From NCBI GenBank assembly GCA_963677925.2, contig CAXXYH010000003.1, forward strand, positions 1,600,001-1,664,000: a stretch of 64,000 nucleotides of DNA, written 5' to 3'. The DNA is from Spirochaetia bacterium (GTDB taxonomy: Bacteria > Spirochaetota > Spirochaetia > UBA9216). This document shows, in pieces, positions 1-64,000 of the stretch (position 1 is its first letter; every line of letters begins with the position of its first letter). Made by a program: the position numbers and the translations under genes. Below the pieces are notes generated by a model, which searched no databases, was not told the origin of the DNA, and worked only from the letters and a program-made list of their open reading frames with translations.

Positions 1-695
1 TTCTTCCCGATTGCACTGATAATAATTGCTGCGGCTTCTTCAGGTTTTGTAAGGGATACCCCCGCCTTTTTCTTGGCTTCCTCGCTTATTTCAGCATTCT
101 CAAGACCTGAGTTTTTCTTGATATCAGTCTCTATACCGCCCGGTATCACAAGAGATACCCCTATTGCGGTTTTGGAAAGTTCCATCCTCAGAGCCTCTGT
201 CGCAATCTTTACAGCAGCCTTTGATGCCCCGTAGACGGCCTGCCCTGGAACAGGAAGAAATCCGCCCATGCTTGAAACATTCGCGATATGGCCTTCAGGT
301 CTTTCTGCTATATATGGGAGAAATGCCCTGACCATATTCATCATTCCGTAAAAATTAATATTTAACTGCCGTTCTATCTGGGAATCCTCAATGTCTGCAA
401 GGGTCATAAAGGGCTGAATTATTCCGGCATTATTAATCAGACCATCAATTTGACCGTGAACTTCATTGATTTCAGCGGCAAGATTGCTAACCCTGAACTT
501 ATCTGTTATATCAGCAGTATGAATTGATACTTTGCCGGAATCAATACCTGCAGCCATTTTGGTTTGTTCAAGTGCGTTTCTGTTGATATCAATGGCAGCA
601 ACCCTTGCGCCCTTTTTAAGCAGCTGAAGAACCAGCTGCCTTCCTACTCCGCCGCCTGCTCCTGTTACTGCTATTACCTTATTATTTAATTTCAT
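1..695 (-). CDS. Short-chain dehydrogenase/reductase (partial; 3' end beyond window)
   Basis: Manual translation from ATG at 695: MKLNNKVIAVTGAGGGVG...LINNAG...NVSSMGG...YGASK. Rossmann TGxxxGxG, NNAG and YxxxK motifs; AAGGAG RBS upstream. Confidence 0.85.
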   Translation of the reverse strand, partial: MKLNNKVIAVTGAGGGVGRQLVLQLLKKGARVAAIDINRNALEQTKMAAGIDSGKVSIHTADITDKFRVSNLAAEINEVHGQIDGLINNAGIIQPFMTLADIEDSQIERQLNINFYGMMNMVRAFLPYIAERPEGHIANVSSMGGFLPVPGQAVYGASKAAVKIATEALRMELSKTAIGVSLVIPGGIETDIKKNSGLENAEISEEAKKKAGVSLTKPEEAAAIIISAIGK

Positions 696-864
696 TGTCG
701 TACTCCTTTATGCGGCTTACCGCTTAATCTTTGTTACAATGGTAATTTAGAAAAAAAAGGTAACAATAAAGTAAACTTTTGATTTTTTTTAAAGTTTTTT
801 TAAAATCTTGAGATTTGATATCAGACTTTCAATTTAATATAATTCGGATATACAAGGAGTAAAA

Positions 865-1992
865 TTGACGGAAGTCTGGCTTAAAACTATTATCAATATA
901 ATCTGCTCTCAATTTGCAGTCCTTATGTTTGCAAAAATAGAGAACAAAAAAGAGAATAATCACCATGATTACAGATTATTCAAGATAATGCTTCTCACAA
1001 TCATAGTCCTGCTGCTCCTCCATTCTCTGACTTTATTTACCAACGGTTCAAAAGAAGCCCCTGGGAAAATAATCCTGCAGGCATCTGTTTTCCTGCTCTT
1101 TCCGGCAGCAGGCTTTCTTGCCATGATCTATGCGATATATATGGAAAAAATCATAAAAACAGTTAAACGACGTTTCAGATACTGGCTATTTCTCTATACC
1201 ATTCCTTTAATTATTATCACAGGCCTCTGCGTTGCCTCCGAATTTACCCACTGGTTTTTCACCTTTGATGATGAGGGTTATTTCCATCAGGGGCGTTTTT
1301 TCTATATACCGATAATCATCTCATTCGGATACGTAATCACTGCACTGTTCAGGGTTATATCGCAAAGAAAAAATATGAATATCAGGGAATATTCAGACCT
1401 GGTCGCAATGCCTGTTCCAATGATTGTGACAGGAACACTGCAGAGTTTTTTTCCTGAATTTCCAATTCTACTCCCGGGATGCGTGCTGACACTTTTTCTT
1501 GTATTTTCAATCATACAGGATAGACGGCTTTCCTTTGATCATCTGACAGGTGCATACAACAGACAGAAACTGGATGAATACCTGGAGTTGATGTCTGGAA
1601 ACTCCACAGCATCAGGAAAAAACTTTGCGGCTATGCTTGCGGATGTAAATAAATTCAAGTTTATCAATGATACCTATGGGCACCTACAGGGAGATCTTGC
1701 CCTTATTGAGGTAGTAAAAACCATTAGAAGCGGTATAAGGAATATTGATTTCCTGGCCAGGTATGCAGGTGATGAATTTGTTGTAATATTTCCTGACTGC
1801 AATGAACAACAGCTCAATTCGATTATTTCTAGAATAAATCAGAATTTCAGTCTGATTGCCGCAAAAAATACAAAATACAAACTATCCATAAGCATCGGTG
1901 CAGATGTATATAATCATGAAGTTTTTAAGAATCCGGAGCATTTCATAGAACATCTTGATGCACTGATGTATAAATCCAAACATAAAAACTGA
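865..1992 (+). CDS. Membrane-bound GGDEF-domain diguanylate cyclase
   Basis: About 7 TM helices, then DHLTGAYNR, DVNKFKFINDTYGHLQGD, RNID I-site and RYAGDEF active-site variant. Confidence 0.9.
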   Translation: MTEVWLKTIINIICSQFAVLMFAKIENKKENNHHDYRLFKIMLLTIIVLLLLHSLTLFTNGSKEAPGKIILQASVFLLFPAAGFLAMIYAIYMEKIIKTVKRRFRYWLFLYTIPLIIITGLCVASEFTHWFFTFDDEGYFHQGRFFYIPIIISFGYVITALFRVISQRKNMNIREYSDLVAMPVPMIVTGTLQSFFPEFPILLPGCVLTLFLVFSIIQDRRLSFDHLTGAYNRQKLDEYLELMSGNSTASGKNFAAMLADVNKFKFINDTYGHLQGDLALIEVVKTIRSGIRNIDFLARYAGDEFVVIFPDCNEQQLNSIISRINQNFSLIAAKNTKYKLSISIGADVYNHEVFKNPEHFIEHLDALMYKSKHKN

Positions 1993-2100
1993 AACTTGAG
2001 AGTAAATACTCAATTTTTTTTCTCACACCGAAAAACAGACGATATACTTAGAACTGATTATTTTTGGAAGAAAATATAAATGTCGCGGAAAGCAGAAAGA

Positions 2101-2132
2101 TGGCATCATAATTCTATAGAATTATGATGCCA
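2101..2132. terminator. Perfect 32-bp palindrome; likely bidirectional terminator
   Basis: TGGCATCATAATTCTATAGAATTATGATGCCA followed by an A-run, between convergent genes. Confidence 0.7.
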
Positions 2133-2157
2133 AAAAAATAGATTGGAGTTAAAACCG

Positions 2158-2838
2158 CTAAAAGGCAAGCTTATATCCCGCATTAAGAATGATATTACGT
2201 CTGGCATAAAGCGAGACAGGCTCACCATTAGTCGCTTCCATTTTGGTTGATGAGAAATCAAAAAGATACCTCATATCCAGCACAACAAATCCAGGGCCTG
2301 CTTTTATATTGCCTGTTACACCTGCGGTTCCGCCAAATATCGGAGAAATGCCTTTAAGCTGTGATGTAAGTTCTGCTGAAGTAATCATTCCTGCAAGCGG
2401 TATAGAAATATAAGGACCCATATAGTAGTCAAGGATCCATACATCTGAAACCTTAGACTCCATACCAAACAAAACGGGAATATCGATTGTGGACACCGAA
2501 ACTTCACAGAGTGAATCATTCGAAATTCCTATAGTTTCATCTTCATAAGTAAAATGAAAGCCATTACCTACACCATTATTAAAAAGCATCCCTGCTTCGG
2601 GTCGAATAAAAAAGCCACCTGACTCACTTCCAAAAGTGATCTGCGATGAAATCAAAAAACCGGGAATGATATTCATATTATCATCACTGGCACCATAGAT
2701 ATCATCGAACTCACCGGTTCGCACTGAACCGACACCGGAACCGAAACTGCCGTTGATTCCCAGACTGACATCTGCAAAGGCTGTACCGCCTATGACCAGT
2801 ATTGCAATTAACAAAGTAATTATTTTTGTGTGTTTCAT
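2158..2838 (-). CDS. Secreted/outer-membrane beta-barrel protein (PorT-like)
   Basis: Signal peptide ending AFA, alternating beta-strand pattern, IDIPVL motif, C-terminal GYKLAF. Confidence 0.6.
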   Translation of the reverse strand: MKHTKIITLLIAILVIGGTAFADVSLGINGSFGSGVGSVRTGEFDDIYGASDDNMNIIPGFLISSQITFGSESGGFFIRPEAGMLFNNGVGNGFHFTYEDETIGISNDSLCEVSVSTIDIPVLFGMESKVSDVWILDYYMGPYISIPLAGMITSAELTSQLKGISPIFGGTAGVTGNIKAGPGFVVLDMRYLFDFSSTKMEATNGEPVSLYARRNIILNAGYKLAF

Positions 2839-2854
2839 TAGTTTATCCTATTAA

Positions 2855-3388
2855 TTATGAATTGGACTGAAGATTAAAGGCTTTCTCACAAACTGTGTAA
2901 AGGACTTCATATTGATTATCAACGAGGGGTGTAATTGTTTCAATTTTTCTGTTGCGTATCTTAATGAAGAGAAAATACGGTAATACCCACCCGGCGAACG
3001 CAGGAACAGCAAGCAGAATAGTAAGAATTATATATCCCGCAAGATAAGCAAATACCGAACCGGCCATAAATGCAGAACCGGCAATTCCAACAGTATATGC
3101 AGCAGTGCTTGCTGATACATATTTAGACTGTTCAAGATGCTGAATATCTTTTACACATGACTCAAATTGTCTTTGAAGTCTGGTAATCTCCATCTTTTTA
3201 CCAATTTTACGATCTCTCTTAAATCTTAAGACAGTGTATAAAAGACCCTTGCTTGAGTGGGAAACATTTTCAATATTCCATCCGAAGTTCTGATAGTTAT
3301 CGATGTAAAGGTGTTCAATATCACGCCTTACCGTTACATCCTTGTATTCATAACCGACGAAGGTTGCTGAGCTATTCGTTTCATTCAT
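2855..3388 (-). CDS. Hypothetical membrane protein (2 TM)
   Basis: 177-aa ORF with AGGAG RBS and two C-terminal hydrophobic helices. Confidence 0.7.
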   Translation of the reverse strand: MNETNSSATFVGYEYKDVTVRRDIEHLYIDNYQNFGWNIENVSHSSKGLLYTVLRFKRDRKIGKKMEITRLQRQFESCVKDIQHLEQSKYVSASTAAYTVGIAGSAFMAGSVFAYLAGYIILTILLAVPAFAGWVLPYFLFIKIRNRKIETITPLVDNQYEVLYTVCEKAFNLQSNS

Positions 3389-3451
3389 GTTTAATCTCCT
3401 ATGATGTATTAATTTATTGATTCTACACTCAAGAAAATAAACCGGTGATAT

Positions 3452-3468
3452 TTATGATTTACTTATGA
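3452..3468 (-). promoter_or_regulatory. Candidate OmpR-family response regulator box (direct repeat, 11-bp period)
   Basis: TTATGA-TTTAC-TTATGA upstream of the 3388 gene, next to an OmpR-type two-component system. Confidence 0.4.
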
Positions 3469-3499
3469 AATATTGCTGAAATGTTAAACTTTAAATTTT

Positions 3500-4567
3500 T
3501 TATCGATTTATGGAGATCATAAAAGTTGAGCCCTTATTCAGTTCGCTTTGTACAGTAATTGTTCCATTAATAATTTCTATTACCCTATACACAAGCGACA
3601 GACCAAGCCCATTACCTTCCTGAGAGCGGGAAGAATCCCCCTGATAGAACTTGTCGAAAATATGACTTAATGTTTTTTCATCCATCCCGCAGCCGTTATC
3701 AGAGATAGATATTTCAACATGCTCATCAAAACTCACCTGCGTCAACTTTATAACTCCATGCTCGTCTGTAAACTTCACTGCATTGGAAAACAGGTTATTC
3801 CACACCAGTTCCAGAATGGTTTTATCCGCATTTATAATACAGCGTTCCTCTATGGAGGTCTCAAGTCTTATCTTTTTAAGATCAAGTATATCTTCAAAAT
3901 TTAAGGCGCACTCACAAAGTTGACGACAGAGATCAAATGATTCTGCAGCCGGTCTGATTTCCTGATTCTCCAGCTTATTTAGCCGGAGTATATTTGAAAC
4001 CAGCTCAGTCAGTCTTTTAGATGCTGTTATAATAGTTTCTGTATAATCGCTTCTTTCGGCTTCTGAAAGATCATGCTTTTGCAGCGCTGTTGCGTAACTT
4101 TGAATTACAGAAAGAGGTGATTTAATTTCATGAGATACATTTGAAATAAAATCATTTTTAAGGGTTTCTATTGTTCCAAGCTCCTCTACCATTTTATTAA
4201 AATCTTCGAAAAGCACATCTATATAATCATATTTATCAGGAGAATGTACAGTTTCAAGATAAACAGAGAAATCTCCTGAAGCTACATTTTCTGCCGCATT
4301 ACTCAAACGCTTAAGAGGCATGTCATAACGTTTATTCTTCTGCGTAGTCGTGATTATAAAAAAAACTAAAGTAACAATACCCCAATACCCAAGCATTCCG
4401 GCAATAAAAGCTGGTGGTGCATTCTCAAGATCAACATATTCATAAAATATCATAAACTGTCCGGCAGACAAAACAAGTAAAATCAGATATGTAAAAAGAT
4501 ATTCAATCCAGGGAAAATATTTTCGTTTTATCCTGGAATCTATTGATGAAGACTTATTTTCAATCAT
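3500..4567 (-). CDS. Sensor histidine kinase (HAMP-HisKA-HATPase; HssS-like)
   Basis: 2 TM, HAMP, SHEIKSPL H-box, NLFSNAVKF N-box, DNGCG, FDKFYQGD, GNGLGL. Confidence 0.92.
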   Translation of the reverse strand: MIENKSSSIDSRIKRKYFPWIEYLFTYLILLVLSAGQFMIFYEYVDLENAPPAFIAGMLGYWGIVTLVFFIITTTQKNKRYDMPLKRLSNAAENVASGDFSVYLETVHSPDKYDYIDVLFEDFNKMVEELGTIETLKNDFISNVSHEIKSPLSVIQSYATALQKHDLSEAERSDYTETIITASKRLTELVSNILRLNKLENQEIRPAAESFDLCRQLCECALNFEDILDLKKIRLETSIEERCIINADKTILELVWNNLFSNAVKFTDEHGVIKLTQVSFDEHVEISISDNGCGMDEKTLSHIFDKFYQGDSSRSQEGNGLGLSLVYRVIEIINGTITVQSELNKGSTFMISINR

Positions 4568-5235
4568 TCAATCACCGCTTTATACCCAAGCCCATGAACA
4601 GTTATGATTTTAAAATCGGAACATGAAGAAAATTTATCCCGTAATTTTGTTATATAAACATCAACAGCTCTCAAGCTTGTATCACCATCGGAATCCCAGA
4701 ACTCATCTATAAGCTGTGCTCTGGAAAATGTTTTTTTGGGATAGGACAATAGTTTATACAGGATATTAAACTCCCGGAATGTAACAGGAATTTCAATATC
4801 ATTTACCTGCGCTGATACAGCATCAGCATCCAATACCAGAGACTGGAGTACTATTTTTCTTTCTGCTTTTATATTGGAACGCCTTAACAGTGCACTGACT
4901 CTCAATACAAGTTCATTCATATCAATGGGCTTAACCATGTAATCATCTATACCTGCATTAAATCCCCGTTGTTTTGATACAAAATCATCTTTTGCCGATA
5001 CAAAAAGCATTGGAATTGTCTCATTTACAGCTCTTACCGCTTTAGCAAATTCAAAACCGTCTATTTCTGGCATCATTATATCGGATATTATCAAATCAAA
5101 CATTTTAGTGTTCATTCTGTTATAAGCTTCAACAGGATTCAGACAGCCCTCTGATGAATAACCATTTTCATCCATATAAGTACAAATCAACCGGTTAAGT
5201 TTTATATCATCTTCAACTACAAGAATATTTATCAA
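4564..5235 (-). CDS. OmpR-family response regulator (HssR-like)
   Basis: ILVVEDD, DIMMP, KP, winged-helix VDVYITKLR and GLGY. Confidence 0.92.
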   Translation of the reverse strand: MINILVVEDDIKLNRLICTYMDENGYSSEGCLNPVEAYNRMNTKMFDLIISDIMMPEIDGFEFAKAVRAVNETIPMLFVSAKDDFVSKQRGFNAGIDDYMVKPIDMNELVLRVSALLRRSNIKAERKIVLQSLVLDADAVSAQVNDIEIPVTFREFNILYKLLSYPKKTFSRAQLIDEFWDSDGDTSLRAVDVYITKLRDKFSSCSDFKIITVHGLGYKAVIE

Positions 5236-5367
5236 AAGATGCTCCTTATAATAACTAAAGAATGACTTGTTATAATAAATCTATTTGCTGATTAAATTCT
5301 ATTCGACAGAAAGGATATTTTTTATATATTTCCGTAATAATTCTGAAATGTTTCTGTTTTGTTAATA

Positions 5368-5398
5368 AAAAAGGCAGATCAATCAACCGGATCTGCCA
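5368..5398 (-). terminator. Rho-independent terminator after SDR
   Basis: GGCAGATC...GATCTGCC stem preceded by an A-run (U-tract on the minus strand). Confidence 0.65.
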
Positions 5399-5415
5399 GA
5401 ATTTATATTTATATT

Positions 5416-6309
5416 TTACTTTTGAATCATCAGTCGTGTTCCGCCGTCAACTACAACAACTTCTCCGTCCATGAACGAGGTTACACCTGTACACATCATG
5501 TAAACAACACGGGCTACATCATCAGGATCTGCAACAGGAGCTTTAACCGCCTGTGTCCTTTTTTCCTTCGCTGAATCTGTAGCGTCCATATTCATTGCTC
5601 CAGTTGTAAGCATTCCAGCCGGTGCCACACAGTTGACAGTAATGCCTGCAGGTTTTAATTCACGGGCTAAAGACTGAGAAATACCGACAACCCCGGACTT
5701 GGCTGCTACATAAGGAGAGAGGCATCCGGCGGAAGATTCCATTGAAATTCCGGCTACTGATGCAACATTAACAATATGGCCGCCTGTACCCTGTTTTATC
5801 ATTTGCCTCGCAGCCGCCTGATCAAAGAAAAAGGTTCCTTTTAAACCGGTATCCACGACTAGATCATAATCTTCTTCATCAATATCAACAAATTCTTCCA
5901 TCCTCCAGTGAGCAGCATTACTCACCAGAATATCAAGCTTTCCGAACTCTTTTACTGTAAAATCAACTGCTTCATTTATCTGTTTAACATCCCGGACATC
6001 TGCCTTAAAGAATTTCACATCAAAGCCCTTTCCGGAAAAAAACTCTATGGCAATCTCTGCATATTCTTTTGCAATATCAACTATCATGACCTTTGCACCG
6101 GCTTCACACAGTCTGTTGACAATACAGGCGCCCAGCCCCATTGCGCCTCCTGTGACCACCGCGACCTTCCCGCTCAGGCTTAAAATTTCTGCCATAGGGA
6201 CAGCATTTGCCAGTCCGGCCATTTTTATTCCCGGAGCGGCTTCCATTCCCCTCACATCCACACCAAGCAGACGTTTAAAACCTTCATGAAATTTGTCCAA
6301 TTCCTTCAT
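5416..6309 (-). CDS. SDR-family oxidoreductase with ~40-aa N-terminal extension
   Basis: TGGAMGLG, SNAA, NVASVAG, YVAAK, VNCVAP, VDGG. Confidence 0.9.
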   Translation of the reverse strand: MKELDKFHEGFKRLLGVDVRGMEAAPGIKMAGLANAVPMAEILSLSGKVAVVTGGAMGLGACIVNRLCEAGAKVMIVDIAKEYAEIAIEFFSGKGFDVKFFKADVRDVKQINEAVDFTVKEFGKLDILVSNAAHWRMEEFVDIDEEDYDLVVDTGLKGTFFFDQAAARQMIKQGTGGHIVNVASVAGISMESSAGCLSPYVAAKSGVVGISQSLARELKPAGITVNCVAPAGMLTTGAMNMDATDSAKEKRTQAVKAPVADPDDVARVVYMMCTGVTSFMDGEVVVVDGGTRLMIQK

Positions 6310-6367
6310 TAAATTCTCCTGTCTATTTTATTTTGAAATTATAGGGTTATGAATTCTTAACTTGAAA

Positions 6368-6383
6368 TACATAAATTTATGCA
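6368..6383. promoter_or_regulatory. Palindromic operator copy 1 (TACATAAATTTATGCA)
   Basis: One of four near-identical 16-bp inverted repeats in the intergenic regions of this cluster; upstream of the SDR. Confidence 0.7.
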
Positions 6384-6409
6384 TTAAAACTTTTTATTAA
6401 TCTGATAAC

Positions 6410-6450
6410 AAAAACAGCCGGCTGCATAATTTTACAGTCGGCTATTTTTA
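6410..6450 (-). terminator. Hairpin terminator after PanB-like gene
   Basis: AGCCGGCTG...CAGTCGGCT stem flanked by A and T runs. Confidence 0.55.
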
Positions 6451-6490
6451 ACTCTTCTGATGTATAATGAATTATTATTCTTATATCTTA

Positions 6491-7378
6491 TTATACTTTT
6501 TCTATTGCATTCAAAAATTTCTCCAGCTCTCTATCTTCCATATGAAATCCATGCTTATCTTCAGGATACGCTCCTGTTCGTACATCATTAGCCCATGCAC
6601 CATATGCAGTTGCTGCCCATTTGAAAAAGTCTCCATAAACCTTTGCATGTGAAGCGAGTGACGGCATCATATTAAAAGTATCAAAATCGACCATCTCGCA
6701 GCCATCTGCAGCTCCGCCTGCTGCGATTGAAATCACAGGAACTCTCAGCTTTTTTGCTATGGCATTAGTTACTTCTATGGGGGTTAATTCTATTGTCATA
6801 GCCATCATTCCATTCTCCTGATATTCATAAGCCATTCTGAAAACTTCCATAGCTTCTTCAGCGGTCTTACCCATTCTTTTATATCCACCGTGTCTGCTTG
6901 TCTGCCATCCGGATAAAGCTCCTACATGACCAAAAACAACCAGGTGGTTGTCTGCCATATATTTAAGTGTATCGTTATTTATTCCCATTGGAAGTAATGA
7001 GTCTGCACCTTCGGCCATATACATTGCACCATATTCAAGAGCCTTTTCTTTTGATGAAAAAGTAGGAGTCTGCATATAAAAATTAATATGAATAAATTTG
7101 GCTGCATTTCTTACAGTTCTAATCCACCATGGTGCGTTTGCTATAGACATAAGTGTATTTTCTGCGGGAACCGTCAAACGGCATATATCACAGCCCGCCA
7201 TTTCTGCCGCCATTGTAAAGTACTGATCGCGGTTGGCAGGGCACATCTGCACTATTGGAGTTCCTTCATCTTTACATTTCTGAAGATATGCAATTGATTT
7301 TCGGCCTTTCTGCATCAGCGAAGCTTTAACTTTTTTATCTTCCTTATTTATTTCGACTTCCTTCTTTTCCTCTGCCAT
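6491..7378 (-). CDS. Divergent ketopantoate hydroxymethyltransferase (PanB)-like protein
   Basis: PanB-like layout (LQKCKDEGTPI, GHVG, GGYKRMGK, IEL, VPVISIAAG, DVRTGAYP..HGF). The GDS, ADMPF and KLEG motifs are replaced. Confidence 0.75.
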   Translation of the reverse strand: MAEEKKEVEINKEDKKVKASLMQKGRKSIAYLQKCKDEGTPIVQMCPANRDQYFTMAAEMAGCDICRLTVPAENTLMSIANAPWWIRTVRNAAKFIHINFYMQTPTFSSKEKALEYGAMYMAEGADSLLPMGINNDTLKYMADNHLVVFGHVGALSGWQTSRHGGYKRMGKTAEEAMEVFRMAYEYQENGMMAMTIELTPIEVTNAIAKKLRVPVISIAAGGAADGCEMVDFDTFNMMPSLASHAKVYGDFFKWAATAYGAWANDVRTGAYPEDKHGFHMEDRELEKFLNAIEKV

Positions 7379-7462
7379 AACAGCTCTCCTTATAATCCAA
7401 AGATTAATATCTTAAATTCGTTAAACCGAATGGTTAACCTGAAAATTTTTATCATTCAGCAT

Positions 7463-7969
7463 TTACTTATAGACAGCGTTTGAACAGATTAAATCAATTG
7501 CTTTTCTTATTTGAAGATCATTTTTTATTGGAGTCAGCTCCTTACCCATAAAATCTATGACCATTTCTAAACTAATATTCTGCCTATGTGCTATCCGGCA
7601 GGCTTCATCTAAAAGTTCAGATTCCGCTGCAAAAATTTTTTCACTTGAAATAATTCCCTGCAGCAGAATTTCTGTTTTTACAGTTTTATAAGCCTCATTT
7701 CTGAATTCTTCTTCTTTTTCATTCCAATCGTAATTTAAAAAATCTTCATTTATTTCATAAGACATACTCTGATATCTCATTCTGCATTTAGCTTCGGTCA
7801 AAATAGTCTGGAATTCTTCCGCCACTGTCTCAGCAGGAACATCAAAATCGTTAGCCTCAAGAACAAGATCAATCAGAATTCCCTGAAGTCTTCTGTCGGT
7901 CTTAGCTGACTCGCAGTTAATGTTCAAGTGCCTGGCATCTACACCCAGATAATTTTTAACAGTTGCCAT
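7463..7969 (-). CDS. Trigger-factor C-terminal (SurA-like) domain-only protein
   Basis: NYLGVD linker, DFDVPAETVAEE, EEFRNEAYKTVKTEILLQGI, KAIDLICSNA. Start moved to ATG 7969 because of the GGAGA RBS. Confidence 0.7.
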   Translation of the reverse strand: MATVKNYLGVDARHLNINCESAKTDRRLQGILIDLVLEANDFDVPAETVAEEFQTILTEAKCRMRYQSMSYEINEDFLNYDWNEKEEEFRNEAYKTVKTEILLQGIISSEKIFAAESELLDEACRIAHRQNISLEMVIDFMGKELTPIKNDLQIRKAIDLICSNAVYK

Positions 7970-8028
7970 CTTCCAGTCTCCGTGCACAAGTTACAGGAAA
8001 TGATAACTCCGGCATGAGCTGACGTAAA

Positions 8029-8044
8029 TACATAGATTTATGCA
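8029..8044. promoter_or_regulatory. Palindromic operator copy 2 (TACATAGATTTATGCA)
   Basis: Upstream of the trigger-factor-like/PanB-like unit. Confidence 0.7.
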
Positions 8045-8089
8045 ATTATTTGCATCATTTGAGAAATGATTTAAATTGTAAAATATAAT

Positions 8090-8872
8090 TTATATTTCTG
8101 GAGAAATTCCGTAGCGAATCAATTTCAGAATAAGCTCCTGTCTTGAAGACACTTTAAGCTTAAGATGAATATTGGCAATGTGCCTATAGATTGTCGAGAC
8201 ACTTATAAAAAAGCGATCACTTATCTGGCCCGGAGACAAGCCTTCGCAGATAAGTCTTGCGATCTCTCTTTCCCTTTTTGAAAGTATACCTTCAAGCTCT
8301 TCAACCTTATTCTCATTATGAACTGAGAGCATCACATGCATATTTCTGAAAAGATTTTCCAGGTGTGGATATACAGCCTTCATAATACCGATTTCAGTTT
8401 TGTTAAAACTACAGCGGCCCACACGATCCAGGGCAAATACGCACCTTACAAAATCATCATTTGCATGCAGGGTAAACCCTGCACTGTATGAGATTCCCTG
8501 TGGTTTAATATAATCTTTTAAAAACTCATCTTCATAATGACTCGTCCAGTCTTTAATTCCGACATCAAAGTTTTTTTTATAATCAGCAATATTATCTTTG
8601 ATTTTCAAAACTGAATATTTTCCATTTTCAACTTTTGAATAATAATCAAGATAGGCATCTGTCCATTGTTTATCTGCCCCTATCTGGCAGACATCCTGAA
8701 TATTTCCATTGACGTTTAAAAAAAATATTCTGGCCTGTTCAAAAGGAACAAGTTCATAAATGTTTTCGATAGATTTATTTATAAAGGCTTTAGGTTCTCT
8801 TTCATTACCTGTTTTAAGGAGATAATTGCTAATACTGGCCCAGGGTAATTCTTCTGAATATTTATGTACCAT
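8090..8872 (-). CDS. LuxR-family regulator (ligand-binding/GAF-like + HTH), paralog A
   Basis: C-terminal LSKREREIARLICEGLS..ISVSTIYRHIANIHLKLKVSSR HTH. Confidence 0.88.
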   Translation of the reverse strand: MVHKYSEELPWASISNYLLKTGNEREPKAFINKSIENIYELVPFEQARIFFLNVNGNIQDVCQIGADKQWTDAYLDYYSKVENGKYSVLKIKDNIADYKKNFDVGIKDWTSHYEDEFLKDYIKPQGISYSAGFTLHANDDFVRCVFALDRVGRCSFNKTEIGIMKAVYPHLENLFRNMHVMLSVHNENKVEELEGILSKREREIARLICEGLSPGQISDRFFISVSTIYRHIANIHLKLKVSSRQELILKLIRYGISPEI

Positions 8873-8971
8873 AAATAAATCTCTTTTCTTTATGAAGCCT
8901 GAAAGTACCGTACAACAAGTAAATAATAAATGCCTTACCGCTTATTATATATTATTTATGCCGACAGTATA

Positions 8972-8987
8972 TACATAATTTTATGTA
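8972..8987. promoter_or_regulatory. Palindromic operator copy 3 (TACATAATTTTATGTA) inside a longer inverted repeat (8963-8995)
   Basis: Upstream of LuxR A; flanked by GACAGTA/TACTGTC. Confidence 0.65.
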
Positions 8988-9021
8988 GTACTGTCTTAAA
9001 AACGTAAAGTTAGGCCAATTT

Positions 9022-9051
9022 AAAAGGCAGATAAGTAAATATCCGCCTTTT
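9022..9051. terminator. Rho-independent terminator after the 9068 gene
   Basis: AAAAGGCAGATA...TATCCGCCTTTT. Confidence 0.65.
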
Positions 9052-9067
9052 AACAATTTCTGCATTT

Positions 9068-10291
9068 TCAGCAGAATTTATCAATCTTTTTTGAAATTAT
9101 AAGACGTATAGTATCTTCCGGAACATTTTCAAACTCTCTCCAGACCGACCATCTTGCTCCAATCAGAGTTTTACTCATTCCATACCACATTGATAGATAA
9201 GCAGGAACCATAAGAGGATAACGCCGTTCCAGAGCGGCCTGCTTAAATTCGTATATAACTTCATTTTCGTTAAAATTAATAATTGAATATTCTATCAATA
9301 AAACCTGAAGTATTACTTCAATAAATCCACCAAGAACCCGGCCGTCATTAACATCATTTGGAACGCCCAGCCAGTCCCGAAGTCCTTTTATGGCAAAGAA
9401 TTCCCCGAACATCGTCTTGCCTGTAGCCTCAAACATACATCTGATCATATGCTCAACACTTTGCGGGTCTAATTCACCAGAGGCAATCTTTACATTTAAA
9501 ACATTTATCACGTATGAAGCTCCCAGAGGGTGAACAAGTGTTGATCCGTAACACTGCGCCGCTGTTAGTTCGCCTGTTAATCCGTTACTGAATTTGTAGC
9601 CGCATTCCTCTCTAAGCTGCATAGGTTCCACAACCATCTGCTCTTCAGGAGTGAATTTTATCTGGTCATCAGTTGCTATTGGTCCGAACTTTTCCCAGAC
9701 CTGCTTTTCCGGCATAGGAAATTTTGTACGATCTTCAGCTATAACCCTGCAATGAAGATCACCGCATCCGATAGCTTCTACCATATTATATTCAGTGTCT
9801 GGGCCGAAGGCTTCACCGACACCCTGCAGGGATGCCGTAGTTGCACGGCAGAATTCCGATCCCAGAATATCCCAGGGGCAGACATCAAGCTCCTTTTCTA
9901 CTCTGTACTGTCCGAAATCATTCACTCTGCCAGGCATACACTGCCGATCATCCCCGGCATCTCCCATGACACCGCCAATATACCCTCCCTGCATAAAAGG
10001 GTGTATACAGTAATTATCAATATTCATCTGCTTGACTATCGGCATTGAAAACATACCTGCCATTGCCTTTCTATTAACCTCACAAAGCAATGAAGCCCTT
10101 TCTTTATAATCAGGTATCAATATACGTAAAGCCTGAATAAAAACCGTATCAATAACCGGGATATGCCGGCATAAATAGTGATATGCATCATGGAAAGAAA
10201 TCAATTTCTCCCATGGGGTTTTTATTGCAGGGTGTTCAGGAAGAGCCCCCTTACCAACTTCTCTTGGTATATGTGTACTATATTTACTCAT
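9068..10291 (-). CDS. Uncharacterised Cys-rich protein, probable tandem V4R/ATC-hydrolase-like fold
   Basis: CPW...EFC...VEAIGCGDLHCRVI resembles the V4R/ATC-hydrolase Cys signature; the second half appears to repeat the fold without Cys. AGGAA RBS. ORF is solid, fold is inferred. Confidence 0.6.
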   Translation of the reverse strand: MSKYSTHIPREVGKGALPEHPAIKTPWEKLISFHDAYHYLCRHIPVIDTVFIQALRILIPDYKERASLLCEVNRKAMAGMFSMPIVKQMNIDNYCIHPFMQGGYIGGVMGDAGDDRQCMPGRVNDFGQYRVEKELDVCPWDILGSEFCRATTASLQGVGEAFGPDTEYNMVEAIGCGDLHCRVIAEDRTKFPMPEKQVWEKFGPIATDDQIKFTPEEQMVVEPMQLREECGYKFSNGLTGELTAAQCYGSTLVHPLGASYVINVLNVKIASGELDPQSVEHMIRCMFEATGKTMFGEFFAIKGLRDWLGVPNDVNDGRVLGGFIEVILQVLLIEYSIINFNENEVIYEFKQAALERRYPLMVPAYLSMWYGMSKTLIGARWSVWREFENVPEDTIRLIISKKIDKFC

Positions 10292-10321
10292 CTTATTTCT
10301 CCTAACTGATATATAACCGAC

Positions 10322-11338
10322 TTAATAAAAGACTTTTTCGGTGACTAAAGCTTCAAATCCGTTCATTTTTACTTTATCCCCGATATTTACTTTTCCTTTA
10401 TCAAGTAATGCATAACCGATATTCTTGTTTATCATGTAAGAATAACTGACTTTTTTTACTATCCCTACTTTTTGATCATCAAGAAAAACTTCTGCCGGAA
10501 CGTTTCCTATACTGCTGTTCGGAATATGGATATCATCTTCATCAACCGTAAAACCGAACATTTGCCTTTTTGGTCCTTCTTCCTTAATTTTAGCAAGGGC
10601 AGCTTTCCCAATAAAATTCTTGTTCCAGTCGATGGATCGTTCAAATCCAACCTCAAGCGGGTTTGTTCCTTTAAGATCAGCCATAAGATAAAGCCCTTTT
10701 TCAGTGGACAGCGTCCAGGCAAGCACCTGAAACTCTGTAATATGAACAGCTCCGAAAGCAGTTCCGGCTTCGGATAGTTTTTCTGCAATCACCGGAGTGT
10801 TTTCGGGATCAGAATAAATTTCATAACCGATTTTTTCGCCTGCAAAGCCGGCTCTGGCTATTTTAACAGGTATACCATCAAAACTGTTATCTGCAATAGT
10901 GAAGAATTTCATGTCGTCAATTGGTTTTGCAAGTAAAACATTTAACAAATCTTTTGATCTGGGGCCCTGAACAGAATGCATATCCCATTTCGGGGTTACA
11001 TCAGCATATTCTACTTTTAATCCTTCTTTGTGAGCATCGAACCAGTCTGTCAGTCTTTTTTTAAACAGCGTAGATATCCAGAATTTTTGCTGCTCGATCC
11101 GGAAGATAACAACATCATCAATAATTATACCTTCATCATTAAGCGCTGTTGTATACCTTGCACATCCTGTTTTTAAAGATGAAATGTTATTCACGTAAAT
11201 TTTATCAAGAAACGATACAGAATCTTCGCCAGTTACTTCTATCAGATAATGCGTGAAGTAGTACCATCCGACAGTCTTTCGAACAGCTTCGTGCTGTTCT
11301 CTTTTCATTTCATCATCTTTATAAACGTTCTTAAACAT
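10322..11338 (-). CDS. Stand-alone GcvT-family folate-binding enzyme (aminomethyltransferase/demethylase-like)
   Basis: QHEAVR, EVTGEDSVSFL, GIIIDDVVIFR, SVQGPRS, RAGFAGE..GYEI, NPLEVG, FIGKAAL, NIGYALL. Confidence 0.85.
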   Translation of the reverse strand: MFKNVYKDDEMKREQHEAVRKTVGWYYFTHYLIEVTGEDSVSFLDKIYVNNISSLKTGCARYTTALNDEGIIIDDVVIFRIEQQKFWISTLFKKRLTDWFDAHKEGLKVEYADVTPKWDMHSVQGPRSKDLLNVLLAKPIDDMKFFTIADNSFDGIPVKIARAGFAGEKIGYEIYSDPENTPVIAEKLSEAGTAFGAVHITEFQVLAWTLSTEKGLYLMADLKGTNPLEVGFERSIDWNKNFIGKAALAKIKEEGPKRQMFGFTVDEDDIHIPNSSIGNVPAEVFLDDQKVGIVKKVSYSYMINKNIGYALLDKGKVNIGDKVKMNGFEALVTEKVFY

Positions 11339-11470
11339 ATAGACCGCTCCTTTCGGGGATTACGGCGATTTTACCTTTCTGCCTTTTAGACATAAATCTT
11401 CCTCCCTATAATACAACATTCAGTGAATTGCTTATTTATTCAGGCTAAACCCACTGGATTTATTCATAAA

Positions 11471-11486
11471 TACACTATTTTATGTA
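11471..11486. promoter_or_regulatory. Palindromic operator copy 4 (TACACTATTTTATGTA)
   Basis: Upstream of the GcvT-like gene; AAA/TTT flanks extend the symmetry. Confidence 0.65.
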
Positions 11487-11533
11487 TTTGAAAATGCAGG
11501 AAGAGATGAGGTTAATTGTATTGATTTTATTTA

Positions 11534-12316
11534 TCAGTTAGCAGGAATTATTCCAAAACTATATAATTTGATAATTAGCTCCTGTCTGCTGCAGACATTT
11601 AATTTCTGGTAGATATTGGCAATATGCCTGTAAACGGTTGAAATACTTATAAAGAGTTTTTTGCTGATCTGATCCGGATTTAAACCCTCACAAATATGAC
11701 GGGAAATTTCACGCTCGCGGACTGATAGAATATCATCAAGCTTTTCAATATTTTTTTCATTATTTTTTAATAATGTAATATGTAAATTCCTAAACAGATT
11801 TTCCAGATGGAGCAGTATGATTTTCATGATAGCCTGTTCCCTCTTCGAATAACCTCTTTTACTGACTCTATCCAGGGCAAAAACACATTTAACAAAATCA
11901 TCGTATGCATGAATTGTAAATATAGCACTGTAGTTAATCCCCTGCGGTTTTATGTAATCTTTTAGAAATTCATCCTCAGACTGGGCAGTCCAATCAAGAA
12001 CACTGATATCTATATCAGTATAATACTTTGAATAATCTTTTATTAGATTCCCGATTGAATATTTGCCATTATCCAGTTTGGAATAATATTCAAGATAGAC
12101 ATCTGTCCAGTCCTTTTTTGTACCCATTTGCCAGTAATCGTTAATTTTACCATTGGTATTGAAAAAAAAGATTCGTGCCTGCTCGAATGGAATCAAATCA
12201 GATATATTTTGAATAGACTTATCAATAAAGGCTTCAGGGTCTCTTACACTCCCTGTTTTAAGCAGATAATCATTTATATTATTCCATGGTAATTTTTCAA
12301 CATACTTGGATTCCAT
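11534..12316 (-). CDS. LuxR-family regulator, paralog B
   Basis: Same length (260 aa) and colinear with 8090..8872; LuxR HTH. Confidence 0.88.
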   Translation of the reverse strand: MESKYVEKLPWNNINDYLLKTGSVRDPEAFIDKSIQNISDLIPFEQARIFFFNTNGKINDYWQMGTKKDWTDVYLEYYSKLDNGKYSIGNLIKDYSKYYTDIDISVLDWTAQSEDEFLKDYIKPQGINYSAIFTIHAYDDFVKCVFALDRVSKRGYSKREQAIMKIILLHLENLFRNLHITLLKNNEKNIEKLDDILSVREREISRHICEGLNPDQISKKLFISISTVYRHIANIYQKLNVCSRQELIIKLYSFGIIPAN

Positions 12317-12357
12317 ATACCCATCTCAATAATTGGTGAAAGAACAGCAATTATTCA

Positions 12358-13962
12358 TCACTGCAAAGCATCCTGCAGCAATGCTGTTTGTGTTTTCATA
12401 CTATCCGCCAGCTTGGTAAGCTCTGCAACCGAATCACGAGAATTGGCTGCTCCCAACTTTATTTCATCGGCGCCCTGTGAAACTTCATCAATAATCCGGC
12501 TGACCTGCTGAACATTTTTCAGTATTTCAAGAGAAAAAGCAGCTACGTTTCTTGTATTCTCATCAACGGCCGAAGTTGAATCAGCCAGTATCTCAGCGGC
12601 ATTGTTTACATCTACGGCATCATTATCCAGTTTCTTCATAATTGATGCAATATCATTCATTGCAGAGTTAACTCTGGCTGCACTTAGATTAATTTGATTA
12701 AATGATTTACCGCTTTGTCCTACACGCTGATCGGTAAGGTATATTGCATCAGTTAAAGCTTTTAAATCTCTTTCAATACTTTCCGCACTGATTCTGCTCG
12801 ATTCAGCAAGTTTTCTTATTTCCTCTGCAACCACTGCAAAACCCTTACCTGAATCTCCGGCATGAGCAGCTTCTATTGCAGCATTCATTGAAAGCAGATT
12901 TGTCTGCGAAGAAATATCGGAAATCAGCTGAGTCATCTCCTTAATACTGTCAATCATTGTCACGACACGTCGAAATGCTTCCGTTGTTTCATTTAAGGTA
13001 TTTAATCCTTCAACTGAAGCTTCCTTAAGGCTGTCAGTATCTTCAGTTCTAGCCTGTATCTCCTTTGTTACTGATGCAATAGATGAAGCAATATTCTTAA
13101 CTCCGATTGAAGCGGCTGAAACACTGTCAGTCTGCCTGGATGATAGTTCCGCCAGGTTATCAATTCTATTATTGATCTGCCCTATGGAACTTTCGGTATT
13201 CTGAAATTGTTCGTTAAGATAAATAATCTGCTTATTTATAGATTGAACATTCTGTTCTATCTCATAACTTGAGGATGTAGTTTCTTCTGCTGCAATTTTC
13301 AGTAAATCACTGTTATTCATCTGAACAGCAACCTGTGACATTATGCGCCTGCTTTTTTGCTCGGCATGATGAGATCTTTCAAGTTCTGCAGCAAGATTAT
13401 TTAATAATTTTTTAAAGATAGTCTGACTTGAAACACCGACACCTATAAAAACCAGAAGCAGGACTATTGCAGGTATTCCAAGACTTATAAAAATACCAGA
13501 ATTTAATTTACCGTTAAGAAAATCAATTAAAATATGAACCATACTGCTGAATAAAATAAAACCGGCAAAAGAATTGGTTATCTTCCGGGAACTGAGCAGT
13601 AATGAAATAATCAGAAAGATAGCGCCGTAGGCTGCAGATTCAAAAATATATGAATATGCTTCAAGCCCCATAGTGGATAGAGCAACTGAAATGGATATAA
13701 AGAAGGTAGGTCCTATGATATTTGTAGACAGTTCATATTTACCTTTAAAGAGACTTATAGTTGCAAAAATAAGTACAGCCTCAGCAATTAAAAAAGTTAC
13801 AAACAGATAATTAAACACCAGATGAATTACCATATTCAAAATAAATAAAGTGTATAGTATATCAAAAATAAGCAGTATCACGATTGATATTACTGATTTA
13901 AGTCGTATCTCATAACTGGAGTTCTTATATATTTGTTCAATATGATTAAGTATATTTTTCAT
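12358..13962 (-). CDS. Methyl-accepting chemotaxis protein
   Basis: About 6 TM, then QTNLLSMNAAIEAAHAGDSGKGFAVVAEEIRKLAE signalling hairpin. Confidence 0.93.
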   Translation of the reverse strand: MKNILNHIEQIYKNSSYEIRLKSVISIVILLIFDILYTLFILNMVIHLVFNYLFVTFLIAEAVLIFATISLFKGKYELSTNIIGPTFFISISVALSTMGLEAYSYIFESAAYGAIFLIISLLLSSRKITNSFAGFILFSSMVHILIDFLNGKLNSGIFISLGIPAIVLLLVFIGVGVSSQTIFKKLLNNLAAELERSHHAEQKSRRIMSQVAVQMNNSDLLKIAAEETTSSSYEIEQNVQSINKQIIYLNEQFQNTESSIGQINNRIDNLAELSSRQTDSVSAASIGVKNIASSIASVTKEIQARTEDTDSLKEASVEGLNTLNETTEAFRRVVTMIDSIKEMTQLISDISSQTNLLSMNAAIEAAHAGDSGKGFAVVAEEIRKLAESSRISAESIERDLKALTDAIYLTDQRVGQSGKSFNQINLSAARVNSAMNDIASIMKKLDNDAVDVNNAAEILADSTSAVDENTRNVAAFSLEILKNVQQVSRIIDEVSQGADEIKLGAANSRDSVAELTKLADSMKTQTALLQDALQ

Positions 13963-14020
13963 CGAATACCTTTCTATTTAAGTCATAATTATATCGTTTT
14001 ATTATAACAGATCTCTGAAC

Positions 14021-15700
14021 TCAAGTTGTTTCTGAATTATTAATTTTATCCTTTTTTTGCATATATCTGAAAAATATAAAAAAAGTTCCGGACAGCAGCA
14101 AACAAAGCGCCGCCTGGTAAAAAACCCATCCGGGCAGGCCCATAAATATAACATGACCTCCATCAAAAATAAAATAATTTAAAAAATCAGTTCCCATAAT
14201 CAGCAGAAGTACAAATACTGTCATCCAGGCTGGAGGAAGTTTGGAAGAAAGGCTGTATACATGGATATCATTATCAAAAAAAGAGGAATTATTTAAATGC
14301 GAGCCTGCAAACATGGCAAGCCATGAAGCACTGCATATAATAAAAACAGCAGGTATTTTACCAAAACTGATAAACCCAAGGCCATGAAACAATGTCAGCA
14401 TTTCACCGACCAGGATTGAAGCAAAAGCTCCGGTAAAATTCAGTTTTTTACAGTACAAGCCGCCAAAAACCAGAGGAGCCAGAGCTGCATAACCAAGAAA
14501 GCTTGATTTATTAATAAAATCAAGAATATTTTTTGGAGGAAAGAGAGCGATTAAAAGCCCGCTTAAGGCTATTAGTCCGGTAATAATTCTTATCAGCCCA
14601 ATTTTTAAATCCTTCTTTCCCATTAAATCTCTTGTTATAATTGATGAAAGACTTAACAGCTGTGAGTCAAGCGAGGACATTATTGCAGCGAGCGGGGCAA
14701 TCATGAAAACCGAGGCCATCACAGGATTAACCGCTTCCGCTGTCACCATCGGCCATATACGGTCTGTGCTGCCTGAATCCAGACCGGGAAATATTCCGGC
14801 ACCGATTACACCTACAGAAATAGTTAAAAAGAATAAAACCATTGTTATTACCGGATAAAATGAAACTGTTTTGTTCAGGGTATTAACATTTTTTGCTGCA
14901 AGAAATCTTTGATTCAACTGAGGAAACATCGGATCAGCAAAAAACCACAGAACAATATATCCCGCGAGCGTACTGAAGTTTATCCCCGGGCCGCGTCCTG
15001 ATCTGCTGAACAATTCAGGAACTGCTCTGTAGGTTAATGCATGAACTTCTGAAAAACCGCCGAAATGTTTAACTGCTGCGCCATACGCAGCAGCCGCAAG
15101 TACCAGCATTATTACACCCTGAAAAAGATCAGTTCTTGCAACAGCCCGCATTCCTCCCCGTGTAGTATACAGACCGACAACCAGTGAACATGTAATTACA
15201 CCGATTCGATATGGAACACCGAAAAATGATTCGAGTATGATACCGGCCGACATAGGCTGAAGTGCCAGATACGGCAATGTCAGGAGAATTAAAACTACAG
15301 AATATATTTTTGTAAGTTTCCTGTTTCTGTACCTATCCTGAACATAGTCTGCCGGACTTACATATCCCCGCAGGCGTCCGAGTTCTCCAAGGGGAGCTCC
15401 TACCAGATACATTCCGAGAGCCATAAACCCGGTACCGAAAGCCATCACAGGATAAAATGCGTAACCGATTCTATATCCGGCTCCGGATAATCCAAGTATG
15501 GTAAAAGCCGAAAAGTTGGTAGCAGCAGTAGATACAAGCAATACCGCAGTCGACATCTTTTTTCCAGACAGAAAGTAGTTTTCATCAGATCCGTATTTTA
15601 TTGAATTTATTTTGTTTGATTGTTTATTATTAAAAGGGCTGAAGTCAATAACAATAATAATTAAGAAATAAAGAACCAGCAGTAGAATTCCCAAGAGCAT
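14021..15700 (-). CDS. Sodium:solute symporter with C-terminal DUF3311-like extension
   Basis: YFLSGK, ATNFSAFTILG, GGMRAVARTD, AAIMSSLDSQLL; two extra C-terminal TMs (MGLPGWVFYQ). Confidence 0.85.
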   Translation of the reverse strand: MLLGILLLVLYFLIIIVIDFSPFNNKQSNKINSIKYGSDENYFLSGKKMSTAVLLVSTAATNFSAFTILGLSGAGYRIGYAFYPVMAFGTGFMALGMYLVGAPLGELGRLRGYVSPADYVQDRYRNRKLTKIYSVVLILLTLPYLALQPMSAGIILESFFGVPYRIGVITCSLVVGLYTTRGGMRAVARTDLFQGVIMLVLAAAAYGAAVKHFGGFSEVHALTYRAVPELFSRSGRGPGINFSTLAGYIVLWFFADPMFPQLNQRFLAAKNVNTLNKTVSFYPVITMVLFFLTISVGVIGAGIFPGLDSGSTDRIWPMVTAEAVNPVMASVFMIAPLAAIMSSLDSQLLSLSSIITRDLMGKKDLKIGLIRIITGLIALSGLLIALFPPKNILDFINKSSFLGYAALAPLVFGGLYCKKLNFTGAFASILVGEMLTLFHGLGFISFGKIPAVFIICSASWLAMFAGSHLNNSSFFDNDIHVYSLSSKLPPAWMTVFVLLLIMGTDFLNYFIFDGGHVIFMGLPGWVFYQAALCLLLSGTFFIFFRYMQKKDKINNSETT

Positions 15701-16012
15701 ATAGCCTCCCCTGAGCCGGGATGGTTATTTAAAACCTTGCATAGCTCTTAGATAGTCTTGAACAAAGTCAGAAGAATTTATATAAGAATTAACTTCTATA
15801 GTCAATGCCCCAAAAAACTTTTCCCATTTTTTAAACATTTATGCAGAGCTATGCAGAACTGCAATATTAATTCCGGGCTTATCACATATAAGTAGTGTAT
15901 TGCTTCCCCTCTGCTTTATAAATATTCAGAATATATGGTCTTAGTTAATTTAAAAGAAATTTTAATAAATTATTATTTATCTCATGCTTATTTAGACCTA
16001 CAATTGAGTTAT

Positions 16013-16999
16013 ATGAATATTCTAATAACCGGCGGATTCGGTAACATCGGCATTTCTGTAATAGAAGAATGTCTCAGACGGGAACACTCAGTTACTGTTT
16101 TTGATCTCAAAAATAGAAGAACAGAGAAAGCTGCCAAAAAATTTTCAAAGCAAATGGTAAGAACGGTTTTCGGTAATATTACAAATATCACTGATGTGTC
16201 AAAAGCCGCTAAAGATCAGGATGCGGTCATCCATCTGGCGGCAATACTTCCGCCGCTAAGCAACAGCAATCCGGCATTATGCAGAGCAGTAAATGTTACC
16301 GGTATTAAAAACCTGATTGATTCCATTAAAGCCTTGAATAAAAATACAGTATTTGTAGAAGTCTCTTCAGCCAGTGTAATGGGGCCAACACAGAAAAAGA
16401 GCCCGCCTGTCTGCTCTGATGATCCAATGAATGGTACTGATAATTATTCAAAGACAAAGATTGAAGCTGAAACTCTTGTAGAAAAATCCGGCTTGCCATC
16501 TTGCATTCTGCGTCTTGCCGCGGTACTGCCTACTAATATCAATCTTTCATATTTTACTAACATGATAAAGGTAATGTTTGATATGCCTTTGGATGCAAGA
16601 TGTGAAATTGTACTTGATCTTGACGTCGCTTCAGCCCTTGTATCGGCAGCCGAAAATCTTTACAGCGGTGGAAGTCTCTGTGGTAAGAAAGGATTTATTG
16701 CAGGCGGAGATAAAAACAGCTGCAGGCTTACCAACAGAGATATGCTGACATCAGTATTCAAACAAACAGGTCTTTCCTTTCCAAGTGAAGAGCTGTTCTC
16801 TTCTAATATAAACAACTATTACCTGGACTGGTATGACACAGAGGATATGCAGAAGATTCTCTGTTTCCAGAATCATTCATTTGATCAGTGGAAAAGTATA
16901 ATAGGTAGAAAGCTGTCTGCCTATAAACTTCCCATTCTGCTGTTTAACCGTACTATTCTGAAATGGCTGGAAAATCAGGCTCCTGATTTTCGAAGCTGA
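16013..16999 (+). CDS. NAD-dependent epimerase/dehydratase (extended SDR)
   Basis: MNILITGGFGNIG, IHLAA, SSASV, YSKTK. Start placed at ATG 16013. Confidence 0.85.
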   Translation: MNILITGGFGNIGISVIEECLRREHSVTVFDLKNRRTEKAAKKFSKQMVRTVFGNITNITDVSKAAKDQDAVIHLAAILPPLSNSNPALCRAVNVTGIKNLIDSIKALNKNTVFVEVSSASVMGPTQKKSPPVCSDDPMNGTDNYSKTKIEAETLVEKSGLPSCILRLAAVLPTNINLSYFTNMIKVMFDMPLDARCEIVLDLDVASALVSAAENLYSGGSLCGKKGFIAGGDKNSCRLTNRDMLTSVFKQTGLSFPSEELFSSNINNYYLDWYDTEDMQKILCFQNHSFDQWKSIIGRKLSAYKLPILLFNRTILKWLENQAPDFRS

Positions 17000-17041
17000 T
17001 ACAGGATCTCAATACTCTATATTGCATTTTGAGAAGACAGT

Positions 17042-17401
17042 TCAAAACTCCATCAGCACATTACTTGTCAACACCACATCAACTTCCAATCCCAGTACAT
17101 TTTGAATAATGACAGAACCTGTCCCTAATCGTTTGTCCAGCCTGACTTTATGAATCTCATCCATTACATCAAAGATTCTCGCCTTAGGAATTTCCGCTGA
17201 GATTTTCACCGGGACAACCGGTGTTTCTGAAAATGAGGTCCTTACTGTGGAGCTGATGGTTCTCATGGGAGAGGTCAGCTCGGATAGGGCAAAGCTTTTT
17301 CCTCTGGGACAGCTGTATCCGCTGATATCAGGTTCATCAGCTTTCCCGCTTATTTTCAACATGCAGCCTTTCGGGCATTCAATACATACAATTTCAGTCA
17401 T
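17042..17401 (-). CDS. DUF1667 CxxC metal-binding protein
   Basis: CIECPKGC...GYSCPRG...PMRTISSTV. Confidence 0.85.
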   Translation of the reverse strand: MTEIVCIECPKGCMLKISGKADEPDISGYSCPRGKSFALSELTSPMRTISSTVRTSFSETPVVPVKISAEIPKARIFDVMDEIHKVRLDKRLGTGSVIIQNVLGLEVDVVLTSNVLMEF

Positions 17402-17402
17402 T

Positions 17403-18698
17403 TCAGGCTACCTCAATTTCCAGAGTGATTTTCGCATCGACCCGCAGATTATGCTGCCCGAAGCGGTATGAAAGCCTTTCCATCTCCGGCGGCTTCATAA
17501 AGCCGTACTTTTTACGGTAGACCTCTGCACCGTCTATCCTGATAACAAGAAAACAGTCTGACAGTATTTCACGGCTTCTGAAAAACAGAACTGTCTCTTC
17601 TTCTGAATCATAAAATGAAAGACGCTGCGGCACAACATATGCCAGGCCATTTCCTGCAGAAAGAACCGCCGATTTAATGTCAGCTGAAGTAGATTCAGCA
17701 TCACAGCACGCCGCCTCTTCGCTCCTCCCAGCGCTGTACTCAGCTGCTGCCTTCCCCGCAAGCTCACCGCTCTCTGAAACATAATCGACAAGATCATTTA
17801 CATGCAGGGCATTGCCGCAGGCAAAGACTCCCTCAACATCTGTCATAAGCTTCGTATTGCATAGCGGCCCTTTTGTCAGCGGATCTATCTGCACGCCGAG
17901 TTTATCCGCAAGTTCATTTTCAGGGATAAGACCTACCGAAAGAATAAGCGAGTCGCATTCAATTATTTCTGCAGTGCCCGGAATAGGCTGCATCTTTTCA
18001 TCCACGGAACTCACCTCGACGGCAGTGAGCCTTTCATTTCCGAATACTCTTGTAACAGTCATTGAAAGATGCAGCGGGATATCATAATCGTTCAGACACT
18101 GGTGAATATTGCGTGTCAGTCCGGAAGGTGTTGATTTGGCCTCGTAAACACCTATAACTTCCGCTCCCTCCAGAGAGAGCCTGCGCGCCATAATAAGACC
18201 GATATCCCCGCTTCCCAGAATAACACAGCGCTTCGCGGGCATCTCACCAAGAAGGTTGATGTAATGCTGGGCAGTTCCGGCAGTAAAGATTCCCGAGGGG
18301 CGGGTGCCGTGGATAAACACCTGTCTGGCCGTTCTCTCCCGGCATCCGGTGGCAAGGATGATGGTCTTTGAAGCGATGACACTCACCCCCTCCCTGCTGA
18401 CTGTAGTAATATGGAAGAGGTCCTCCTTTTTCTCAATCGCGGTAACGAATGTCAGAACCATAGTATCGATTCCGTGCTCCCGCAGCTCGGAGGTAAACCT
18501 TTCAGCATATTCAGGACCTGTCAGTTTCTCTTTAAAGCGGACAATTCCGAATCCGTCATGAATGCACTGTTTGAGGATGCCGCCAAGGCGTGCTTCTCTT
18601 TCAATTAAAAGTACAGCAGCTCCGTTTTTCTCCGCGGCAATTGCCGCAGCAAGTCCGGCCGGACCGCCGCCGATAACTGTAACGTCAAATTTGTTCAT
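17403..18698 (-). CDS. NAD(P)/FAD-dependent oxidoreductase (partner of GlpA-like)
   Basis: GGGPAG, GGILKQCIHDGFG, ATGCRER, GSGDIG, GVFACGN. Confidence 0.88.
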   Translation of the reverse strand: MNKFDVTVIGGGPAGLAAAIAAEKNGAAVLLIEREARLGGILKQCIHDGFGIVRFKEKLTGPEYAERFTSELREHGIDTMVLTFVTAIEKKEDLFHITTVSREGVSVIASKTIILATGCRERTARQVFIHGTRPSGIFTAGTAQHYINLLGEMPAKRCVILGSGDIGLIMARRLSLEGAEVIGVYEAKSTPSGLTRNIHQCLNDYDIPLHLSMTVTRVFGNERLTAVEVSSVDEKMQPIPGTAEIIECDSLILSVGLIPENELADKLGVQIDPLTKGPLCNTKLMTDVEGVFACGNALHVNDLVDYVSESGELAGKAAAEYSAGRSEEAACCDAESTSADIKSAVLSAGNGLAYVVPQRLSFYDSEEETVLFFRSREILSDCFLVIRIDGAEVYRKKYGFMKPPEMERLSYRFGQHNLRVDAKITLEIEVA

Positions 18699-20476
18699 TC
18701 TGCGCGCTCCTGTACCGGGCCTAAAGTAACTGCCGAACCCGGACTGCCTTTTCTTACATCGGAGAGTTTTTTGCCCTGATGTTCTGCTATAATCTGAGTA
18801 ATCAGCGGTGAGCAGAAACCGCCCTGGCAGCGTCCCATTCCGGGTCTGAGCCGGCGTTTAATTCCGTCAAGCGTGGGCACACAAAGCGGAGAATTCAGAG
18901 CGTCAATAATTTCGCCGCGGCTGACTTCCTCACAGCGGCAGACTATGATTCCATAATCAGGATTTTTCTTTATAAGAGCATCCCTTTCCTCATCACTGAT
19001 TTCCGAAAGTTTTGGTTTTGCTTTGCGGCTCATACTGTATTGGTCTTCTTTTTTCAGCTCTGTTCCGCCGCGGAAAAAATCGACTGCCCATTTACAAATG
19101 TCCACGGCAACAGCTGGCGCAGCAGTAATTCCGGGCGACTGAATACCGGCCGCCTGAAGGATATTCTTTGTGAATATCCCCTTTCTGACCACAAAATCCT
19201 CTTCATAAGTCGCCGCCCGAACACCGGTAAAATATGCAATCACATCAGAATACTTTAAGTCTGCAGCTATATGCTGCTGCATGTTTATTATCGATTCAAC
19301 TTCGGTCCTGTCTGTCGCCGTATTTTCCCGATCCGGAGTCTCTACCGCATTTGGACCGATAAGCATATTTCCATGAACAGAATGAATAAGCCCCACACCC
19401 TTCGTATGGCTTTTACTGGTTATTGTATCGAGGAAAAAACTGATACGCTTTTTGAGCCCTTTAGGTTTATCAGTCTCCTGATAAGGAAGAATACTGAAGG
19501 GTGATTTACCCATGCTTGATCTGACCATGTAACCGGCTTTTTTATCGGTAATTATATTAGTGCCCCGTCTCGGATGAATTGTGAAGGTTCTGTCGTCTGC
19601 CATCTCAGCAATTTCATCCGCATATACACCGGCAGCATTTATCACAAGCCGCGGGTACATTCTACCCCGGTTTGTGAGGACACTTTTTATTTTCCCATCA
19701 TCCACCGTCATACCGGTAACAACAGTATTGAGGCTCAGCCGGACTCCGTTTGAAACAGCATTCTCGGCCATTGCAACGGTCATCTCATAAGGATTTGTTA
19801 TGCCGCCTATAGGCATATACATTCCGCCTATTGCAAAATCAGGGAGTTCAGGTTCATATTTTTTAAGCTCTTCCCTCTTAAGATATTTAACTCCGGGAAT
19901 GCCGAGAAGTTTTGCATTCAGCCTCAGAAGAAAAACAGGAAGGCGCTCCCAGTTTTTGCTGCAGAGCATTATCTGTCCTTCCTGTTCAAATGGAACATCA
20001 AGAGCTTCTGAAAGCCCTGCGTACATTCTGTTGCCTCTGATATTGTAATAGTGCTTCAGTGATTTTCGGGAAAAGTTAATACCGACATGGACAACCCCGC
20101 CGTTTGCCCTGGAGGCTCCTACGGCTACATCCTCGCCCTTTTCAGCAAGAATTACATTCAGGTTGTATTTTGAAAGTTCACGTGCAATGGAACAGCCGGT
20201 TATTCCTCCCCCGATTACAAGCACATCCGGTTTAAGTCCTTCAAGTTCAGAATCATTGATTTCGGGAAGTATCCGATGCTGTGTGAAATTTTTAAGATTT
20301 ATATTATTAATCACACCAAGATAATGCTTCTTATCTACCGCAGCCTGCCCCGCCTTTACAACAGTTTCCCAGCTGTCAACCTCACCTTCCAGAACTATGC
20401 AGTTCCGAACCTCAGATATTTTTATATCAGGAGAAATTTCATTTATCTTTCTGCGGATTTTACTGATACTGCTCAT
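18695..20476 (-). CDS. GlpA/LhgO-like FAD dehydrogenase with N-terminal BON-like and C-terminal BFD [2Fe-2S] domains
   Basis: IGGGITG, ASRANGG, INAAG, IQSPGITAAPA, CRCE...GMGRCQGGFC. Start at 20476 gives an ATGA overlap with the upstream stop. Confidence 0.85.
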   Translation of the reverse strand: MSSISKIRRKINEISPDIKISEVRNCIVLEGEVDSWETVVKAGQAAVDKKHYLGVINNINLKNFTQHRILPEINDSELEGLKPDVLVIGGGITGCSIARELSKYNLNVILAEKGEDVAVGASRANGGVVHVGINFSRKSLKHYYNIRGNRMYAGLSEALDVPFEQEGQIMLCSKNWERLPVFLLRLNAKLLGIPGVKYLKREELKKYEPELPDFAIGGMYMPIGGITNPYEMTVAMAENAVSNGVRLSLNTVVTGMTVDDGKIKSVLTNRGRMYPRLVINAAGVYADEIAEMADDRTFTIHPRRGTNIITDKKAGYMVRSSMGKSPFSILPYQETDKPKGLKKRISFFLDTITSKSHTKGVGLIHSVHGNMLIGPNAVETPDRENTATDRTEVESIINMQQHIAADLKYSDVIAYFTGVRAATYEEDFVVRKGIFTKNILQAAGIQSPGITAAPAVAVDICKWAVDFFRGGTELKKEDQYSMSRKAKPKLSEISDEERDALIKKNPDYGIIVCRCEEVSRGEIIDALNSPLCVPTLDGIKRRLRPGMGRCQGGFCSPLITQIIAEHQGKKLSDVRKGSPGSAVTLGPVQERAE

Positions 20477-21702
20477 ACAATAATTTTTTCCTTTCCCAGA
20501 GACTTCAGCTGCTCTTCGGCACTTTTCTCGGCTGCTCTGCACTTTGCAAAAGCATCTTCCATATTTGTTCCGCAGACTGCCATGCCATGATTCTCCATAA
20601 CGCAGGCTCTGTTTTCCCTGATGGCGGAAACAACATTATCCGACAGTCTTTTCGATGAAGGCAGTCCGTATCCTGCAAGCCTGATTTCTCCGCCCAGCAG
20701 AGTCCTGCTTTCCAGATCAAACGGTATGATTTGTTTATGTGCAGCGGCAAAAACACTGCAGTTTGACGGATGGCTGTGAATGATACAGTTTACATCCGGA
20801 TGTGAAGCAAGAAGGGCTGCATGAAACGACTTTTCACCGGTCGGCTTCACAGCTCCCTCATATTCCAGTGTACTGATATTCACCCTGACAATATCGTATT
20901 CATTGATCGTAGAGTAATCCATTCCAGAAGGTGTACAGAGCATATAGTCCTCATCAAGCCGTACTGAAATATTCCCCCAGGTTCCCTGCACAAGATTACT
21001 TTCCACCAGCCGGTTTCCAAGACTTATGATCTCACCGCGCAGCTTCAGCTCATCCTGTTCAATTTTTCTATCGATATCCGATGCACTCTGATGTTTAACT
21101 GCCGCCGCCTTTTTTGAATAGGCCAGTTTATATGCGATGTGCATCAGCAGTGCTTCAATCAACGGCAGAGGTTTAGCACCCCCAAGCAGTCCGGCCTGAA
21201 CATGTACCTGTGCCGCCTTTTCAATCACAAGTGCTGCAGTGTAGGCTGTGCGCAGATCGGCTCCGACAGCCAGAAGCCCCGGTGCCAGACCCTTTGAAGG
21301 ACCGGTCAGACATGCGCCGTTACCGCCTGTAATTCGATGCAGCCGAAATGTATTAAAAGGAGAACAGTTTTTGACAAAAACCCCTATAATCTGTGCCATA
21401 TCATCAAGAACCGGCGGGATTCTTCCCCCGGCCTCAGCAGCAACCGAACAGAACTTTGACGCGGCTCTGATTACTGCATTAACCTTCCGGCTCCGGCGGA
21501 ATATTCCATAAACAGCAGGATGCCTGCGAAGCAGCTCTACCCTTGTTAAAACCTCAGCATTCTCCCCACCATTTTCAAGAATAAGAAACTGACCGCCGTT
21601 AAATCGTGCTGCAATAACGGAATTATCCAGATCCATTCCGGCGGTCTTAAGTCGTCCGCTGTAATCCAGAAGGCTTTCCGCGGTTTCCTGCTTTTCAGTC
21701 AT
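20473..21702 (-). CDS. Class II aldolase/adducin family, tandem domains
   Basis: C-domain GNISVR, TPSG, PTGEKSFH, IIHSH, NHG; degenerate N-terminal copy. Confidence 0.85.
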   Translation of the reverse strand: MTEKQETAESLLDYSGRLKTAGMDLDNSVIAARFNGGQFLILENGGENAEVLTRVELLRRHPAVYGIFRRSRKVNAVIRAASKFCSVAAEAGGRIPPVLDDMAQIIGVFVKNCSPFNTFRLHRITGGNGACLTGPSKGLAPGLLAVGADLRTAYTAALVIEKAAQVHVQAGLLGGAKPLPLIEALLMHIAYKLAYSKKAAAVKHQSASDIDRKIEQDELKLRGEIISLGNRLVESNLVQGTWGNISVRLDEDYMLCTPSGMDYSTINEYDIVRVNISTLEYEGAVKPTGEKSFHAALLASHPDVNCIIHSHPSNCSVFAAAHKQIIPFDLESRTLLGGEIRLAGYGLPSSKRLSDNVVSAIRENRACVMENHGMAVCGTNMEDAFAKCRAAEKSAEEQLKSLGKEKIIV

Positions 21703-22553
21703 TTACACTCCAGTTCGTTTATTTCCAAAATGGCATCTTTAATTTTCTGCTTCAGGGTTTCGCGCTCACTTTCAATATTCCAGAGGCCCAGCCGTACGAT
21801 CATGAATGGAAGTCTCCAGCATGTAATTTCTTCATCACATATCCCTGAAGCCTTTTTGTACTGCTTCAGATAATTTCTGCAGATGGTTTTTCTGATTCCT
21901 TCAAGGACAGCTGCTGTAATCCTGTTAAAACCGGGAATCATTTCACCTTCGTTAAGGAGAAATAGAGTTGCAGCAACATCGGCAGCGGGTACACCGCGTG
22001 CCGCCGTCATCCAGTCAATTATCGAGGTTGCTTTTGTATCAGACATTATATTATCAGGATGAAAATCAAGATGAAGTATCGAGTTTCCATCAGGAAGGTT
22101 CTGAAGCAGCTCATCAACCATAGCCCTTTCAGTAACCGAAAGAAAATCCAGAGGTTCAGACTTCAGTGCCTCTCTGACCATATCCTTATAGCTTCTAATT
22201 ACTTCAGTTTGAGTTTCATGCATCGCAAGCTGCAGCTGAGCCATAAGCTTAGGGACGTTGAATGCAGTAAGAGGCTTTGCCCCTGCAAGACTTATCAGAG
22301 GCATTCCCGGTATTTTTTCTATTATCAGCCCGGTCTGCGTTCCGACACTTATCTGACCGTAACATTTAACACTTGAGATTCCCCTGGAAAAAGTCTCCTT
22401 CGAGTTTATCTCTTCATTATCTATCAGTTCAGATCCAATTCCTTCATTAAAAAGTTTTATCAGCTGGTTTTCTTTCCACTTATAAATTTTTGAAGACCTG
22501 CTTATAAACAGAGGTTCTCCAAGAACATCCGTACTGCTTAGTTTCTCCTGCAT
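21699..22553 (-). CDS. APH/choline-kinase-like small-molecule phosphotransferase
   Basis: IKLF, HLDFHPDNIM (Brenner motif), IIDW. Confidence 0.8.
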   Translation of the reverse strand: MQEKLSSTDVLGEPLFISRSSKIYKWKENQLIKLFNEGIGSELIDNEEINSKETFSRGISSVKCYGQISVGTQTGLIIEKIPGMPLISLAGAKPLTAFNVPKLMAQLQLAMHETQTEVIRSYKDMVREALKSEPLDFLSVTERAMVDELLQNLPDGNSILHLDFHPDNIMSDTKATSIIDWMTAARGVPAADVAATLFLLNEGEMIPGFNRITAAVLEGIRKTICRNYLKQYKKASGICDEEITCWRLPFMIVRLGLWNIESERETLKQKIKDAILEINELECK

Positions 22554-22611
22554 ACCCTACTCCCGTTATTAATCTTCTCCCTGTTTTGCTGCTACTTAGA
22601 GCTGTACCAAT

Positions 22612-22748
22612 TCACATTTGTGATTCACATATGTTATTTCAATTTTACAAAATAATAAATCAACATCCTGCTCAAGTCAACAAAAACTTTAAGACAGAAA
22701 GACTGAATTTCATCCAAGCTTGACAAGTCACAAATGTGATTATAAGAT
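22612..22748. promoter_or_regulatory. Divergent sigma70 promoters with TCACAWWTGTGA operators
   Basis: Boxes at 22612-22623, 22625-22636 and 22728-22739. Plus strand: TTGACA(22720)-17-TAAGAT. Minus strand: TTGACT(22680)-17-TATTAT. Confidence 0.7.
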
Positions 22749-22782
22749 TTTCAAATCCCGGGTTGCTCAGAGAGGAGTGCTG

Positions 22783-23748
22783 ATGACATTGAATGTTGAT
22801 AAGATGGTGATACTCAGAATTGCAAAGGATTACTATCTTGATCGTCTGAGCCAGCAGGAAATAGCTGATAAAGAGAATATTCACAGATCACAAATTTCAC
22901 GGATACTGAAAATGGCGCGCGAAATGGGCTTTGTCAGCATCAAAATTGCCGCCCCTGAAGATCAGGATCTTGAGACACTGTCGGAACAGCTCTGCTCTTC
23001 ACTGAAACTTGATGATGTGTTTATTGCACCCAGCCTGTCATCGGAAGGAAATCCTGATGAATCACTGTATTTTTTTGCCGCCAGACGACTTGAAGAGGTA
23101 CTGCTTAAAAGCAGGCGGATAGGTATAGGCCTTGGGAAAACCCTGTATCATACCGCCTCACAGCTCACAAAACAGAGCCTTCCTCAGCCTCCGGATTTTT
23201 ACTCTATAGTAGGAACATCCGGAACAGACAACACCTACCTTCAGGCAGGTGTGCTTCTTGACTCTTTTGCAAAGCCGTTCGGAGGAGCATGTCATTACAA
23301 CAATTTTCCAATCTGCATCAACCGTAAACTGATGACAGATCTGGACCTTAACCGTCATAACGAGCTTCTTCAGTCATACAGTCAGCTTGATACAGTGGTG
23401 CTTTCAGTTGGAGGTCCCCTTAATATAGATTATCCATATCTGGAAGAGGTTTCCTTTTTTGGAAAGGAAATAGATACAAGCAAGGCTTTTTCAAGACCGC
23501 ACGGGAATCTGCTTGGTCATGTATTCTACGATGATCACGAAATACTTAAAATGCCTGAAAATTATATGATGACCAGTATGGATCTTCAAACACTGCAGCA
23601 GATTCCGAATGTCATAGCAATCGCAAGCGGTCTGCGCAAAGCTGATGCAATAATAAGCGCCGCCTCTCAGAATTATATCAAATCTCTGATAACCGATGAA
23701 GCAACCGCGCGCGAGATAATCAAAAGAAAGAGTTCAGTCCTGATATAG
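22783..23748 (+). CDS. SorC/DeoR-family sugar-binding transcriptional regulator
   Basis: IAKDYYLDRLSQQEIA..RSQISRILKMAR HTH, IGIGLGKTL, KADAI..LITDE. Start at 22783 after AGGAG. Confidence 0.9.
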   Translation: MTLNVDKMVILRIAKDYYLDRLSQQEIADKENIHRSQISRILKMAREMGFVSIKIAAPEDQDLETLSEQLCSSLKLDDVFIAPSLSSEGNPDESLYFFAARRLEEVLLKSRRIGIGLGKTLYHTASQLTKQSLPQPPDFYSIVGTSGTDNTYLQAGVLLDSFAKPFGGACHYNNFPICINRKLMTDLDLNRHNELLQSYSQLDTVVLSVGGPLNIDYPYLEEVSFFGKEIDTSKAFSRPHGNLLGHVFYDDHEILKMPENYMMTSMDLQTLQQIPNVIAIASGLRKADAIISAASQNYIKSLITDEATAREIIKRKSSVLI

Positions 23749-23770
23749 GCTGATTATTGATATTTAATAT

Positions 23771-24643
23771 TTATCGGGTTAAACCATGGAGTTCCCTGAA
23801 CTCTGAAGGTGCAAGCCCCTTCACCCTTTTATAGGCACGTGTAAAGTTAAACGGAGAGTCGAACCCCAGTTCAATACTTATCTCTTTAACTGTCTTATCA
23901 CCATGCCTGAGTAAATTCTCTGCTTTCTGAAGACGTGATTCCAGATACAGCCTTGCCGGTGAACTGTTGAGGTACTCACTGCATTTCATTGACAATGCTC
24001 TTTTTGACATTCCCATTTTCTCGGCTATCCCTTCAACTCCCAGCGGCTGGGTCAGTCTCTCTTTGAAAACAGAATACAGTCTGGAAACAAAAAGCTGACG
24101 GTCGGAATAATTCCTGAACACCTCAGACAGGGATGTTTCAGGCAAAATTCTTGCGATATGCCAGAAGAGGGTTTCCAGCAGGGAATCCTGAAGAGCTCCG
24201 GAAAAGCGGTCGGTATTTCCTGAAACAGAGGCTTCCTGCTCCATATCCTTCAGGATACTCGCCGCTCCGTCCAGAATAGAAGCACCAATCTGCCCTGAGG
24301 CTGATACCGATGGTGAGAAAAGCGGTTCATTTAGTGAAAAATGGAGAACAAAGTGAGCCTGACTTTTTTTCAGATAATCCTGATGCAGATCTCCGGGCTT
24401 GATTACAACAAACATATTATCGCTTATTTCAAGTTTCTGATGATTGAGACTGAACAGATAGGGTCCATGTTCAACCCAGATTAGCTCATAATTATCATGC
24501 TGATGTTCAGGATATTTATAATCCCTGCCGACCGTCATCCTGTGAAAATCAAGGAAAGAAGGCTTTATCTCTTTGTACATATCCATTACACCGGCTCTGC
24601 GCACATAGTCTTTTCTGTAATAATTATTTATCTCAGCATCCAT
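23771..24643 (-). CDS. AraC-family regulator (cupin + HTH)
   Basis: HQHDNYEL cupin; LGFDSPFNFTRAYK..G.APSEFR. Confidence 0.9.
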   Translation of the reverse strand: MDAEINNYYRKDYVRRAGVMDMYKEIKPSFLDFHRMTVGRDYKYPEHQHDNYELIWVEHGPYLFSLNHQKLEISDNMFVVIKPGDLHQDYLKKSQAHFVLHFSLNEPLFSPSVSASGQIGASILDGAASILKDMEQEASVSGNTDRFSGALQDSLLETLFWHIARILPETSLSEVFRNYSDRQLFVSRLYSVFKERLTQPLGVEGIAEKMGMSKRALSMKCSEYLNSSPARLYLESRLQKAENLLRHGDKTVKEISIELGFDSPFNFTRAYKRVKGLAPSEFRELHGLTR

Positions 24644-24750
24644 TAGCTTATTATAACCCTATTTGCCCGAATTGATATGTCATTTTCCTGTCTGCACATT
24701 CCCGTTTTGAAGCAGTACGGATAGTATTGAGAGTATACCGGAGGATATAG

Positions 24751-25503
24751 ATGATAAGTGTAAAAGATCTGGCAAAAATGATAGACCACTCGCTGCTTCA
24801 CCCGACAATGACTGATGAAATACTGAGAAAGGAATGCGAAACTGCAGTGCAATACGATACAGCATCGGTATGCATCAAACCGTACGCAGTCTCACTCGCA
24901 GCTGAAATACTTGCAGGCACCGAAGTGGCAGTTGGAACTGTAATCGGCTTTCCCCATGGAAACAGCAGTACGGAAATAAAGGTTGCTGAAACTTCCAGGG
25001 CCTGTGCCGAAGGCGCTGCAGAAATTGACATGGTGATAAATATCGGCAAGGCGCTTGGAAAAGAATGGAACTATGTAAAAGATGAAATTGCTGCCGTTAA
25101 TAAGGCTGCAGCAGGCGGGGGTGCACATTTAAAAGTGATTTTTGAGAACGATTATCTTGATGATGAAACGATAATTCAGCTCTGCCGGATCTGCAGTGAA
25201 GTTAAACCGGCATTTGTAAAAACAAGTACCGGCTACGGATTTGTAAAACAGGACAACGGCTTCTACACCTACAAAGGCGCCACCGAAGCTCATCTGAAAC
25301 TGATGCGGGCAAATACTGACAGCAGCATTCAGATTAAGGCTGCAGGCGGAGTCAGAACCCTGAAAGACCTTCTTTACGTCCGTTCAATCGGCGTAACACG
25401 GGCCGGAGCAACTGCAACCGCCGCCATGCTCACAGAGGCAGCGGAAGCTGTCAGCAGGGGAATAGAGCTTGAATCACTTACCCCGCAGCATATGGGCGGC
25501 TGA
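24751..25503 (+). CDS. deoC: Deoxyribose-phosphate aldolase
   Basis: IDHSLL, VIGFPHG, EIDMV, KVIFE, FVKTSTG (Schiff-base Lys), IKAAGG. Confidence 0.93.
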   Translation: MISVKDLAKMIDHSLLHPTMTDEILRKECETAVQYDTASVCIKPYAVSLAAEILAGTEVAVGTVIGFPHGNSSTEIKVAETSRACAEGAAEIDMVINIGKALGKEWNYVKDEIAAVNKAAAGGGAHLKVIFENDYLDDETIIQLCRICSEVKPAFVKTSTGYGFVKQDNGFYTYKGATEAHLKLMRANTDSSIQIKAAGGVRTLKDLLYVRSIGVTRAGATATAAMLTEAAEAVSRGIELESLTPQHMGG

Positions 25504-25514
25504 AAAACCACGCC

Positions 25515-27905
25515 CTATGCATCACCGTAGCTTGTACGGGCTATTATCTCCTCCTGGAGGTCACCGGCAAGCTCGGTGAAATAGGCTGTATAGCCGGCTA
25601 CGCGGACAGTCATACTCCGGTACTTCTCGGGAGTCTCCCTGGCGGCTATCAGGTCTTCCTTCCGCAGAACGTTAAACTGGATGTGGTTTATATTCAGCCG
25701 GACGAAGGTTCTCAGAAAGCCGTTGAACTTTCTGATGCCGTCCTCAGTATAAAAAAACTCAGGAAGAAATTTCATATTAAGCAGGGTTCCGTTGCTTCCG
25801 CAGGCTGCGGGTATTCTTGATACTGATTTCAGCAGGGCTGTAGGACCTTCGATGTCGCGGCCGTACATTGCAGACATACCGCCGTCTGCAAGAGGATCCT
25901 TCGCAAGGCGCCCATCCGGTGATGCGCCTACATTCTGCCCCATCGGGACATGGGCCGAAACTGTATACAGGCCGGTGTGATACCGGCCGCCGCGGGCATT
26001 GGTAAACTCGCCCATGCGTCCTGCAAAGTAATTGACCCATTTTGCGCCTATTGCATCAACCCATTCTTCATCGTTTCCGTATTTCGGCACCCTGTTGAGC
26101 ACCCTCTGCCTGAGAACCTCGTCGGATTCCCAGTTGGTCTGAAGTGCTTTCAGCAGCCGCTCGCCGCTTACGCTTTTTTCATCATAAATAAGCTTCTTGA
26201 TTACTGCAAAGCTGTCGGCAAGATTTGCTACCTGGATGGCCTGAATACCTGACAGGTTGTACCGGGCTCCTCCCGCTGTAACGTCAACACCCTTTTCCAG
26301 ACAGTTATCGATCACCGAGGACAAAAACGCCGAGGGGACAACCTCTGCATGAAAACGGTCAACCCGATCGCACATAAGCATCATCCGGTCGATAAAATGA
26401 TCAAGCTGCTTTGTATACGCGGATTCCAGTTCTTCATAGGTTTTATAATCAGCAAGTGAACCGAGGTCCAGACCGATTTTATCTCCGGTTAAAAGACAGA
26501 TGCCGTTGTTGAGCGTAAGTTCCAGAGCCTTGTTCAGATTAAACATCGCGGCATCACTCCAGCCGAGATTATTGCCGTGGGTTGTGAGTTCGACGCAGCC
26601 TACGATAGCGTAATTTCTGGCATCATCCGGTTCTATTCCCTGGTTCATCAGTGCCGGAACAATACTCTCGTCATTAAAAATCTGGGGCATTCCGCTGCCC
26701 TTACCTATTACCCTGGCGCACTCATCAACCAGATCATCCGGACTGCCCTTGAACAGCCTGGCAGAGAGGTTCGGCTGGGGAAGGCCGATATGTTCCTGCG
26801 CCTTCAGAAACAGGAACGAAAGCTCATTGGATGAGTCCTCACCGGCAGAGGTCTGTCCGCCCAGAGCTACATTGAAACCGATTGGAAAACCGGCGAAGTA
26901 ACGGGCACTCCCTGAATTACGCAGGTATACAATCTGATTAAACTTCAGCCACAGGGCCTCAACCAGTTCAAGTGCTCTATTATAATCTATGAGTCCCTTA
27001 TCCATATCCTTCTTCCAGTAGGGATACAGATACTGATCGGCCCTGCCGGGTGAGAAGGATGAAGCGTTTGATTCCATCTGAAGAATGACGTAGAGGAACC
27101 AGAAAGACTGAAGTGCTTCATGAAAACTTTCCGCCGGTTCAGAAGCAAGCTTGCGGCAAATCCGGGCTACTTCTGAAAAATCAGCTTTAACCTTTTCATC
27201 TGCGGCTTCAGCTGCCAATCTTTCAGCCTCAGCAGCATAACGGAGAATAAACTTAAGAGTGCCTTCAAGAACGGTTTGAACTGCAGTATAGAAATTCAGG
27301 TGATCGTCCGCTGCCTTCAGGGCATTCCGTTTTGCCTCTTCAAGCAGTCCGGCAGGTCCCATGGCAAGCCAGTTTTCAGTATCAGGGCATATATGTCCCT
27401 GCGGATGATCCTTCTGGTTTATCTTTGCAACCTTGCCTATAGCCGAAACCTCATCACCTATACTGCTGTATATTCGATCCTCAAGACTCTTTCCCTTCCA
27501 GTATGGAAGAATCTCTTTTCTGAAAAGTTCAATATCTTCCGGGTGAACATTGAAACGATCCTGGGGCCTGTCGTGCAGATGCTCTATTTCACGGTCTATC
27601 CAGGAAATCCCTGCATCCGGTGAAACAACTCCCGCTCTTACACCTGCAGTACGGTTTCCAACTATCAGCTCTCCTTCATCAATTCTGATTTCAATTCTCT
27701 CCAGGGCCGCAGCAAGAGCCATTGCCCGTTTAAGCTCAATCGGCTTATCCTCATTCTGCTTATAAACAGAAGTAACTATCCGGGCCTGTTCTATGGAAAG
27801 ATAGCGCGGTTCATCAAGCATCGCGTCCTTTAATCTTCCTATCCTTTCTGATAGTTCAAGATTTTTAATTTCTTTTACATATCTGCTTCTGTCGTTATTG
27901 TTCAT
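25515..27905 (-). CDS. Glycyl radical enzyme, PflD-like (PFL2 clade)
   Basis: GCVE thiyl loop (single Cys) and RVAGY glycyl loop. ESNASS, SARYFAGFP and YTVSAHVP segments match my recollection of E. coli PflD. Confidence 0.9.
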   Translation of the reverse strand: MNNNDRSRYVKEIKNLELSERIGRLKDAMLDEPRYLSIEQARIVTSVYKQNEDKPIELKRAMALAAALERIEIRIDEGELIVGNRTAGVRAGVVSPDAGISWIDREIEHLHDRPQDRFNVHPEDIELFRKEILPYWKGKSLEDRIYSSIGDEVSAIGKVAKINQKDHPQGHICPDTENWLAMGPAGLLEEAKRNALKAADDHLNFYTAVQTVLEGTLKFILRYAAEAERLAAEAADEKVKADFSEVARICRKLASEPAESFHEALQSFWFLYVILQMESNASSFSPGRADQYLYPYWKKDMDKGLIDYNRALELVEALWLKFNQIVYLRNSGSARYFAGFPIGFNVALGGQTSAGEDSSNELSFLFLKAQEHIGLPQPNLSARLFKGSPDDLVDECARVIGKGSGMPQIFNDESIVPALMNQGIEPDDARNYAIVGCVELTTHGNNLGWSDAAMFNLNKALELTLNNGICLLTGDKIGLDLGSLADYKTYEELESAYTKQLDHFIDRMMLMCDRVDRFHAEVVPSAFLSSVIDNCLEKGVDVTAGGARYNLSGIQAIQVANLADSFAVIKKLIYDEKSVSGERLLKALQTNWESDEVLRQRVLNRVPKYGNDEEWVDAIGAKWVNYFAGRMGEFTNARGGRYHTGLYTVSAHVPMGQNVGASPDGRLAKDPLADGGMSAMYGRDIEGPTALLKSVSRIPAACGSNGTLLNMKFLPEFFYTEDGIRKFNGFLRTFVRLNINHIQFNVLRKEDLIAARETPEKYRSMTVRVAGYTAYFTELAGDLQEEIIARTSYGDA

Positions 27906-27918
27906 TTCTCATTCCCCC

Positions 27919-29781
27919 TTATGCCAGGCCCTTTCTGATCAGGCATTCATTGGCATAGTAAATTGCTCCAACAGCCTGTGCAAACTGGGCAACCGTATAG
28001 TCCCGGTCCTCCTCAAGCTGTTTCATCAGACTTGTATTTGCCAGAGTTGAGTCTGCTATTTCAAACTCTATTTCAGGAACTACCGTTTTTGCACCCTCCA
28101 GAAGAAGGTCGTAACAGATTTTACGCTTAACAAGACGTCCGAACTGAAATCTTGTTTTTGCGGCCGGGTGCAGAATCCGCTCTGTCTCAAGCCAGGTGAC
28201 TCCAAGCGCAGCACCGATTTCAAGCCATATTTTGCGGTTGGTTTCATCGTTTTCCCTTTCTGCAAGCATCATCATATGCTCAAGAAAGGCTTTTCTCATA
28301 TCTTCAGGCTCGGTGGGAACAATCAGCCGGCTTTCCCCGTTAATCTGAACCTCCTGCACAAAGCCCTTTTCTTCAAGCTCCCTGTAAAGGTCAGGACGTT
28401 CTGCCGGAAAGTATTTTACAGCCAGCCTGAAAACACCGCTCTGACTGGTATATTTCTGAAGCGTCCCTGAAAGCCCTGTGTTGAAATTATTTACACTTCG
28501 CAGATCATCAGGATGATACTGCTGTTCCGGTACACAGCCAAGATCTATTATAAAGTTGTACACCTCAAGCGGTATATCAGGTATTGTACCATCCTCACGG
28601 ACCCAGCCTGTACCAAGCTCTGTCCCAAGAGTATGGGCAAATACCCCCTTTTCAACCATCGGAGCCTTTTCCGAAGCAGCCATTTCAACCGCCGCAGTGA
28701 AGGCCGCCATCGGTCCGTCATTTATCATGCTGACAGCCCCTGGCTTTGAACAGTACTGCTCAAGCCGTACATTAAGATCCGTAAGGCTGGTAAAATCATC
28801 CTCATAATCAATCTCGGGATTATTCCTTATGCCTCTGGTCTTGTAGACCTCCCCGCCTACAACCTTGTCCCTGATTACTACATCAGGAAAGCAGAGTCCT
28901 ATTCCGTCAAAGTTAATAATGTGATCCTTAAGAAAGGCTTCGGCATCATCACAGAAGGCAGCCATTTCAGATTCAGTCGCCTCACGCCTGAGAACTTCGG
29001 AAATTCGAACCTTGAGCTCGACCGGGACTTTATCATGAACATGAGTAAGTATGAAAATATTACGGAGCATTCTTGTAAGCAGGACTACAGGTTCAACAAG
29101 CTGCTTCGACTGTTTAAAAACAGCCGGAAACCAGTCGTATTCCTTGAAAGCAATTACCCGGCCGTCATAGACAACGGCCAGCTTGATATCAGTCCCGCCT
29201 ACATCAATTCCGCAGAGTAGCTTTCCCTCAAGGCCCTCGGCAGCTCGTCTGAATATGACAAGCCCTGATTCTCTGCCGGATTCAGAAGATACAGGTAATG
29301 GATTACCGAGAGCGCTGATATCCGAATAAACAAAACTGAAACGCTCATTATCTGAAGAAAGGGCGGCAAGCATGCGGTCAATTACATTTACGCATCTGCC
29401 GTAACCGGGCCTGTCTTTCCGGCTTAGACTGATACCGAAGGCCTCATCAAGTGAGGAGCACAGAGCGTCAAGGCTGCGGTTTGCCTTGTCATAGAAGATC
29501 TCAAGCATTCTGCCGCCAAGAGACGAAAGGATATTATAGACTTCAGCGTACAGATAACGCCTGCAAAGCTCAAATAGTATCGGCTCTGCACCTTTCGGAT
29601 CGGGGATAACTAAATCAAAGCGTGAGCGGTTTTCACCTTCAAGCGCAGTTAAAAGCATGCTTATATTCACAGTCTGCTTATTGTCCATACCAGTGAAGCA
29701 TTTTCTTACCCTGTTTATATAAACAGAATTACCTGAATCGGCATCCTTTATAAGATCCTTCCAACCCTCTGTTCCGCTCAT
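27919..29781 (-). CDS. Atypical ROK/ASKHA sugar-kinase-like protein with N-terminal extra domain
   Basis: GIDVGGTDIK, GIGLCFP, INDGPMAA, TLGTELGTG, AQAVGA. Confidence 0.65.
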   Translation of the reverse strand: MSGTEGWKDLIKDADSGNSVYINRVRKCFTGMDNKQTVNISMLLTALEGENRSRFDLVIPDPKGAEPILFELCRRYLYAEVYNILSSLGGRMLEIFYDKANRSLDALCSSLDEAFGISLSRKDRPGYGRCVNVIDRMLAALSSDNERFSFVYSDISALGNPLPVSSESGRESGLVIFRRAAEGLEGKLLCGIDVGGTDIKLAVVYDGRVIAFKEYDWFPAVFKQSKQLVEPVVLLTRMLRNIFILTHVHDKVPVELKVRISEVLRREATESEMAAFCDDAEAFLKDHIINFDGIGLCFPDVVIRDKVVGGEVYKTRGIRNNPEIDYEDDFTSLTDLNVRLEQYCSKPGAVSMINDGPMAAFTAAVEMAASEKAPMVEKGVFAHTLGTELGTGWVREDGTIPDIPLEVYNFIIDLGCVPEQQYHPDDLRSVNNFNTGLSGTLQKYTSQSGVFRLAVKYFPAERPDLYRELEEKGFVQEVQINGESRLIVPTEPEDMRKAFLEHMMMLAERENDETNRKIWLEIGAALGVTWLETERILHPAAKTRFQFGRLVKRKICYDLLLEGAKTVVPEIEFEIADSTLANTSLMKQLEEDRDYTVAQFAQAVGAIYYANECLIRKGLA

Positions 29782-29871
29782 ACCTCGCCTCCGGACTGCA
29801 TTTACAACAATTATTTCATTATTTAAACTAATTATCGTTCAGGAAATGCGGGTTGTCGTTAGACGGTTTTG

Positions 29872-30729
29872 TCAGATTTCTTGGATTATTTTGCGGTCGG
29901 CTGTAGGTGAAAGTCCGGTAATCTGCTTGTACAGTCTTGAAAAGTAGTGGTAGTCGTCAATTCCAACACGTTCTGAAGCCTCAAGCAGCGTCATGTCCGG
30001 ATTATTTTTCAACAGGTACCTTGCTCTCAGGATCTTAGCCCTGTTCCAGTAACCCGAAAGAGGCATATCCATCTGCTCTTTAAAAACACGGCTGATATAG
30101 TATGAGGAGTAACCCAGTTCATTTGCTATATCATCGAGGTAAAATTTCTGGTGTATGTTTGAATCGATGTAGGTGGTAATCTTCTGGATAAGAAGCTGCT
30201 TACTGCTGTATTCCCGGGCTATTCCTGCCTTGTCAACCAGACAGTTTCTGTGCAGAAAGATCACAATTGAATGAAACAGACTTTCAATAGCCTTGTTTCT
30301 TGCAGTAAAATTATTCAGAACTTCCTCAATGAGTGCACTGAAGTACTGAGGCAGGTTGAACTGGTCGGTAAAAACGTGCTGAGTAACATGGGACATCTCA
30401 TCATACAGCTTTTTATAAACAGGATCATCAAAGAGACGAAATGCAAGATAATACATCCGGTACGGATCATGGGGATCAGCAACCGAGTGATGAACCTGAT
30501 ACGGCATGGCAAAAAACAAGTCTCCCTGTTTCACTTTATACTCGGTGTCTTCTATGATAAAGCTTCCCTTTCCGGCAGTTATCAGACATATCTCAATATC
30601 CGCACTGTGATGATGAGGCTCCCGATAGTAGTCGGGAGTACAGACCAGATCACCAAGCAGGGTAATTGATGAGATATCATCCTTATAGAGATTCTCTCTG
30701 TGAAATAGATAGTAATGCTGTAGCTTCAT
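29872..30729 (-). CDS. AraC-family regulator
   Basis: HHHSADIEI cupin; YISRVFK, YFSRLYKQITGLSP. Confidence 0.9.
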   Translation of the reverse strand: MKLQHYYLFHRENLYKDDISSITLLGDLVCTPDYYREPHHHSADIEICLITAGKGSFIIEDTEYKVKQGDLFFAMPYQVHHSVADPHDPYRMYYLAFRLFDDPVYKKLYDEMSHVTQHVFTDQFNLPQYFSALIEEVLNNFTARNKAIESLFHSIVIFLHRNCLVDKAGIAREYSSKQLLIQKITTYIDSNIHQKFYLDDIANELGYSSYYISRVFKEQMDMPLSGYWNRAKILRARYLLKNNPDMTLLEASERVGIDDYHYFSRLYKQITGLSPTADRKIIQEI

Positions 30730-30739
30730 ACCTCCTACA

Positions 30740-32011
30740 TCATACCATGTCTACAAAAACAAGAAGTCCTTTTTTCCTGAAATATATCAAAAGTATAAAC
30801 TGGGCAATTAGCAAGGCAGTGCAGACCATAAGAAAAGAAAAAAGCGTCACAGACATGCCCTTCCCATCACTGATTATTCCGCCGAAGAAAGTTCCTACAA
30901 TTATTCCCAGGTTAATCACTCCCTCATGAATAGCCATACTCCTCTCACGGTTGGTGCTTCCAGTTGCTCCGTAAAACTGTCCCAGAGTATAGGAAAAGCT
31001 GAGATTAAATCCCATCATACCGAAGAAAACAAGCAGGGCTGCAGGAGTCCTGGAGACCAGAAGCAGGGCAAGTGTCAGTACAGTGAGTATCTGATTAAAA
31101 AGAATCAGCCGCGGCTTAAAATGCCAGCCCTTCCATTTCCCCCAGAGAATAAAGCCCGCAGTTGAAAAGATCTGTCTGAAAAGCAGAAAAAAACCTATTA
31201 TCCCTTCCCGGTAGCCAAGACTTTCCCTCATATATGCCGGAAAAATAAAAACTATCATACCGGAAATTACATAGGTTGAGAGCACACCAAGCCTGGCAGG
31301 AAACCTGAGCGGAGTCATCTGAGTGGTTCCGATTTCTGGATCTGTATCGGCGGGTTCTTCACCCTCCTCCAGAGCCTTTACTCTTGCTTTTCTGATTTCC
31401 GCCTGCCCCTTTCTCATTTCCGGATAGATACGTGAAAATATAAAAAGAAGCAGTCCTATAAACAGCAGCATAAATATAGTTGAAATAAATGGTAGAACAA
31501 TATTTCGCTCGGTAAGAAACCCGCTTACTGCCGGGGCAATAATTCCCCCAGTAGACCACGAAAAATTATACTGGGACATGGTTTTACTCAGGTTATTACC
31601 CTCAAGACCCCATGAGACCCAGCCTGAAATTCGCGGCCAGAAAAGAGCCATGAAGAGTCCGTACAGACATCCGCAGATAAGGGTGAGACGCCAGTATGGA
31701 AAAATCTGGTAGACAGTTAACAATACAGCCATACCAAGGGCGGAAAAACCGAGAAAATACCTTGGATGCGTATTTTTATTAAGGGAAAAAGCAAGAACTC
31801 CTATTATATAGAAAAGAGTTTGTCCTGAAGTAATCATACCTATCATAGTATGATCAGCATCAAAACGCTGCTTTACGTAAAAAACAATTGCAAAACTAAC
31901 CATTCCGGTTGCCAGGCTGAATAGAAATGTAGCAGCCATTAGTATATTTAAATATGTAGGTCTGTTCATAATATATAATTTGAATCTATATTCAGGAGTA
32001 TTAATAAACAA
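30740..32011 (-). CDS. MFS transporter (start may be ATG 31969)
   Basis: 12 hydrophobic segments in a 6+6 arrangement with a central loop. Confidence 0.82.
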   Translation of the reverse strand: MFINTPEYRFKLYIMNRPTYLNILMAATFLFSLATGMVSFAIVFYVKQRFDADHTMIGMITSGQTLFYIIGVLAFSLNKNTHPRYFLGFSALGMAVLLTVYQIFPYWRLTLICGCLYGLFMALFWPRISGWVSWGLEGNNLSKTMSQYNFSWSTGGIIAPAVSGFLTERNIVLPFISTIFMLLFIGLLLFIFSRIYPEMRKGQAEIRKARVKALEEGEEPADTDPEIGTTQMTPLRFPARLGVLSTYVISGMIVFIFPAYMRESLGYREGIIGFFLLFRQIFSTAGFILWGKWKGWHFKPRLILFNQILTVLTLALLLVSRTPAALLVFFGMMGFNLSFSYTLGQFYGATGSTNRERSMAIHEGVINLGIIVGTFFGGIISDGKGMSVTLFSFLMVCTALLIAQFILLIYFRKKGLLVFVDMV

Positions 32012-32070
32012 TAGCTAATGATGAAAAATTTAATAAAGTTTGATATGATAACTTACCGGAGATATCAGAA

Positions 32071-32373
32071 ATGCCTAAAGCCGAAGTTCAGATTTATCCG
32101 CCTCTTTCCTATCACTTTCAGACAGGAAAACCCGGCCCCTATACTGTAAAAACCAAGTTTAATTCAGGAGACTCAATAGCTGATATTATTACAAGTCTTT
32201 ATAAAGAGACTCCGGAACTTTGGGATAAAATATTCGATCATAACAGGAAAATGATGCGGCATCCGATTAAAACCGAGTATATGGGTGAGGTGATCGGCCC
32301 CTATGCACTGGACAGGACTGAGGTTTCAGATGGTGAGAAGATAATTTTCAAGGTTCTGCTCGGCGGAGGCTGA
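32071..32373 (+). CDS. MoaD/ThiS-like ubiquitin-fold protein
   Basis: 100 aa, beta-grasp-like pattern, DGEKI..LLGGG C-terminus. Confidence 0.7.
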   Translation: MPKAEVQIYPPLSYHFQTGKPGPYTVKTKFNSGDSIADIITSLYKETPELWDKIFDHNRKMMRHPIKTEYMGEVIGPYALDRTEVSDGEKIIFKVLLGGG

Positions 32374-32375
32374 GT

Positions 32376-33098
32376 TCAGATTATCAAGGCATTCAGTGCC
32401 GCAAGGATTTCCTTCTTTTCTCCGCCGGCGGCTGCTGCAGCTTCATCAACGTAGTCACCGACTCCTTCCTTCACATCGCCCTCATACAATACAACATTAT
32501 TAAGGATTGATGCCGCCCGAACCCGGCGGATTGATGCAAGCGTAAAGAGTGCAGAGGTTTCCATGTCCGAGGCCATAACTCCCAGACTGTTCCACCTGCG
32601 CATCAGCTCAGCCTCATGATCTATATAGAAGGAATCATGGCTGCGTGTAATCCCGGTATGATAAGTATAACCGGCATCGGAACAGGCTTTAACAAGAGCC
32701 GATAAAAGTGAGAAGTCAGGAACAGCCGGAAACTCTTTCGGGGCGTACATCACGGAAGCCCCGTCCTCACGTACGGAACCGGTTGAAATAACAAGATCAC
32801 CAAGGGCAATCCCCGGCTGACAGGCTCCGCAGCTGCCTATTCTGATGAAGGACTTTGCCCCGCAGGCTGCAAGCTCTTCAACTGCAATAACTGCCGATGC
32901 CCCGCCTATACCAGTTGAAGTAACTGTCACAGGCGTCCCCCTGTAGCTTCCGGTTACAGTCCTGAACTCCCTGTTGAATGCAATCTCACGGACATTATCA
33001 AGGAACTCTGCTACCCTGAGCACACGGGCAGGATCTCCGGGCAGAAGAACTCTTTCTGCTACATCTTCTGAATTACATAGTATATGCGGCTGTTTCAT
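32376..33098 (-). CDS. udp: Nucleoside (uridine-type) phosphorylase
   Basis: LLPGDPAR, NREF, STGIGG, IRIGSCG, HDSFY, SDMET. Confidence 0.85.
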   Translation of the reverse strand: MKQPHILCNSEDVAERVLLPGDPARVLRVAEFLDNVREIAFNREFRTVTGSYRGTPVTVTSTGIGGASAVIAVEELAACGAKSFIRIGSCGACQPGIALGDLVISTGSVREDGASVMYAPKEFPAVPDFSLLSALVKACSDAGYTYHTGITRSHDSFYIDHEAELMRRWNSLGVMASDMETSALFTLASIRRVRAASILNNVVLYEGDVKEGVGDYVDEAAAAAGGEKKEILAALNALII

Positions 33099-33160
33099 GT
33101 TTCACTCCTGAGCTATATTATCATGTAATTCACAGCGGTTTTACAGATTTTATCGAAATT

Positions 33161-35830
33161 TTATTTTTCACTGCCGGGGTTAAATCGAGCGGTAAAGCTG
33201 TATTCGCCGCTGCCCGTTTCATGGCTGGAACCATCGGGGAGGATTACTGTTGCAGTTGTATTGCAGGGAATCTGGATCGACAACCTGAATTCATTACTCT
33301 CCAGTTCCCAGTCTGAACTTACTCTTCCATATTCAGTCATATAGCTTCTTTTCGCCCATGATAACGGGGAGTACTCAGGATGAGGCTGTATGATTATATG
33401 CCTGAACCCAGGTTCGCTGAAATCAATTCCGTTTATGTTTCGAAAGATCCAGTCGACGACAGAGCCGAATGCATAATGGTTGAAACTTATATTCAGAGGT
33501 TCACCGTCACTATTGAAAGCTTCCCAGCTTTCCCACATCGTTGTTGCCCCATTTTCCACAGCATATAACCATGAAGGCTTTTCGGTCTGGAAGAGCAACT
33601 GATATGCACAGTCATATTTTCCGTTTTTTGATAAGGAGTCAAGAATATACGGGGTACCGAGAAACCCCGTATCCAGACAGTTCCCGTTTTCTTCGATTAA
33701 TGCCAGAAGTCTGTCGACAAACCCGGGCTTAAGATTATCAGCAACGAGATCGAAGTAGAGAGGCAGTACATATGCACCCTGCAGAGCCCGGGCTTTCTCA
33801 GAATATCTTGAAATTACTTCGGACTCTATCGCCCCCCTCATATTTTCCTCAATTGTGCAATAATATCCGTAATCTTCTTCATTTTTTAGAATACGACAGA
33901 TTTCCTTCATCAGGGATATTGAGTACCATCCCATAACCGGTGTTGTATATTCAGCCGAGTCCCTGATCTTTTTAAAGGCATGCAAACCTGCTCCTTCTCT
34001 CGACTGGCTTGGGATGAGCCACTCCCCGTAATGAAACCCGGTATTCCAGAGATACCTGTCCTTTTCCTTATCTATCTCCCGGTTCTTCCCACGTCTTGTT
34101 TCGGCTGTATTGATGACATAATCACACCAGCGCTTCATTGAATCATACTGGCGCCTAAGGATGGGGAGGTTGCCGGTAACCTGATACATAGTCCAGGGTA
34201 CGATAACGGAGGCATCGCCCCACCCCGCAACCCCGACGTCTCCCTTGTTTCCAAACAGCAGGCCCATTACCCTGGTCATCGTCCTAAACATTGATGTAAA
34301 AGGAATAACCATCGGTACAGCCCCGTTTGAATGCTGTTCGCAGGATAGGTTATCAAGCCACCGTGTAAGGAAGGCTGTTACATCTTCATTCAATAAGGCT
34401 GTACGGCAGTAAACTTGGATGTCGCCGGTCCAGCCTGCCTTCTCCCGCTGCGGACAGTCGGTCGGAACAGAAAGCATGTTTGCCGACTGAGACCACCTTG
34501 TGTTCAGGTACAGCCTGTTTAACCGCTCATCCGAGCATGAAAAAGTTCCAAGCTGTTCATTCTCTGAACTCAGGACAACCGCAACAAAATCATCAGGATT
34601 AATCTTTTCAAGACCTGTAACCCTTACATACCTAAAACCGTGGTAAGTAAATAACGGCTCATACTCCGCGGGTTTACCCGCTGAAACAAACTCAACTTTC
34701 TGTGCCACTTTCTTACCAAGATTTGAGTAATAATTGCCCTCTTTATCCGTTATCTCCGAATGTTCAAATGTAACAGTATTCCCCTTAGGAATATCCAGCC
34801 TTACCCTCAGCCTTCCGGCTATATTTTGTCCGAAGTCGATCATCATGTCGCCTTTCGGAGACGTATAAACTGAAACAGGTTTCAGGATTTTTACTGCCTT
34901 TACCGGCCCCCCGATCTGGGCTTTTAGATTACCGAACCCGATGTCAGCCGGCACCGCCGTTTTCCAGCCCGAATCATCAAATCCGGGGGTATCCCAGCAG
35001 CAGGCTTCATAATTGGCATTATACTTTTCACCTGAAAAAAGATCGCTGAACATTACGGGCCCATGCAAGGCTTTTACCCTGCCATCGGAACATATACGGG
35101 CGGTGCTCCCGTCACGATACTCAATTTCAATCTGGAACAAAACAGCATGGGAATTCCTGTATCCCCGGAATTTCGGAGCAACCATCATATTCCCACTATA
35201 CCAGCCGTCGCCGACATGCAAGCCAACAGCATTATCTCCGATCTTTAATAGACCGGTAATATCATAGATCTGATAACACAGATACTTTTCATAGCTGGTA
35301 TGCTCCGGTGCGAATTCTCTACTGTCCGCCCTTCTGCCGTTAACCCTTAACTGATAAATTCCATGGCAGGTTGTATAAATTCTTGCTTCTGAGATCTCCC
35401 GTTCAATCCGGAAGTTTCTGCGGAACAACGTACCGCGCCCCTGCTTTCCAAAACCGAGACTACTTTTCACTTTCCGGAACGGAGATAGAACCCATTCAGC
35501 AGCCCATTCTTTCCTGTTGAGAAAGGCGGTTTCAAACGAAGATGAAGCTACTGCTTCACCTCCGTGATTATCAATGACCGTAACACTCCAGTTGTAGCGG
35601 GTTCGGCTTTTCAATGGCCTGCCCGCATATTCAATGAATGTTGATTCCCGGCTCTCAGTTTTCCCGCTTTCCCAGATAGCCTCACCTTTCGAATCTCTCA
35701 CAACCATTTCCCAGGAGGACTGCATCGTATTTTCAATATCGCTGTTCAGCATCCAGGAAAAAAATGGTTTTTCATCTATTCCAACCGGGGTATCCATATT
35801 CAGAGTTCTTAACCTGTCAAGACTTAACAT
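33161..35830 (-). CDS. Alpha-L-rhamnosidase (GH78)
   Basis: DFGQN, FTYHGFRY, PTDCPQREKAGWTGD, GATTMWESW, SFNHYAFG. Confidence 0.92.
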   Translation of the reverse strand: MLSLDRLRTLNMDTPVGIDEKPFFSWMLNSDIENTMQSSWEMVVRDSKGEAIWESGKTESRESTFIEYAGRPLKSRTRYNWSVTVIDNHGGEAVASSSFETAFLNRKEWAAEWVLSPFRKVKSSLGFGKQGRGTLFRRNFRIEREISEARIYTTCHGIYQLRVNGRRADSREFAPEHTSYEKYLCYQIYDITGLLKIGDNAVGLHVGDGWYSGNMMVAPKFRGYRNSHAVLFQIEIEYRDGSTARICSDGRVKALHGPVMFSDLFSGEKYNANYEACCWDTPGFDDSGWKTAVPADIGFGNLKAQIGGPVKAVKILKPVSVYTSPKGDMMIDFGQNIAGRLRVRLDIPKGNTVTFEHSEITDKEGNYYSNLGKKVAQKVEFVSAGKPAEYEPLFTYHGFRYVRVTGLEKINPDDFVAVVLSSENEQLGTFSCSDERLNRLYLNTRWSQSANMLSVPTDCPQREKAGWTGDIQVYCRTALLNEDVTAFLTRWLDNLSCEQHSNGAVPMVIPFTSMFRTMTRVMGLLFGNKGDVGVAGWGDASVIVPWTMYQVTGNLPILRRQYDSMKRWCDYVINTAETRRGKNREIDKEKDRYLWNTGFHYGEWLIPSQSREGAGLHAFKKIRDSAEYTTPVMGWYSISLMKEICRILKNEEDYGYYCTIEENMRGAIESEVISRYSEKARALQGAYVLPLYFDLVADNLKPGFVDRLLALIEENGNCLDTGFLGTPYILDSLSKNGKYDCAYQLLFQTEKPSWLYAVENGATTMWESWEAFNSDGEPLNISFNHYAFGSVVDWIFRNINGIDFSEPGFRHIIIQPHPEYSPLSWAKRSYMTEYGRVSSDWELESNEFRLSIQIPCNTTATVILPDGSSHETGSGEYSFTARFNPGSEK

Positions 35831-37191
35831 ATACCATCCGAAGCAGCGTTGTGACGTCTGATCAGCTCATCGTTTATCTGAACAAGCTTTTCGCTGGTCA
35901 GATTGTAACCGGAGGCGAATATAAGCCCTCCTGCAAAAACAATAATCGCCGGCAGAATAACACCTGCAATAACGATTCCGGTAATGGTGCTCTGATTCTG
36001 GGCGGAAGCAGATGCTGAGAAACCGGTAGCTGCAAGAATGTAACCCGGAACGGCTCCGCCGATACCCTGGGAAAATTTTGCGGTAAATGAACTCAGAGAT
36101 GCAATTACTGCCTCGGCACGGATATTCTTCGTATACTCTACATAATTAGTATTATCCGCAATCAGCGAATATGTCAGCGGCATGAAAAATCCGATACCGA
36201 ACCCGGAAATTATGGAACCGGTCATTGCAACAGGTATTGAGGTCAATGATATCAGACGTGCAAGAAATCCTATTGTAATTAGAAGGAAACTAATCGTGAA
36301 AAGTCTTTTCTTTCCAAATTTTGCTATCCACAGCTGTGAGGTTCCCATTGCAGGCAGAATTCCAACCATGGATGCGACCATAACCAGTGACATCTTACCA
36401 AGGTCATTAAAGATATAGGTAAAATAGTATGAATTTGAAGCGTTATACATCATCTGTCCTGTTCCACCGATGAATATGGCCAGAAATGTATAAAGAACGG
36501 GTTTTACACTGAAAATCTTAAAAATATCCCTGAATTTATACTTCTCCGAATTGTCTGAGGGAACAGCAATATTTTCCTTCACAAGCAGCGCTCCTGCTAC
36601 AGAGAATGAGATAACGAATACCACGATAACAAAAACCAGGGCATAATAAGCCTTTAGCTCTCCGGTCGAAACAACAATCGGCGCAATAATACTGAAAGCC
36701 ATGGCTCCGAGCATATAGAACAGCCCTTTTAATGTTGATAAGGTATTCCGTTCTTTAAGATCGTCAGTCATTACAGGCAGCAGACTGTTCAGCGATATAT
36801 CCATTACCGGAAAGGTAACCCCAATCAGCAGATATGATATATATGCGATGAACAGTTTTATACCCGGCATCCACACCGGGCCGAACCACAGAAGCAGATA
36901 ATTGAGGCCGCACAGAATAGAACCGATCATAAGGGTTTTCCTGAATTTCCCCATCCTGCCTGCCGGGGTGTGATCGATCAGATACCCTACTATCGGATCA
37001 TTCACGGCATCGATAATCCTCGCAATCAGAAATAATGTTGCAACCTGTACCGGTTTCAAACCTACAACATTTGTATAAAAAAGCATAAGAAAGGAACTGA
37101 CGAATGTGATGATGGGTATGTTACCAAGATTAGCCATTATGTAGCCGATTTTCTCGGAAAATCTCACCTTCCCTGATGTAATACTGAGCAT
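35824..37191 (-). CDS. Glycoside-pentoside-hexuronide (GPH) cation symporter
   Basis: EKIGY, ARIIDAVNDPIVG, GKFR, ADNTNY. Start at 37191 after GGAGGT. Confidence 0.9.
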   Translation of the reverse strand: MLSITSGKVRFSEKIGYIMANLGNIPIITFVSSFLMLFYTNVVGLKPVQVATLFLIARIIDAVNDPIVGYLIDHTPAGRMGKFRKTLMIGSILCGLNYLLLWFGPVWMPGIKLFIAYISYLLIGVTFPVMDISLNSLLPVMTDDLKERNTLSTLKGLFYMLGAMAFSIIAPIVVSTGELKAYYALVFVIVVFVISFSVAGALLVKENIAVPSDNSEKYKFRDIFKIFSVKPVLYTFLAIFIGGTGQMMYNASNSYYFTYIFNDLGKMSLVMVASMVGILPAMGTSQLWIAKFGKKRLFTISFLLITIGFLARLISLTSIPVAMTGSIISGFGIGFFMPLTYSLIADNTNYVEYTKNIRAEAVIASLSSFTAKFSQGIGGAVPGYILAATGFSASASAQNQSTITGIVIAGVILPAIIVFAGGLIFASGYNLTSEKLVQINDELIRRHNAASDGIC

Positions 37192-37224
37192 AAATACCTC
37201 CATAGTATTAATTGAAATTCTAAT

Positions 37225-37247
37225 TTATGGCAAGCGACTTGTCATAA
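37225..37247. promoter_or_regulatory. Candidate TetR operator
   Basis: TTATGGCAAG-CGA-CTTGTCATAA inverted repeat between the divergent TetR and GPH genes. Confidence 0.55.
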
Positions 37248-37342
37248 TAAGCCTTGTTTATACATATGTCAAATTAATTGTATTAATTGCATTCGGACTG
37301 GCATATTGAGTATGAAAGGATTTATGTTTATAGTTCAGGAAG

Positions 37343-37942
37343 ATGGAGATTCGATATTCAAAAGCAGAAAAAACCCGCACCCTGATAATAAATACAGCTA
37401 GAAAACATTTCTGCATAAAAGGTATAGAGCAGGGAAACGTACACGACATAGTGGATAAACTTGATATCTCTCAAAGGACCTTATATCGTTACTTTCCATC
37501 GAAAGACATACTTTTAAAGGAAATATATCTTGCTACAATCAGCAGATTCAACCAGATGTACAAGATCAATATTCTGCTTGAGATGGTCAACAAGCAGAAT
37601 TCTTCACAGATTTTGAAAACATACTACGATGTGATAAGGCATATTGCTAAAACAGAACCGGAACTGCTGCTTTATGATCTGTTATATAACTGCTATGCCC
37701 TTGAACGTCATGAAGATCCGCTAAATTATCCTGAAATAAGAAGTATTCATAATTATGACACTCACATTGACGCTTCAATTTATAAAAATATAACTGTTGA
37801 GTTTATCAGAGTCATATTTTCCGGTATTCAAAAAGATATTCTGCTGGAATTCCAGAAAGAAGTTCCGGATATGAATGAGCTGATTATCAGATGGGACAAA
37901 ATTGCGGCAAATATGATTAATAATCCGTTCCTCGACTCATAA
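37343..37942 (+). CDS. TetR-family regulator
   Basis: TRTLIINTA..F..KG...ISQRTLYRYFPSKD. Confidence 0.9.
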   Translation: MEIRYSKAEKTRTLIINTARKHFCIKGIEQGNVHDIVDKLDISQRTLYRYFPSKDILLKEIYLATISRFNQMYKINILLEMVNKQNSSQILKTYYDVIRHIAKTEPELLLYDLLYNCYALERHEDPLNYPEIRSIHNYDTHIDASIYKNITVEFIRVIFSGIQKDILLEFQKEVPDMNELIIRWDKIAANMINNPFLDS

Positions 37943-37973
37943 TCACTTAAAAAGAAAGCATTAGATAGAAATC

Positions 37974-38855
37974 TCAATGAACCGGACTGGCTGCACTATC
38001 CTTTGCCGGTGTAATTCCAAAAAGCCGTTTATACTCCCTGTTGAACTGGGAGGAACTCTCATAACCCACTCTTACAGCTGCTTCGTATACCTTCTCACCT
38101 TCCTGCTGAATCAGTTCCTTGGCCTTATGCAGCCGGATATTCTTTATATACTGAAGAGGCGAAGTGCTAGTAATATCTTTAAAGTTGCTGTGGAAGGTGG
38201 AAACACTCATTCCCGCTTCCTTTGCCAGAGTCTGAACCTCAAGAGGCTTGGGAAAATCTTCATGAATCCTGTTTATAGCTCTTGAAATCTGGTAAAGGCT
38301 CCTGTTATTGAAAGCAAGTTCCTTCAGAATCTCCCCATGCTCACCGTTAAGAACTTTGAACAGAATTTCTTTCACATAGATCTGACCGAGAATTCTAGTT
38401 TCATTCTTTGATCTGAGAGTCTTTAAAAGCCGTAAAGCAGCATCAATAATCTCATCCGACACTGCAGCCTGGTACATGCTGTTATTCAGCACCGGCTTCT
38501 TCACAGGTTCCACATCCATCTCATAAAGGATCTCTCCGATAATCTGCGGCTCAATTTCAATTACCATTCCAAGCATCGGCTCGCCCTTCTTTATAATTGC
38601 TTCACAGACAACAGGAAGAGGTACTGTCAAAACTATGTAGTTATCAGCATCATAGGTATATTTCCTATCACCAATGTAAAGGTCCTTCCGGCCCTGGGCC
38701 AGGATAATAATCTGAGGCTTATATATAAGGGGCTTCGGATCATAGGGCTCATCACGCCTGAATATTCTGACCCCCCTTATTGCGGTATCAACAGCTTTCT
38801 CTTTTGGAAGATATTCGAGAAGCAGTTTTTTCATTTCTTCGGTTGCTGTACCCAT
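37974..38855 (-). CDS. AraC-family regulator (AraC_N/YqhC type)
   Basis: QGRK, LPV, MSVSTFH, SPLQYIK, VGYESSSQFNREYKRLFG. Confidence 0.92.
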   Translation of the reverse strand: MGTATEEMKKLLLEYLPKEKAVDTAIRGVRIFRRDEPYDPKPLIYKPQIIILAQGRKDLYIGDRKYTYDADNYIVLTVPLPVVCEAIIKKGEPMLGMVIEIEPQIIGEILYEMDVEPVKKPVLNNSMYQAAVSDEIIDAALRLLKTLRSKNETRILGQIYVKEILFKVLNGEHGEILKELAFNNRSLYQISRAINRIHEDFPKPLEVQTLAKEAGMSVSTFHSNFKDITSTSPLQYIKNIRLHKAKELIQQEGEKVYEAAVRVGYESSSQFNREYKRLFGITPAKDSAASPVH

Positions 38856-38939
38856 ATTTTCACCTCATTAACTGACTGTAATAACATATTAAGCATAAAT
38901 TAAGCTGTTTTAGAAGTAAATAGTCCTAAGTTTCGGAGG

Positions 38940-38974
38940 AATAGGCAATTTTTAAAGTGAAATAGACATTTTTT
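38940..38974 (+). promoter_or_regulatory. Tandem AraC-type direct repeat (21-bp period)
   Basis: AATAGGCAATTTTT at 38940 and AATAGACATTTTTT at 38961, upstream of the cupin operon. Confidence 0.55.
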
Positions 38975-39023
38975 CAGGCTTTGATAGCGGTTACATTAGT
39001 TATACAGATAAGGAGATAATATA

Positions 39024-39437
39024 ATGAGTGAAGATTTAACTAATAGCGTCATTTTTGATTTAGGTGAAGTGAATCCTTTCGGGGATTATTTTATCGGGAA
39101 AAGCTATCTGAAACTTCTGACCCGAGACGGACTTATTACTGCAAATGTAACTTTCGAACCGGGATGCAGAAATAACTGGCATATTCACCGGGCCGATGAA
39201 AAAGGCGGACAGATTCTGCTTGTAACCGGCGGCCGCGGATGGTATCAGGAAGAGGGAAAAGAAGCACAGGAACTTCATGCAGGTGATGTTGTGAATATTC
39301 CCCAGGGAGTTAAACACTGGCATGGAGCAGCTAAAGACAGCTGGTTTGTTCATATAGCGGTTGAGGTCCCGGGTGTAAACGGTAAGACAGAATGGCTTGA
39401 AGCTGTTGATGATGAACATTACGGAAAACTGAAATAA
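39024..39437 (+). CDS. Cupin-domain protein
   Basis: FEPGCRNNWHIH, GGQIL, KHWHGA. Confidence 0.9.
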   Translation: MSEDLTNSVIFDLGEVNPFGDYFIGKSYLKLLTRDGLITANVTFEPGCRNNWHIHRADEKGGQILLVTGGRGWYQEEGKEAQELHAGDVVNIPQGVKHWHGAAKDSWFVHIAVEVPGVNGKTEWLEAVDDEHYGKLK

Positions 39438-39446
39438 GGAATAATT

Positions 39447-40193
39447 ATGTCTATTACAAGTAAAGCTAAAGAATACCATGAAAGAATGCTTCCGGGCATT
39501 ACTCCGGATTTAATGAAAACAGATCCGGAGTTTGTTGAACTGTTTAACAATTTTGCATTTGATGAAGTTGTAAACACTGATGATCTTGATGACAAAACCA
39601 GAATGCTTGCTATTCTGGCAACCCTTCTAGGATGCCAGGGAATTGATGAATTTAAGGTAATGCTGCCGGCTGCGCTCAATTTCGGAGTTACTCCGGTGGA
39701 AGTCAAGGAAACAGTATATCAGGCCGCAGCCTACCTCGGCATAGGACGGGTAAAGCCCTTTCTTACAGCAGTCAATGAAATCCTGTCACAGATCGGAATT
39801 GAGCTGCCTCTTCCTTCTCAGGCTACAACCGACTCTGACACAAGACTCCGCGCCGGCAGTCAGGCTCAGGTTGATATCTTCGGTGAACAGATGAAAGATT
39901 TCTGGAAATCCGGCCCTGAAGAAAGCAGACATATAAACCGCTGGCTTGCAGATAACTGTTTCGGTGATTATTACACAAGAACAGGCCTTGATCTTGCGCA
40001 GAGAGAAATGATCACCTTCTGTTTCCTCGCTGCCCAGGGCGGATGTGAACCTCAGCTTATGGGTCATGTTGCCGGCAACCTGAATGTTGGAAACGATAAA
40101 AACTTTTTAATCAAGGTTCTTTCGCAGTGTCTTCCTTTTATCGGATATCCCCGCAGCCTGAACGCTTTACGATGTATCAACGAGGTTAAATAA
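39447..40193 (+). CDS. Carboxymuconolactone decarboxylase/AhpD-family protein (two domains)
   Basis: LDDKTR..LA, FGDYYTRTGL..REMIT, IGYPRSLNA. Confidence 0.88.
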   Translation: MSITSKAKEYHERMLPGITPDLMKTDPEFVELFNNFAFDEVVNTDDLDDKTRMLAILATLLGCQGIDEFKVMLPAALNFGVTPVEVKETVYQAAAYLGIGRVKPFLTAVNEILSQIGIELPLPSQATTDSDTRLRAGSQAQVDIFGEQMKDFWKSGPEESRHINRWLADNCFGDYYTRTGLDLAQREMITFCFLAAQGGCEPQLMGHVAGNLNVGNDKNFLIKVLSQCLPFIGYPRSLNALRCINEVK

Positions 40194-41330
40194 TTGATCT
40201 ATAAAAACTTTAAAGACAAGAAACTGTCCCTTCTGGGAATGGGGGCAATGAGGCTGCCGGTAATTGACGGCAATGACGGACAGATAGATGAGCAGACAGC
40301 CGCTGACATGGTTAAATATGCATTTGAGAATGGAGTCAATTACTTTGATACAGCCTGGGGCTATCATGGCGGACAGTCAGAAACAGTAATGGGCCGAATC
40401 CTGGGAAATTATCCAAGGGAAAATTTTTATCTTGCCACAAAATTCCCGGGATATGATCTTTCCAACATGGATAAGGTGGAGGCAATCTTCGAAGAACAGC
40501 TGAAAAAATGCGGGGTTGAATATTTTGATTTCTACCTCTTTCATAATGTCTGCGAAATTAATATCGATGCCTATCTCAATGAAGAATACGGTATTCTTAA
40601 GTACCTGCTTGAGCAGAAAGAAAACGGAAGAATAAAACACCTCGGCTTTTCAGCACATGGAAGTTACGAAGTGATAAAACGTTTTCTTGAAGCCTATGGC
40701 GAACATATGGAATTCGGTCAGCTGCAGCTTAACTATGTTGACTGGTCCTTCCAGGATGCTGAAGCTAAGGTGGAGCTGCTTAAACAGTATAAAATACCTG
40801 TATGGGTAATGGAACCTTTCAGAGGCGGCAAACTTGCTTCGCTCTCAGCTGAAGATTCTCAACAACTGAAATCTCTGCGCCCGGAAGAAACAGATGCCGC
40901 ATGGGCATTCAGATTCCTGCAGAGTCTCCCGCAGGTACATATGATTCTTTCCGGGGCATCAACCTTTGAGCAGATGAAGGAAAACGTTACAACCTTCAGT
41001 GAAAGCAAACCGCTCAATGAAACAGAATTAAAAGCACTTTCATCAATAGCCTCCAACATGGTCAGTAAAATAGCAGTGCCGTGTACAGCCTGCGGCTACT
41101 GTCTCAGTCATTGTCCCCAGCAGCTGGATATACCGAAACTGCTTGGACATTATAACGAGCATTTTTTTACAGGCGGAGGCTTCATTGCGCCAATGGCTTT
41201 GATGGCCATCCCCGAAGACAAAAAACCATCCGCCTGTCTGGGCTGTGGCGATTGTGAAGCTGTATGTCCGCAGCAGATAAAAATATCTGAAATAATGGTA
41301 AAATCACAGGATATCCGCTTTGGATTTTAG
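40194..41330 (+). CDS. Aldo/keto reductase with C-terminal 4Fe-4S domain
   Basis: LGMGAMRLP, YFDTAWGY, LATK, CTACGYC..CP, CLGCGDCEAVCP. Confidence 0.9.
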   Translation: MIYKNFKDKKLSLLGMGAMRLPVIDGNDGQIDEQTAADMVKYAFENGVNYFDTAWGYHGGQSETVMGRILGNYPRENFYLATKFPGYDLSNMDKVEAIFEEQLKKCGVEYFDFYLFHNVCEINIDAYLNEEYGILKYLLEQKENGRIKHLGFSAHGSYEVIKRFLEAYGEHMEFGQLQLNYVDWSFQDAEAKVELLKQYKIPVWVMEPFRGGKLASLSAEDSQQLKSLRPEETDAAWAFRFLQSLPQVHMILSGASTFEQMKENVTTFSESKPLNETELKALSSIASNMVSKIAVPCTACGYCLSHCPQQLDIPKLLGHYNEHFFTGGGFIAPMALMAIPEDKKPSACLGCGDCEAVCPQQIKISEIMVKSQDIRFGF

Positions 41331-41351
41331 CTATACTGGAAAGGAGCTGTT

Positions 41352-41825
41352 ATGAATAAAAAAGATCTGATTGTATATTACACGTGGTCGGGCAATACCG
41401 GAAAAATTGCCGGCACCATTCATCAGAAAACAGGCGGAAACCTGTTTGAAATAGAGCCGGTAAAACCTTATTCATCAAATTACAGCGACTGCACCAGGCA
41501 GGCCAGGGATGAAATAAAAAACGGCATCCTGCCGGAGCTTGAAGCCCTGCCTGAAAATATTGAAGTCTATGAACGTATATTTGTCGGAACACCGAACTGG
41601 TGGAGCACAATGGCACCGCCTTTACTGTCATTCCTGTCCAACAGCAATCTGACAGAAAAAACTATTGTCCCCTTCTGCACCCACGGCGGCGGCGGTTTGG
41701 GAAGGATATTTGATGATATAAGAAAAGCCTGCCCTGAGTCTGAGGTTAAACCGGGGCTGGTTCTTTATGGTGACGGCGGAAGCAGACTCGACACGGAAGT
41801 ATCAACATGGCTCAGCGAACTTTAA
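41352..41825 (+). CDS. Flavodoxin
   Basis: YYTWSGNT, GTPNWW, PFCTHGGGG. Confidence 0.9.
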   Translation: MNKKDLIVYYTWSGNTGKIAGTIHQKTGGNLFEIEPVKPYSSNYSDCTRQARDEIKNGILPELEALPENIEVYERIFVGTPNWWSTMAPPLLSFLSNSNLTEKTIVPFCTHGGGGLGRIFDDIRKACPESEVKPGLVLYGDGGSRLDTEVSTWLSEL

Positions 41826-43024
41826 CCGAGGGTTTCTCCGCTAAAAAGCAGCTCTATATTTTCTTTGTACTCAGCGCCCTGATGTCATTCGCATCAATAT
41901 CCACAGACCTCTATCTTCCGGCTATGCCGACAATGGGCCGTGAACTCTCAGGATTCTTAAGTATTGAATTGACGGTCTCGGGCTTCCTGATAGGTTTCAG
42001 TATCGGCCAGCTTATATGGGGACCTCTGAGTGATCGCTACGGCAGAAAGATCCCGGTGGCAATCGGGATGGTCCTCTATTTTATCGGCTCGGCAGGATGC
42101 GCTCTGTCACAGACAACAGTTCAGATTATCTGCTGGAGAGTCGTTCAGGCTCTTGGAGCCTGTGTAGGACCGGTACTGGCCCGTGCAATGGTCAGCGACC
42201 TATATGAAAGATCAGAAGCAGCAGCAAAGCTATCAATCCTGATAATGATTATGGCAATTGCACCGCTTATCGGACCTCTTCTCGGCGGCCAGATCCTGCT
42301 TTACGGATCATGGAGGTTTATCTTCTGGCTTCTGGCAGCTGTCGGGCTTGTAATGCTTGCATCCCTTTCCGGACTCCCGGAGACGCTTCCACGGACAAAA
42401 AGACTGACCACACCGCTTAGCAGCAGCATGAAGGATTATCTTGAACTTGTCAGAGATCCCCGTATGATGGCTCTGTCCTTTGCAGTATTTTTTTATTACA
42501 TAGGTATGTACGGATATATTACAGGCTCTCCTTTTGTATATATTGAATACTACAATGTGCTTCCGCAGCATTATGGATACCTTTTTGGAATCAATGTAAT
42601 CGGAATAGTACTATGTAATTTCATAAATAACAGAGTAGTAAGAAAACTTGGTGCTGCAAAAATGTTCTATATCGGACTTGCAATTCAGGCTTTCTCCGCT
42701 GCAGCGCTGCTTATTAACAGCCGATCTGGATTCGGAGCTTTGCCCGGACTGGTTATTCCTCTGGCCATATATTTTTCGGTTAACGGATTCATAGTCCCCA
42801 ATGCAATTGCACAGACTCTTGCAATGCATCCGGAAAAAGCCGGAGCCGTATCGGCATTAACCGGGGCTTTGCAGTACGGAGCCGGTATTTTCAGCGGTAT
42901 TCTGGTAAGTTCATTTTTTTCGGGAACGCCCTGGACTATGGGCTGGGTGATAGGCCTTTCCGGTTTTGCAGCACTGATTGCAGGAAACTCTATAAAAATC
43001 AGATCAGGAAAAGGAAATATTTAA
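41807..43024 (+). CDS. Bcr/CflA-family MFS efflux transporter
   Basis: TDLYLPAMP, GPLSDRYGRK, RVVQALG, LPETL. Confidence 0.92.
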   Translation: MAQRTLTEGFSAKKQLYIFFVLSALMSFASISTDLYLPAMPTMGRELSGFLSIELTVSGFLIGFSIGQLIWGPLSDRYGRKIPVAIGMVLYFIGSAGCALSQTTVQIICWRVVQALGACVGPVLARAMVSDLYERSEAAAKLSILIMIMAIAPLIGPLLGGQILLYGSWRFIFWLLAAVGLVMLASLSGLPETLPRTKRLTTPLSSSMKDYLELVRDPRMMALSFAVFFYYIGMYGYITGSPFVYIEYYNVLPQHYGYLFGINVIGIVLCNFINNRVVRKLGAAKMFYIGLAIQAFSAAALLINSRSGFGALPGLVIPLAIYFSVNGFIVPNAIAQTLAMHPEKAGAVSALTGALQYGAGIFSGILVSSFFSGTPWTMGWVIGLSGFAALIAGNSIKIRSGKGNI

Positions 43025-43076
43025 GCATCATTTAAGATTCATATTTTTATAATAGTTAACTTAAAGGAGATAAAAA

Positions 43077-44126
43077 ATGTTTAGAACAAAGTTTAAACAA
43101 ATTTCGGTATTAGTTTTCATCTGTCTTTTACTTGGAACCGGTGTCGTATTACTTTCCAGTGCCGGACAGGCCGAGAAGGGAAAAGAGAATACTGCTGAAG
43201 ACAAAGTACAGCCCGGCAGTATAGAAAGGACTGAGGAAGCACAAAATAAAAATGGTGCACCGGTTGTGTATATGACCAGCGATATCAGCAGCGATGCCCT
43301 TTTAAAGATATATGCAAAGCTTGGACGCGAGCTTCCGGGAAAGGTTGCGGTTAAATTATCTACCGGAGAACCCGGCGGAAACTATTTTCTTAATCCAGAT
43401 CTCATTAAAGCTCTTGTCCATGAGGTAGACGGTACAATCGTTGAATGCAATACCGCCTACGGCGGAGGCAGGGCTTCCACAGCAATGCATAAACAGGTGG
43501 CAATAGATCATGGTTTTGCAGCTATAGCAGAGGTTGATATAATGGATGAAGAAGGTGAAATCAATCTTCCGGTTTCCAAAGGTACAAATATAAGCGAGGA
43601 TATCGTAGGATCACATTTCAGTAATTACGACTCGTTTATGATTCTGTCGCATTTTAAAGGCCATGCGATGGGCGGATTCGGGGGTGCAATCAAAAATATG
43701 TCTATCGGCATTGCTTCTTCCAAAGGCAAAATAAATATCCATACAGCAGGCACTTCAACAGCGAGCTTCCGTGATGCCTTTGCAATAGATCAGGATCTTT
43801 TTCTTGAATCAATGGCTGAAGCAGCAGGCGCTGTAATAGAGGCTGCAGATAACAACATAGTGTACATCAGTGTCATGAATAATCTTTCTGTAGACTGTGA
43901 CTGTTCCAGCAATCCGGCGCCTCCGACAATGGCCGATGTAGGCATCCTTGCATCGCTTGATCCTGTAGCTCTGGATCAGGCCTGTGTAGATCTGGTTTAT
44001 GAAGCCCATGACGGCCATGATCTCATAGAGCGAATGGAATCAAGAAACGGCATTCATACACTCGAACATGCAGCCGAAATAGGAATAGGCTCCAGGGAAT
44101 ACAGTCTGGTATCCATAGACGGATAA
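43077..44126 (+). CDS. DUF362 Fe-S protein with signal peptide
   Basis: VAVKLSTGE, ECNTAY, SHFKGHAMGGFGGAIKNMSIG, VDCDC, DPVALDQAC. Confidence 0.85.
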   Translation: MFRTKFKQISVLVFICLLLGTGVVLLSSAGQAEKGKENTAEDKVQPGSIERTEEAQNKNGAPVVYMTSDISSDALLKIYAKLGRELPGKVAVKLSTGEPGGNYFLNPDLIKALVHEVDGTIVECNTAYGGGRASTAMHKQVAIDHGFAAIAEVDIMDEEGEINLPVSKGTNISEDIVGSHFSNYDSFMILSHFKGHAMGGFGGAIKNMSIGIASSKGKINIHTAGTSTASFRDAFAIDQDLFLESMAEAAGAVIEAADNNIVYISVMNNLSVDCDCSSNPAPPTMADVGILASLDPVALDQACVDLVYEAHDGHDLIERMESRNGIHTLEHAAEIGIGSREYSLVSIDG

Positions 44127-44133
44127 TTATTAA

Positions 44134-45039
44134 GTGATACTGGTAATTCTTCAGAGAGAAAGCATTTACATCTGGTACTACCTCAGCCTCCAGCTTCGGC
44201 TGATTGCCCCGTACTGGGGGCTGGGAATTCTGCTCGGTTCTGTAGTTTCTGTTTTCGGAAAAAAAAGAATCAGCCGGCTGTTTCTTTTTCTAAACAGCAG
44301 AAAACTGGGAATTATCGGCATCATTCCCGCCAGCCTGCTCGGAATAGCATCGCCGTTATGTCTTTACGGCACCCTGCCTGTTGCCGCATCGTTTTCAGAA
44401 AAAGGAATGCGGGAAGACTGGCTGGCAGCTTTCATGATGTCTTCAATTCTTCTTAATCCGCAGCTGCTGATGTTCAGTGCCATTCTTGGCAGACAGATGT
44501 TTCTGTATCGCCTTTATTTCAGCTTTACCGGAGGGGTGATCGCAGGCATTCTGATTTATATTTTTTACAGTAAATCAGGTTTCTTTACATTTGAAGAGTT
44601 CGGAGAACGGAAAAGCAAAGATACACACCCGAATCTGCTGTTAAGATTTTTGCTTAATATCTTCAGAAATATAAAGGTAACAGGTCCATATTTTCTTGCC
44701 GGTATAGTACTCACTGCTGTATACCAGCGTTATGTTCCGCAGGACATTATCGGTAATCTTTTCGGCCCGGGAAATAAAGGTTTCGGAGTTCTCTCAGCAG
44801 CAGCCCTCGGGGTTCCTCTCTATGTCTGCGGGGGCGGGACAATTCCCCTGTTACATGACTGGCTGATAAGCGGTATGAGCAAGGGAGCCGGAGTTGCTTT
44901 TATGATTTCAGGCCCTGCAACAAAACTAACCAATCTGAGTGCCTTAAAAAGCGTACTCGGCTTACAAAAGTTTATTCTTTATATTGGATTCATTATTGTA
45001 TATGCAATAATTTCAGGACTCATTGTTAATATAATTTAA
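44134..45039 (+). CDS. DUF318/ArsP-like permease
   Basis: SPLCLYGTLP and PLYVCGGGTIP repeats, GPAT. Confidence 0.82.
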   Translation: MILVILQRESIYIWYYLSLQLRLIAPYWGLGILLGSVVSVFGKKRISRLFLFLNSRKLGIIGIIPASLLGIASPLCLYGTLPVAASFSEKGMREDWLAAFMMSSILLNPQLLMFSAILGRQMFLYRLYFSFTGGVIAGILIYIFYSKSGFFTFEEFGERKSKDTHPNLLLRFLLNIFRNIKVTGPYFLAGIVLTAVYQRYVPQDIIGNLFGPGNKGFGVLSAAALGVPLYVCGGGTIPLLHDWLISGMSKGAGVAFMISGPATKLTNLSALKSVLGLQKFILYIGFIIVYAIISGLIVNII

Positions 45040-45053
45040 GAGGGAGAAAAACT

Positions 45054-46202
45054 ATGCAGTACAGAGAATTTGGACAAACAGGAGAGAAGGTTTCATTATT
45101 AGGATTCGGCTGTATGCGGCTTCCGGTCATAAATGGTGTTCATACAGACATTGATTATAATGAGGCAATCAAGATGCTCAGACATGCAGTTGATAAGGGT
45201 GTTAATTATATTGATACAGCCTATCCATATCATGGAACAGGAATGGGCAGCGGCGGAGCCAGCGAACCCTTTGTGGCAAAGGCTTTGAAGGACGGTTACA
45301 GAGAGAAAGTAAACCTTGCCACTAAACTTCCTACCTGGTTGTGCAAATCGAGGGCAGATATGGACAGACTGCTTGATGAACAGCTGCAGAGGCTGGAAAC
45401 AGAGACTATTGACTTCTACCTTATCCATACACTTAACAAGATATTATGGCCTCAGGTTAAAGAATACGTTGGGGACTTCATCAAAGAAGCAAAAAGCAGC
45501 GGAAAAATAAGGTATGCTGGTTTTTCATTTCATGATGATGCAGATACCTTTATTGATGTAGTTGATGCTTATGATTGGGATTTCTGTCAAATCCAGTATA
45601 ACTATCTTGATACTAATTTTCAGGCCGGAAAAAAAGGCCTTGAATATGCTGCCCAAAAAGGTCTCGGCGTTGTAATAATGGAACCTCTGCGTGGCGGAGG
45701 GCTGGCCGGGAATATCCCCGATGACATAATAGATAACTGGAAAAAAATTGATGAACAAAGAACACCTGTTCAATGGGCGCTTCGCTGGGTAATGAACCAC
45801 CCCGAAGTTTCTGTAGTATTAAGCGGAATGACCACGATGGAGCAGGTTGAAGACAACCTTAAAACAACCGAAACCATGATACCTGAATGCCTCACAACGC
45901 CTGAACTTGAATCGATGGAATTCGCAAAATCCTACTTTGAACAGCGGATGAAGATTAACTGCACAGGCTGCAGATACTGTATGCCCTGCCCTTCAGGAGT
46001 GGATATCCCGCAGAACTTTACATTATACAATACCGCCTACCTGTTTGATATGCTTCCTATTTCAAAGGTTAGATACAATGCCATACTACCTGATTCATCA
46101 AAAGCAAGCCGGTGTGTAGAGTGCGGAGCCTGTGAAGAACACTGTCCGCAGAATATTCCCATCATCAGCGAACTCAAAAACGTAGTAAAGGCACTTGCGT
46201 GA
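45054..46202 (+). CDS. Aldo/keto reductase with 4Fe-4S domain
   Basis: LGFGCMRLP, YIDTAYPY, LATKLP, CTGCRYCMPCP, CVECGACEEHCP. Confidence 0.9.
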   Translation: MQYREFGQTGEKVSLLGFGCMRLPVINGVHTDIDYNEAIKMLRHAVDKGVNYIDTAYPYHGTGMGSGGASEPFVAKALKDGYREKVNLATKLPTWLCKSRADMDRLLDEQLQRLETETIDFYLIHTLNKILWPQVKEYVGDFIKEAKSSGKIRYAGFSFHDDADTFIDVVDAYDWDFCQIQYNYLDTNFQAGKKGLEYAAQKGLGVVIMEPLRGGGLAGNIPDDIIDNWKKIDEQRTPVQWALRWVMNHPEVSVVLSGMTTMEQVEDNLKTTETMIPECLTTPELESMEFAKSYFEQRMKINCTGCRYCMPCPSGVDIPQNFTLYNTAYLFDMLPISKVRYNAILPDSSKASRCVECGACEEHCPQNIPIISELKNVVKALA

Positions 46203-46248
46203 ACTCCAAAGCACGTTTGTTCCTGCCGGAATTGCTGGTTGAGAAAGA

Positions 46249-47085
46249 TTAATAATTTCTGACAAGAACCTCTTCAACAGAGCCGCGTTTTGATGCAACC
46301 GAGTTTACCGCCCTTCCGGCTTTGATGATATTAACATCGTAATCAGAGTACAGATCCCTGATGAACGGAGTAGCAGAGTTTGACAGCAAAAATTTCACGC
46401 CGGAATTATTGAGACTGTCGCATACTGATCTAAGACGAATCTGTTCATCCCGGCTAAACCCGGATGTCGTATATGAGGTAAAATTAGCACTTTGTGAAAC
46501 AGGATCATACGGAGGATCAAAATAGACAAAATCACCTGAAGCCGCCTGCTCTACAGCTATTTCAAAATCAGTATTCATAATTTCAATTTCACAGCTGTTA
46601 AGATATGAACTTACAGCTCTAATAACCTTCTCGTTTACAATGTTAGGAGCCTTGTACCGCCCGAATGGTGTATTAAACTGGCCTCTTCTGTTCACCCGGT
46701 ACAGACCGTTGTAGCAGGTTTTGTTTAAATATATAAACCTGGAAGCCCGCTCGACATCGCTGAGCTCTGAAAATTTCCTTGCATCTCGATCGATGCCGCG
46801 CTGGTTATAATAATACTCCTTTTCATTTTTATGCCTTTTCAGATCTTCGATCAGCGAATCCGGCTTAAGTTTGATTGTTCTGTAAAGGTTAACCAGATCA
46901 GGATTTGTATCATTTATCACTGCGGCGTCAGGCTGAAGCTTAAAGAGTACCGCACCGCCCCCGACAAATGGCTCATAGTAGGTTGAGAATGTCACAGGGA
47001 TGTGCTTGATAATTTCTTTGTACAGCTGGCGCTTCCCGCCTACCCATTTAACAAAGGGTGCGGGAGATACCTCAAGTTTTCTCAT
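46249..47085 (-). CDS. dam: Dam-family DNA adenine methyltransferase (orphan)
   Basis: KWVGGK, EPFVGGGAV, YNGLYRVN..G.FNTPFG, DPPY, LSNS. Confidence 0.9.
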   Translation of the reverse strand: MRKLEVSPAPFVKWVGGKRQLYKEIIKHIPVTFSTYYEPFVGGGAVLFKLQPDAAVINDTNPDLVNLYRTIKLKPDSLIEDLKRHKNEKEYYYNQRGIDRDARKFSELSDVERASRFIYLNKTCYNGLYRVNRRGQFNTPFGRYKAPNIVNEKVIRAVSSYLNSCEIEIMNTDFEIAVEQAASGDFVYFDPPYDPVSQSANFTSYTTSGFSRDEQIRLRSVCDSLNNSGVKFLLSNSATPFIRDLYSDYDVNIIKAGRAVNSVASKRGSVEEVLVRNY

Positions 47086-47135
47086 TTATAAATATTCTAT
47101 CTTAAAATAGCTTTTTTTTTAAGCATAAAAGAATC

Positions 47136-47159
47136 GATCCACCATAACATGGTGGATCG
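47136..47159. terminator. Hairpin downstream of the ROK/ABC operon
   Basis: CGATCCACCAT-AAC-ATGGTGGATCG. Confidence 0.55.
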
Positions 47160-47203
47160 TGAAGAAAGATTTTTAAATGACACGTTGCTTTGAATAAAGT
47201 CTG

Positions 47204-48439
47204 TCAATCAGACCCATTACTTAACTTCTCTGTTATCAGGTTATACAAGTTCTCAAGTATAAGTGCATATGCACCTTTAAGATGAATATCATCTCCCAAT
47301 TCGGACATCTCAATCTTTACCTTCTCCGAAATAACCGGATATGCGTGTTTCCTAATATAAAGTTCCATATGTTTGAGCATACTCTTTATCGAAATGCCAT
47401 TAAGATCATTTGTCGATATTATTAATTTCTCGGGACTGAACATATTTATCAAAGAGACAGCACCAATAGCAACTTTTTCAGCATGGAGTTGAATTACATT
47501 TCTGGCTTTCTGCTCACCCTGTTCAGCTTTAATAAAGATTTGACTTAGTCTTTCTATTAGCTCTTCATTGCTCATTTTACTTGAATAGTTTTCATATGAT
47601 TCAATAAGCCGGTTAAACCCGGCAACAGTTTCAAGACACCCGCGATTACCGCAGAAGCATATTTCACCATTGATATCAACAGTAGTATGCCCGACCTCTG
47701 TGGAAACTCCATCATATCCTGAAAAAAGTTCACCATTTATAATAGCCCCGGCACCGATACCAAAACCTATCGAATATAATACAAAATTGCGGACTTCAAG
47801 CCCCTTTCCAAACCAGCTTTCTGCGAGAGTACTAAGATTAGTATTGTTTTCGAGAAATACAGGAATTTGAAAACACTCCTCCAGGAATTCTGCAAGATGG
47901 ACCTTTCCCCAGTTAAAAGGAAGCTCATATTTAGTATCGAATGTAGCAACAGAACGATTGAAAACTGTGCCGCTTTGAGAACTGACAGCTCCAGGGGCCG
48001 CAATACATATAGCAAGTATTTTATTCTTCTCCACGCTGCTTTTCAAAATCAGTGATTCTACAAGCTCTCTGCTGTCTAGAGCAATATTATCGTTACCATA
48101 AAAGGCTATCCCTGTTGGAAGTTTTTCTTTAATAACAATACTACCATCTATATCGAAAACAGCTCCGGTTATTGCAAGCCGGCCCAGATATAATGTAACT
48201 ATATAAAAATTACCTTCACTTAAGAAAAGGCCTTTGTTCCTGCTCGGACTTTTTTTATCTTCTTTTAACACCCGGTTTTCGATAAAATCATTTACGATCT
48301 TTGTTATGGCCGGTTTACTTAAATTAGCCTTTAACGCAAGATCCGCTCTTGTAATACCGGCATGTTGCTTAATGAGTTTCAGAATCAGGTTCCTATTATG
48401 AATTCTGCTGTTATCCTGATTAAGCCCCGAATTAACCAT
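47204..48439 (-). CDS. ROK-family transcriptional repressor
   Basis: N-terminal HTH (TRADLA..LSKPAITKIV), EVGH, CFCGNRGCLE. Confidence 0.92.
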   Translation of the reverse strand: MVNSGLNQDNSRIHNRNLILKLIKQHAGITRADLALKANLSKPAITKIVNDFIENRVLKEDKKSPSRNKGLFLSEGNFYIVTLYLGRLAITGAVFDIDGSIVIKEKLPTGIAFYGNDNIALDSRELVESLILKSSVEKNKILAICIAAPGAVSSQSGTVFNRSVATFDTKYELPFNWGKVHLAEFLEECFQIPVFLENNTNLSTLAESWFGKGLEVRNFVLYSIGFGIGAGAIINGELFSGYDGVSTEVGHTTVDINGEICFCGNRGCLETVAGFNRLIESYENYSSKMSNEELIERLSQIFIKAEQGEQKARNVIQLHAEKVAIGAVSLINMFSPEKLIISTNDLNGISIKSMLKHMELYIRKHAYPVISEKVKIEMSELGDDIHLKGAYALILENLYNLITEKLSNGSD

Positions 48440-48441
48440 GT

Positions 48442-49440
48442 TTACTTTTCCTTATGCTTATTCATATCAATCAGAACTGCAATTAGAATTATCATACCTT
48501 TTACTATCTGTTGAAAATAGGCATTCACACCCATAAGATCCATACTATTATTAACAACTCCAATAATTAGAGTCCCAACAACACAAAGAGGGATCGAACC
48601 TATTCCGCCGCTTAAGCTTGTCCCACCGATGACCGTAGAGGCAATTGCATCAAGCTCGTAGCCTATTCCATAGGAAGGGTTTCCCGCAGCGGTTCTTGAA
48701 AGAAGCAGAATCCCTGCAACCCCAGACAGCAGTCCTGCATAAGTATATACTATCACGAGATTCTTTTTAACATTAATTCCACAGAGTCTTGATGCCTGTA
48801 GATTACCGCCAATAGCAAATACATGCCTTCCGAAGGTTGATTTTGAAAGCAATATATAAGAAAACGCAGCAATAATTAAATATACCCATATAGGAACTGG
48901 TATCCCAATGAATGAACCGGTTCCAATTTTGTAAAATAATGGATTTATATGTGCAACAGGACGTCCCGATGTATAAAGCAAAGCACCACCCCTTGCTATA
49001 GTCATCATTCCCAGAGTCGCTATAAAAGCCGGAAGCCGACCATATGCTGTTAGAAATCCATTAATAAACCCCAGTATTGCCCCAATAACCAGTCCAATAG
49101 ATATAGCAACAAAAGGGTTGAGCATCATGCTGACCGGCTGTTCAGCAATAATTTTGGCTTGAGCCAGAGATGCAACTACAACACCTACAAAGGCTACAAC
49201 AGAGCCGGAAGATAGATCTATACCTGTAGTGATGATAATAAATGTAACACCTATAGCAATTACTCCGATGATAGATACCTGCCTAACTACATTCATCAGG
49301 TTTTGAAGCGTAAGAAAAGCCGGTGATACAAAACTCATTATTAAACCGATTCCAAGAAGAATCAGTACTATTCCATTTTTCTTAATAAGGGAGGAAACCC
49401 CAGCTTTATCCAGAGATTTAATACTTTTTAATGTCTTCAT
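48442..49440 (-). CDS. Sugar ABC transporter permease (RbsC/MglC type)
   Basis: GIDLSSGS, FIATLG, AIGGN, YELDAIASTVIGG. Confidence 0.93.
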   Translation of the reverse strand: MKTLKSIKSLDKAGVSSLIKKNGIVLILLGIGLIMSFVSPAFLTLQNLMNVVRQVSIIGVIAIGVTFIIITTGIDLSSGSVVAFVGVVVASLAQAKIIAEQPVSMMLNPFVAISIGLVIGAILGFINGFLTAYGRLPAFIATLGMMTIARGGALLYTSGRPVAHINPLFYKIGTGSFIGIPVPIWVYLIIAAFSYILLSKSTFGRHVFAIGGNLQASRLCGINVKKNLVIVYTYAGLLSGVAGILLLSRTAAGNPSYGIGYELDAIASTVIGGTSLSGGIGSIPLCVVGTLIIGVVNNSMDLMGVNAYFQQIVKGMIILIAVLIDMNKHKEK

Positions 49441-50957
49441 AACTCACTCCTGCATGCTGCTGTCTTCTCTCCAGTAGCGTAATTCATAATCATTTCTTGG
49501 GTAGCCTGTTCTTTAGATAATTCACCCGTAATGCAGCCCTCATGCATAACCAGAATACGGTCACTCATGCTAATAATTTCCGGCATTTCAGAGGATATAA
49601 GGATAATAGCTTTTCCTTCCTGTGCCAGTTTTGAGATAAGCATATGAATCTCCGCTTTGGCACCTACATCAATCCCCCGTGTCGGCTCATCAAGAATAAG
49701 AATCTCAGGCTGCATCAAAAGCCACCTCGAAATAAGAACCTTTTGCTGGTTCCCTCCGGAGAGATTTTTGATAAGCTGTTCAAGAGTCGGGGTCTTTATC
49801 CTGAGGGCATCTTTCTGCTCTATACTGCTGGATACAATCTTTCTATCGTCAAGCAGTCCCTTGGTCTTATATGTTTTCAGATCAGGCATAATCATATTGT
49901 CTTTGACACTCATATCCGGGAAGATACCCGAAGCTTTCCTGTCCTCTGTAACAAAACCAATTCTCGCGCGGATAGCCTCAAGAGGACTTTTAAACCTGCA
50001 TTCCTTTCCTTTTAGGATGATACTGCCGCTATCGAACTGTGTCAGTCCGAAAATAGCCTCCATAAGTTCTGTCCTTCCAGCTCCTATCAATCCGGCAAAA
50101 CCCAGAATCTCTCCAGCTCTTAAGTCAAAACTGGCATTATTGAAGTAGTTTTCCCGGCATAAATCTTTCACCGACATTATTACTTCACCCGGAGCAACCG
50201 GCGTCTTTTGAAAGAATTCTTCTATAGTTCGACCGACCATCATATTGATGATATCGGATTTTTTTACATGACTTATTTTTCCGGTTTTAATGCTTTGACC
50301 ATCTCTTAAGACTGTATAGTTATCAGCAATTGCAAACAGTTCATCCAGTTTGTGTGATATGTAAATGACGGTTATTCCCAGATTCTTTTTCAAATTACGA
50401 ATAATATGCAGCAGCTGTAGACTTTCTTTCTCTGTCAGAGCAGAAGTAGGTTCATCCATGATAATTATCTCGGAATTATCAGAGATGGCTGTTGCAATGG
50501 CAATCAGCTGAGCGCTAGCGATACTTAAATTCGACATCGGGAGCCTCGGGTCTATTTCTATACCAAGATCTTTAAGCAGCTCCTCTGCCGCATTGTCTAT
50601 AGCTCTCTGATTAACAAGACTGGGTCCGAACTTAAATTCCTTTCCAAGGTATATATTTGACGCAACACTCAGGTTATTTACCGGGTTAATTTCCTGCGGA
50701 ATCATTGATATACCTTCCGACATCGCCATTCTCGGATTATGGACAGTGTATCTGCTTTTTTTGTGTTCAATAAATCCACCGTCTGGCTGATGAATACCAA
50801 AGAGAATCTTCATCAAGGTAGATTTCCCGGCACCGTTCTCACCTATCAGCGCGTGAACGGTATTTCTTTCAATACTAAAGCAAACATCCTGAAGGGCTGT
50901 TACCCCAGTAAAATACTTAGTCACATTATTGAAAGATAAAATAATATCATTGTTCAT
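49437..50957 (-). CDS. Sugar ABC transporter ATPase (RbsA/MglA type)
   Basis: GENGAGKST, DEPT, LSGGNQQK, DEPTRGIDVGAK. Confidence 0.95.
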   Translation of the reverse strand: MNNDIILSFNNVTKYFTGVTALQDVCFSIERNTVHALIGENGAGKSTLMKILFGIHQPDGGFIEHKKSRYTVHNPRMAMSEGISMIPQEINPVNNLSVASNIYLGKEFKFGPSLVNQRAIDNAAEELLKDLGIEIDPRLPMSNLSIASAQLIAIATAISDNSEIIIMDEPTSALTEKESLQLLHIIRNLKKNLGITVIYISHKLDELFAIADNYTVLRDGQSIKTGKISHVKKSDIINMMVGRTIEEFFQKTPVAPGEVIMSVKDLCRENYFNNASFDLRAGEILGFAGLIGAGRTELMEAIFGLTQFDSGSIILKGKECRFKSPLEAIRARIGFVTEDRKASGIFPDMSVKDNMIMPDLKTYKTKGLLDDRKIVSSSIEQKDALRIKTPTLEQLIKNLSGGNQQKVLISRWLLMQPEILILDEPTRGIDVGAKAEIHMLISKLAQEGKAIILISSEMPEIISMSDRILVMHEGCITGELSKEQATQEMIMNYATGEKTAACRSEL

Positions 50958-50971
50958 AATAAATCCTTAAA

Positions 50972-50998
50972 ACATCCCTCTCCGTCAGGAGAGGGATG
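50972..50998. terminator. Intercistronic hairpin after the binding-protein gene
   Basis: CATCCCTCTCC-GTCA-GGAGAGGGATG. Confidence 0.55.
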
Positions 50999-51005
50999 CT
51001 GACAA

Positions 51006-51971
51006 TCATTTCCACTTGGCTATGTATTCATCTCTCTTTTCCGGAGTTACAAGCTCAAAAGGTATCCAAACCATCTTATCCACATTATCACCTTTGATAA
51101 GTTTATATGCAGTCTCAGCGCTTCCATATCCCTGGCCATATCCGCTCTGATACACAGTAACATCAAGGCCCTGGCCAAGAAATTCCAGAGCATCGGGAGT
51201 AGCATCTATACCGACTATTATTATATCGTCTCGGCCAGCTTGTTGAGCAGCAAAGTAGGCACCTATAGCCATCTCATCATTATTGCAGACGATCGCATTA
51301 AGTTCTTTACTTGTATCAGCCTGAATCCAGTTTTCTGCGATTCGGAGTCCCTGAGCTCTGTCCCACTTGCCTTCTGCTTCTCTGACTACATTTATTCCAG
51401 GATATTTGGCAAAAATGTCTTTGTTACCCTGAGTTCTCATTCTTGCAACTTCAAGTCCGAGATCTCCAATTAATATTCCTACATTTCCTTTTCCGTTTAA
51501 TTCTTCAGCCACCCATTCTGCCTGCATAAGTCCTGCGTCAATTGATTCAGAACCAACATAAGCATCAATATTAGGAAGGTCTTCCTCGTTAGGCAGCAGA
51601 TTAGTGACTATAAGTTTTACTTTGGCTGCCCGGCATTTTTCTATTATCATAGGAAGCGTTGATGGCTCAACGGGTACTATGACAATAGCATCTGCACCTC
51701 TGGTAATTAAAGTTTCAACCTGATTAATCTGCTGGTTTGCATCAGCCTTGCCGTCAGTGAAGGTTATTTCAACATCTGCGGTTGCTTCATCAAACCTTCT
51801 CATACCTTCCTGAATGTAGGTATGAAATTTGTTCGAAAGATCATACATCACACCACCAATCATGTAAGAATCTTTTTCATCAGATTCCTGAGTACCATTG
51901 GACCATGCAACTGTGCTTATCATAAATAGCACTAAAATTCCCAAAATTAAAACACCTGCTCGATTTCTCAT
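51006..51971 (-). CDS. Sugar ABC substrate-binding protein
   Basis: Signal peptide, YVGSE, NNDEMAIGA, GIDAT, TVYQ. Confidence 0.92.
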   Translation of the reverse strand: MRNRAGVLILGILVLFMISTVAWSNGTQESDEKDSYMIGGVMYDLSNKFHTYIQEGMRRFDEATADVEITFTDGKADANQQINQVETLITRGADAIVIVPVEPSTLPMIIEKCRAAKVKLIVTNLLPNEEDLPNIDAYVGSESIDAGLMQAEWVAEELNGKGNVGILIGDLGLEVARMRTQGNKDIFAKYPGINVVREAEGKWDRAQGLRIAENWIQADTSKELNAIVCNNDEMAIGAYFAAQQAGRDDIIIVGIDATPDALEFLGQGLDVTVYQSGYGQGYGSAETAYKLIKGDNVDKMVWIPFELVTPEKRDEYIAKWK

Positions 51972-52012
51972 AGATATCTCCTTGTTTATTTTATCCGGTA
52001 TACTTACCGGAA

Positions 52013-53263
52013 TTAGCCTTTGTTATAGTCTTTAACCGCGTTCAGCATAGCAATGACATTCTTTACAGGGGTCATTGCCTGAATATTATGAATGGAGCTG
52101 AATACAAAGCCCCCCCCCTTCCCGAAGATTCTGCATGTTTGAAGAACCTCATCATATACTTCTTTTTCAGTTCCGAATGGTAGAGTCCCCTGCGTATCGA
52201 CTCCGCCTCCCCAAAAAACCAGATCCATCCCATATTTTGATTTCAGCTCGGACCTTTCCATCCCAGCAGCTGTCCACTGCACTGGATTTAGAATATCAAA
52301 TCCGGCTTTTATGAAATTACTTATAAAAGGCTCAACAGCTCCGCATGAATGTTTAAATGTCTTCCAGCCGGTATTTTCATGTACCCATTTATTAATACGT
52401 TTATGATATGGCATATAAAGTTCTTCATAAGCAGCCGGAGAACAGATCGGCCCAATCTGTGTACCAAAATCTGTTCCGCAAATATATACGGAGTCGATAT
52501 TATCACCTAACAGTTCATGAATTTCCTTTAAATTCTGGAGAGCAACAGTAGTCTGATAGTCAAAGACCTTATGAAGATAATCAGGATAAAGCAAGGTTGA
52601 AGTATACCAGTCCTCAATACCTCTTATTCCTCGCGGATTCTCAAGCATAGTTGCAGGTACCATTGAAATATCTCCAATGGCGGTTCCGCCGAAGCTTCCT
52701 ACCTGCCATTTTGAGTGATCCTGACTTTCCATAGCATTTTTATAGTAATTGAGGGTGTCATCAGATATAAGCGTAAATTCTTCAACATTGTCCTCCCAAT
52801 TCATATTGCCTTCATCCAGGCTAGCAGACCTGTGGGTAGCGTCAAAGAAGTAGCTATTTTCCGGCATATATCCTGAGGCTGGATAATCTCTATTCCCCTT
52901 TGCATATGAAAGATACCCCCCCCCAGATCTTTCTTCAAAAATTAAATCACCTGAAATCAGGACTTCCTGATCCCAAGGAGTACACCACTGCTTCCAATTA
53001 TCCTGAGAGGTTCCAAACATGTTGTAAGGACTCCAGAATGCTTCTGTATCAATTCCCATTGCATCCTTAAGATCCTCATCAATCATGCCTAGCATCTGGT
53101 AGGGGCAGCTTATCTTGACTGGCCTTCTTTCAAGGCCATAGAATTCACGAAGCCCTTCCACCACTGAGCAGTGTATACCTGTAACCGGATTACCCCCAAA
53201 ATCTATAGGTAATGCGTCTTCAATATGTGAAACCGCCTTTCTGGTTCTTTCTTTAGAATTCAT
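52013..53263 (-). CDS. UroD/MtaA-family (methyltransferase-like) TIM-barrel protein
   Basis: CGTDFGTQ, FKHSCG, DILNPVQ, FWGGGVDTQ, HNIQ. Confidence 0.82.
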   Translation of the reverse strand: MNSKERTRKAVSHIEDALPIDFGGNPVTGIHCSVVEGLREFYGLERRPVKISCPYQMLGMIDEDLKDAMGIDTEAFWSPYNMFGTSQDNWKQWCTPWDQEVLISGDLIFEERSGGGYLSYAKGNRDYPASGYMPENSYFFDATHRSASLDEGNMNWEDNVEEFTLISDDTLNYYKNAMESQDHSKWQVGSFGGTAIGDISMVPATMLENPRGIRGIEDWYTSTLLYPDYLHKVFDYQTTVALQNLKEIHELLGDNIDSVYICGTDFGTQIGPICSPAAYEELYMPYHKRINKWVHENTGWKTFKHSCGAVEPFISNFIKAGFDILNPVQWTAAGMERSELKSKYGMDLVFWGGGVDTQGTLPFGTEKEVYDEVLQTCRIFGKGGGFVFSSIHNIQAMTPVKNVIAMLNAVKDYNKG

Positions 53264-53562
53264 GCATTTCTCCGTTAAACGTGTAGTTTCCTGTATATTC
53301 TTAATTGGTTCACGCAGTTTACTTATATTGAGGCCGAAATTTTAATATGTCAAGTTTTTTTGAATAATTTAACTCATTTTTTGTGATATTTAGCGTTTCA
53401 AATCCATATGCTTGAAATTTATATAAAATTTTTCAAATTTTTTGTATTTTTATATCTCAAAATCCCACTGATTGAAAATACTTGACTTACCGATTGTTAA
53501 TGTTATTCTTAAATTACATCCTGATTATACTTGAAATATACCAACTTCCCGGAGACTTGATT

Positions 53563-54648
53563 ATGAGTGATCAGATTAAAAGCGGCAATCCCGGTTCCGG
53601 ACAGAGAAAACCGAGAGTAGCATCAATCGGCGGCGGAATGATTGGCCAGGTTCATGCACGTTCAGCAAAAAAAGCGGCAAACTGCGACTACATTGCTCTC
53701 TGTGATGCGAATCCGGCAAGAAGGGCACTGGCAGACGAACTGGGAATAAAATTCTACACCGATTACCATGAGATGATTCAGAAAGAAAATCTCGATGGAG
53801 TGATTATTGCCCTGCCAAATGATATGCACAGGGAAAGCGGCTGCTACTGCGCCGGGCAGGGACTTCATATCATGATGGAAAAACCGATTGCCTCTGATGT
53901 TGATGATGCAAAGGCCATTGTAGAAAGCGCCAGTAAAAACAGCATCAGACTGATAGTCGCTCATCACCGCAGGTTTAATCCTCTTATTGAGGAAACCAGA
54001 AACATCATTCAGCGGGGAGAACTCGGTAAAATAGTAGGAATCAACATTCTCTGGTGCATGTACAAGCCCGATGAATACTTCGAAACCGGAACATGGCGCC
54101 GACAGAAAGGAGGCGGTCCTCTTCTCATAAATACAATACACGAAGTGGACGTACTCAGATATGTATACGGTGAAGTCGGGCGGGTGTATGCAGAACTCAG
54201 CAACAAGATCCGCGGCTTTGAGGTGGAAGACACAGTAAGCATCTCTCTGCGATTCAAAGACGGAACACCTGCAAGCATACTGATGTCGGATGCAGCCCCC
54301 TCCCTGTGGGGATATGAATCCAATATGGGTGAGAATCCCTTCTTTGCACCGACCAGGGGCAACATCTATCATTTCCTGGGGACAGAAGCCTCGCTCACCT
54401 TTCCCGGAATGCAGAAGGTCTATTATGCAGATCCGGACAAAAAAGGCTGGCAGTACCCGCTTACAACAGAAGTCCTGAATATCCAGAAAGCAGATCCCTA
54501 CCCCAGACAGATCGAACACTTCTGCAGGGTTATCCTGGGCGAAGAGAAACCCAGAACAAGCGGCGAAGACGGACTGAGGACCCTGGAGGTCACGATGGCC
54601 CTTGCAGAATCAGGCAGGACAGGCCTGCCTGTGGAAATACAGTACTGA
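53563..54648 (+). CDS. Gfo/Idh/MocA-family oxidoreductase
   Basis: IGGGMIG, MEKPIA, HHRRF, GGGPLLINTIHEVD. Start at ATG 53563. Confidence 0.9.
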   Translation: MSDQIKSGNPGSGQRKPRVASIGGGMIGQVHARSAKKAANCDYIALCDANPARRALADELGIKFYTDYHEMIQKENLDGVIIALPNDMHRESGCYCAGQGLHIMMEKPIASDVDDAKAIVESASKNSIRLIVAHHRRFNPLIEETRNIIQRGELGKIVGINILWCMYKPDEYFETGTWRRQKGGGPLLINTIHEVDVLRYVYGEVGRVYAELSNKIRGFEVEDTVSISLRFKDGTPASILMSDAAPSLWGYESNMGENPFFAPTRGNIYHFLGTEASLTFPGMQKVYYADPDKKGWQYPLTTEVLNIQKADPYPRQIEHFCRVILGEEKPRTSGEDGLRTLEVTMALAESGRTGLPVEIQY

Positions 54649-54753
54649 CCGGAAAACCCATTTTTCTGTTTAATTAGAATTATCTGAAATATAGTTAAAA
54701 TTGAGGACGAAACATTCTCAATTTTAATAATTGATCTAAAGGAAGATTGCTGA

Positions 54754-55395
54754 ATGATCGTAAAAGACAATGTATATATGCTTGAAGCTTGCAGAAAATC
54801 TATACAGTATGGTCAGCTGACAGCAAGCAGCATGGTATATGCTGCGGTTGAAGAAGACAGTATCACCCTTATTGACAGCGGATTCCCTTCATTCGCCGAT
54901 GAGATAATGGGAGAACTTAGCCTGATCGGTGAAGGCAAACCGCTTAAAAGAATTCTTTTAACCCATGCAGATGTTGACCACATAGGGAATGCGCATGAGA
55001 TGCAGCAAAAAACAGGATGTTCAGTATACATATCCAATTATGAACTTCCATATATATACTCAGGTAAGAGACGATTCGGACAAAAGCAGCAGATGTATGA
55101 AGATCTTTTAACAGGAGTACCGGAACTAAGAACATACTCAGATGACAAAGTTGATGATTTTACAGTTATACCTACCCCGGGGCATTCCGGTGGTCATGTC
55201 TGCATATTATATAAAGATTTACTTTTTCCCGGAGACCTTTGTTCCTTTGTTGATGGAACGTTCAAGGGACCAAATCCTATGTGGACCGAAGATATGCCGA
55301 AAGCAATTGAATCCCTTCAGAAATTAAGCGAATATTCATTTTCACTTATATGCCCTGCTCACGGAATCCCCACAGAACGAAAGTCTTATTTATGA
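54754..55395 (+). CDS. MBL-fold metallo-hydrolase
   Basis: LIDSG, THADVDHIG, TPGHSGGH, GD, PAHG. Confidence 0.88.
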   Translation: MIVKDNVYMLEACRKSIQYGQLTASSMVYAAVEEDSITLIDSGFPSFADEIMGELSLIGEGKPLKRILLTHADVDHIGNAHEMQQKTGCSVYISNYELPYIYSGKRRFGQKQQMYEDLLTGVPELRTYSDDKVDDFTVIPTPGHSGGHVCILYKDLLFPGDLCSFVDGTFKGPNPMWTEDMPKAIESLQKLSEYSFSLICPAHGIPTERKSYL

Positions 55396-55414
55396 TTTAT
55401 TTGAGAAAATAAAA

Positions 55415-55450
55415 AAGGCTATACCTGCAAATTGAATGCAGATATAGCCT
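55415..55450. terminator. Hairpin terminator between convergent genes
   Basis: AGGCTATACCTGCA...TGCAGATATAGCCT with a preceding A-run. Confidence 0.6.
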
Positions 55451-55487
55451 CGTATGAACCGTATTTATATACTTATTTATAGTTTAT

Positions 55488-56774
55488 TTATTTTATTAAA
55501 TTCGTCAAAAGCAGCACACTTTGCGGTACATAGGTGATAATGGCAAGCGCTAATAGCAGCATTCCTATTAACGGCATACTTTCCCGAATCATCTCTTTAA
55601 GAGAGATTTTCCCTACTCCGGCCGTTATAAACAGCAGCATTCCAAAAGGCGGAGTCATAAGTCCGATCATCATGTTAAGCACAATTACAACACCGAAATG
55701 AACAGGATCGATACCATATACCTGCAGAAGAGGCAGAACCATCGGGACAACAACAAGCATTGATACATTCACATCAATTAGACATCCAAGTATCAGAAAA
55801 ACAAGATTTACAATCAGAAGAAATGTAGCCGGACTTGAAATAAAACCGGTCATTGCCTGAACAACATATTTTGAAATGTTTTCACTTGTCACGATAAATG
55901 AGAAACCATATGCACCGGCAATAACAAGAAATATCGAACCTGTTGTCCTGAGTGTGTTAATTATAATTTTCCCAAGAGTTTTAAAACTCAGCGTCCGGTA
56001 AACCAGAAAGGCAATTATAAGTGTATAAGCCGCAGCTATGGCGGCAGCTTCTGTCGGAGTCACTATTCCTGAATATATTCCAACCAGAAGAATCACAGGA
56101 GTCAAAAGTGCCGGCAGTGCTTTAGCCGTACTGCTTAGAAAATGCTTAAACGAAACTCTTTCTCCAACAGGATATTTGCGCTTTTTAGAAATGAAATACA
56201 CATATATTCCTATTACTATGCACAGTATTATTGCGGGAATCATTCCGCCCAGGAACAGCTTTCCAACTGAAGCATTTGAAAGCATCGCATATACAACAAA
56301 TGGTATCGAGGGGGGGAATATCGGCCCTATAACTGAAGTAGCTCCGGTTATCGCACATGAAAACGGAACATCATATCCTTCCTTTTTCATTTGTGATATT
56401 TCCAGGACGCCTAATCCTGAGGCATCAGCAACAGCGCTTCCGGTCATACCGGCAAAAACCAGTGATGCTAAAATATTAACATACCCGGTTGCTCCCGGTC
56501 TTGGACCAATAAGAGCCCTGCAGAAATCAAAAATCTTATCAGTTACCGCACTGGAGTTCATCACATTCGCTGTAAAAACAAAGAGCGGTATTGCTATCAG
56601 AACAAATGTACCTATCAGATTATAACCGATAGTATTAAATAAAGCGCTCAGGCTTAATCCTTTTGCCAGGAAATATGCTACCGAACCGATTATCATGCCG
56701 TAGCCAATTGGCATCCGGATTATAAAGGCTATAATCAAAATTGCAAATGGAATCAGTACATACCAGCTCGTCAT
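55488..56774 (-). CDS. dctM: TRAP transporter large permease
   Basis: AIPLF, GSAVADA, IFPPSIP, TPTEAA, TPPFG. Confidence 0.92.
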   Translation of the reverse strand: MTSWYVLIPFAILIIAFIIRMPIGYGMIIGSVAYFLAKGLSLSALFNTIGYNLIGTFVLIAIPLFVFTANVMNSSAVTDKIFDFCRALIGPRPGATGYVNILASLVFAGMTGSAVADASGLGVLEISQMKKEGYDVPFSCAITGATSVIGPIFPPSIPFVVYAMLSNASVGKLFLGGMIPAIILCIVIGIYVYFISKKRKYPVGERVSFKHFLSSTAKALPALLTPVILLVGIYSGIVTPTEAAAIAAAYTLIIAFLVYRTLSFKTLGKIIINTLRTTGSIFLVIAGAYGFSFIVTSENISKYVVQAMTGFISSPATFLLIVNLVFLILGCLIDVNVSMLVVVPMVLPLLQVYGIDPVHFGVVIVLNMMIGLMTPPFGMLLFITAGVGKISLKEMIRESMPLIGMLLLALAIITYVPQSVLLLTNLIK

Positions 56775-57301
56775 ATTAACATCTCCTGAGTGTCATCGTC
56801 GTTATACCTTTGCAAATAAGTTTTGTCTTTCAATGATATAATGTCCATTACAAACCTGTACCCGGACCTTATAACTGCTGATATAAACAAAATAGGGATA
56901 GATGCAAAAATTATATTTTGGGGTATTTTCATCTCCGGCGTTACTGCAGGAAGATTCCAGACATATCTAACAGCAAATGGTATTGCTATTGATATACCTA
57001 TCACCACAAGTGCATTTGAGATAAGGCGAAGAATATTTTTGCCTTTTCCTCCAAGTGCGCTGTAAAACAAATCAAAGACCACAAGGTCTTCATATTTGTG
57101 TGCCACACAGGCACTTAATAGCCCGATAATCATAAAAGCGTTTGAAATAAATTCCTGTGCCCAATGCTGGGAATTTCGAAATATATAACGCATTACAACA
57201 TTAAAAACAAATATCAGAAACATAACTATAAATAATGTTCCCGGAATAGATATCTCAAAAAAGTCAGCAACCCTGCGGCCGACTTTTTTTAAAAAATTCA
57301 T
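56771..57301 (-). CDS. dctQ: TRAP transporter small permease
   Basis: 4 TM, VVMRY..WAQE. Start at 57301 after AAGGAG. Confidence 0.85.
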   Translation of the reverse strand: MNFLKKVGRRVADFFEISIPGTLFIVMFLIFVFNVVMRYIFRNSQHWAQEFISNAFMIIGLLSACVAHKYEDLVVFDLFYSALGGKGKNILRLISNALVVIGISIAIPFAVRYVWNLPAVTPEMKIPQNIIFASIPILFISAVIRSGYRFVMDIISLKDKTYLQRYNDDDTQEMLI

Positions 57302-57480
57302 AATTATCTCCTTTATCAACAAAACCCTTTATTGAAAATAAATTAGATGGAGGCCGCTTTGCGGCACACATAAGTTCAGGATTGTTAGTCGGCAGGTTAA
57401 AAAAGAAGGTCAGATGAGAATATTTCATACATCTGTTTATAGCTACCGTAAAACCCATAATCAGCGGTTTTTAATATAGC

Positions 57481-57505
57481 ATGGGTACCGCTAAGCGGCA
57501 CCCAT
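57481..57505. terminator. Hairpin after dctP
   Basis: ATGGGTACCGC-TAA-GCGGCACCCAT. Confidence 0.5.
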
Positions 57506-57518
57506 AATTTTAATTTGT

Positions 57519-58517
57519 TTATTCGGCAAGCTCTACAAGAGCATTATAGAGATCCATATCCCAGTCTTCCATAAGATTGTTGTCTATATAGTACTGATGT
57601 GAATATTCAGCAAATGCGTCGATGTCCGCTTCTGTAACTATCAGGCCGTAATCAGTCATGATTTTAAGGTTGGCTGCTTCTCCGTCGATGGTGGCCTTTG
57701 TTCCCTGTGCTCCGCCATATGCAGCGGCTTCCCTTATCCAGCCCTGCTGCTGTTCATCAAGAGAATTCCACAGTTTATCGGATATACCTATAAGAATTAC
57801 ATTTACCAGGTGATTAGTCTTGGAAATCTGTTTTGTTACTTCATAGAATTTCATAGCCACATCGCCGGCATAGGGGTTATCCTGGCCATCAACAAGACCG
57901 GACTGTAATGCTGCGTACAATTCCGCATATGCTACAGATACAATATTTGCACCAAGAGATTCGCCCATGCTTGTCCATGCTGCGCCGCCAGGCATACGGA
58001 GATTAAAACCTTCAAGGTCGGCCGGGGTAACTATAGGATCTTCAAATCTTGAATTAATAGTTCGCACTCCCTGTGTCATATACCCGATTATGGTTACGCC
58101 GGTCTTTTCTGAAACTTCATCATACCAGGACTGAATAGCCTTTGATGTAAAAATTTTATCCATGTGCTCATAGCTTCTTATAACATAGGGTGCTGTAAAC
58201 ATAGCAGAAGAAGGTACGTATGCGGCAATATCCTGAAATGCAACGTTTGACATTGGAAGATCTCCGCTCATCATGGCAGTGAAAGCTCCATCCTGAGTAA
58301 ACAGTGAGCCGCTTGCATATGTCTCAACGGTGATAGTACCTCCTGAAAGCTCTGCAACTTTATCGGCAAATGCATGCATCGTGATTCCCTGAGGAGTCTG
58401 ATCGTTTTCCAGAATGTTGTACTTGATTACAACCTTTCCGTCGTCCTTCTGACCTCCTGCCATTGCCATTGTCGCTATGACAAGAAGTAATCCGATTGTG
58501 AGTAAGATTTTTTTCAT
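57519..58517 (-). CDS. dctP: TRAP substrate-binding protein
   Basis: Signal peptide, GFNLRMP, ELYAALQSGLVDGQDN. Confidence 0.92.
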   Translation of the reverse strand: MKKILLTIGLLLVIATMAMAGGQKDDGKVVIKYNILENDQTPQGITMHAFADKVAELSGGTITVETYASGSLFTQDGAFTAMMSGDLPMSNVAFQDIAAYVPSSAMFTAPYVIRSYEHMDKIFTSKAIQSWYDEVSEKTGVTIIGYMTQGVRTINSRFEDPIVTPADLEGFNLRMPGGAAWTSMGESLGANIVSVAYAELYAALQSGLVDGQDNPYAGDVAMKFYEVTKQISKTNHLVNVILIGISDKLWNSLDEQQQGWIREAAAYGGAQGTKATIDGEAANLKIMTDYGLIVTEADIDAFAEYSHQYYIDNNLMEDWDMDLYNALVELAE

Positions 58518-58796
58518 TTTTTCCTCCTAAAATAATCCCAATAGAGCAACGCTCTATTTCATTTTAATCAAGACCTGTGATTCGGGATATGGAGAGAAAC
58601 AAAGCGGGTAGAAATAATATATCCTAAATATATTTTCAGCATAATCTCAGGATACCATTAATAATAGCGCTGTCAAGTTTTTTTGATAGGTAGTTTTTTA
58701 TCTATAGTGCATTTTCAGTATATTGCAGTTGCTATTTAAGTGCGGAATATATAATGACAGACGCTCATCGGGAAAAGATTTCTCCAATTTGTAAAG

Positions 58797-59774
58797 CTAC
58801 TTCTTTAGAAATTTATAATCAGCTTCCCTGTATCTAGGACCGGTATTCGGGTATTTTCCCAATATATCCTCTATAAAAGAAAGGTCTTCCTGAGATAATT
58901 CAATATTTACCGCTTCAACGTTCTCTTCGAGATATTTTCGGCGTTTAGTTCCCGGTATCGGTATAATATTATCACCCCTGCTTAAAACCCATGCCAGAGC
59001 AAGTTGTGCGGCTGTACAGTTTTTTGCCGCAGCTAATTCATCTAATTCAGCAGAAAGCTTCCGGTTGTTTTCCCAGTATTCACCGGCATACCGCGGCAGG
59101 TTTTTACGGAAATCATTTGTCGCTAATGATTTATCGTCGATTTTATTCGCAATCAAGCCCCGGCTCAGCGGAGCAAAGGGTATAAAGGCAATGCCCAGTT
59201 CTTTTGTAAGGGGCAGAATCTGTTCTTCTACATCCCGGGATATCAGGGAGTATTCACTTTGTACTGCCGTGATCGGATGAACGCTGTTTGCCTTTTTGAG
59301 GTCATCCGGTATGCATTCGCTGAGCCCGATGTACCTGATTTTGCCTTCCTCAATCAGCTTCGACATCGCGCCTACAGTCTCTTCAATCGGAACATCAGCT
59401 GAAATCCTGTGCACATAATACAAATCGATTGTTTCGATTTTCAGCCGGCGAAGACTATCCTCAACTGCATCTTTTAACCAGAGAGGTGAAGAATCAACAT
59501 ATGTTTGTCCGTCACGGACCCGGAATCCGAATTTGGTAGCAATAAAGATTTTATTGCGGTTCTCAGGAAGAACCCTTGAGAGTATCTGTTCATTTAAACC
59601 ATTTCCATAGATATCGGCAGTATCCCATAGATTAATACCCAGCTCAAGGGATCTATGCAGTGTCGCGATACTCTCTGCTTCATCAGCAGTTCCGTAAAAT
59701 GAACTCATTCCCATACAGCCCAATCCGACTGCAGAGATCTTTTCACCGGAATTTCCCAGCATTCTTGTTTTCAT
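58797..59774 (-). CDS. Aldo/keto reductase (AKR13-like)
   Basis: GLGCMGMS, DTADIYG, ATKFG, IDLYYVHR, PIPGT. Confidence 0.92.
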   Translation of the reverse strand: MKTRMLGNSGEKISAVGLGCMGMSSFYGTADEAESIATLHRSLELGINLWDTADIYGNGLNEQILSRVLPENRNKIFIATKFGFRVRDGQTYVDSSPLWLKDAVEDSLRRLKIETIDLYYVHRISADVPIEETVGAMSKLIEEGKIRYIGLSECIPDDLKKANSVHPITAVQSEYSLISRDVEEQILPLTKELGIAFIPFAPLSRGLIANKIDDKSLATNDFRKNLPRYAGEYWENNRKLSAELDELAAAKNCTAAQLALAWVLSRGDNIIPIPGTKRRKYLEENVEAVNIELSQEDLSFIEDILGKYPNTGPRYREADYKFLKK

Positions 59775-59913
59775 ATACGCCTCCGTAATACTATTAATTA
59801 TACATCTTATTATTTAATAATAATATAAAAATAACGGAAGGTTAAAAATGATGGTTTTATCAGGTGTCCACTATAAAATTTCAAATTTTAATTAAGACCA
59901 ATTTTAAATTTCT

Positions 59914-60837
59914 TCAACCCTGACTCTGATTACTTAAACCTTCAAGAATTTCAAGCTGATCCGCTATCATTGAAATAGACGGCAGTTCAATACCGTTTTT
60001 TTCTGCTGCTTTAAGCGGTTTCCGGAACATGTAATCAATTTCCATCGGCCGTCCTGACTCAAAGTCAAGCTTCATACTAGGCTTATATGGAGTCATCACC
60101 CTTGTAAAATCAATCATCGGTTCAATCTGGCTTTCAGTAAGACTGCAGCCGTCAGCCCTGGCTCCCTGAACAACCTCCGACATCAGCTTTCTAACAATTG
60201 TTTCGCCCTGACGGCTGGAAAGAATATCGTTTGTAGTAGCATTCAGAACAACAGAAAGCCCGTTAAACGGAATATTCCAAAGCAGTTTACTCCATCGGGA
60301 GGTTCTCAGATCATCACTGCTTTTAAACTCAATCCCGGCTGCAATAAAATCAGCTTCAATCAGTTTCAGGATCGGCAGGTCAGCAGGATCCAGAGGTGCA
60401 GCCAGTATCGAGCCCTTATCTACATGAACAATATGCCCAGGAGCCTTCCTGAAAGAACATATAAAACACATGCCCCCCATAACTCTGGCCTCTGGGAAGG
60501 CCGTCCGCAGCTCCTCTTCCATATCAAGACCGTTTTGAAGCACAAGAATAACTGTACCGCTGTTTACCAGAGGCCGTATCAGGTCGGGAAGCTTTGAATT
60601 TGCTGTTGTTTTCAAAGAAACCAGAATAACATCGGTTTCCGGAATATCTTCAGCCTTCTTAAAAGCTGCTATTTCTTCTAATTTAAAATCACCATCTATT
60701 GACTCAATGACCATGCCTGAACTCTTAAGTTGTGCATAGTCACTTCTGGCCAGGTAATTAACCGTCAATCCGGACTGCTGCAAGCGTCCGCCGTAGTAGG
60801 AGCCTATCGCTCCGGTGCCTATAACTGTGTATCTCAT
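59914..60837 (-). CDS. panE: 2-dehydropantoate 2-reductase (PanE/ApbA family)
   Basis: IGTGAIG, LQNG, WSKLLWN, PSMKLD, PMEID. Confidence 0.85.
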   Translation of the reverse strand: MRYTVIGTGAIGSYYGGRLQQSGLTVNYLARSDYAQLKSSGMVIESIDGDFKLEEIAAFKKAEDIPETDVILVSLKTTANSKLPDLIRPLVNSGTVILVLQNGLDMEEELRTAFPEARVMGGMCFICSFRKAPGHIVHVDKGSILAAPLDPADLPILKLIEADFIAAGIEFKSSDDLRTSRWSKLLWNIPFNGLSVVLNATTNDILSSRQGETIVRKLMSEVVQGARADGCSLTESQIEPMIDFTRVMTPYKPSMKLDFESGRPMEIDYMFRKPLKAAEKNGIELPSISMIADQLEILEGLSNQSQG

Positions 60838-60925
60838 AAAAAACCCCTCCTACTATAGCAGAAGGGGCTGATTGTTTTAAGAGTATTTCAAAAGAACAGG
60901 TTAACTGCTCAACAGACCAGCAATC

Positions 60926-62158
60926 CTACTTTGCAATAACCATCTTAAAACCGTCTTTCAGCGATTTTGCTTTTCCGGTCATCAGTATGGCCTGCCTGAA
61001 AATCTTTCCTGAAGCTATTGCAACACCTGCAATAGAAACTATCAGGATTAAAACACAGAGTGCAATCTGCCAGACCGGAGGCTGTCCAACCATCAGTCTG
61101 ACGAACATAACCATTGGAGATGTCAGCGGAAAGAGAGAGAAAAACAGTGAAATACCGGAATCGGGATTCATTACGAAGTATGAAATCATAACCATCGGAA
61201 GAATGAGCGGAATAAGCATAGGCATCTGCAGCTGGCCCATACTCTGCTCATCCTCCGCCAGCGCTCCGGTTGCGGCATAGAGACATGAGTAGAGAAAGAA
61301 GGCAAGCAGAAAGAACAGAACAAGGTAGCCAAGCATATCAACTGAAAAGACCGAAGGCATGGATAAGTTAAAAACCGGACCCACGACCTTAATAAGCAGG
61401 AGCGACGCAGCAATCCAAACCACATACTGTGATATCCCTGCAAGACCGAGTCCCAGAATCTTTCCAAGCATCAGTGTGACAGGTTTAACTGAAGAAAGCA
61501 TAACCTCTACTGTTTTGCTGGTTTTCTCCCCTACTACTTCACGGCCGATCATCTGACTGTAAAGAAGGGTTGTCATATACAGAAGCATGATAAATGCAAT
61601 TGCGGAGTATATAAAAGATGTAAAATCCTGAGCTTCTTTTTCCTCTCCGCCCTTTTTAAGCTGAATAACATCAAGCCGCGGTTTTGCCGTAAGCGAGGCA
61701 ACTTTTACCGGATCAAGGCCTTCTCCGCTTATCCGCATTGAGGTGACAATCTGTCCAACAACATTCCGCACAGTCTCTGTAAGCATGATATCGCTGGCAT
61801 TTGATGTATAAAAAACCAGCTCATTTGAACTAAGCGGATCATCGGGAAGAACAAGCAGTCCGTCAATCCCGTTCTCTGCTGCTCTCTGCCTGGATAATTC
61901 AAGATCCTCTGATTTTGACAGGGTCAGAATCTCGGAACTTGAGGCTATAATTGCTTCAACCACAGCCGGATTTCCGCCGTAAATTTCAACCTCTGCACCG
62001 CTGAAACTGTCAAGGCTCTTCTCGGTCAGAATGCTTGGAAGAACCGTCATTGCAAGTATCAGAACCGGTCCGAGAATTGTAATTACAATAAAACTCTTCT
62101 TCATTGCGGTACGCCGGTAATTGAATTTAATCATTGTTAATAATTTACTGCTTTTCAT
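60926..62158 (-). CDS. ABC-2 type permease (NatB-like)
   Basis: EKTSKTVEVMLSS..LMLGK, PLTSPMVM. Start placed at ATG 62158. Confidence 0.88.
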   Translation of the reverse strand: MKSSKLLTMIKFNYRRTAMKKSFIVITILGPVLILAMTVLPSILTEKSLDSFSGAEVEIYGGNPAVVEAIIASSSEILTLSKSEDLELSRQRAAENGIDGLLVLPDDPLSSNELVFYTSNASDIMLTETVRNVVGQIVTSMRISGEGLDPVKVASLTAKPRLDVIQLKKGGEEKEAQDFTSFIYSAIAFIMLLYMTTLLYSQMIGREVVGEKTSKTVEVMLSSVKPVTLMLGKILGLGLAGISQYVVWIAASLLLIKVVGPVFNLSMPSVFSVDMLGYLVLFFLLAFFLYSCLYAATGALAEDEQSMGQLQMPMLIPLILPMVMISYFVMNPDSGISLFFSLFPLTSPMVMFVRLMVGQPPVWQIALCVLILIVSIAGVAIASGKIFRQAILMTGKAKSLKDGFKMVIAK

Positions 62159-63056
62159 ATTCATCTCCGTCTCCTGCAAGATCAACAAATATCTTATGCA
62201 GGCTTGGGGCTTGAAGTTCGAACCTCGCAACCTTAAGCTTTCCGGCTACAGCCCTGAAAAGTTCATCCGATGCATTATCATCTTCAATCAGCTCAACCTC
62301 GCATGAGCCGGGCCAGAGGTTTATATCCTTGACAAAGGGCAGTTCTTTCACAAAGGCTGCACTGCCTTCAAAATCTATTCGTACTGTATTCCGCCCGAAC
62401 TGTTTTTTAACCTCAGACAGTGAACCCGATGTTTTAACTTTTCCTTTTTTCATTATGCAGATTCGGTTGCATATCTGTTCGGCATGACTCATAACGTGGG
62501 TGCTGAAAATTATAGTTTTGCCCCTGTCCCTCAGCTCTGCAATAAGAGCGCTGAGCTGATCGGCACTTACGGGATCAAGTCCTGAAAAGGGTTCATCAAG
62601 TACAATAATCTGCGGGTCATGAAGGATGGTGGAAATAAACTGAATTTTCTGAGCCATTCCCTTTGACAGCTCATCCGTCTTCTTATTCTTCCAATCAAGC
62701 AGATCGAATCTTTTTAGAAGCGGAACCATATCGCTTTTGGCCTTAGATAGACTGGCACCTTTCAGCTCTGCCAGATATAGAAGAAGGTCCTCAACAACAA
62801 CCTTTTTATACAGACCTCGTTCTTCAGGAAGATACCCGATACGATCCTTATCCCCTTCATTTATCGGGGTTCCGTCGAATAGAATCTCACCAGTATCAGG
62901 GCTGATAATATTCATGATCATCCTGATTGTGGTGGATTTTCCAGCGCCATTGGGTCCGAGCAAACCGTAAATCTGTCCGGGTTCAATTGAAAATGAAAGC
63001 TCATCAACGGCTTTCAGACTGCCGTAACTTTTTGAAACCTGTTTTACCTCAACCAC
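62145..63056 (-). CDS. ABC transporter ATPase (NatA/YhaQ-like)
   Basis: GPNGAGKST, GYLPEERGLY, LSKGMAQK, LDEPFSGLDP. Confidence 0.93.
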   Translation of the reverse strand: MVEVKQVSKSYGSLKAVDELSFSIEPGQIYGLLGPNGAGKSTTIRMIMNIISPDTGEILFDGTPINEGDKDRIGYLPEERGLYKKVVVEDLLLYLAELKGASLSKAKSDMVPLLKRFDLLDWKNKKTDELSKGMAQKIQFISTILHDPQIIVLDEPFSGLDPVSADQLSALIAELRDRGKTIIFSTHVMSHAEQICNRICIMKKGKVKTSGSLSEVKKQFGRNTVRIDFEGSAAFVKELPFVKDINLWPGSCEVELIEDDNASDELFRAVAGKLKVARFELQAPSLHKIFVDLAGDGDEYEKQ

Positions 63057-63159
63057 TGTTTTTACTCCATATTTGATACTATAAATACTACCATATTCAA
63101 CACAAAATATTCACTTTAATGTTGCCGGGTGTATAATAATTAAATATATTTTGTTACAG

Positions 63160-64000
63160 ATGTCAGGTTTAAAAATCTCCAAGCAATTCTTTCTCGAAGA
63201 AGGACTTCCAGCCCTTAAAGATATATTTCCTGATATTGATCATATGGCTGCTTTCGGAATGGCCGGAGAAGGCTCGGACTGCTTCGGGTATGACGATGAG
63301 ATATCAAGGGATCATGACTGGGGGCCGGGTTTCTGTATCTGGATTGAGTCTGCCGCGGATGATAACCTGAATACAGAACTGAAAAAAGTATATGAAAATC
63401 TTCCCCGGAAATGGAAGGGGTTAAAAACACGCCTTACAGGCGCACCTGCCCGCACCGGTGTATTTGAAATCAGCGCTTTCTTTAAGCAGTTCACCGGCAT
63501 GGACAGAATCCCTGAATCGGTGCTTGAGTGGTGGGCCATCCCCGATTTCATGCTTGCCGCGGCCACCAATGGTGAGGTTTTTTCTGATTATCCCGGAGTA
63601 TTCTCTGCCGACCGGGCATATCTTTCAGCCATACCTGAGGATGTAAGAGTCAAACATATTGCCCAATATGCATTCCAAGCCGGACAGTCCGGCCAGTATA
63701 ATTATCTGCGAGCCCTCAGGCGCGGTGATATACCGGCGCAGAATCTTGCGCTTTCACGTTTCGGCGAATCTGCCATGAAGATGCTCTACCACCTTGGCTG
63801 CAGATATCCGCCTTACTATAAATGGCTCCACCGGGGACTCATTGACACCGGCGAAGCCGGAAAACAGCTTTCACCGCTGTTCATAAAGCTTTTTGAAAAG
63901 AAAGAAGTTATCGACATCATCGAAACGATAAGCAGCAGACTTATTGAGGAGATTAAAAATCAGGATCTTTCAGACGGCGGCAGCGACTTTCTAATTGATC
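63160..64000 (+). CDS. DUF4037-type nucleotidyltransferase-like protein (partial; runs off window)
   Basis: Manual translation: MSGLKISKQFF...GEGSDCFGYDDEISRDHDWGPGF...QSGQYNYLR...PPYYKW. Absent from the ORF track because it has no stop in the window. Confidence 0.8.
   Translation, partial: MSGLKISKQFFLEEGLPALKDIFPDIDHMAAFGMAGEGSDCFGYDDEISRDHDWGPGFCIWIESAADDNLNTELKKVYENLPRKWKGLKTRLTGAPARTGVFEISAFFKQFTGMDRIPESVLEWWAIPDFMLAAATNGEVFSDYPGVFSADRAYLSAIPEDVRVKHIAQYAFQAGQSGQYNYLRALRRGDIPAQNLALSRFGESAMKMLYHLGCRYPPYYKWLHRGLIDTGEAGKQLSPLFIKLFEKKEVIDIIETISSRLIEEIKNQDLSDGGSDFLID

Follow-up and report, generated by a model that had tools for sequence, protein, structure and literature searches.

A PflD-like glycyl radical enzyme and its ROK-fold kinase-like partner in a Spirochaetia bacterium: probable displaced piece of a PTS-independent catabolic island

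An oxygen-sensitive glycyl radical enzyme (GRE) resembling E. coli PflD lies, in a Spirochaetia bacterium, between the gene for a deoxyribose-phosphate aldolase (deoC) and a gene for a large kinase-like protein, and the question raised by this locus is which of its neighbors are metabolic partners of the enzyme and which are merely nearby. The original prediction made partners of both. All seven genes that it named are found at the following positions of the window, by which we mean the whole 64,000-nucleotide stretch of DNA that was analyzed:

23771-24643, minus strand: AraC1, an AraC-family regulator, divergent from DeoC
24751-25503, plus strand: DeoC, deoxyribose-phosphate aldolase (TIGR00126 score 200.2, cut-off 117.3)
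25515-27905, minus strand: the GRE, 796 aa, with PFL-like and Gly_radical domains
27919-29781, minus strand: P620, a 620-aa ROK-fold ASKHA kinase-like protein, so described from its fold and ATP motifs
29872-30729, minus strand: AraC2, an AraC-family regulator with HTH_AraC, HTH_18 and AraC_binding/cupin domains
30740-32011, minus strand: MFS transporter (MFS_1 domain)
32376-33098, minus strand: PNP_UDP_1 protein (PF01048), labeled only uridine-phosphorylase-like because its TIGR01718 score of 229 is under the cut-off of 280

The MFS transporter gene heads a same-strand run that continues through AraC2, P620 and the GRE, with AraC2 immediately upstream of P620 and a gap of 13 bp between the P620 stop codon and the GRE start. 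DeoC converges on the GRE from the other side, and re-measurement of the gap confirms that 11 bp separate the two stop codons. In the gaps between these genes, a scan for promoters and terminators turned up nothing distinctive. No activase adjoins the window GRE, an absence on which the original prediction did not remark.

The GRE scores 684 bits against PF02901 (PFL-like) and 98 bits against PF01228 (Gly_radical), and every motif earlier listed for it is present: QKDHPQGH at 164, PIGFN at 341, GCVE at 436-439, GNNLGWSD at 444, and RVAGY at 768, which supplies the RVxG required of a glycine-radical site. The single-Cys CxE loop, as GCVEL, is kept across 49 members of the clade. Identity is 43.5% to E. 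coli PflD and 34.6% to YbiW. The protein passes TIGR01774 (794.6 vs. a cut-off of 678.2) and fails the equivalog NF007437 (771.8 vs. a cut-off of 1109), which we take to be the model for PflD. Its closest solved relative is PflD (PDB 8yjo, 654 bits), followed by the B12-independent glycerol dehydratase (580 bits). The clade retains the PflD-type motifs ESNASS, AGFP.G, GCVEL and YTVSAH, and its loop changes relative to PflD are DK to DH, PTGYT to PIGFN, IPGR..YGLHD to THGN..LGWSD, and LGQD to YGRD, the first of these falling in the DKGQGH loop. The PflD loops cited in the original comparison (QTDKGQGH, PTGYT and GRTYGLHD) can be read directly in the alignment to 8yjo, and the alignments bear out the claim that the active-site loops of this GRE differ from them. 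These comparisons place the window GRE in a PflD-like clade separate from that of E. coli PflD itself, and its substrate may differ from that of PflD, given the 43.5% identity, the failed equivalog cut-off and the changed loops.

P620 has zero matches among Pfam and NCBIfam models (PF00480, the ROK family, is absent even at E <= 10), and a PDB sequence search with it returned nothing usable. Despite this, the earlier description of the protein as ASKHA/ROK-like is correct at the level of fold. A Foldseek search with its AF2 model (pLDDT 92.5) puts ROK kinases on top (E 1e-11, target TM 0.67-0.74), with nearly all of the best 50 rows being ROK proteins, and hhalign against ROK gives 91.7% (E 8e-7); ESM Atlas offers a mere lead in the same direction (score 0.93, 169 shared features). 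The ROK-fold part covers residues ~185-620 and is preceded by an N-terminal domain (~1-180) with no convincing fold match (best VIA Z 5.5, nothing from Foldseek at E <= 1e-3; weak rows to ASKHA subdomains at Z ~4 are not counted as evidence). The motifs DxGGT, NDG and GTxxGxG are invariant across 90 P620 sequences, the invariant residues including D193, G195, G196, T197, N354, D355, G356, G386, T387, G390 and G392, and the phosphate-1, catalytic-Asp and phosphate-2 motifs of P620 align with those of ROK by hhalign. In the same alignment the ROK ExGH and CxCGxxGC zinc motifs are absent from P620: the GExGH/CxCGNxGC stretch of ROK aligns with PLEVYNFIIDLG and an insert of ~80 residues that has no Cys cluster. 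Because these motifs are missing and PF00480 fails, P620 is no more than a putative kinase, predicted from its fold and its ATP motifs. The family also stands apart from ROK, since phmmer, run against 1.84 billion representatives, recovers no more than 291 relatives at E <= 1e-3 (a separate search gave 1268 matches at E <= 1e-3).

The gene neighborhoods of P620 were compared over 80 loci, each selected by the presence of a P620 relative, in Spirochaetia, Clostridia, Chloroflexi, Planctomycetes, Anaeromyxobacter and Betaproteobacteria. A GRE of the new clade, counted when at least 58% identical to the window GRE and no more than 5 kb from P620, is found in 56 of these loci, and in 40 of the 46 that have at least 3.5 kb of sequence on either side; the order GRE, activase, P620 on one strand recurs in 51. 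The three genes are a conserved cassette, in which P620 partners this GRE clade. Other recurring partners, besides the activase, are a CUT2 ABC importer, an AroE-like dehydrogenase, DeoR, a ROK kinase and a second, YbiW-like GRE, and AraC-type regulators stand beside the GRE/P620 cassette in 19 of the loci. The E. coli scheme has no place for the conserved AroE-like, RmlD-like and HbpS-like genes. Homologs of FrwB, FrwC, FrwD and PtsA are absent from all 80 loci and from the window; Fsa occurs in two of the loci and not in the window. The MFS transporter recurs only in L016, a 94%-identical sister genome, and in the window it occupies the slot held by the CUT2 importer in other genomes. Comparison with L016 gives dN/dS values of 0.072 for the GRE and 0.098 for P620: purifying selection acts on the pair. 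(A phylum-wide sample has P620 in only 2 of 401 genomes, too few for reciprocal co-occurrence.)

Canonical ROK kinases (18 loci) and GREs 48-56% identical to E. coli YbiW (16 within the P620 loci) are counted here in a set biased by having been chosen through P620; within it, a ROK kinase lies no more than 3 kb from 7 of the 16 YbiW-like GREs vs. 3 of 48 new-clade GREs, and P620 is near 44 of those 48, which suggests one kinase per GRE. P620 can also be found with a different GRE. In locus L045 it adjoins a PflD 68% identical to that of E. coli, a true ortholog, and in all five betaproteobacterial P620 genomes the only GRE is 43-44% identical to that of the window, in the PflD-like range, and is not of the new clade. 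Three of five genomes checked have P620 and no new-clade GRE. Such genomes fit a metabolic enzyme better than a GRE accessory.

The remainder of the island to which such a cassette belongs is present in this genome, but at C3:1765501-1780500, ~146 kb from the P620-GRE pair. There the cognate activase, an ABC transporter, a ROK kinase, a YbiW-like GRE (53.8% identical to E. coli YbiW) and AroE-like and RmlD-like genes are found together. The activase (C3:1773646-1774566) scores 322.7 bits against TIGR02494, cut-off 174, and has a median identity of 50% to 31 activases of the cassette, compared to 31% for 6 activases from the YbiW side; by this measure it is the ortholog of the cassette activase and cognate to the window GRE. 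The P620-GRE pair has moved from this ancestral island and is a recent transplant at its present site.

This history bears on the pathway first proposed for the locus. There, a pentitol phosphate or an anhydro-sugar phosphate would be turned by the GRE into a 2-deoxy-aldose phosphate, which DeoC would split into acetaldehyde and glyceraldehyde-3-phosphate. By its TIGR00126 score DeoC is a bona fide DERA, and its stop codon lies close to that of the GRE; a second deoC in the genome (C3:1083221), 39% identical to the window copy, means that the latter could be specialized; tblastn finds no Fsa-type aldolase in this genome; and the arrangement is kept in L016, with a dN/dS of 0.098 for DeoC. Against all this, deoC accompanies a P620 relative in just one of the 80 loci, and that one is L016 itself, which is not independent. 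The original prediction had itself named a deoC not conserved beside orthologs as the observation that would speak against it, and such is the result. DeoC moreover converges on the GRE and has a divergent AraC of its own, the pair came recently from an island free of deoC, and PflD-type chemistry, as reviewed in PMC13450708, yields 1-deoxy-2-ketoses rather than 2-deoxy-aldoses. We consider the DeoC pathway highly improbable, and the 2-deoxy-aldose phosphate deduced by way of DeoC loses its support. The proposed co-occurrence of deoC and the uridine-phosphorylase-like gene with the GRE likewise extends only to L016, and we read the adjacency of both as lineage-specific context, a local coincidence. 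Of the suggestion that a kinase and DeoC replace PTS and Fsa, the first half holds, with kinase-like P620 in place and PTS genes nowhere in the set, and the second half does not.

The P620-GRE pair is instead probably a fragment displaced from a conserved island that serves the anaerobic, PTS-independent catabolism of an anhydro-sugar-type substrate, best read as a kinase-fed, PTS-free variant of the "anhydroglycolysis" of E. coli. A sugar-like compound would be imported, here probably by the MFS transporter and elsewhere, as at the ancestral site in this genome, by the CUT2 ABC transporter. P620, as a divergent ROK-fold kinase, would phosphorylate it with ATP, filling the part played by the Frw PTS for PflD in E. 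coli. The GRE, activated in trans by the radical-SAM activase encoded ~146 kb away, would take a hydrogen next to a hydroxyl and then cleave the neighboring C-O bond by PflD-type ketyl-radical chemistry, to give a 1-deoxy-ketose phosphate that an aldolase encoded elsewhere would split. The substrate may be 1,5-anhydromannitol-like. A radical anhydroglycolysis route with PTS uptake has reportedly been described in E. coli by Ma et al. (JACS, 2024). Our literature search found nothing on the P620 family, on any kinase that partners PflD or YbiW, or on a connection to AroE-like proteins; the text and supplements of Ma et al. may already describe kinase-linked variants.

A bolder form of this proposal is conceivable, if on balance doubtful: P620 and its GRE clade would be a third branch of radical sugar breakdown, with a new kinase family carrying a new N-terminal domain. 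The kinase would act on neither 1,5-anhydromannitol nor 1,5-anhydroglucitol; a different anhydro- or deoxy-sugar is one candidate, and a cyclitol processed by the AroE-like and RmlD-like reductases is another. The GRE, with its loops altered, would then yield a product not made by E. coli, and in this lineage the transplanted pair could have recruited MFS and DeoC as a new front end and back end.

Two other readings keep the cassette together and reassign the work of one member. The new GRE clade might consist of eliminases or dehydratases, their substrate being some other phosphorylated polyol or cyclitol that P620 makes, with the AroE-like and RmlD-like reductases handling ring-ketone intermediates. 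The AroE-like dehydrogenase is indeed present in 27 of the 73 ORF-called loci, mostly directly after P620, among solved structures the glycerol dehydratase is second only to PflD in its match to the GRE, and the loops unlike those of PflD come with conserved His and Arg residues specific to the clade. Such a change of chemistry is nevertheless unlikely when P620 pairs with true PflD in betaproteobacteria, when the cassette shares its loci with YbiW-like GREs and YbiU-like genes (the latter in 5 of the 80 loci), and when the GRE itself retains the four PflD-type motifs. Alternatively it is P620 that could be something other than a substrate kinase: an accessory protein of the GRE system that depends on ATP, or a regulator of it, along the lines of a chaperone, a sensor or Mlc. 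Its conservation is very high (53% mean column identity across phyla), its additional N-terminal domain is conserved and does not clearly match any fold, regulators also belong to the ROK family (Mlc, which is among the Foldseek matches, is one), and a canonical ROK kinase is already available in the 18 loci noted above. Yet neither the catalytic Asp nor either phosphate motif varies, the fold searches of the N-terminal domain gave no DNA-binding fold (nor a convincing match of any kind), P620 is present in genomes that yielded no new-clade GRE, and the ROK kinases adjoin the YbiW-like GRE and not the new-clade one; the accessory role looks improbable. Two further roles for P620 were set aside. 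A phosphate installed by P620 to be the radical leaving group was judged, on reasoning, unnecessary and wasteful, and a reactivase of the kind that serves B12 enzymes was rejected on two grounds: there is no exchangeable cofactor in GREs, and P620 turns up in genomes that yielded no GRE of this kind.

On the favored reading, that of a displaced piece of an anhydro-sugar-type island, a PflD-type enzyme is tied to a sharply delimited kinase-like family that has neither a name nor a Pfam model and is spread over at least six phyla. Naming the P620 family and its substrate would annotate more than 1000 "hypothetical proteins" (the 1268 matches given above) and would show how non-PTS anaerobes feed their glycyl radical enzymes. 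The locus is also a warning: a GRE that has an inviting aldolase next to it and no adjacent activase can be a transplanted fragment, with its real partners 146 kb off.

Among known systems, ROK kinases (PF00480; e.g. glucokinase 2qm1 and N-acetylmannosamine kinase 2yhw/6jda) share the fold of P620 residues ~185-620, and their DxGGT, catalytic Asp and GTxxGxG align with it. P620 differs by an identity of just 11-17%, by lacking ExGH and the zinc CxCGxxGC, where it has the insert of ~80 residues, and by its additional 180-residue N-terminal domain. The B12-independent glycerol dehydratase of C. butyricum (1r8w) has a similar CxE loop and GW.D segment; unlike it, the GRE reads NASS for NGHS and GWSD for GWHD, and its gene context is one of sugar import and a kinase. 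In E. coli, ybiY-ybiW with fsaA, ybiV and ybiU forms the 1,5-anhydroglucitol-6-phosphate branch of anhydroglycolysis, and frwCB-pflD-pflC-frwD with fsaB and gldA the 1,5-anhydromannitol-6-phosphate C-O lyase branch, the latter as described in PMC13450708 and PMC12441222. The YbiW system is matched by the YbiW-like GRE of the ancestral island, by the 16 more in related loci and by the YbiU-like genes of five loci, but its relative lies outside the window, and the window GRE is far from it in identity. From the PflD system the window departs in the 43.5% identity of its GRE, which falls below the NF007437 cut-off, in having a kinase-like protein and an MFS or ABC importer instead of PTS, Fsa and GldA nearby, in an activase that is not adjacent, and in several changed active-site loops. 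It agrees with that system in having PflD (8yjo) as the best solved relative of its GRE, in the shared single-Cys GCVE loop, ESNASS, AGFP.G and YTVSAH, in an adjacent AraC-type regulator (yijO at E. coli pflDC, AraC2 here), and in that relatives of P620 pair with true PflD in betaproteobacteria.

ORF calls and family models recover every gene that the original prediction placed in the stretch 23771-33098 of the window, which reads:

minus strand, AraC1
plus strand, DeoC (TIGR00126 score 200.2 against a cut-off of 117.3)
25515-27905, minus strand, PflD-like glycyl radical enzyme (GRE), 796 aa
27919-29781, minus strand, P620, a ROK-fold kinase-like protein (620-aa ORF) whose stop lies 13 bp ahead of the GRE start
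minus strand, AraC2
minus strand, MFS transporter
minus strand, PNP_UDP_1 phosphorylase (Udp-like; TIGR01718 score 229, under the cut-off of 280)

DeoC and the GRE converge, with 11 bp between their stop codons, and no activase adjoins the window GRE. The Udp-like gene is directly preceded, in the same orientation, by genes for a GH78 alpha-L-rhamnosidase (889 aa) and a GPH-family symporter (33161-37203).

The window GRE carries GCVE at 436, RVAGY at 768 and the loops QKDHPQGH, GNNLGWSD and PIGFN; the PflD loops that the original prediction gave for comparison match PDB 8yjo in the alignment. PflD (8yjo) is the best solved relative at 654 bits, followed by glycerol dehydratase (580) and YbiW (471), and the alignment identities are 43.5% with E. 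coli PflD and 34.6% with YbiW. The protein scores above the cut-off of the PFL2/3 subfamily model and fails the NF007437 equivalog. It belongs to a new clade, defined by at least 58% identity to it, and the 48 GREs found in cassettes (GRE, activase and P620) align to it at 58-70%. The clade keeps ESNASS, AGFP.G, GCVEL and YTVSAH from PflD but conserves DH.QGH where PflD has DKGQGH, PIGFN for PTGYT, tHGN-nLGWSD for IPGR-TYGLHD, and YGRD for LGQD. Further GRE types stand beside the cassette in some loci (L058, L044); one of these, L058_3, shares 45% identity with E. coli PflD and 38% with the window GRE, so islands can hold three distinct GREs.

A genome-collection scan with the P620 family alignment supplied a sample of 80 loci, distributed over Spirochaetia, Clostridia, Chloroflexi, Planctomycetes, Anaeromyxobacter and Betaproteobacteria. 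P620 is accompanied within 5 kb by a GRE of at least 58% identity to the window GRE in 56 of the 80, a share that becomes 40 of 46 among loci whose flanks both extend to 3.5 kb. The order GRE-activase-P620 on one strand occurs in 51 loci and a divergent arrangement in 4, while P620 and GRE without an activase between them are seen in L016 only, the locus of a 94%-identical sister genome. The deoC, MFS and Udp-like genes also recur near P620 only there, which goes against the proposed link between DeoC and the GRE; the co-occurrence of deoC and udp that was to be checked is likewise confined to L016. The suggestion that PTS and Fsa are replaced by a kinase and DeoC survives in its first half (FrwB, FrwC, FrwD and PtsA homologues are found in 0 of 80 loci, and kinase-like P620 is conserved) but not in its DeoC half. 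Fsa is present in 2 of the 80 loci and YbiU-like genes in 5; canonical ROK kinases appear with the other neighbours below.

Neighbours of P620, counted over the 73 loci whose ORF calling recovered P620
CUT2 ABC permeases: 45
ABC ATPase: 38
RhaS/LsrB-like binding protein: 34
DeoR: 29
AroE-family dehydrogenase, mostly right behind P620: 27
AraC: 19
canonical ROK kinase: 18
GMC oxidoreductase: 12

For P620, neither Pfam nor NCBIfam yields a model match, even when hits up to E<=10 are allowed, and the PDB yields none by sequence. Its family is nevertheless well conserved. A word-index search returns 1268 relatives at E<=1e-3, and among the matches listed identity is 51-62% and every protein is named "hypothetical." Exhaustive phmmer over 1.84 billion representatives finds 291 relatives at E<=1e-3, of which 121 reach E<=1e-30, which sets the family sharply apart from ordinary ROK proteins. 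The AlphaFold model (built from 90 sequences; pLDDT 92.5, pTM 0.92) has ROK glucokinases and N-acetylmannosamine kinases as its top Foldseek matches (E 1e-11, target TM up to 0.74, 11-17% identity). Using hhalign, residues 184-573 align with a probability of 91.7% to a set of 16 ROK proteins (15 kinases of related loci, together with the 411-aa ROK protein encoded in the window), pairing GIDVGGTDIK with the DxGGT motif, NDGPMAAF with the catalytic-Asp motif and HTLGTELGTG with phosphate-2; the residues of these motifs are invariant across the 90 sequences. The ROK motif ExGH and the zinc motif CxCGxxGC are absent, replaced by some 80 inserted residues. The first 180 residues make up a domain of their own, modelled with confidence (pLDDT 89.5) and with no convincing structural relative (best VIA Z 5.5; none by Foldseek at E<=1e-3). 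Three of five genomes checked have P620 without a new-clade GRE (as they are MAGs, the GRE may have been missed), which speaks for a metabolic enzyme over a GRE accessory. The 411-aa ROK protein (within 47204-53263) has its ROK domain from residue 84, behind an N-terminal stretch without assignment, and is accompanied by a CUT2 ABC transporter and a URO-D-like protein (416 aa).

The neighbours conserved elsewhere are clustered in the same genome at C3:1765501-1780500 (L100), outside the window, with about 137-146 kb separating them from the genes of the window. In order, this ancestral island holds:

minus strand, LacI
minus strand, DeoR
minus strand, ROK kinase
minus strand, two permeases
minus strand, ATPase
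minus strand, binding protein
minus strand, HbpS-like protein
plus strand, activase
minus strand, YbiW-like GRE (53.8% identical to E. coli YbiW)
plus strand, AroE-like protein
plus strand, RmlD-like protein

Its synteny is that of loci such as L018, L026 and L047, minus the new-clade GRE and P620 that flank the activase there. The island activase has a median identity of 50% (maximum 60%) to 31 cassette activases and of 31% to six activases of the YbiW side; by these identities it is the cognate activase of the window GRE, left behind about 146 kb away by a P620-GRE pair that moved. Purifying selection acts on the displaced pair (dN/dS against L016: P620 0.098, GRE 0.072), so it is not a decaying fragment. 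The AroE-like family representative is barely over the TIGR00507 cut-off (211 against 200). In L101, the genome behind L016, the activase ortholog (1330-2253; 88% DNA identity) shows, against the gene of the window's genome, four 1-bp insertions, three of them extending short homopolymer runs, that cause stops and frame changes; P620 and GRE are intact in that assembly, and the broken gene is either a long-read assembly error or a pseudogene. The window's own genome (contigs C3 and C4) encodes seven PFL-like GREs but only two activases above the TIGR02494 cut-off, neither near the window GRE. In five of the seven GREs the loop is Cys-x-Asp (GCLD, GCMD or GCVD) instead of Cys-x-Glu, and these five share about 31% identity with the window GRE.

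Another run in the window, kept in L016, looks like a kinase-plus-aldolase unit for sugar or deoxy-sugar salvage. It occupies 17403-23748, on one strand except for the divergent regulator:

17403-18698, pyridine-nucleotide-disulfide oxidoreductase
18695-20542, GlpA/glycerol-3-P-oxidase-like flavoprotein with a BFD [2Fe-2S] domain
20473-21702, class II aldolase with an N-terminal extension of about 200 aa lacking a Pfam match
21699-22553, APH-family kinase
22720-23748, plus strand, SorC/DeoR-type regulator

A plus-strand run at 39447-46202 encodes a CMD-family protein, flavodoxin, an MFS transporter, a DUF362 protein, an ArsP-type permease and two fusions of an aldo/keto reductase with 4Fe-4S ferredoxin domains (40194-41330 and 45054-46202). 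Two 260-aa GerE/LuxR-type regulators (8090-8872 and 11534-12316) enclose a GCV_T-like aminomethyltransferase and a 407-aa ORF without a Pfam match.

In published work, YbiW and PflD open 1,5-anhydroglucitol-6-phosphate and 1,5-anhydromannitol-6-phosphate to 1-deoxyfructose-6-phosphate, with uptake by PTS and cleavage of the product by aldolases (PMC13450708, a 2026 review; PMC12441222). The E. coli loci, as inspected, are frwCB-pflDC-frwD with fsaB, gldA and yijO, and ybiY-ybiW with fsaA, ybiV and ybiU. P620 also occurs with true PflD: Propionivibrio locus L045 has, in order, PflD (68% identical to that of E. coli), P620, activase and GMC oxidoreductase, and all five betaproteobacterial P620 genomes have a best-match GRE at 43-44% identity to the window GRE and no new-clade GRE. 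Sixteen GREs in P620 loci are 48-56% identical to E. coli YbiW. Seven of these 16 have a ROK kinase within 3 kb, against only 3 of the 48 new-clade GREs, and P620 is near 44 of the 48; the counts are biased because the loci were selected via P620. The PflD pairing, the YbiW-like GREs and the kinase proximity connect P620 with the known pathway.

The findings are explained most economically by a variant of the E. coli pathway that is kinase-fed and PTS-free. Its substrate would be imported by the MFS transporter in this genome and by the ABC system elsewhere, then phosphorylated by P620; the GRE, activated in trans, would cut a C-O bond by radical chemistry, and an aldolase encoded elsewhere would split the product. 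By tblastn the genome has no match to Fsa, and it has two TAL_FSA-family ORFs (358 and 342 aa). There is a small chance that DeoC was recruited for this step in this lineage, for which the evidence is one non-independent genome pair. For the kinase-fed variant, the window contributes the refuted DeoC link, an island split from its activase by 146 kb, and the pairing of P620 with true PflD in betaproteobacteria; relative to PflD itself, the altered GRE loops suggest that the substrate may differ.
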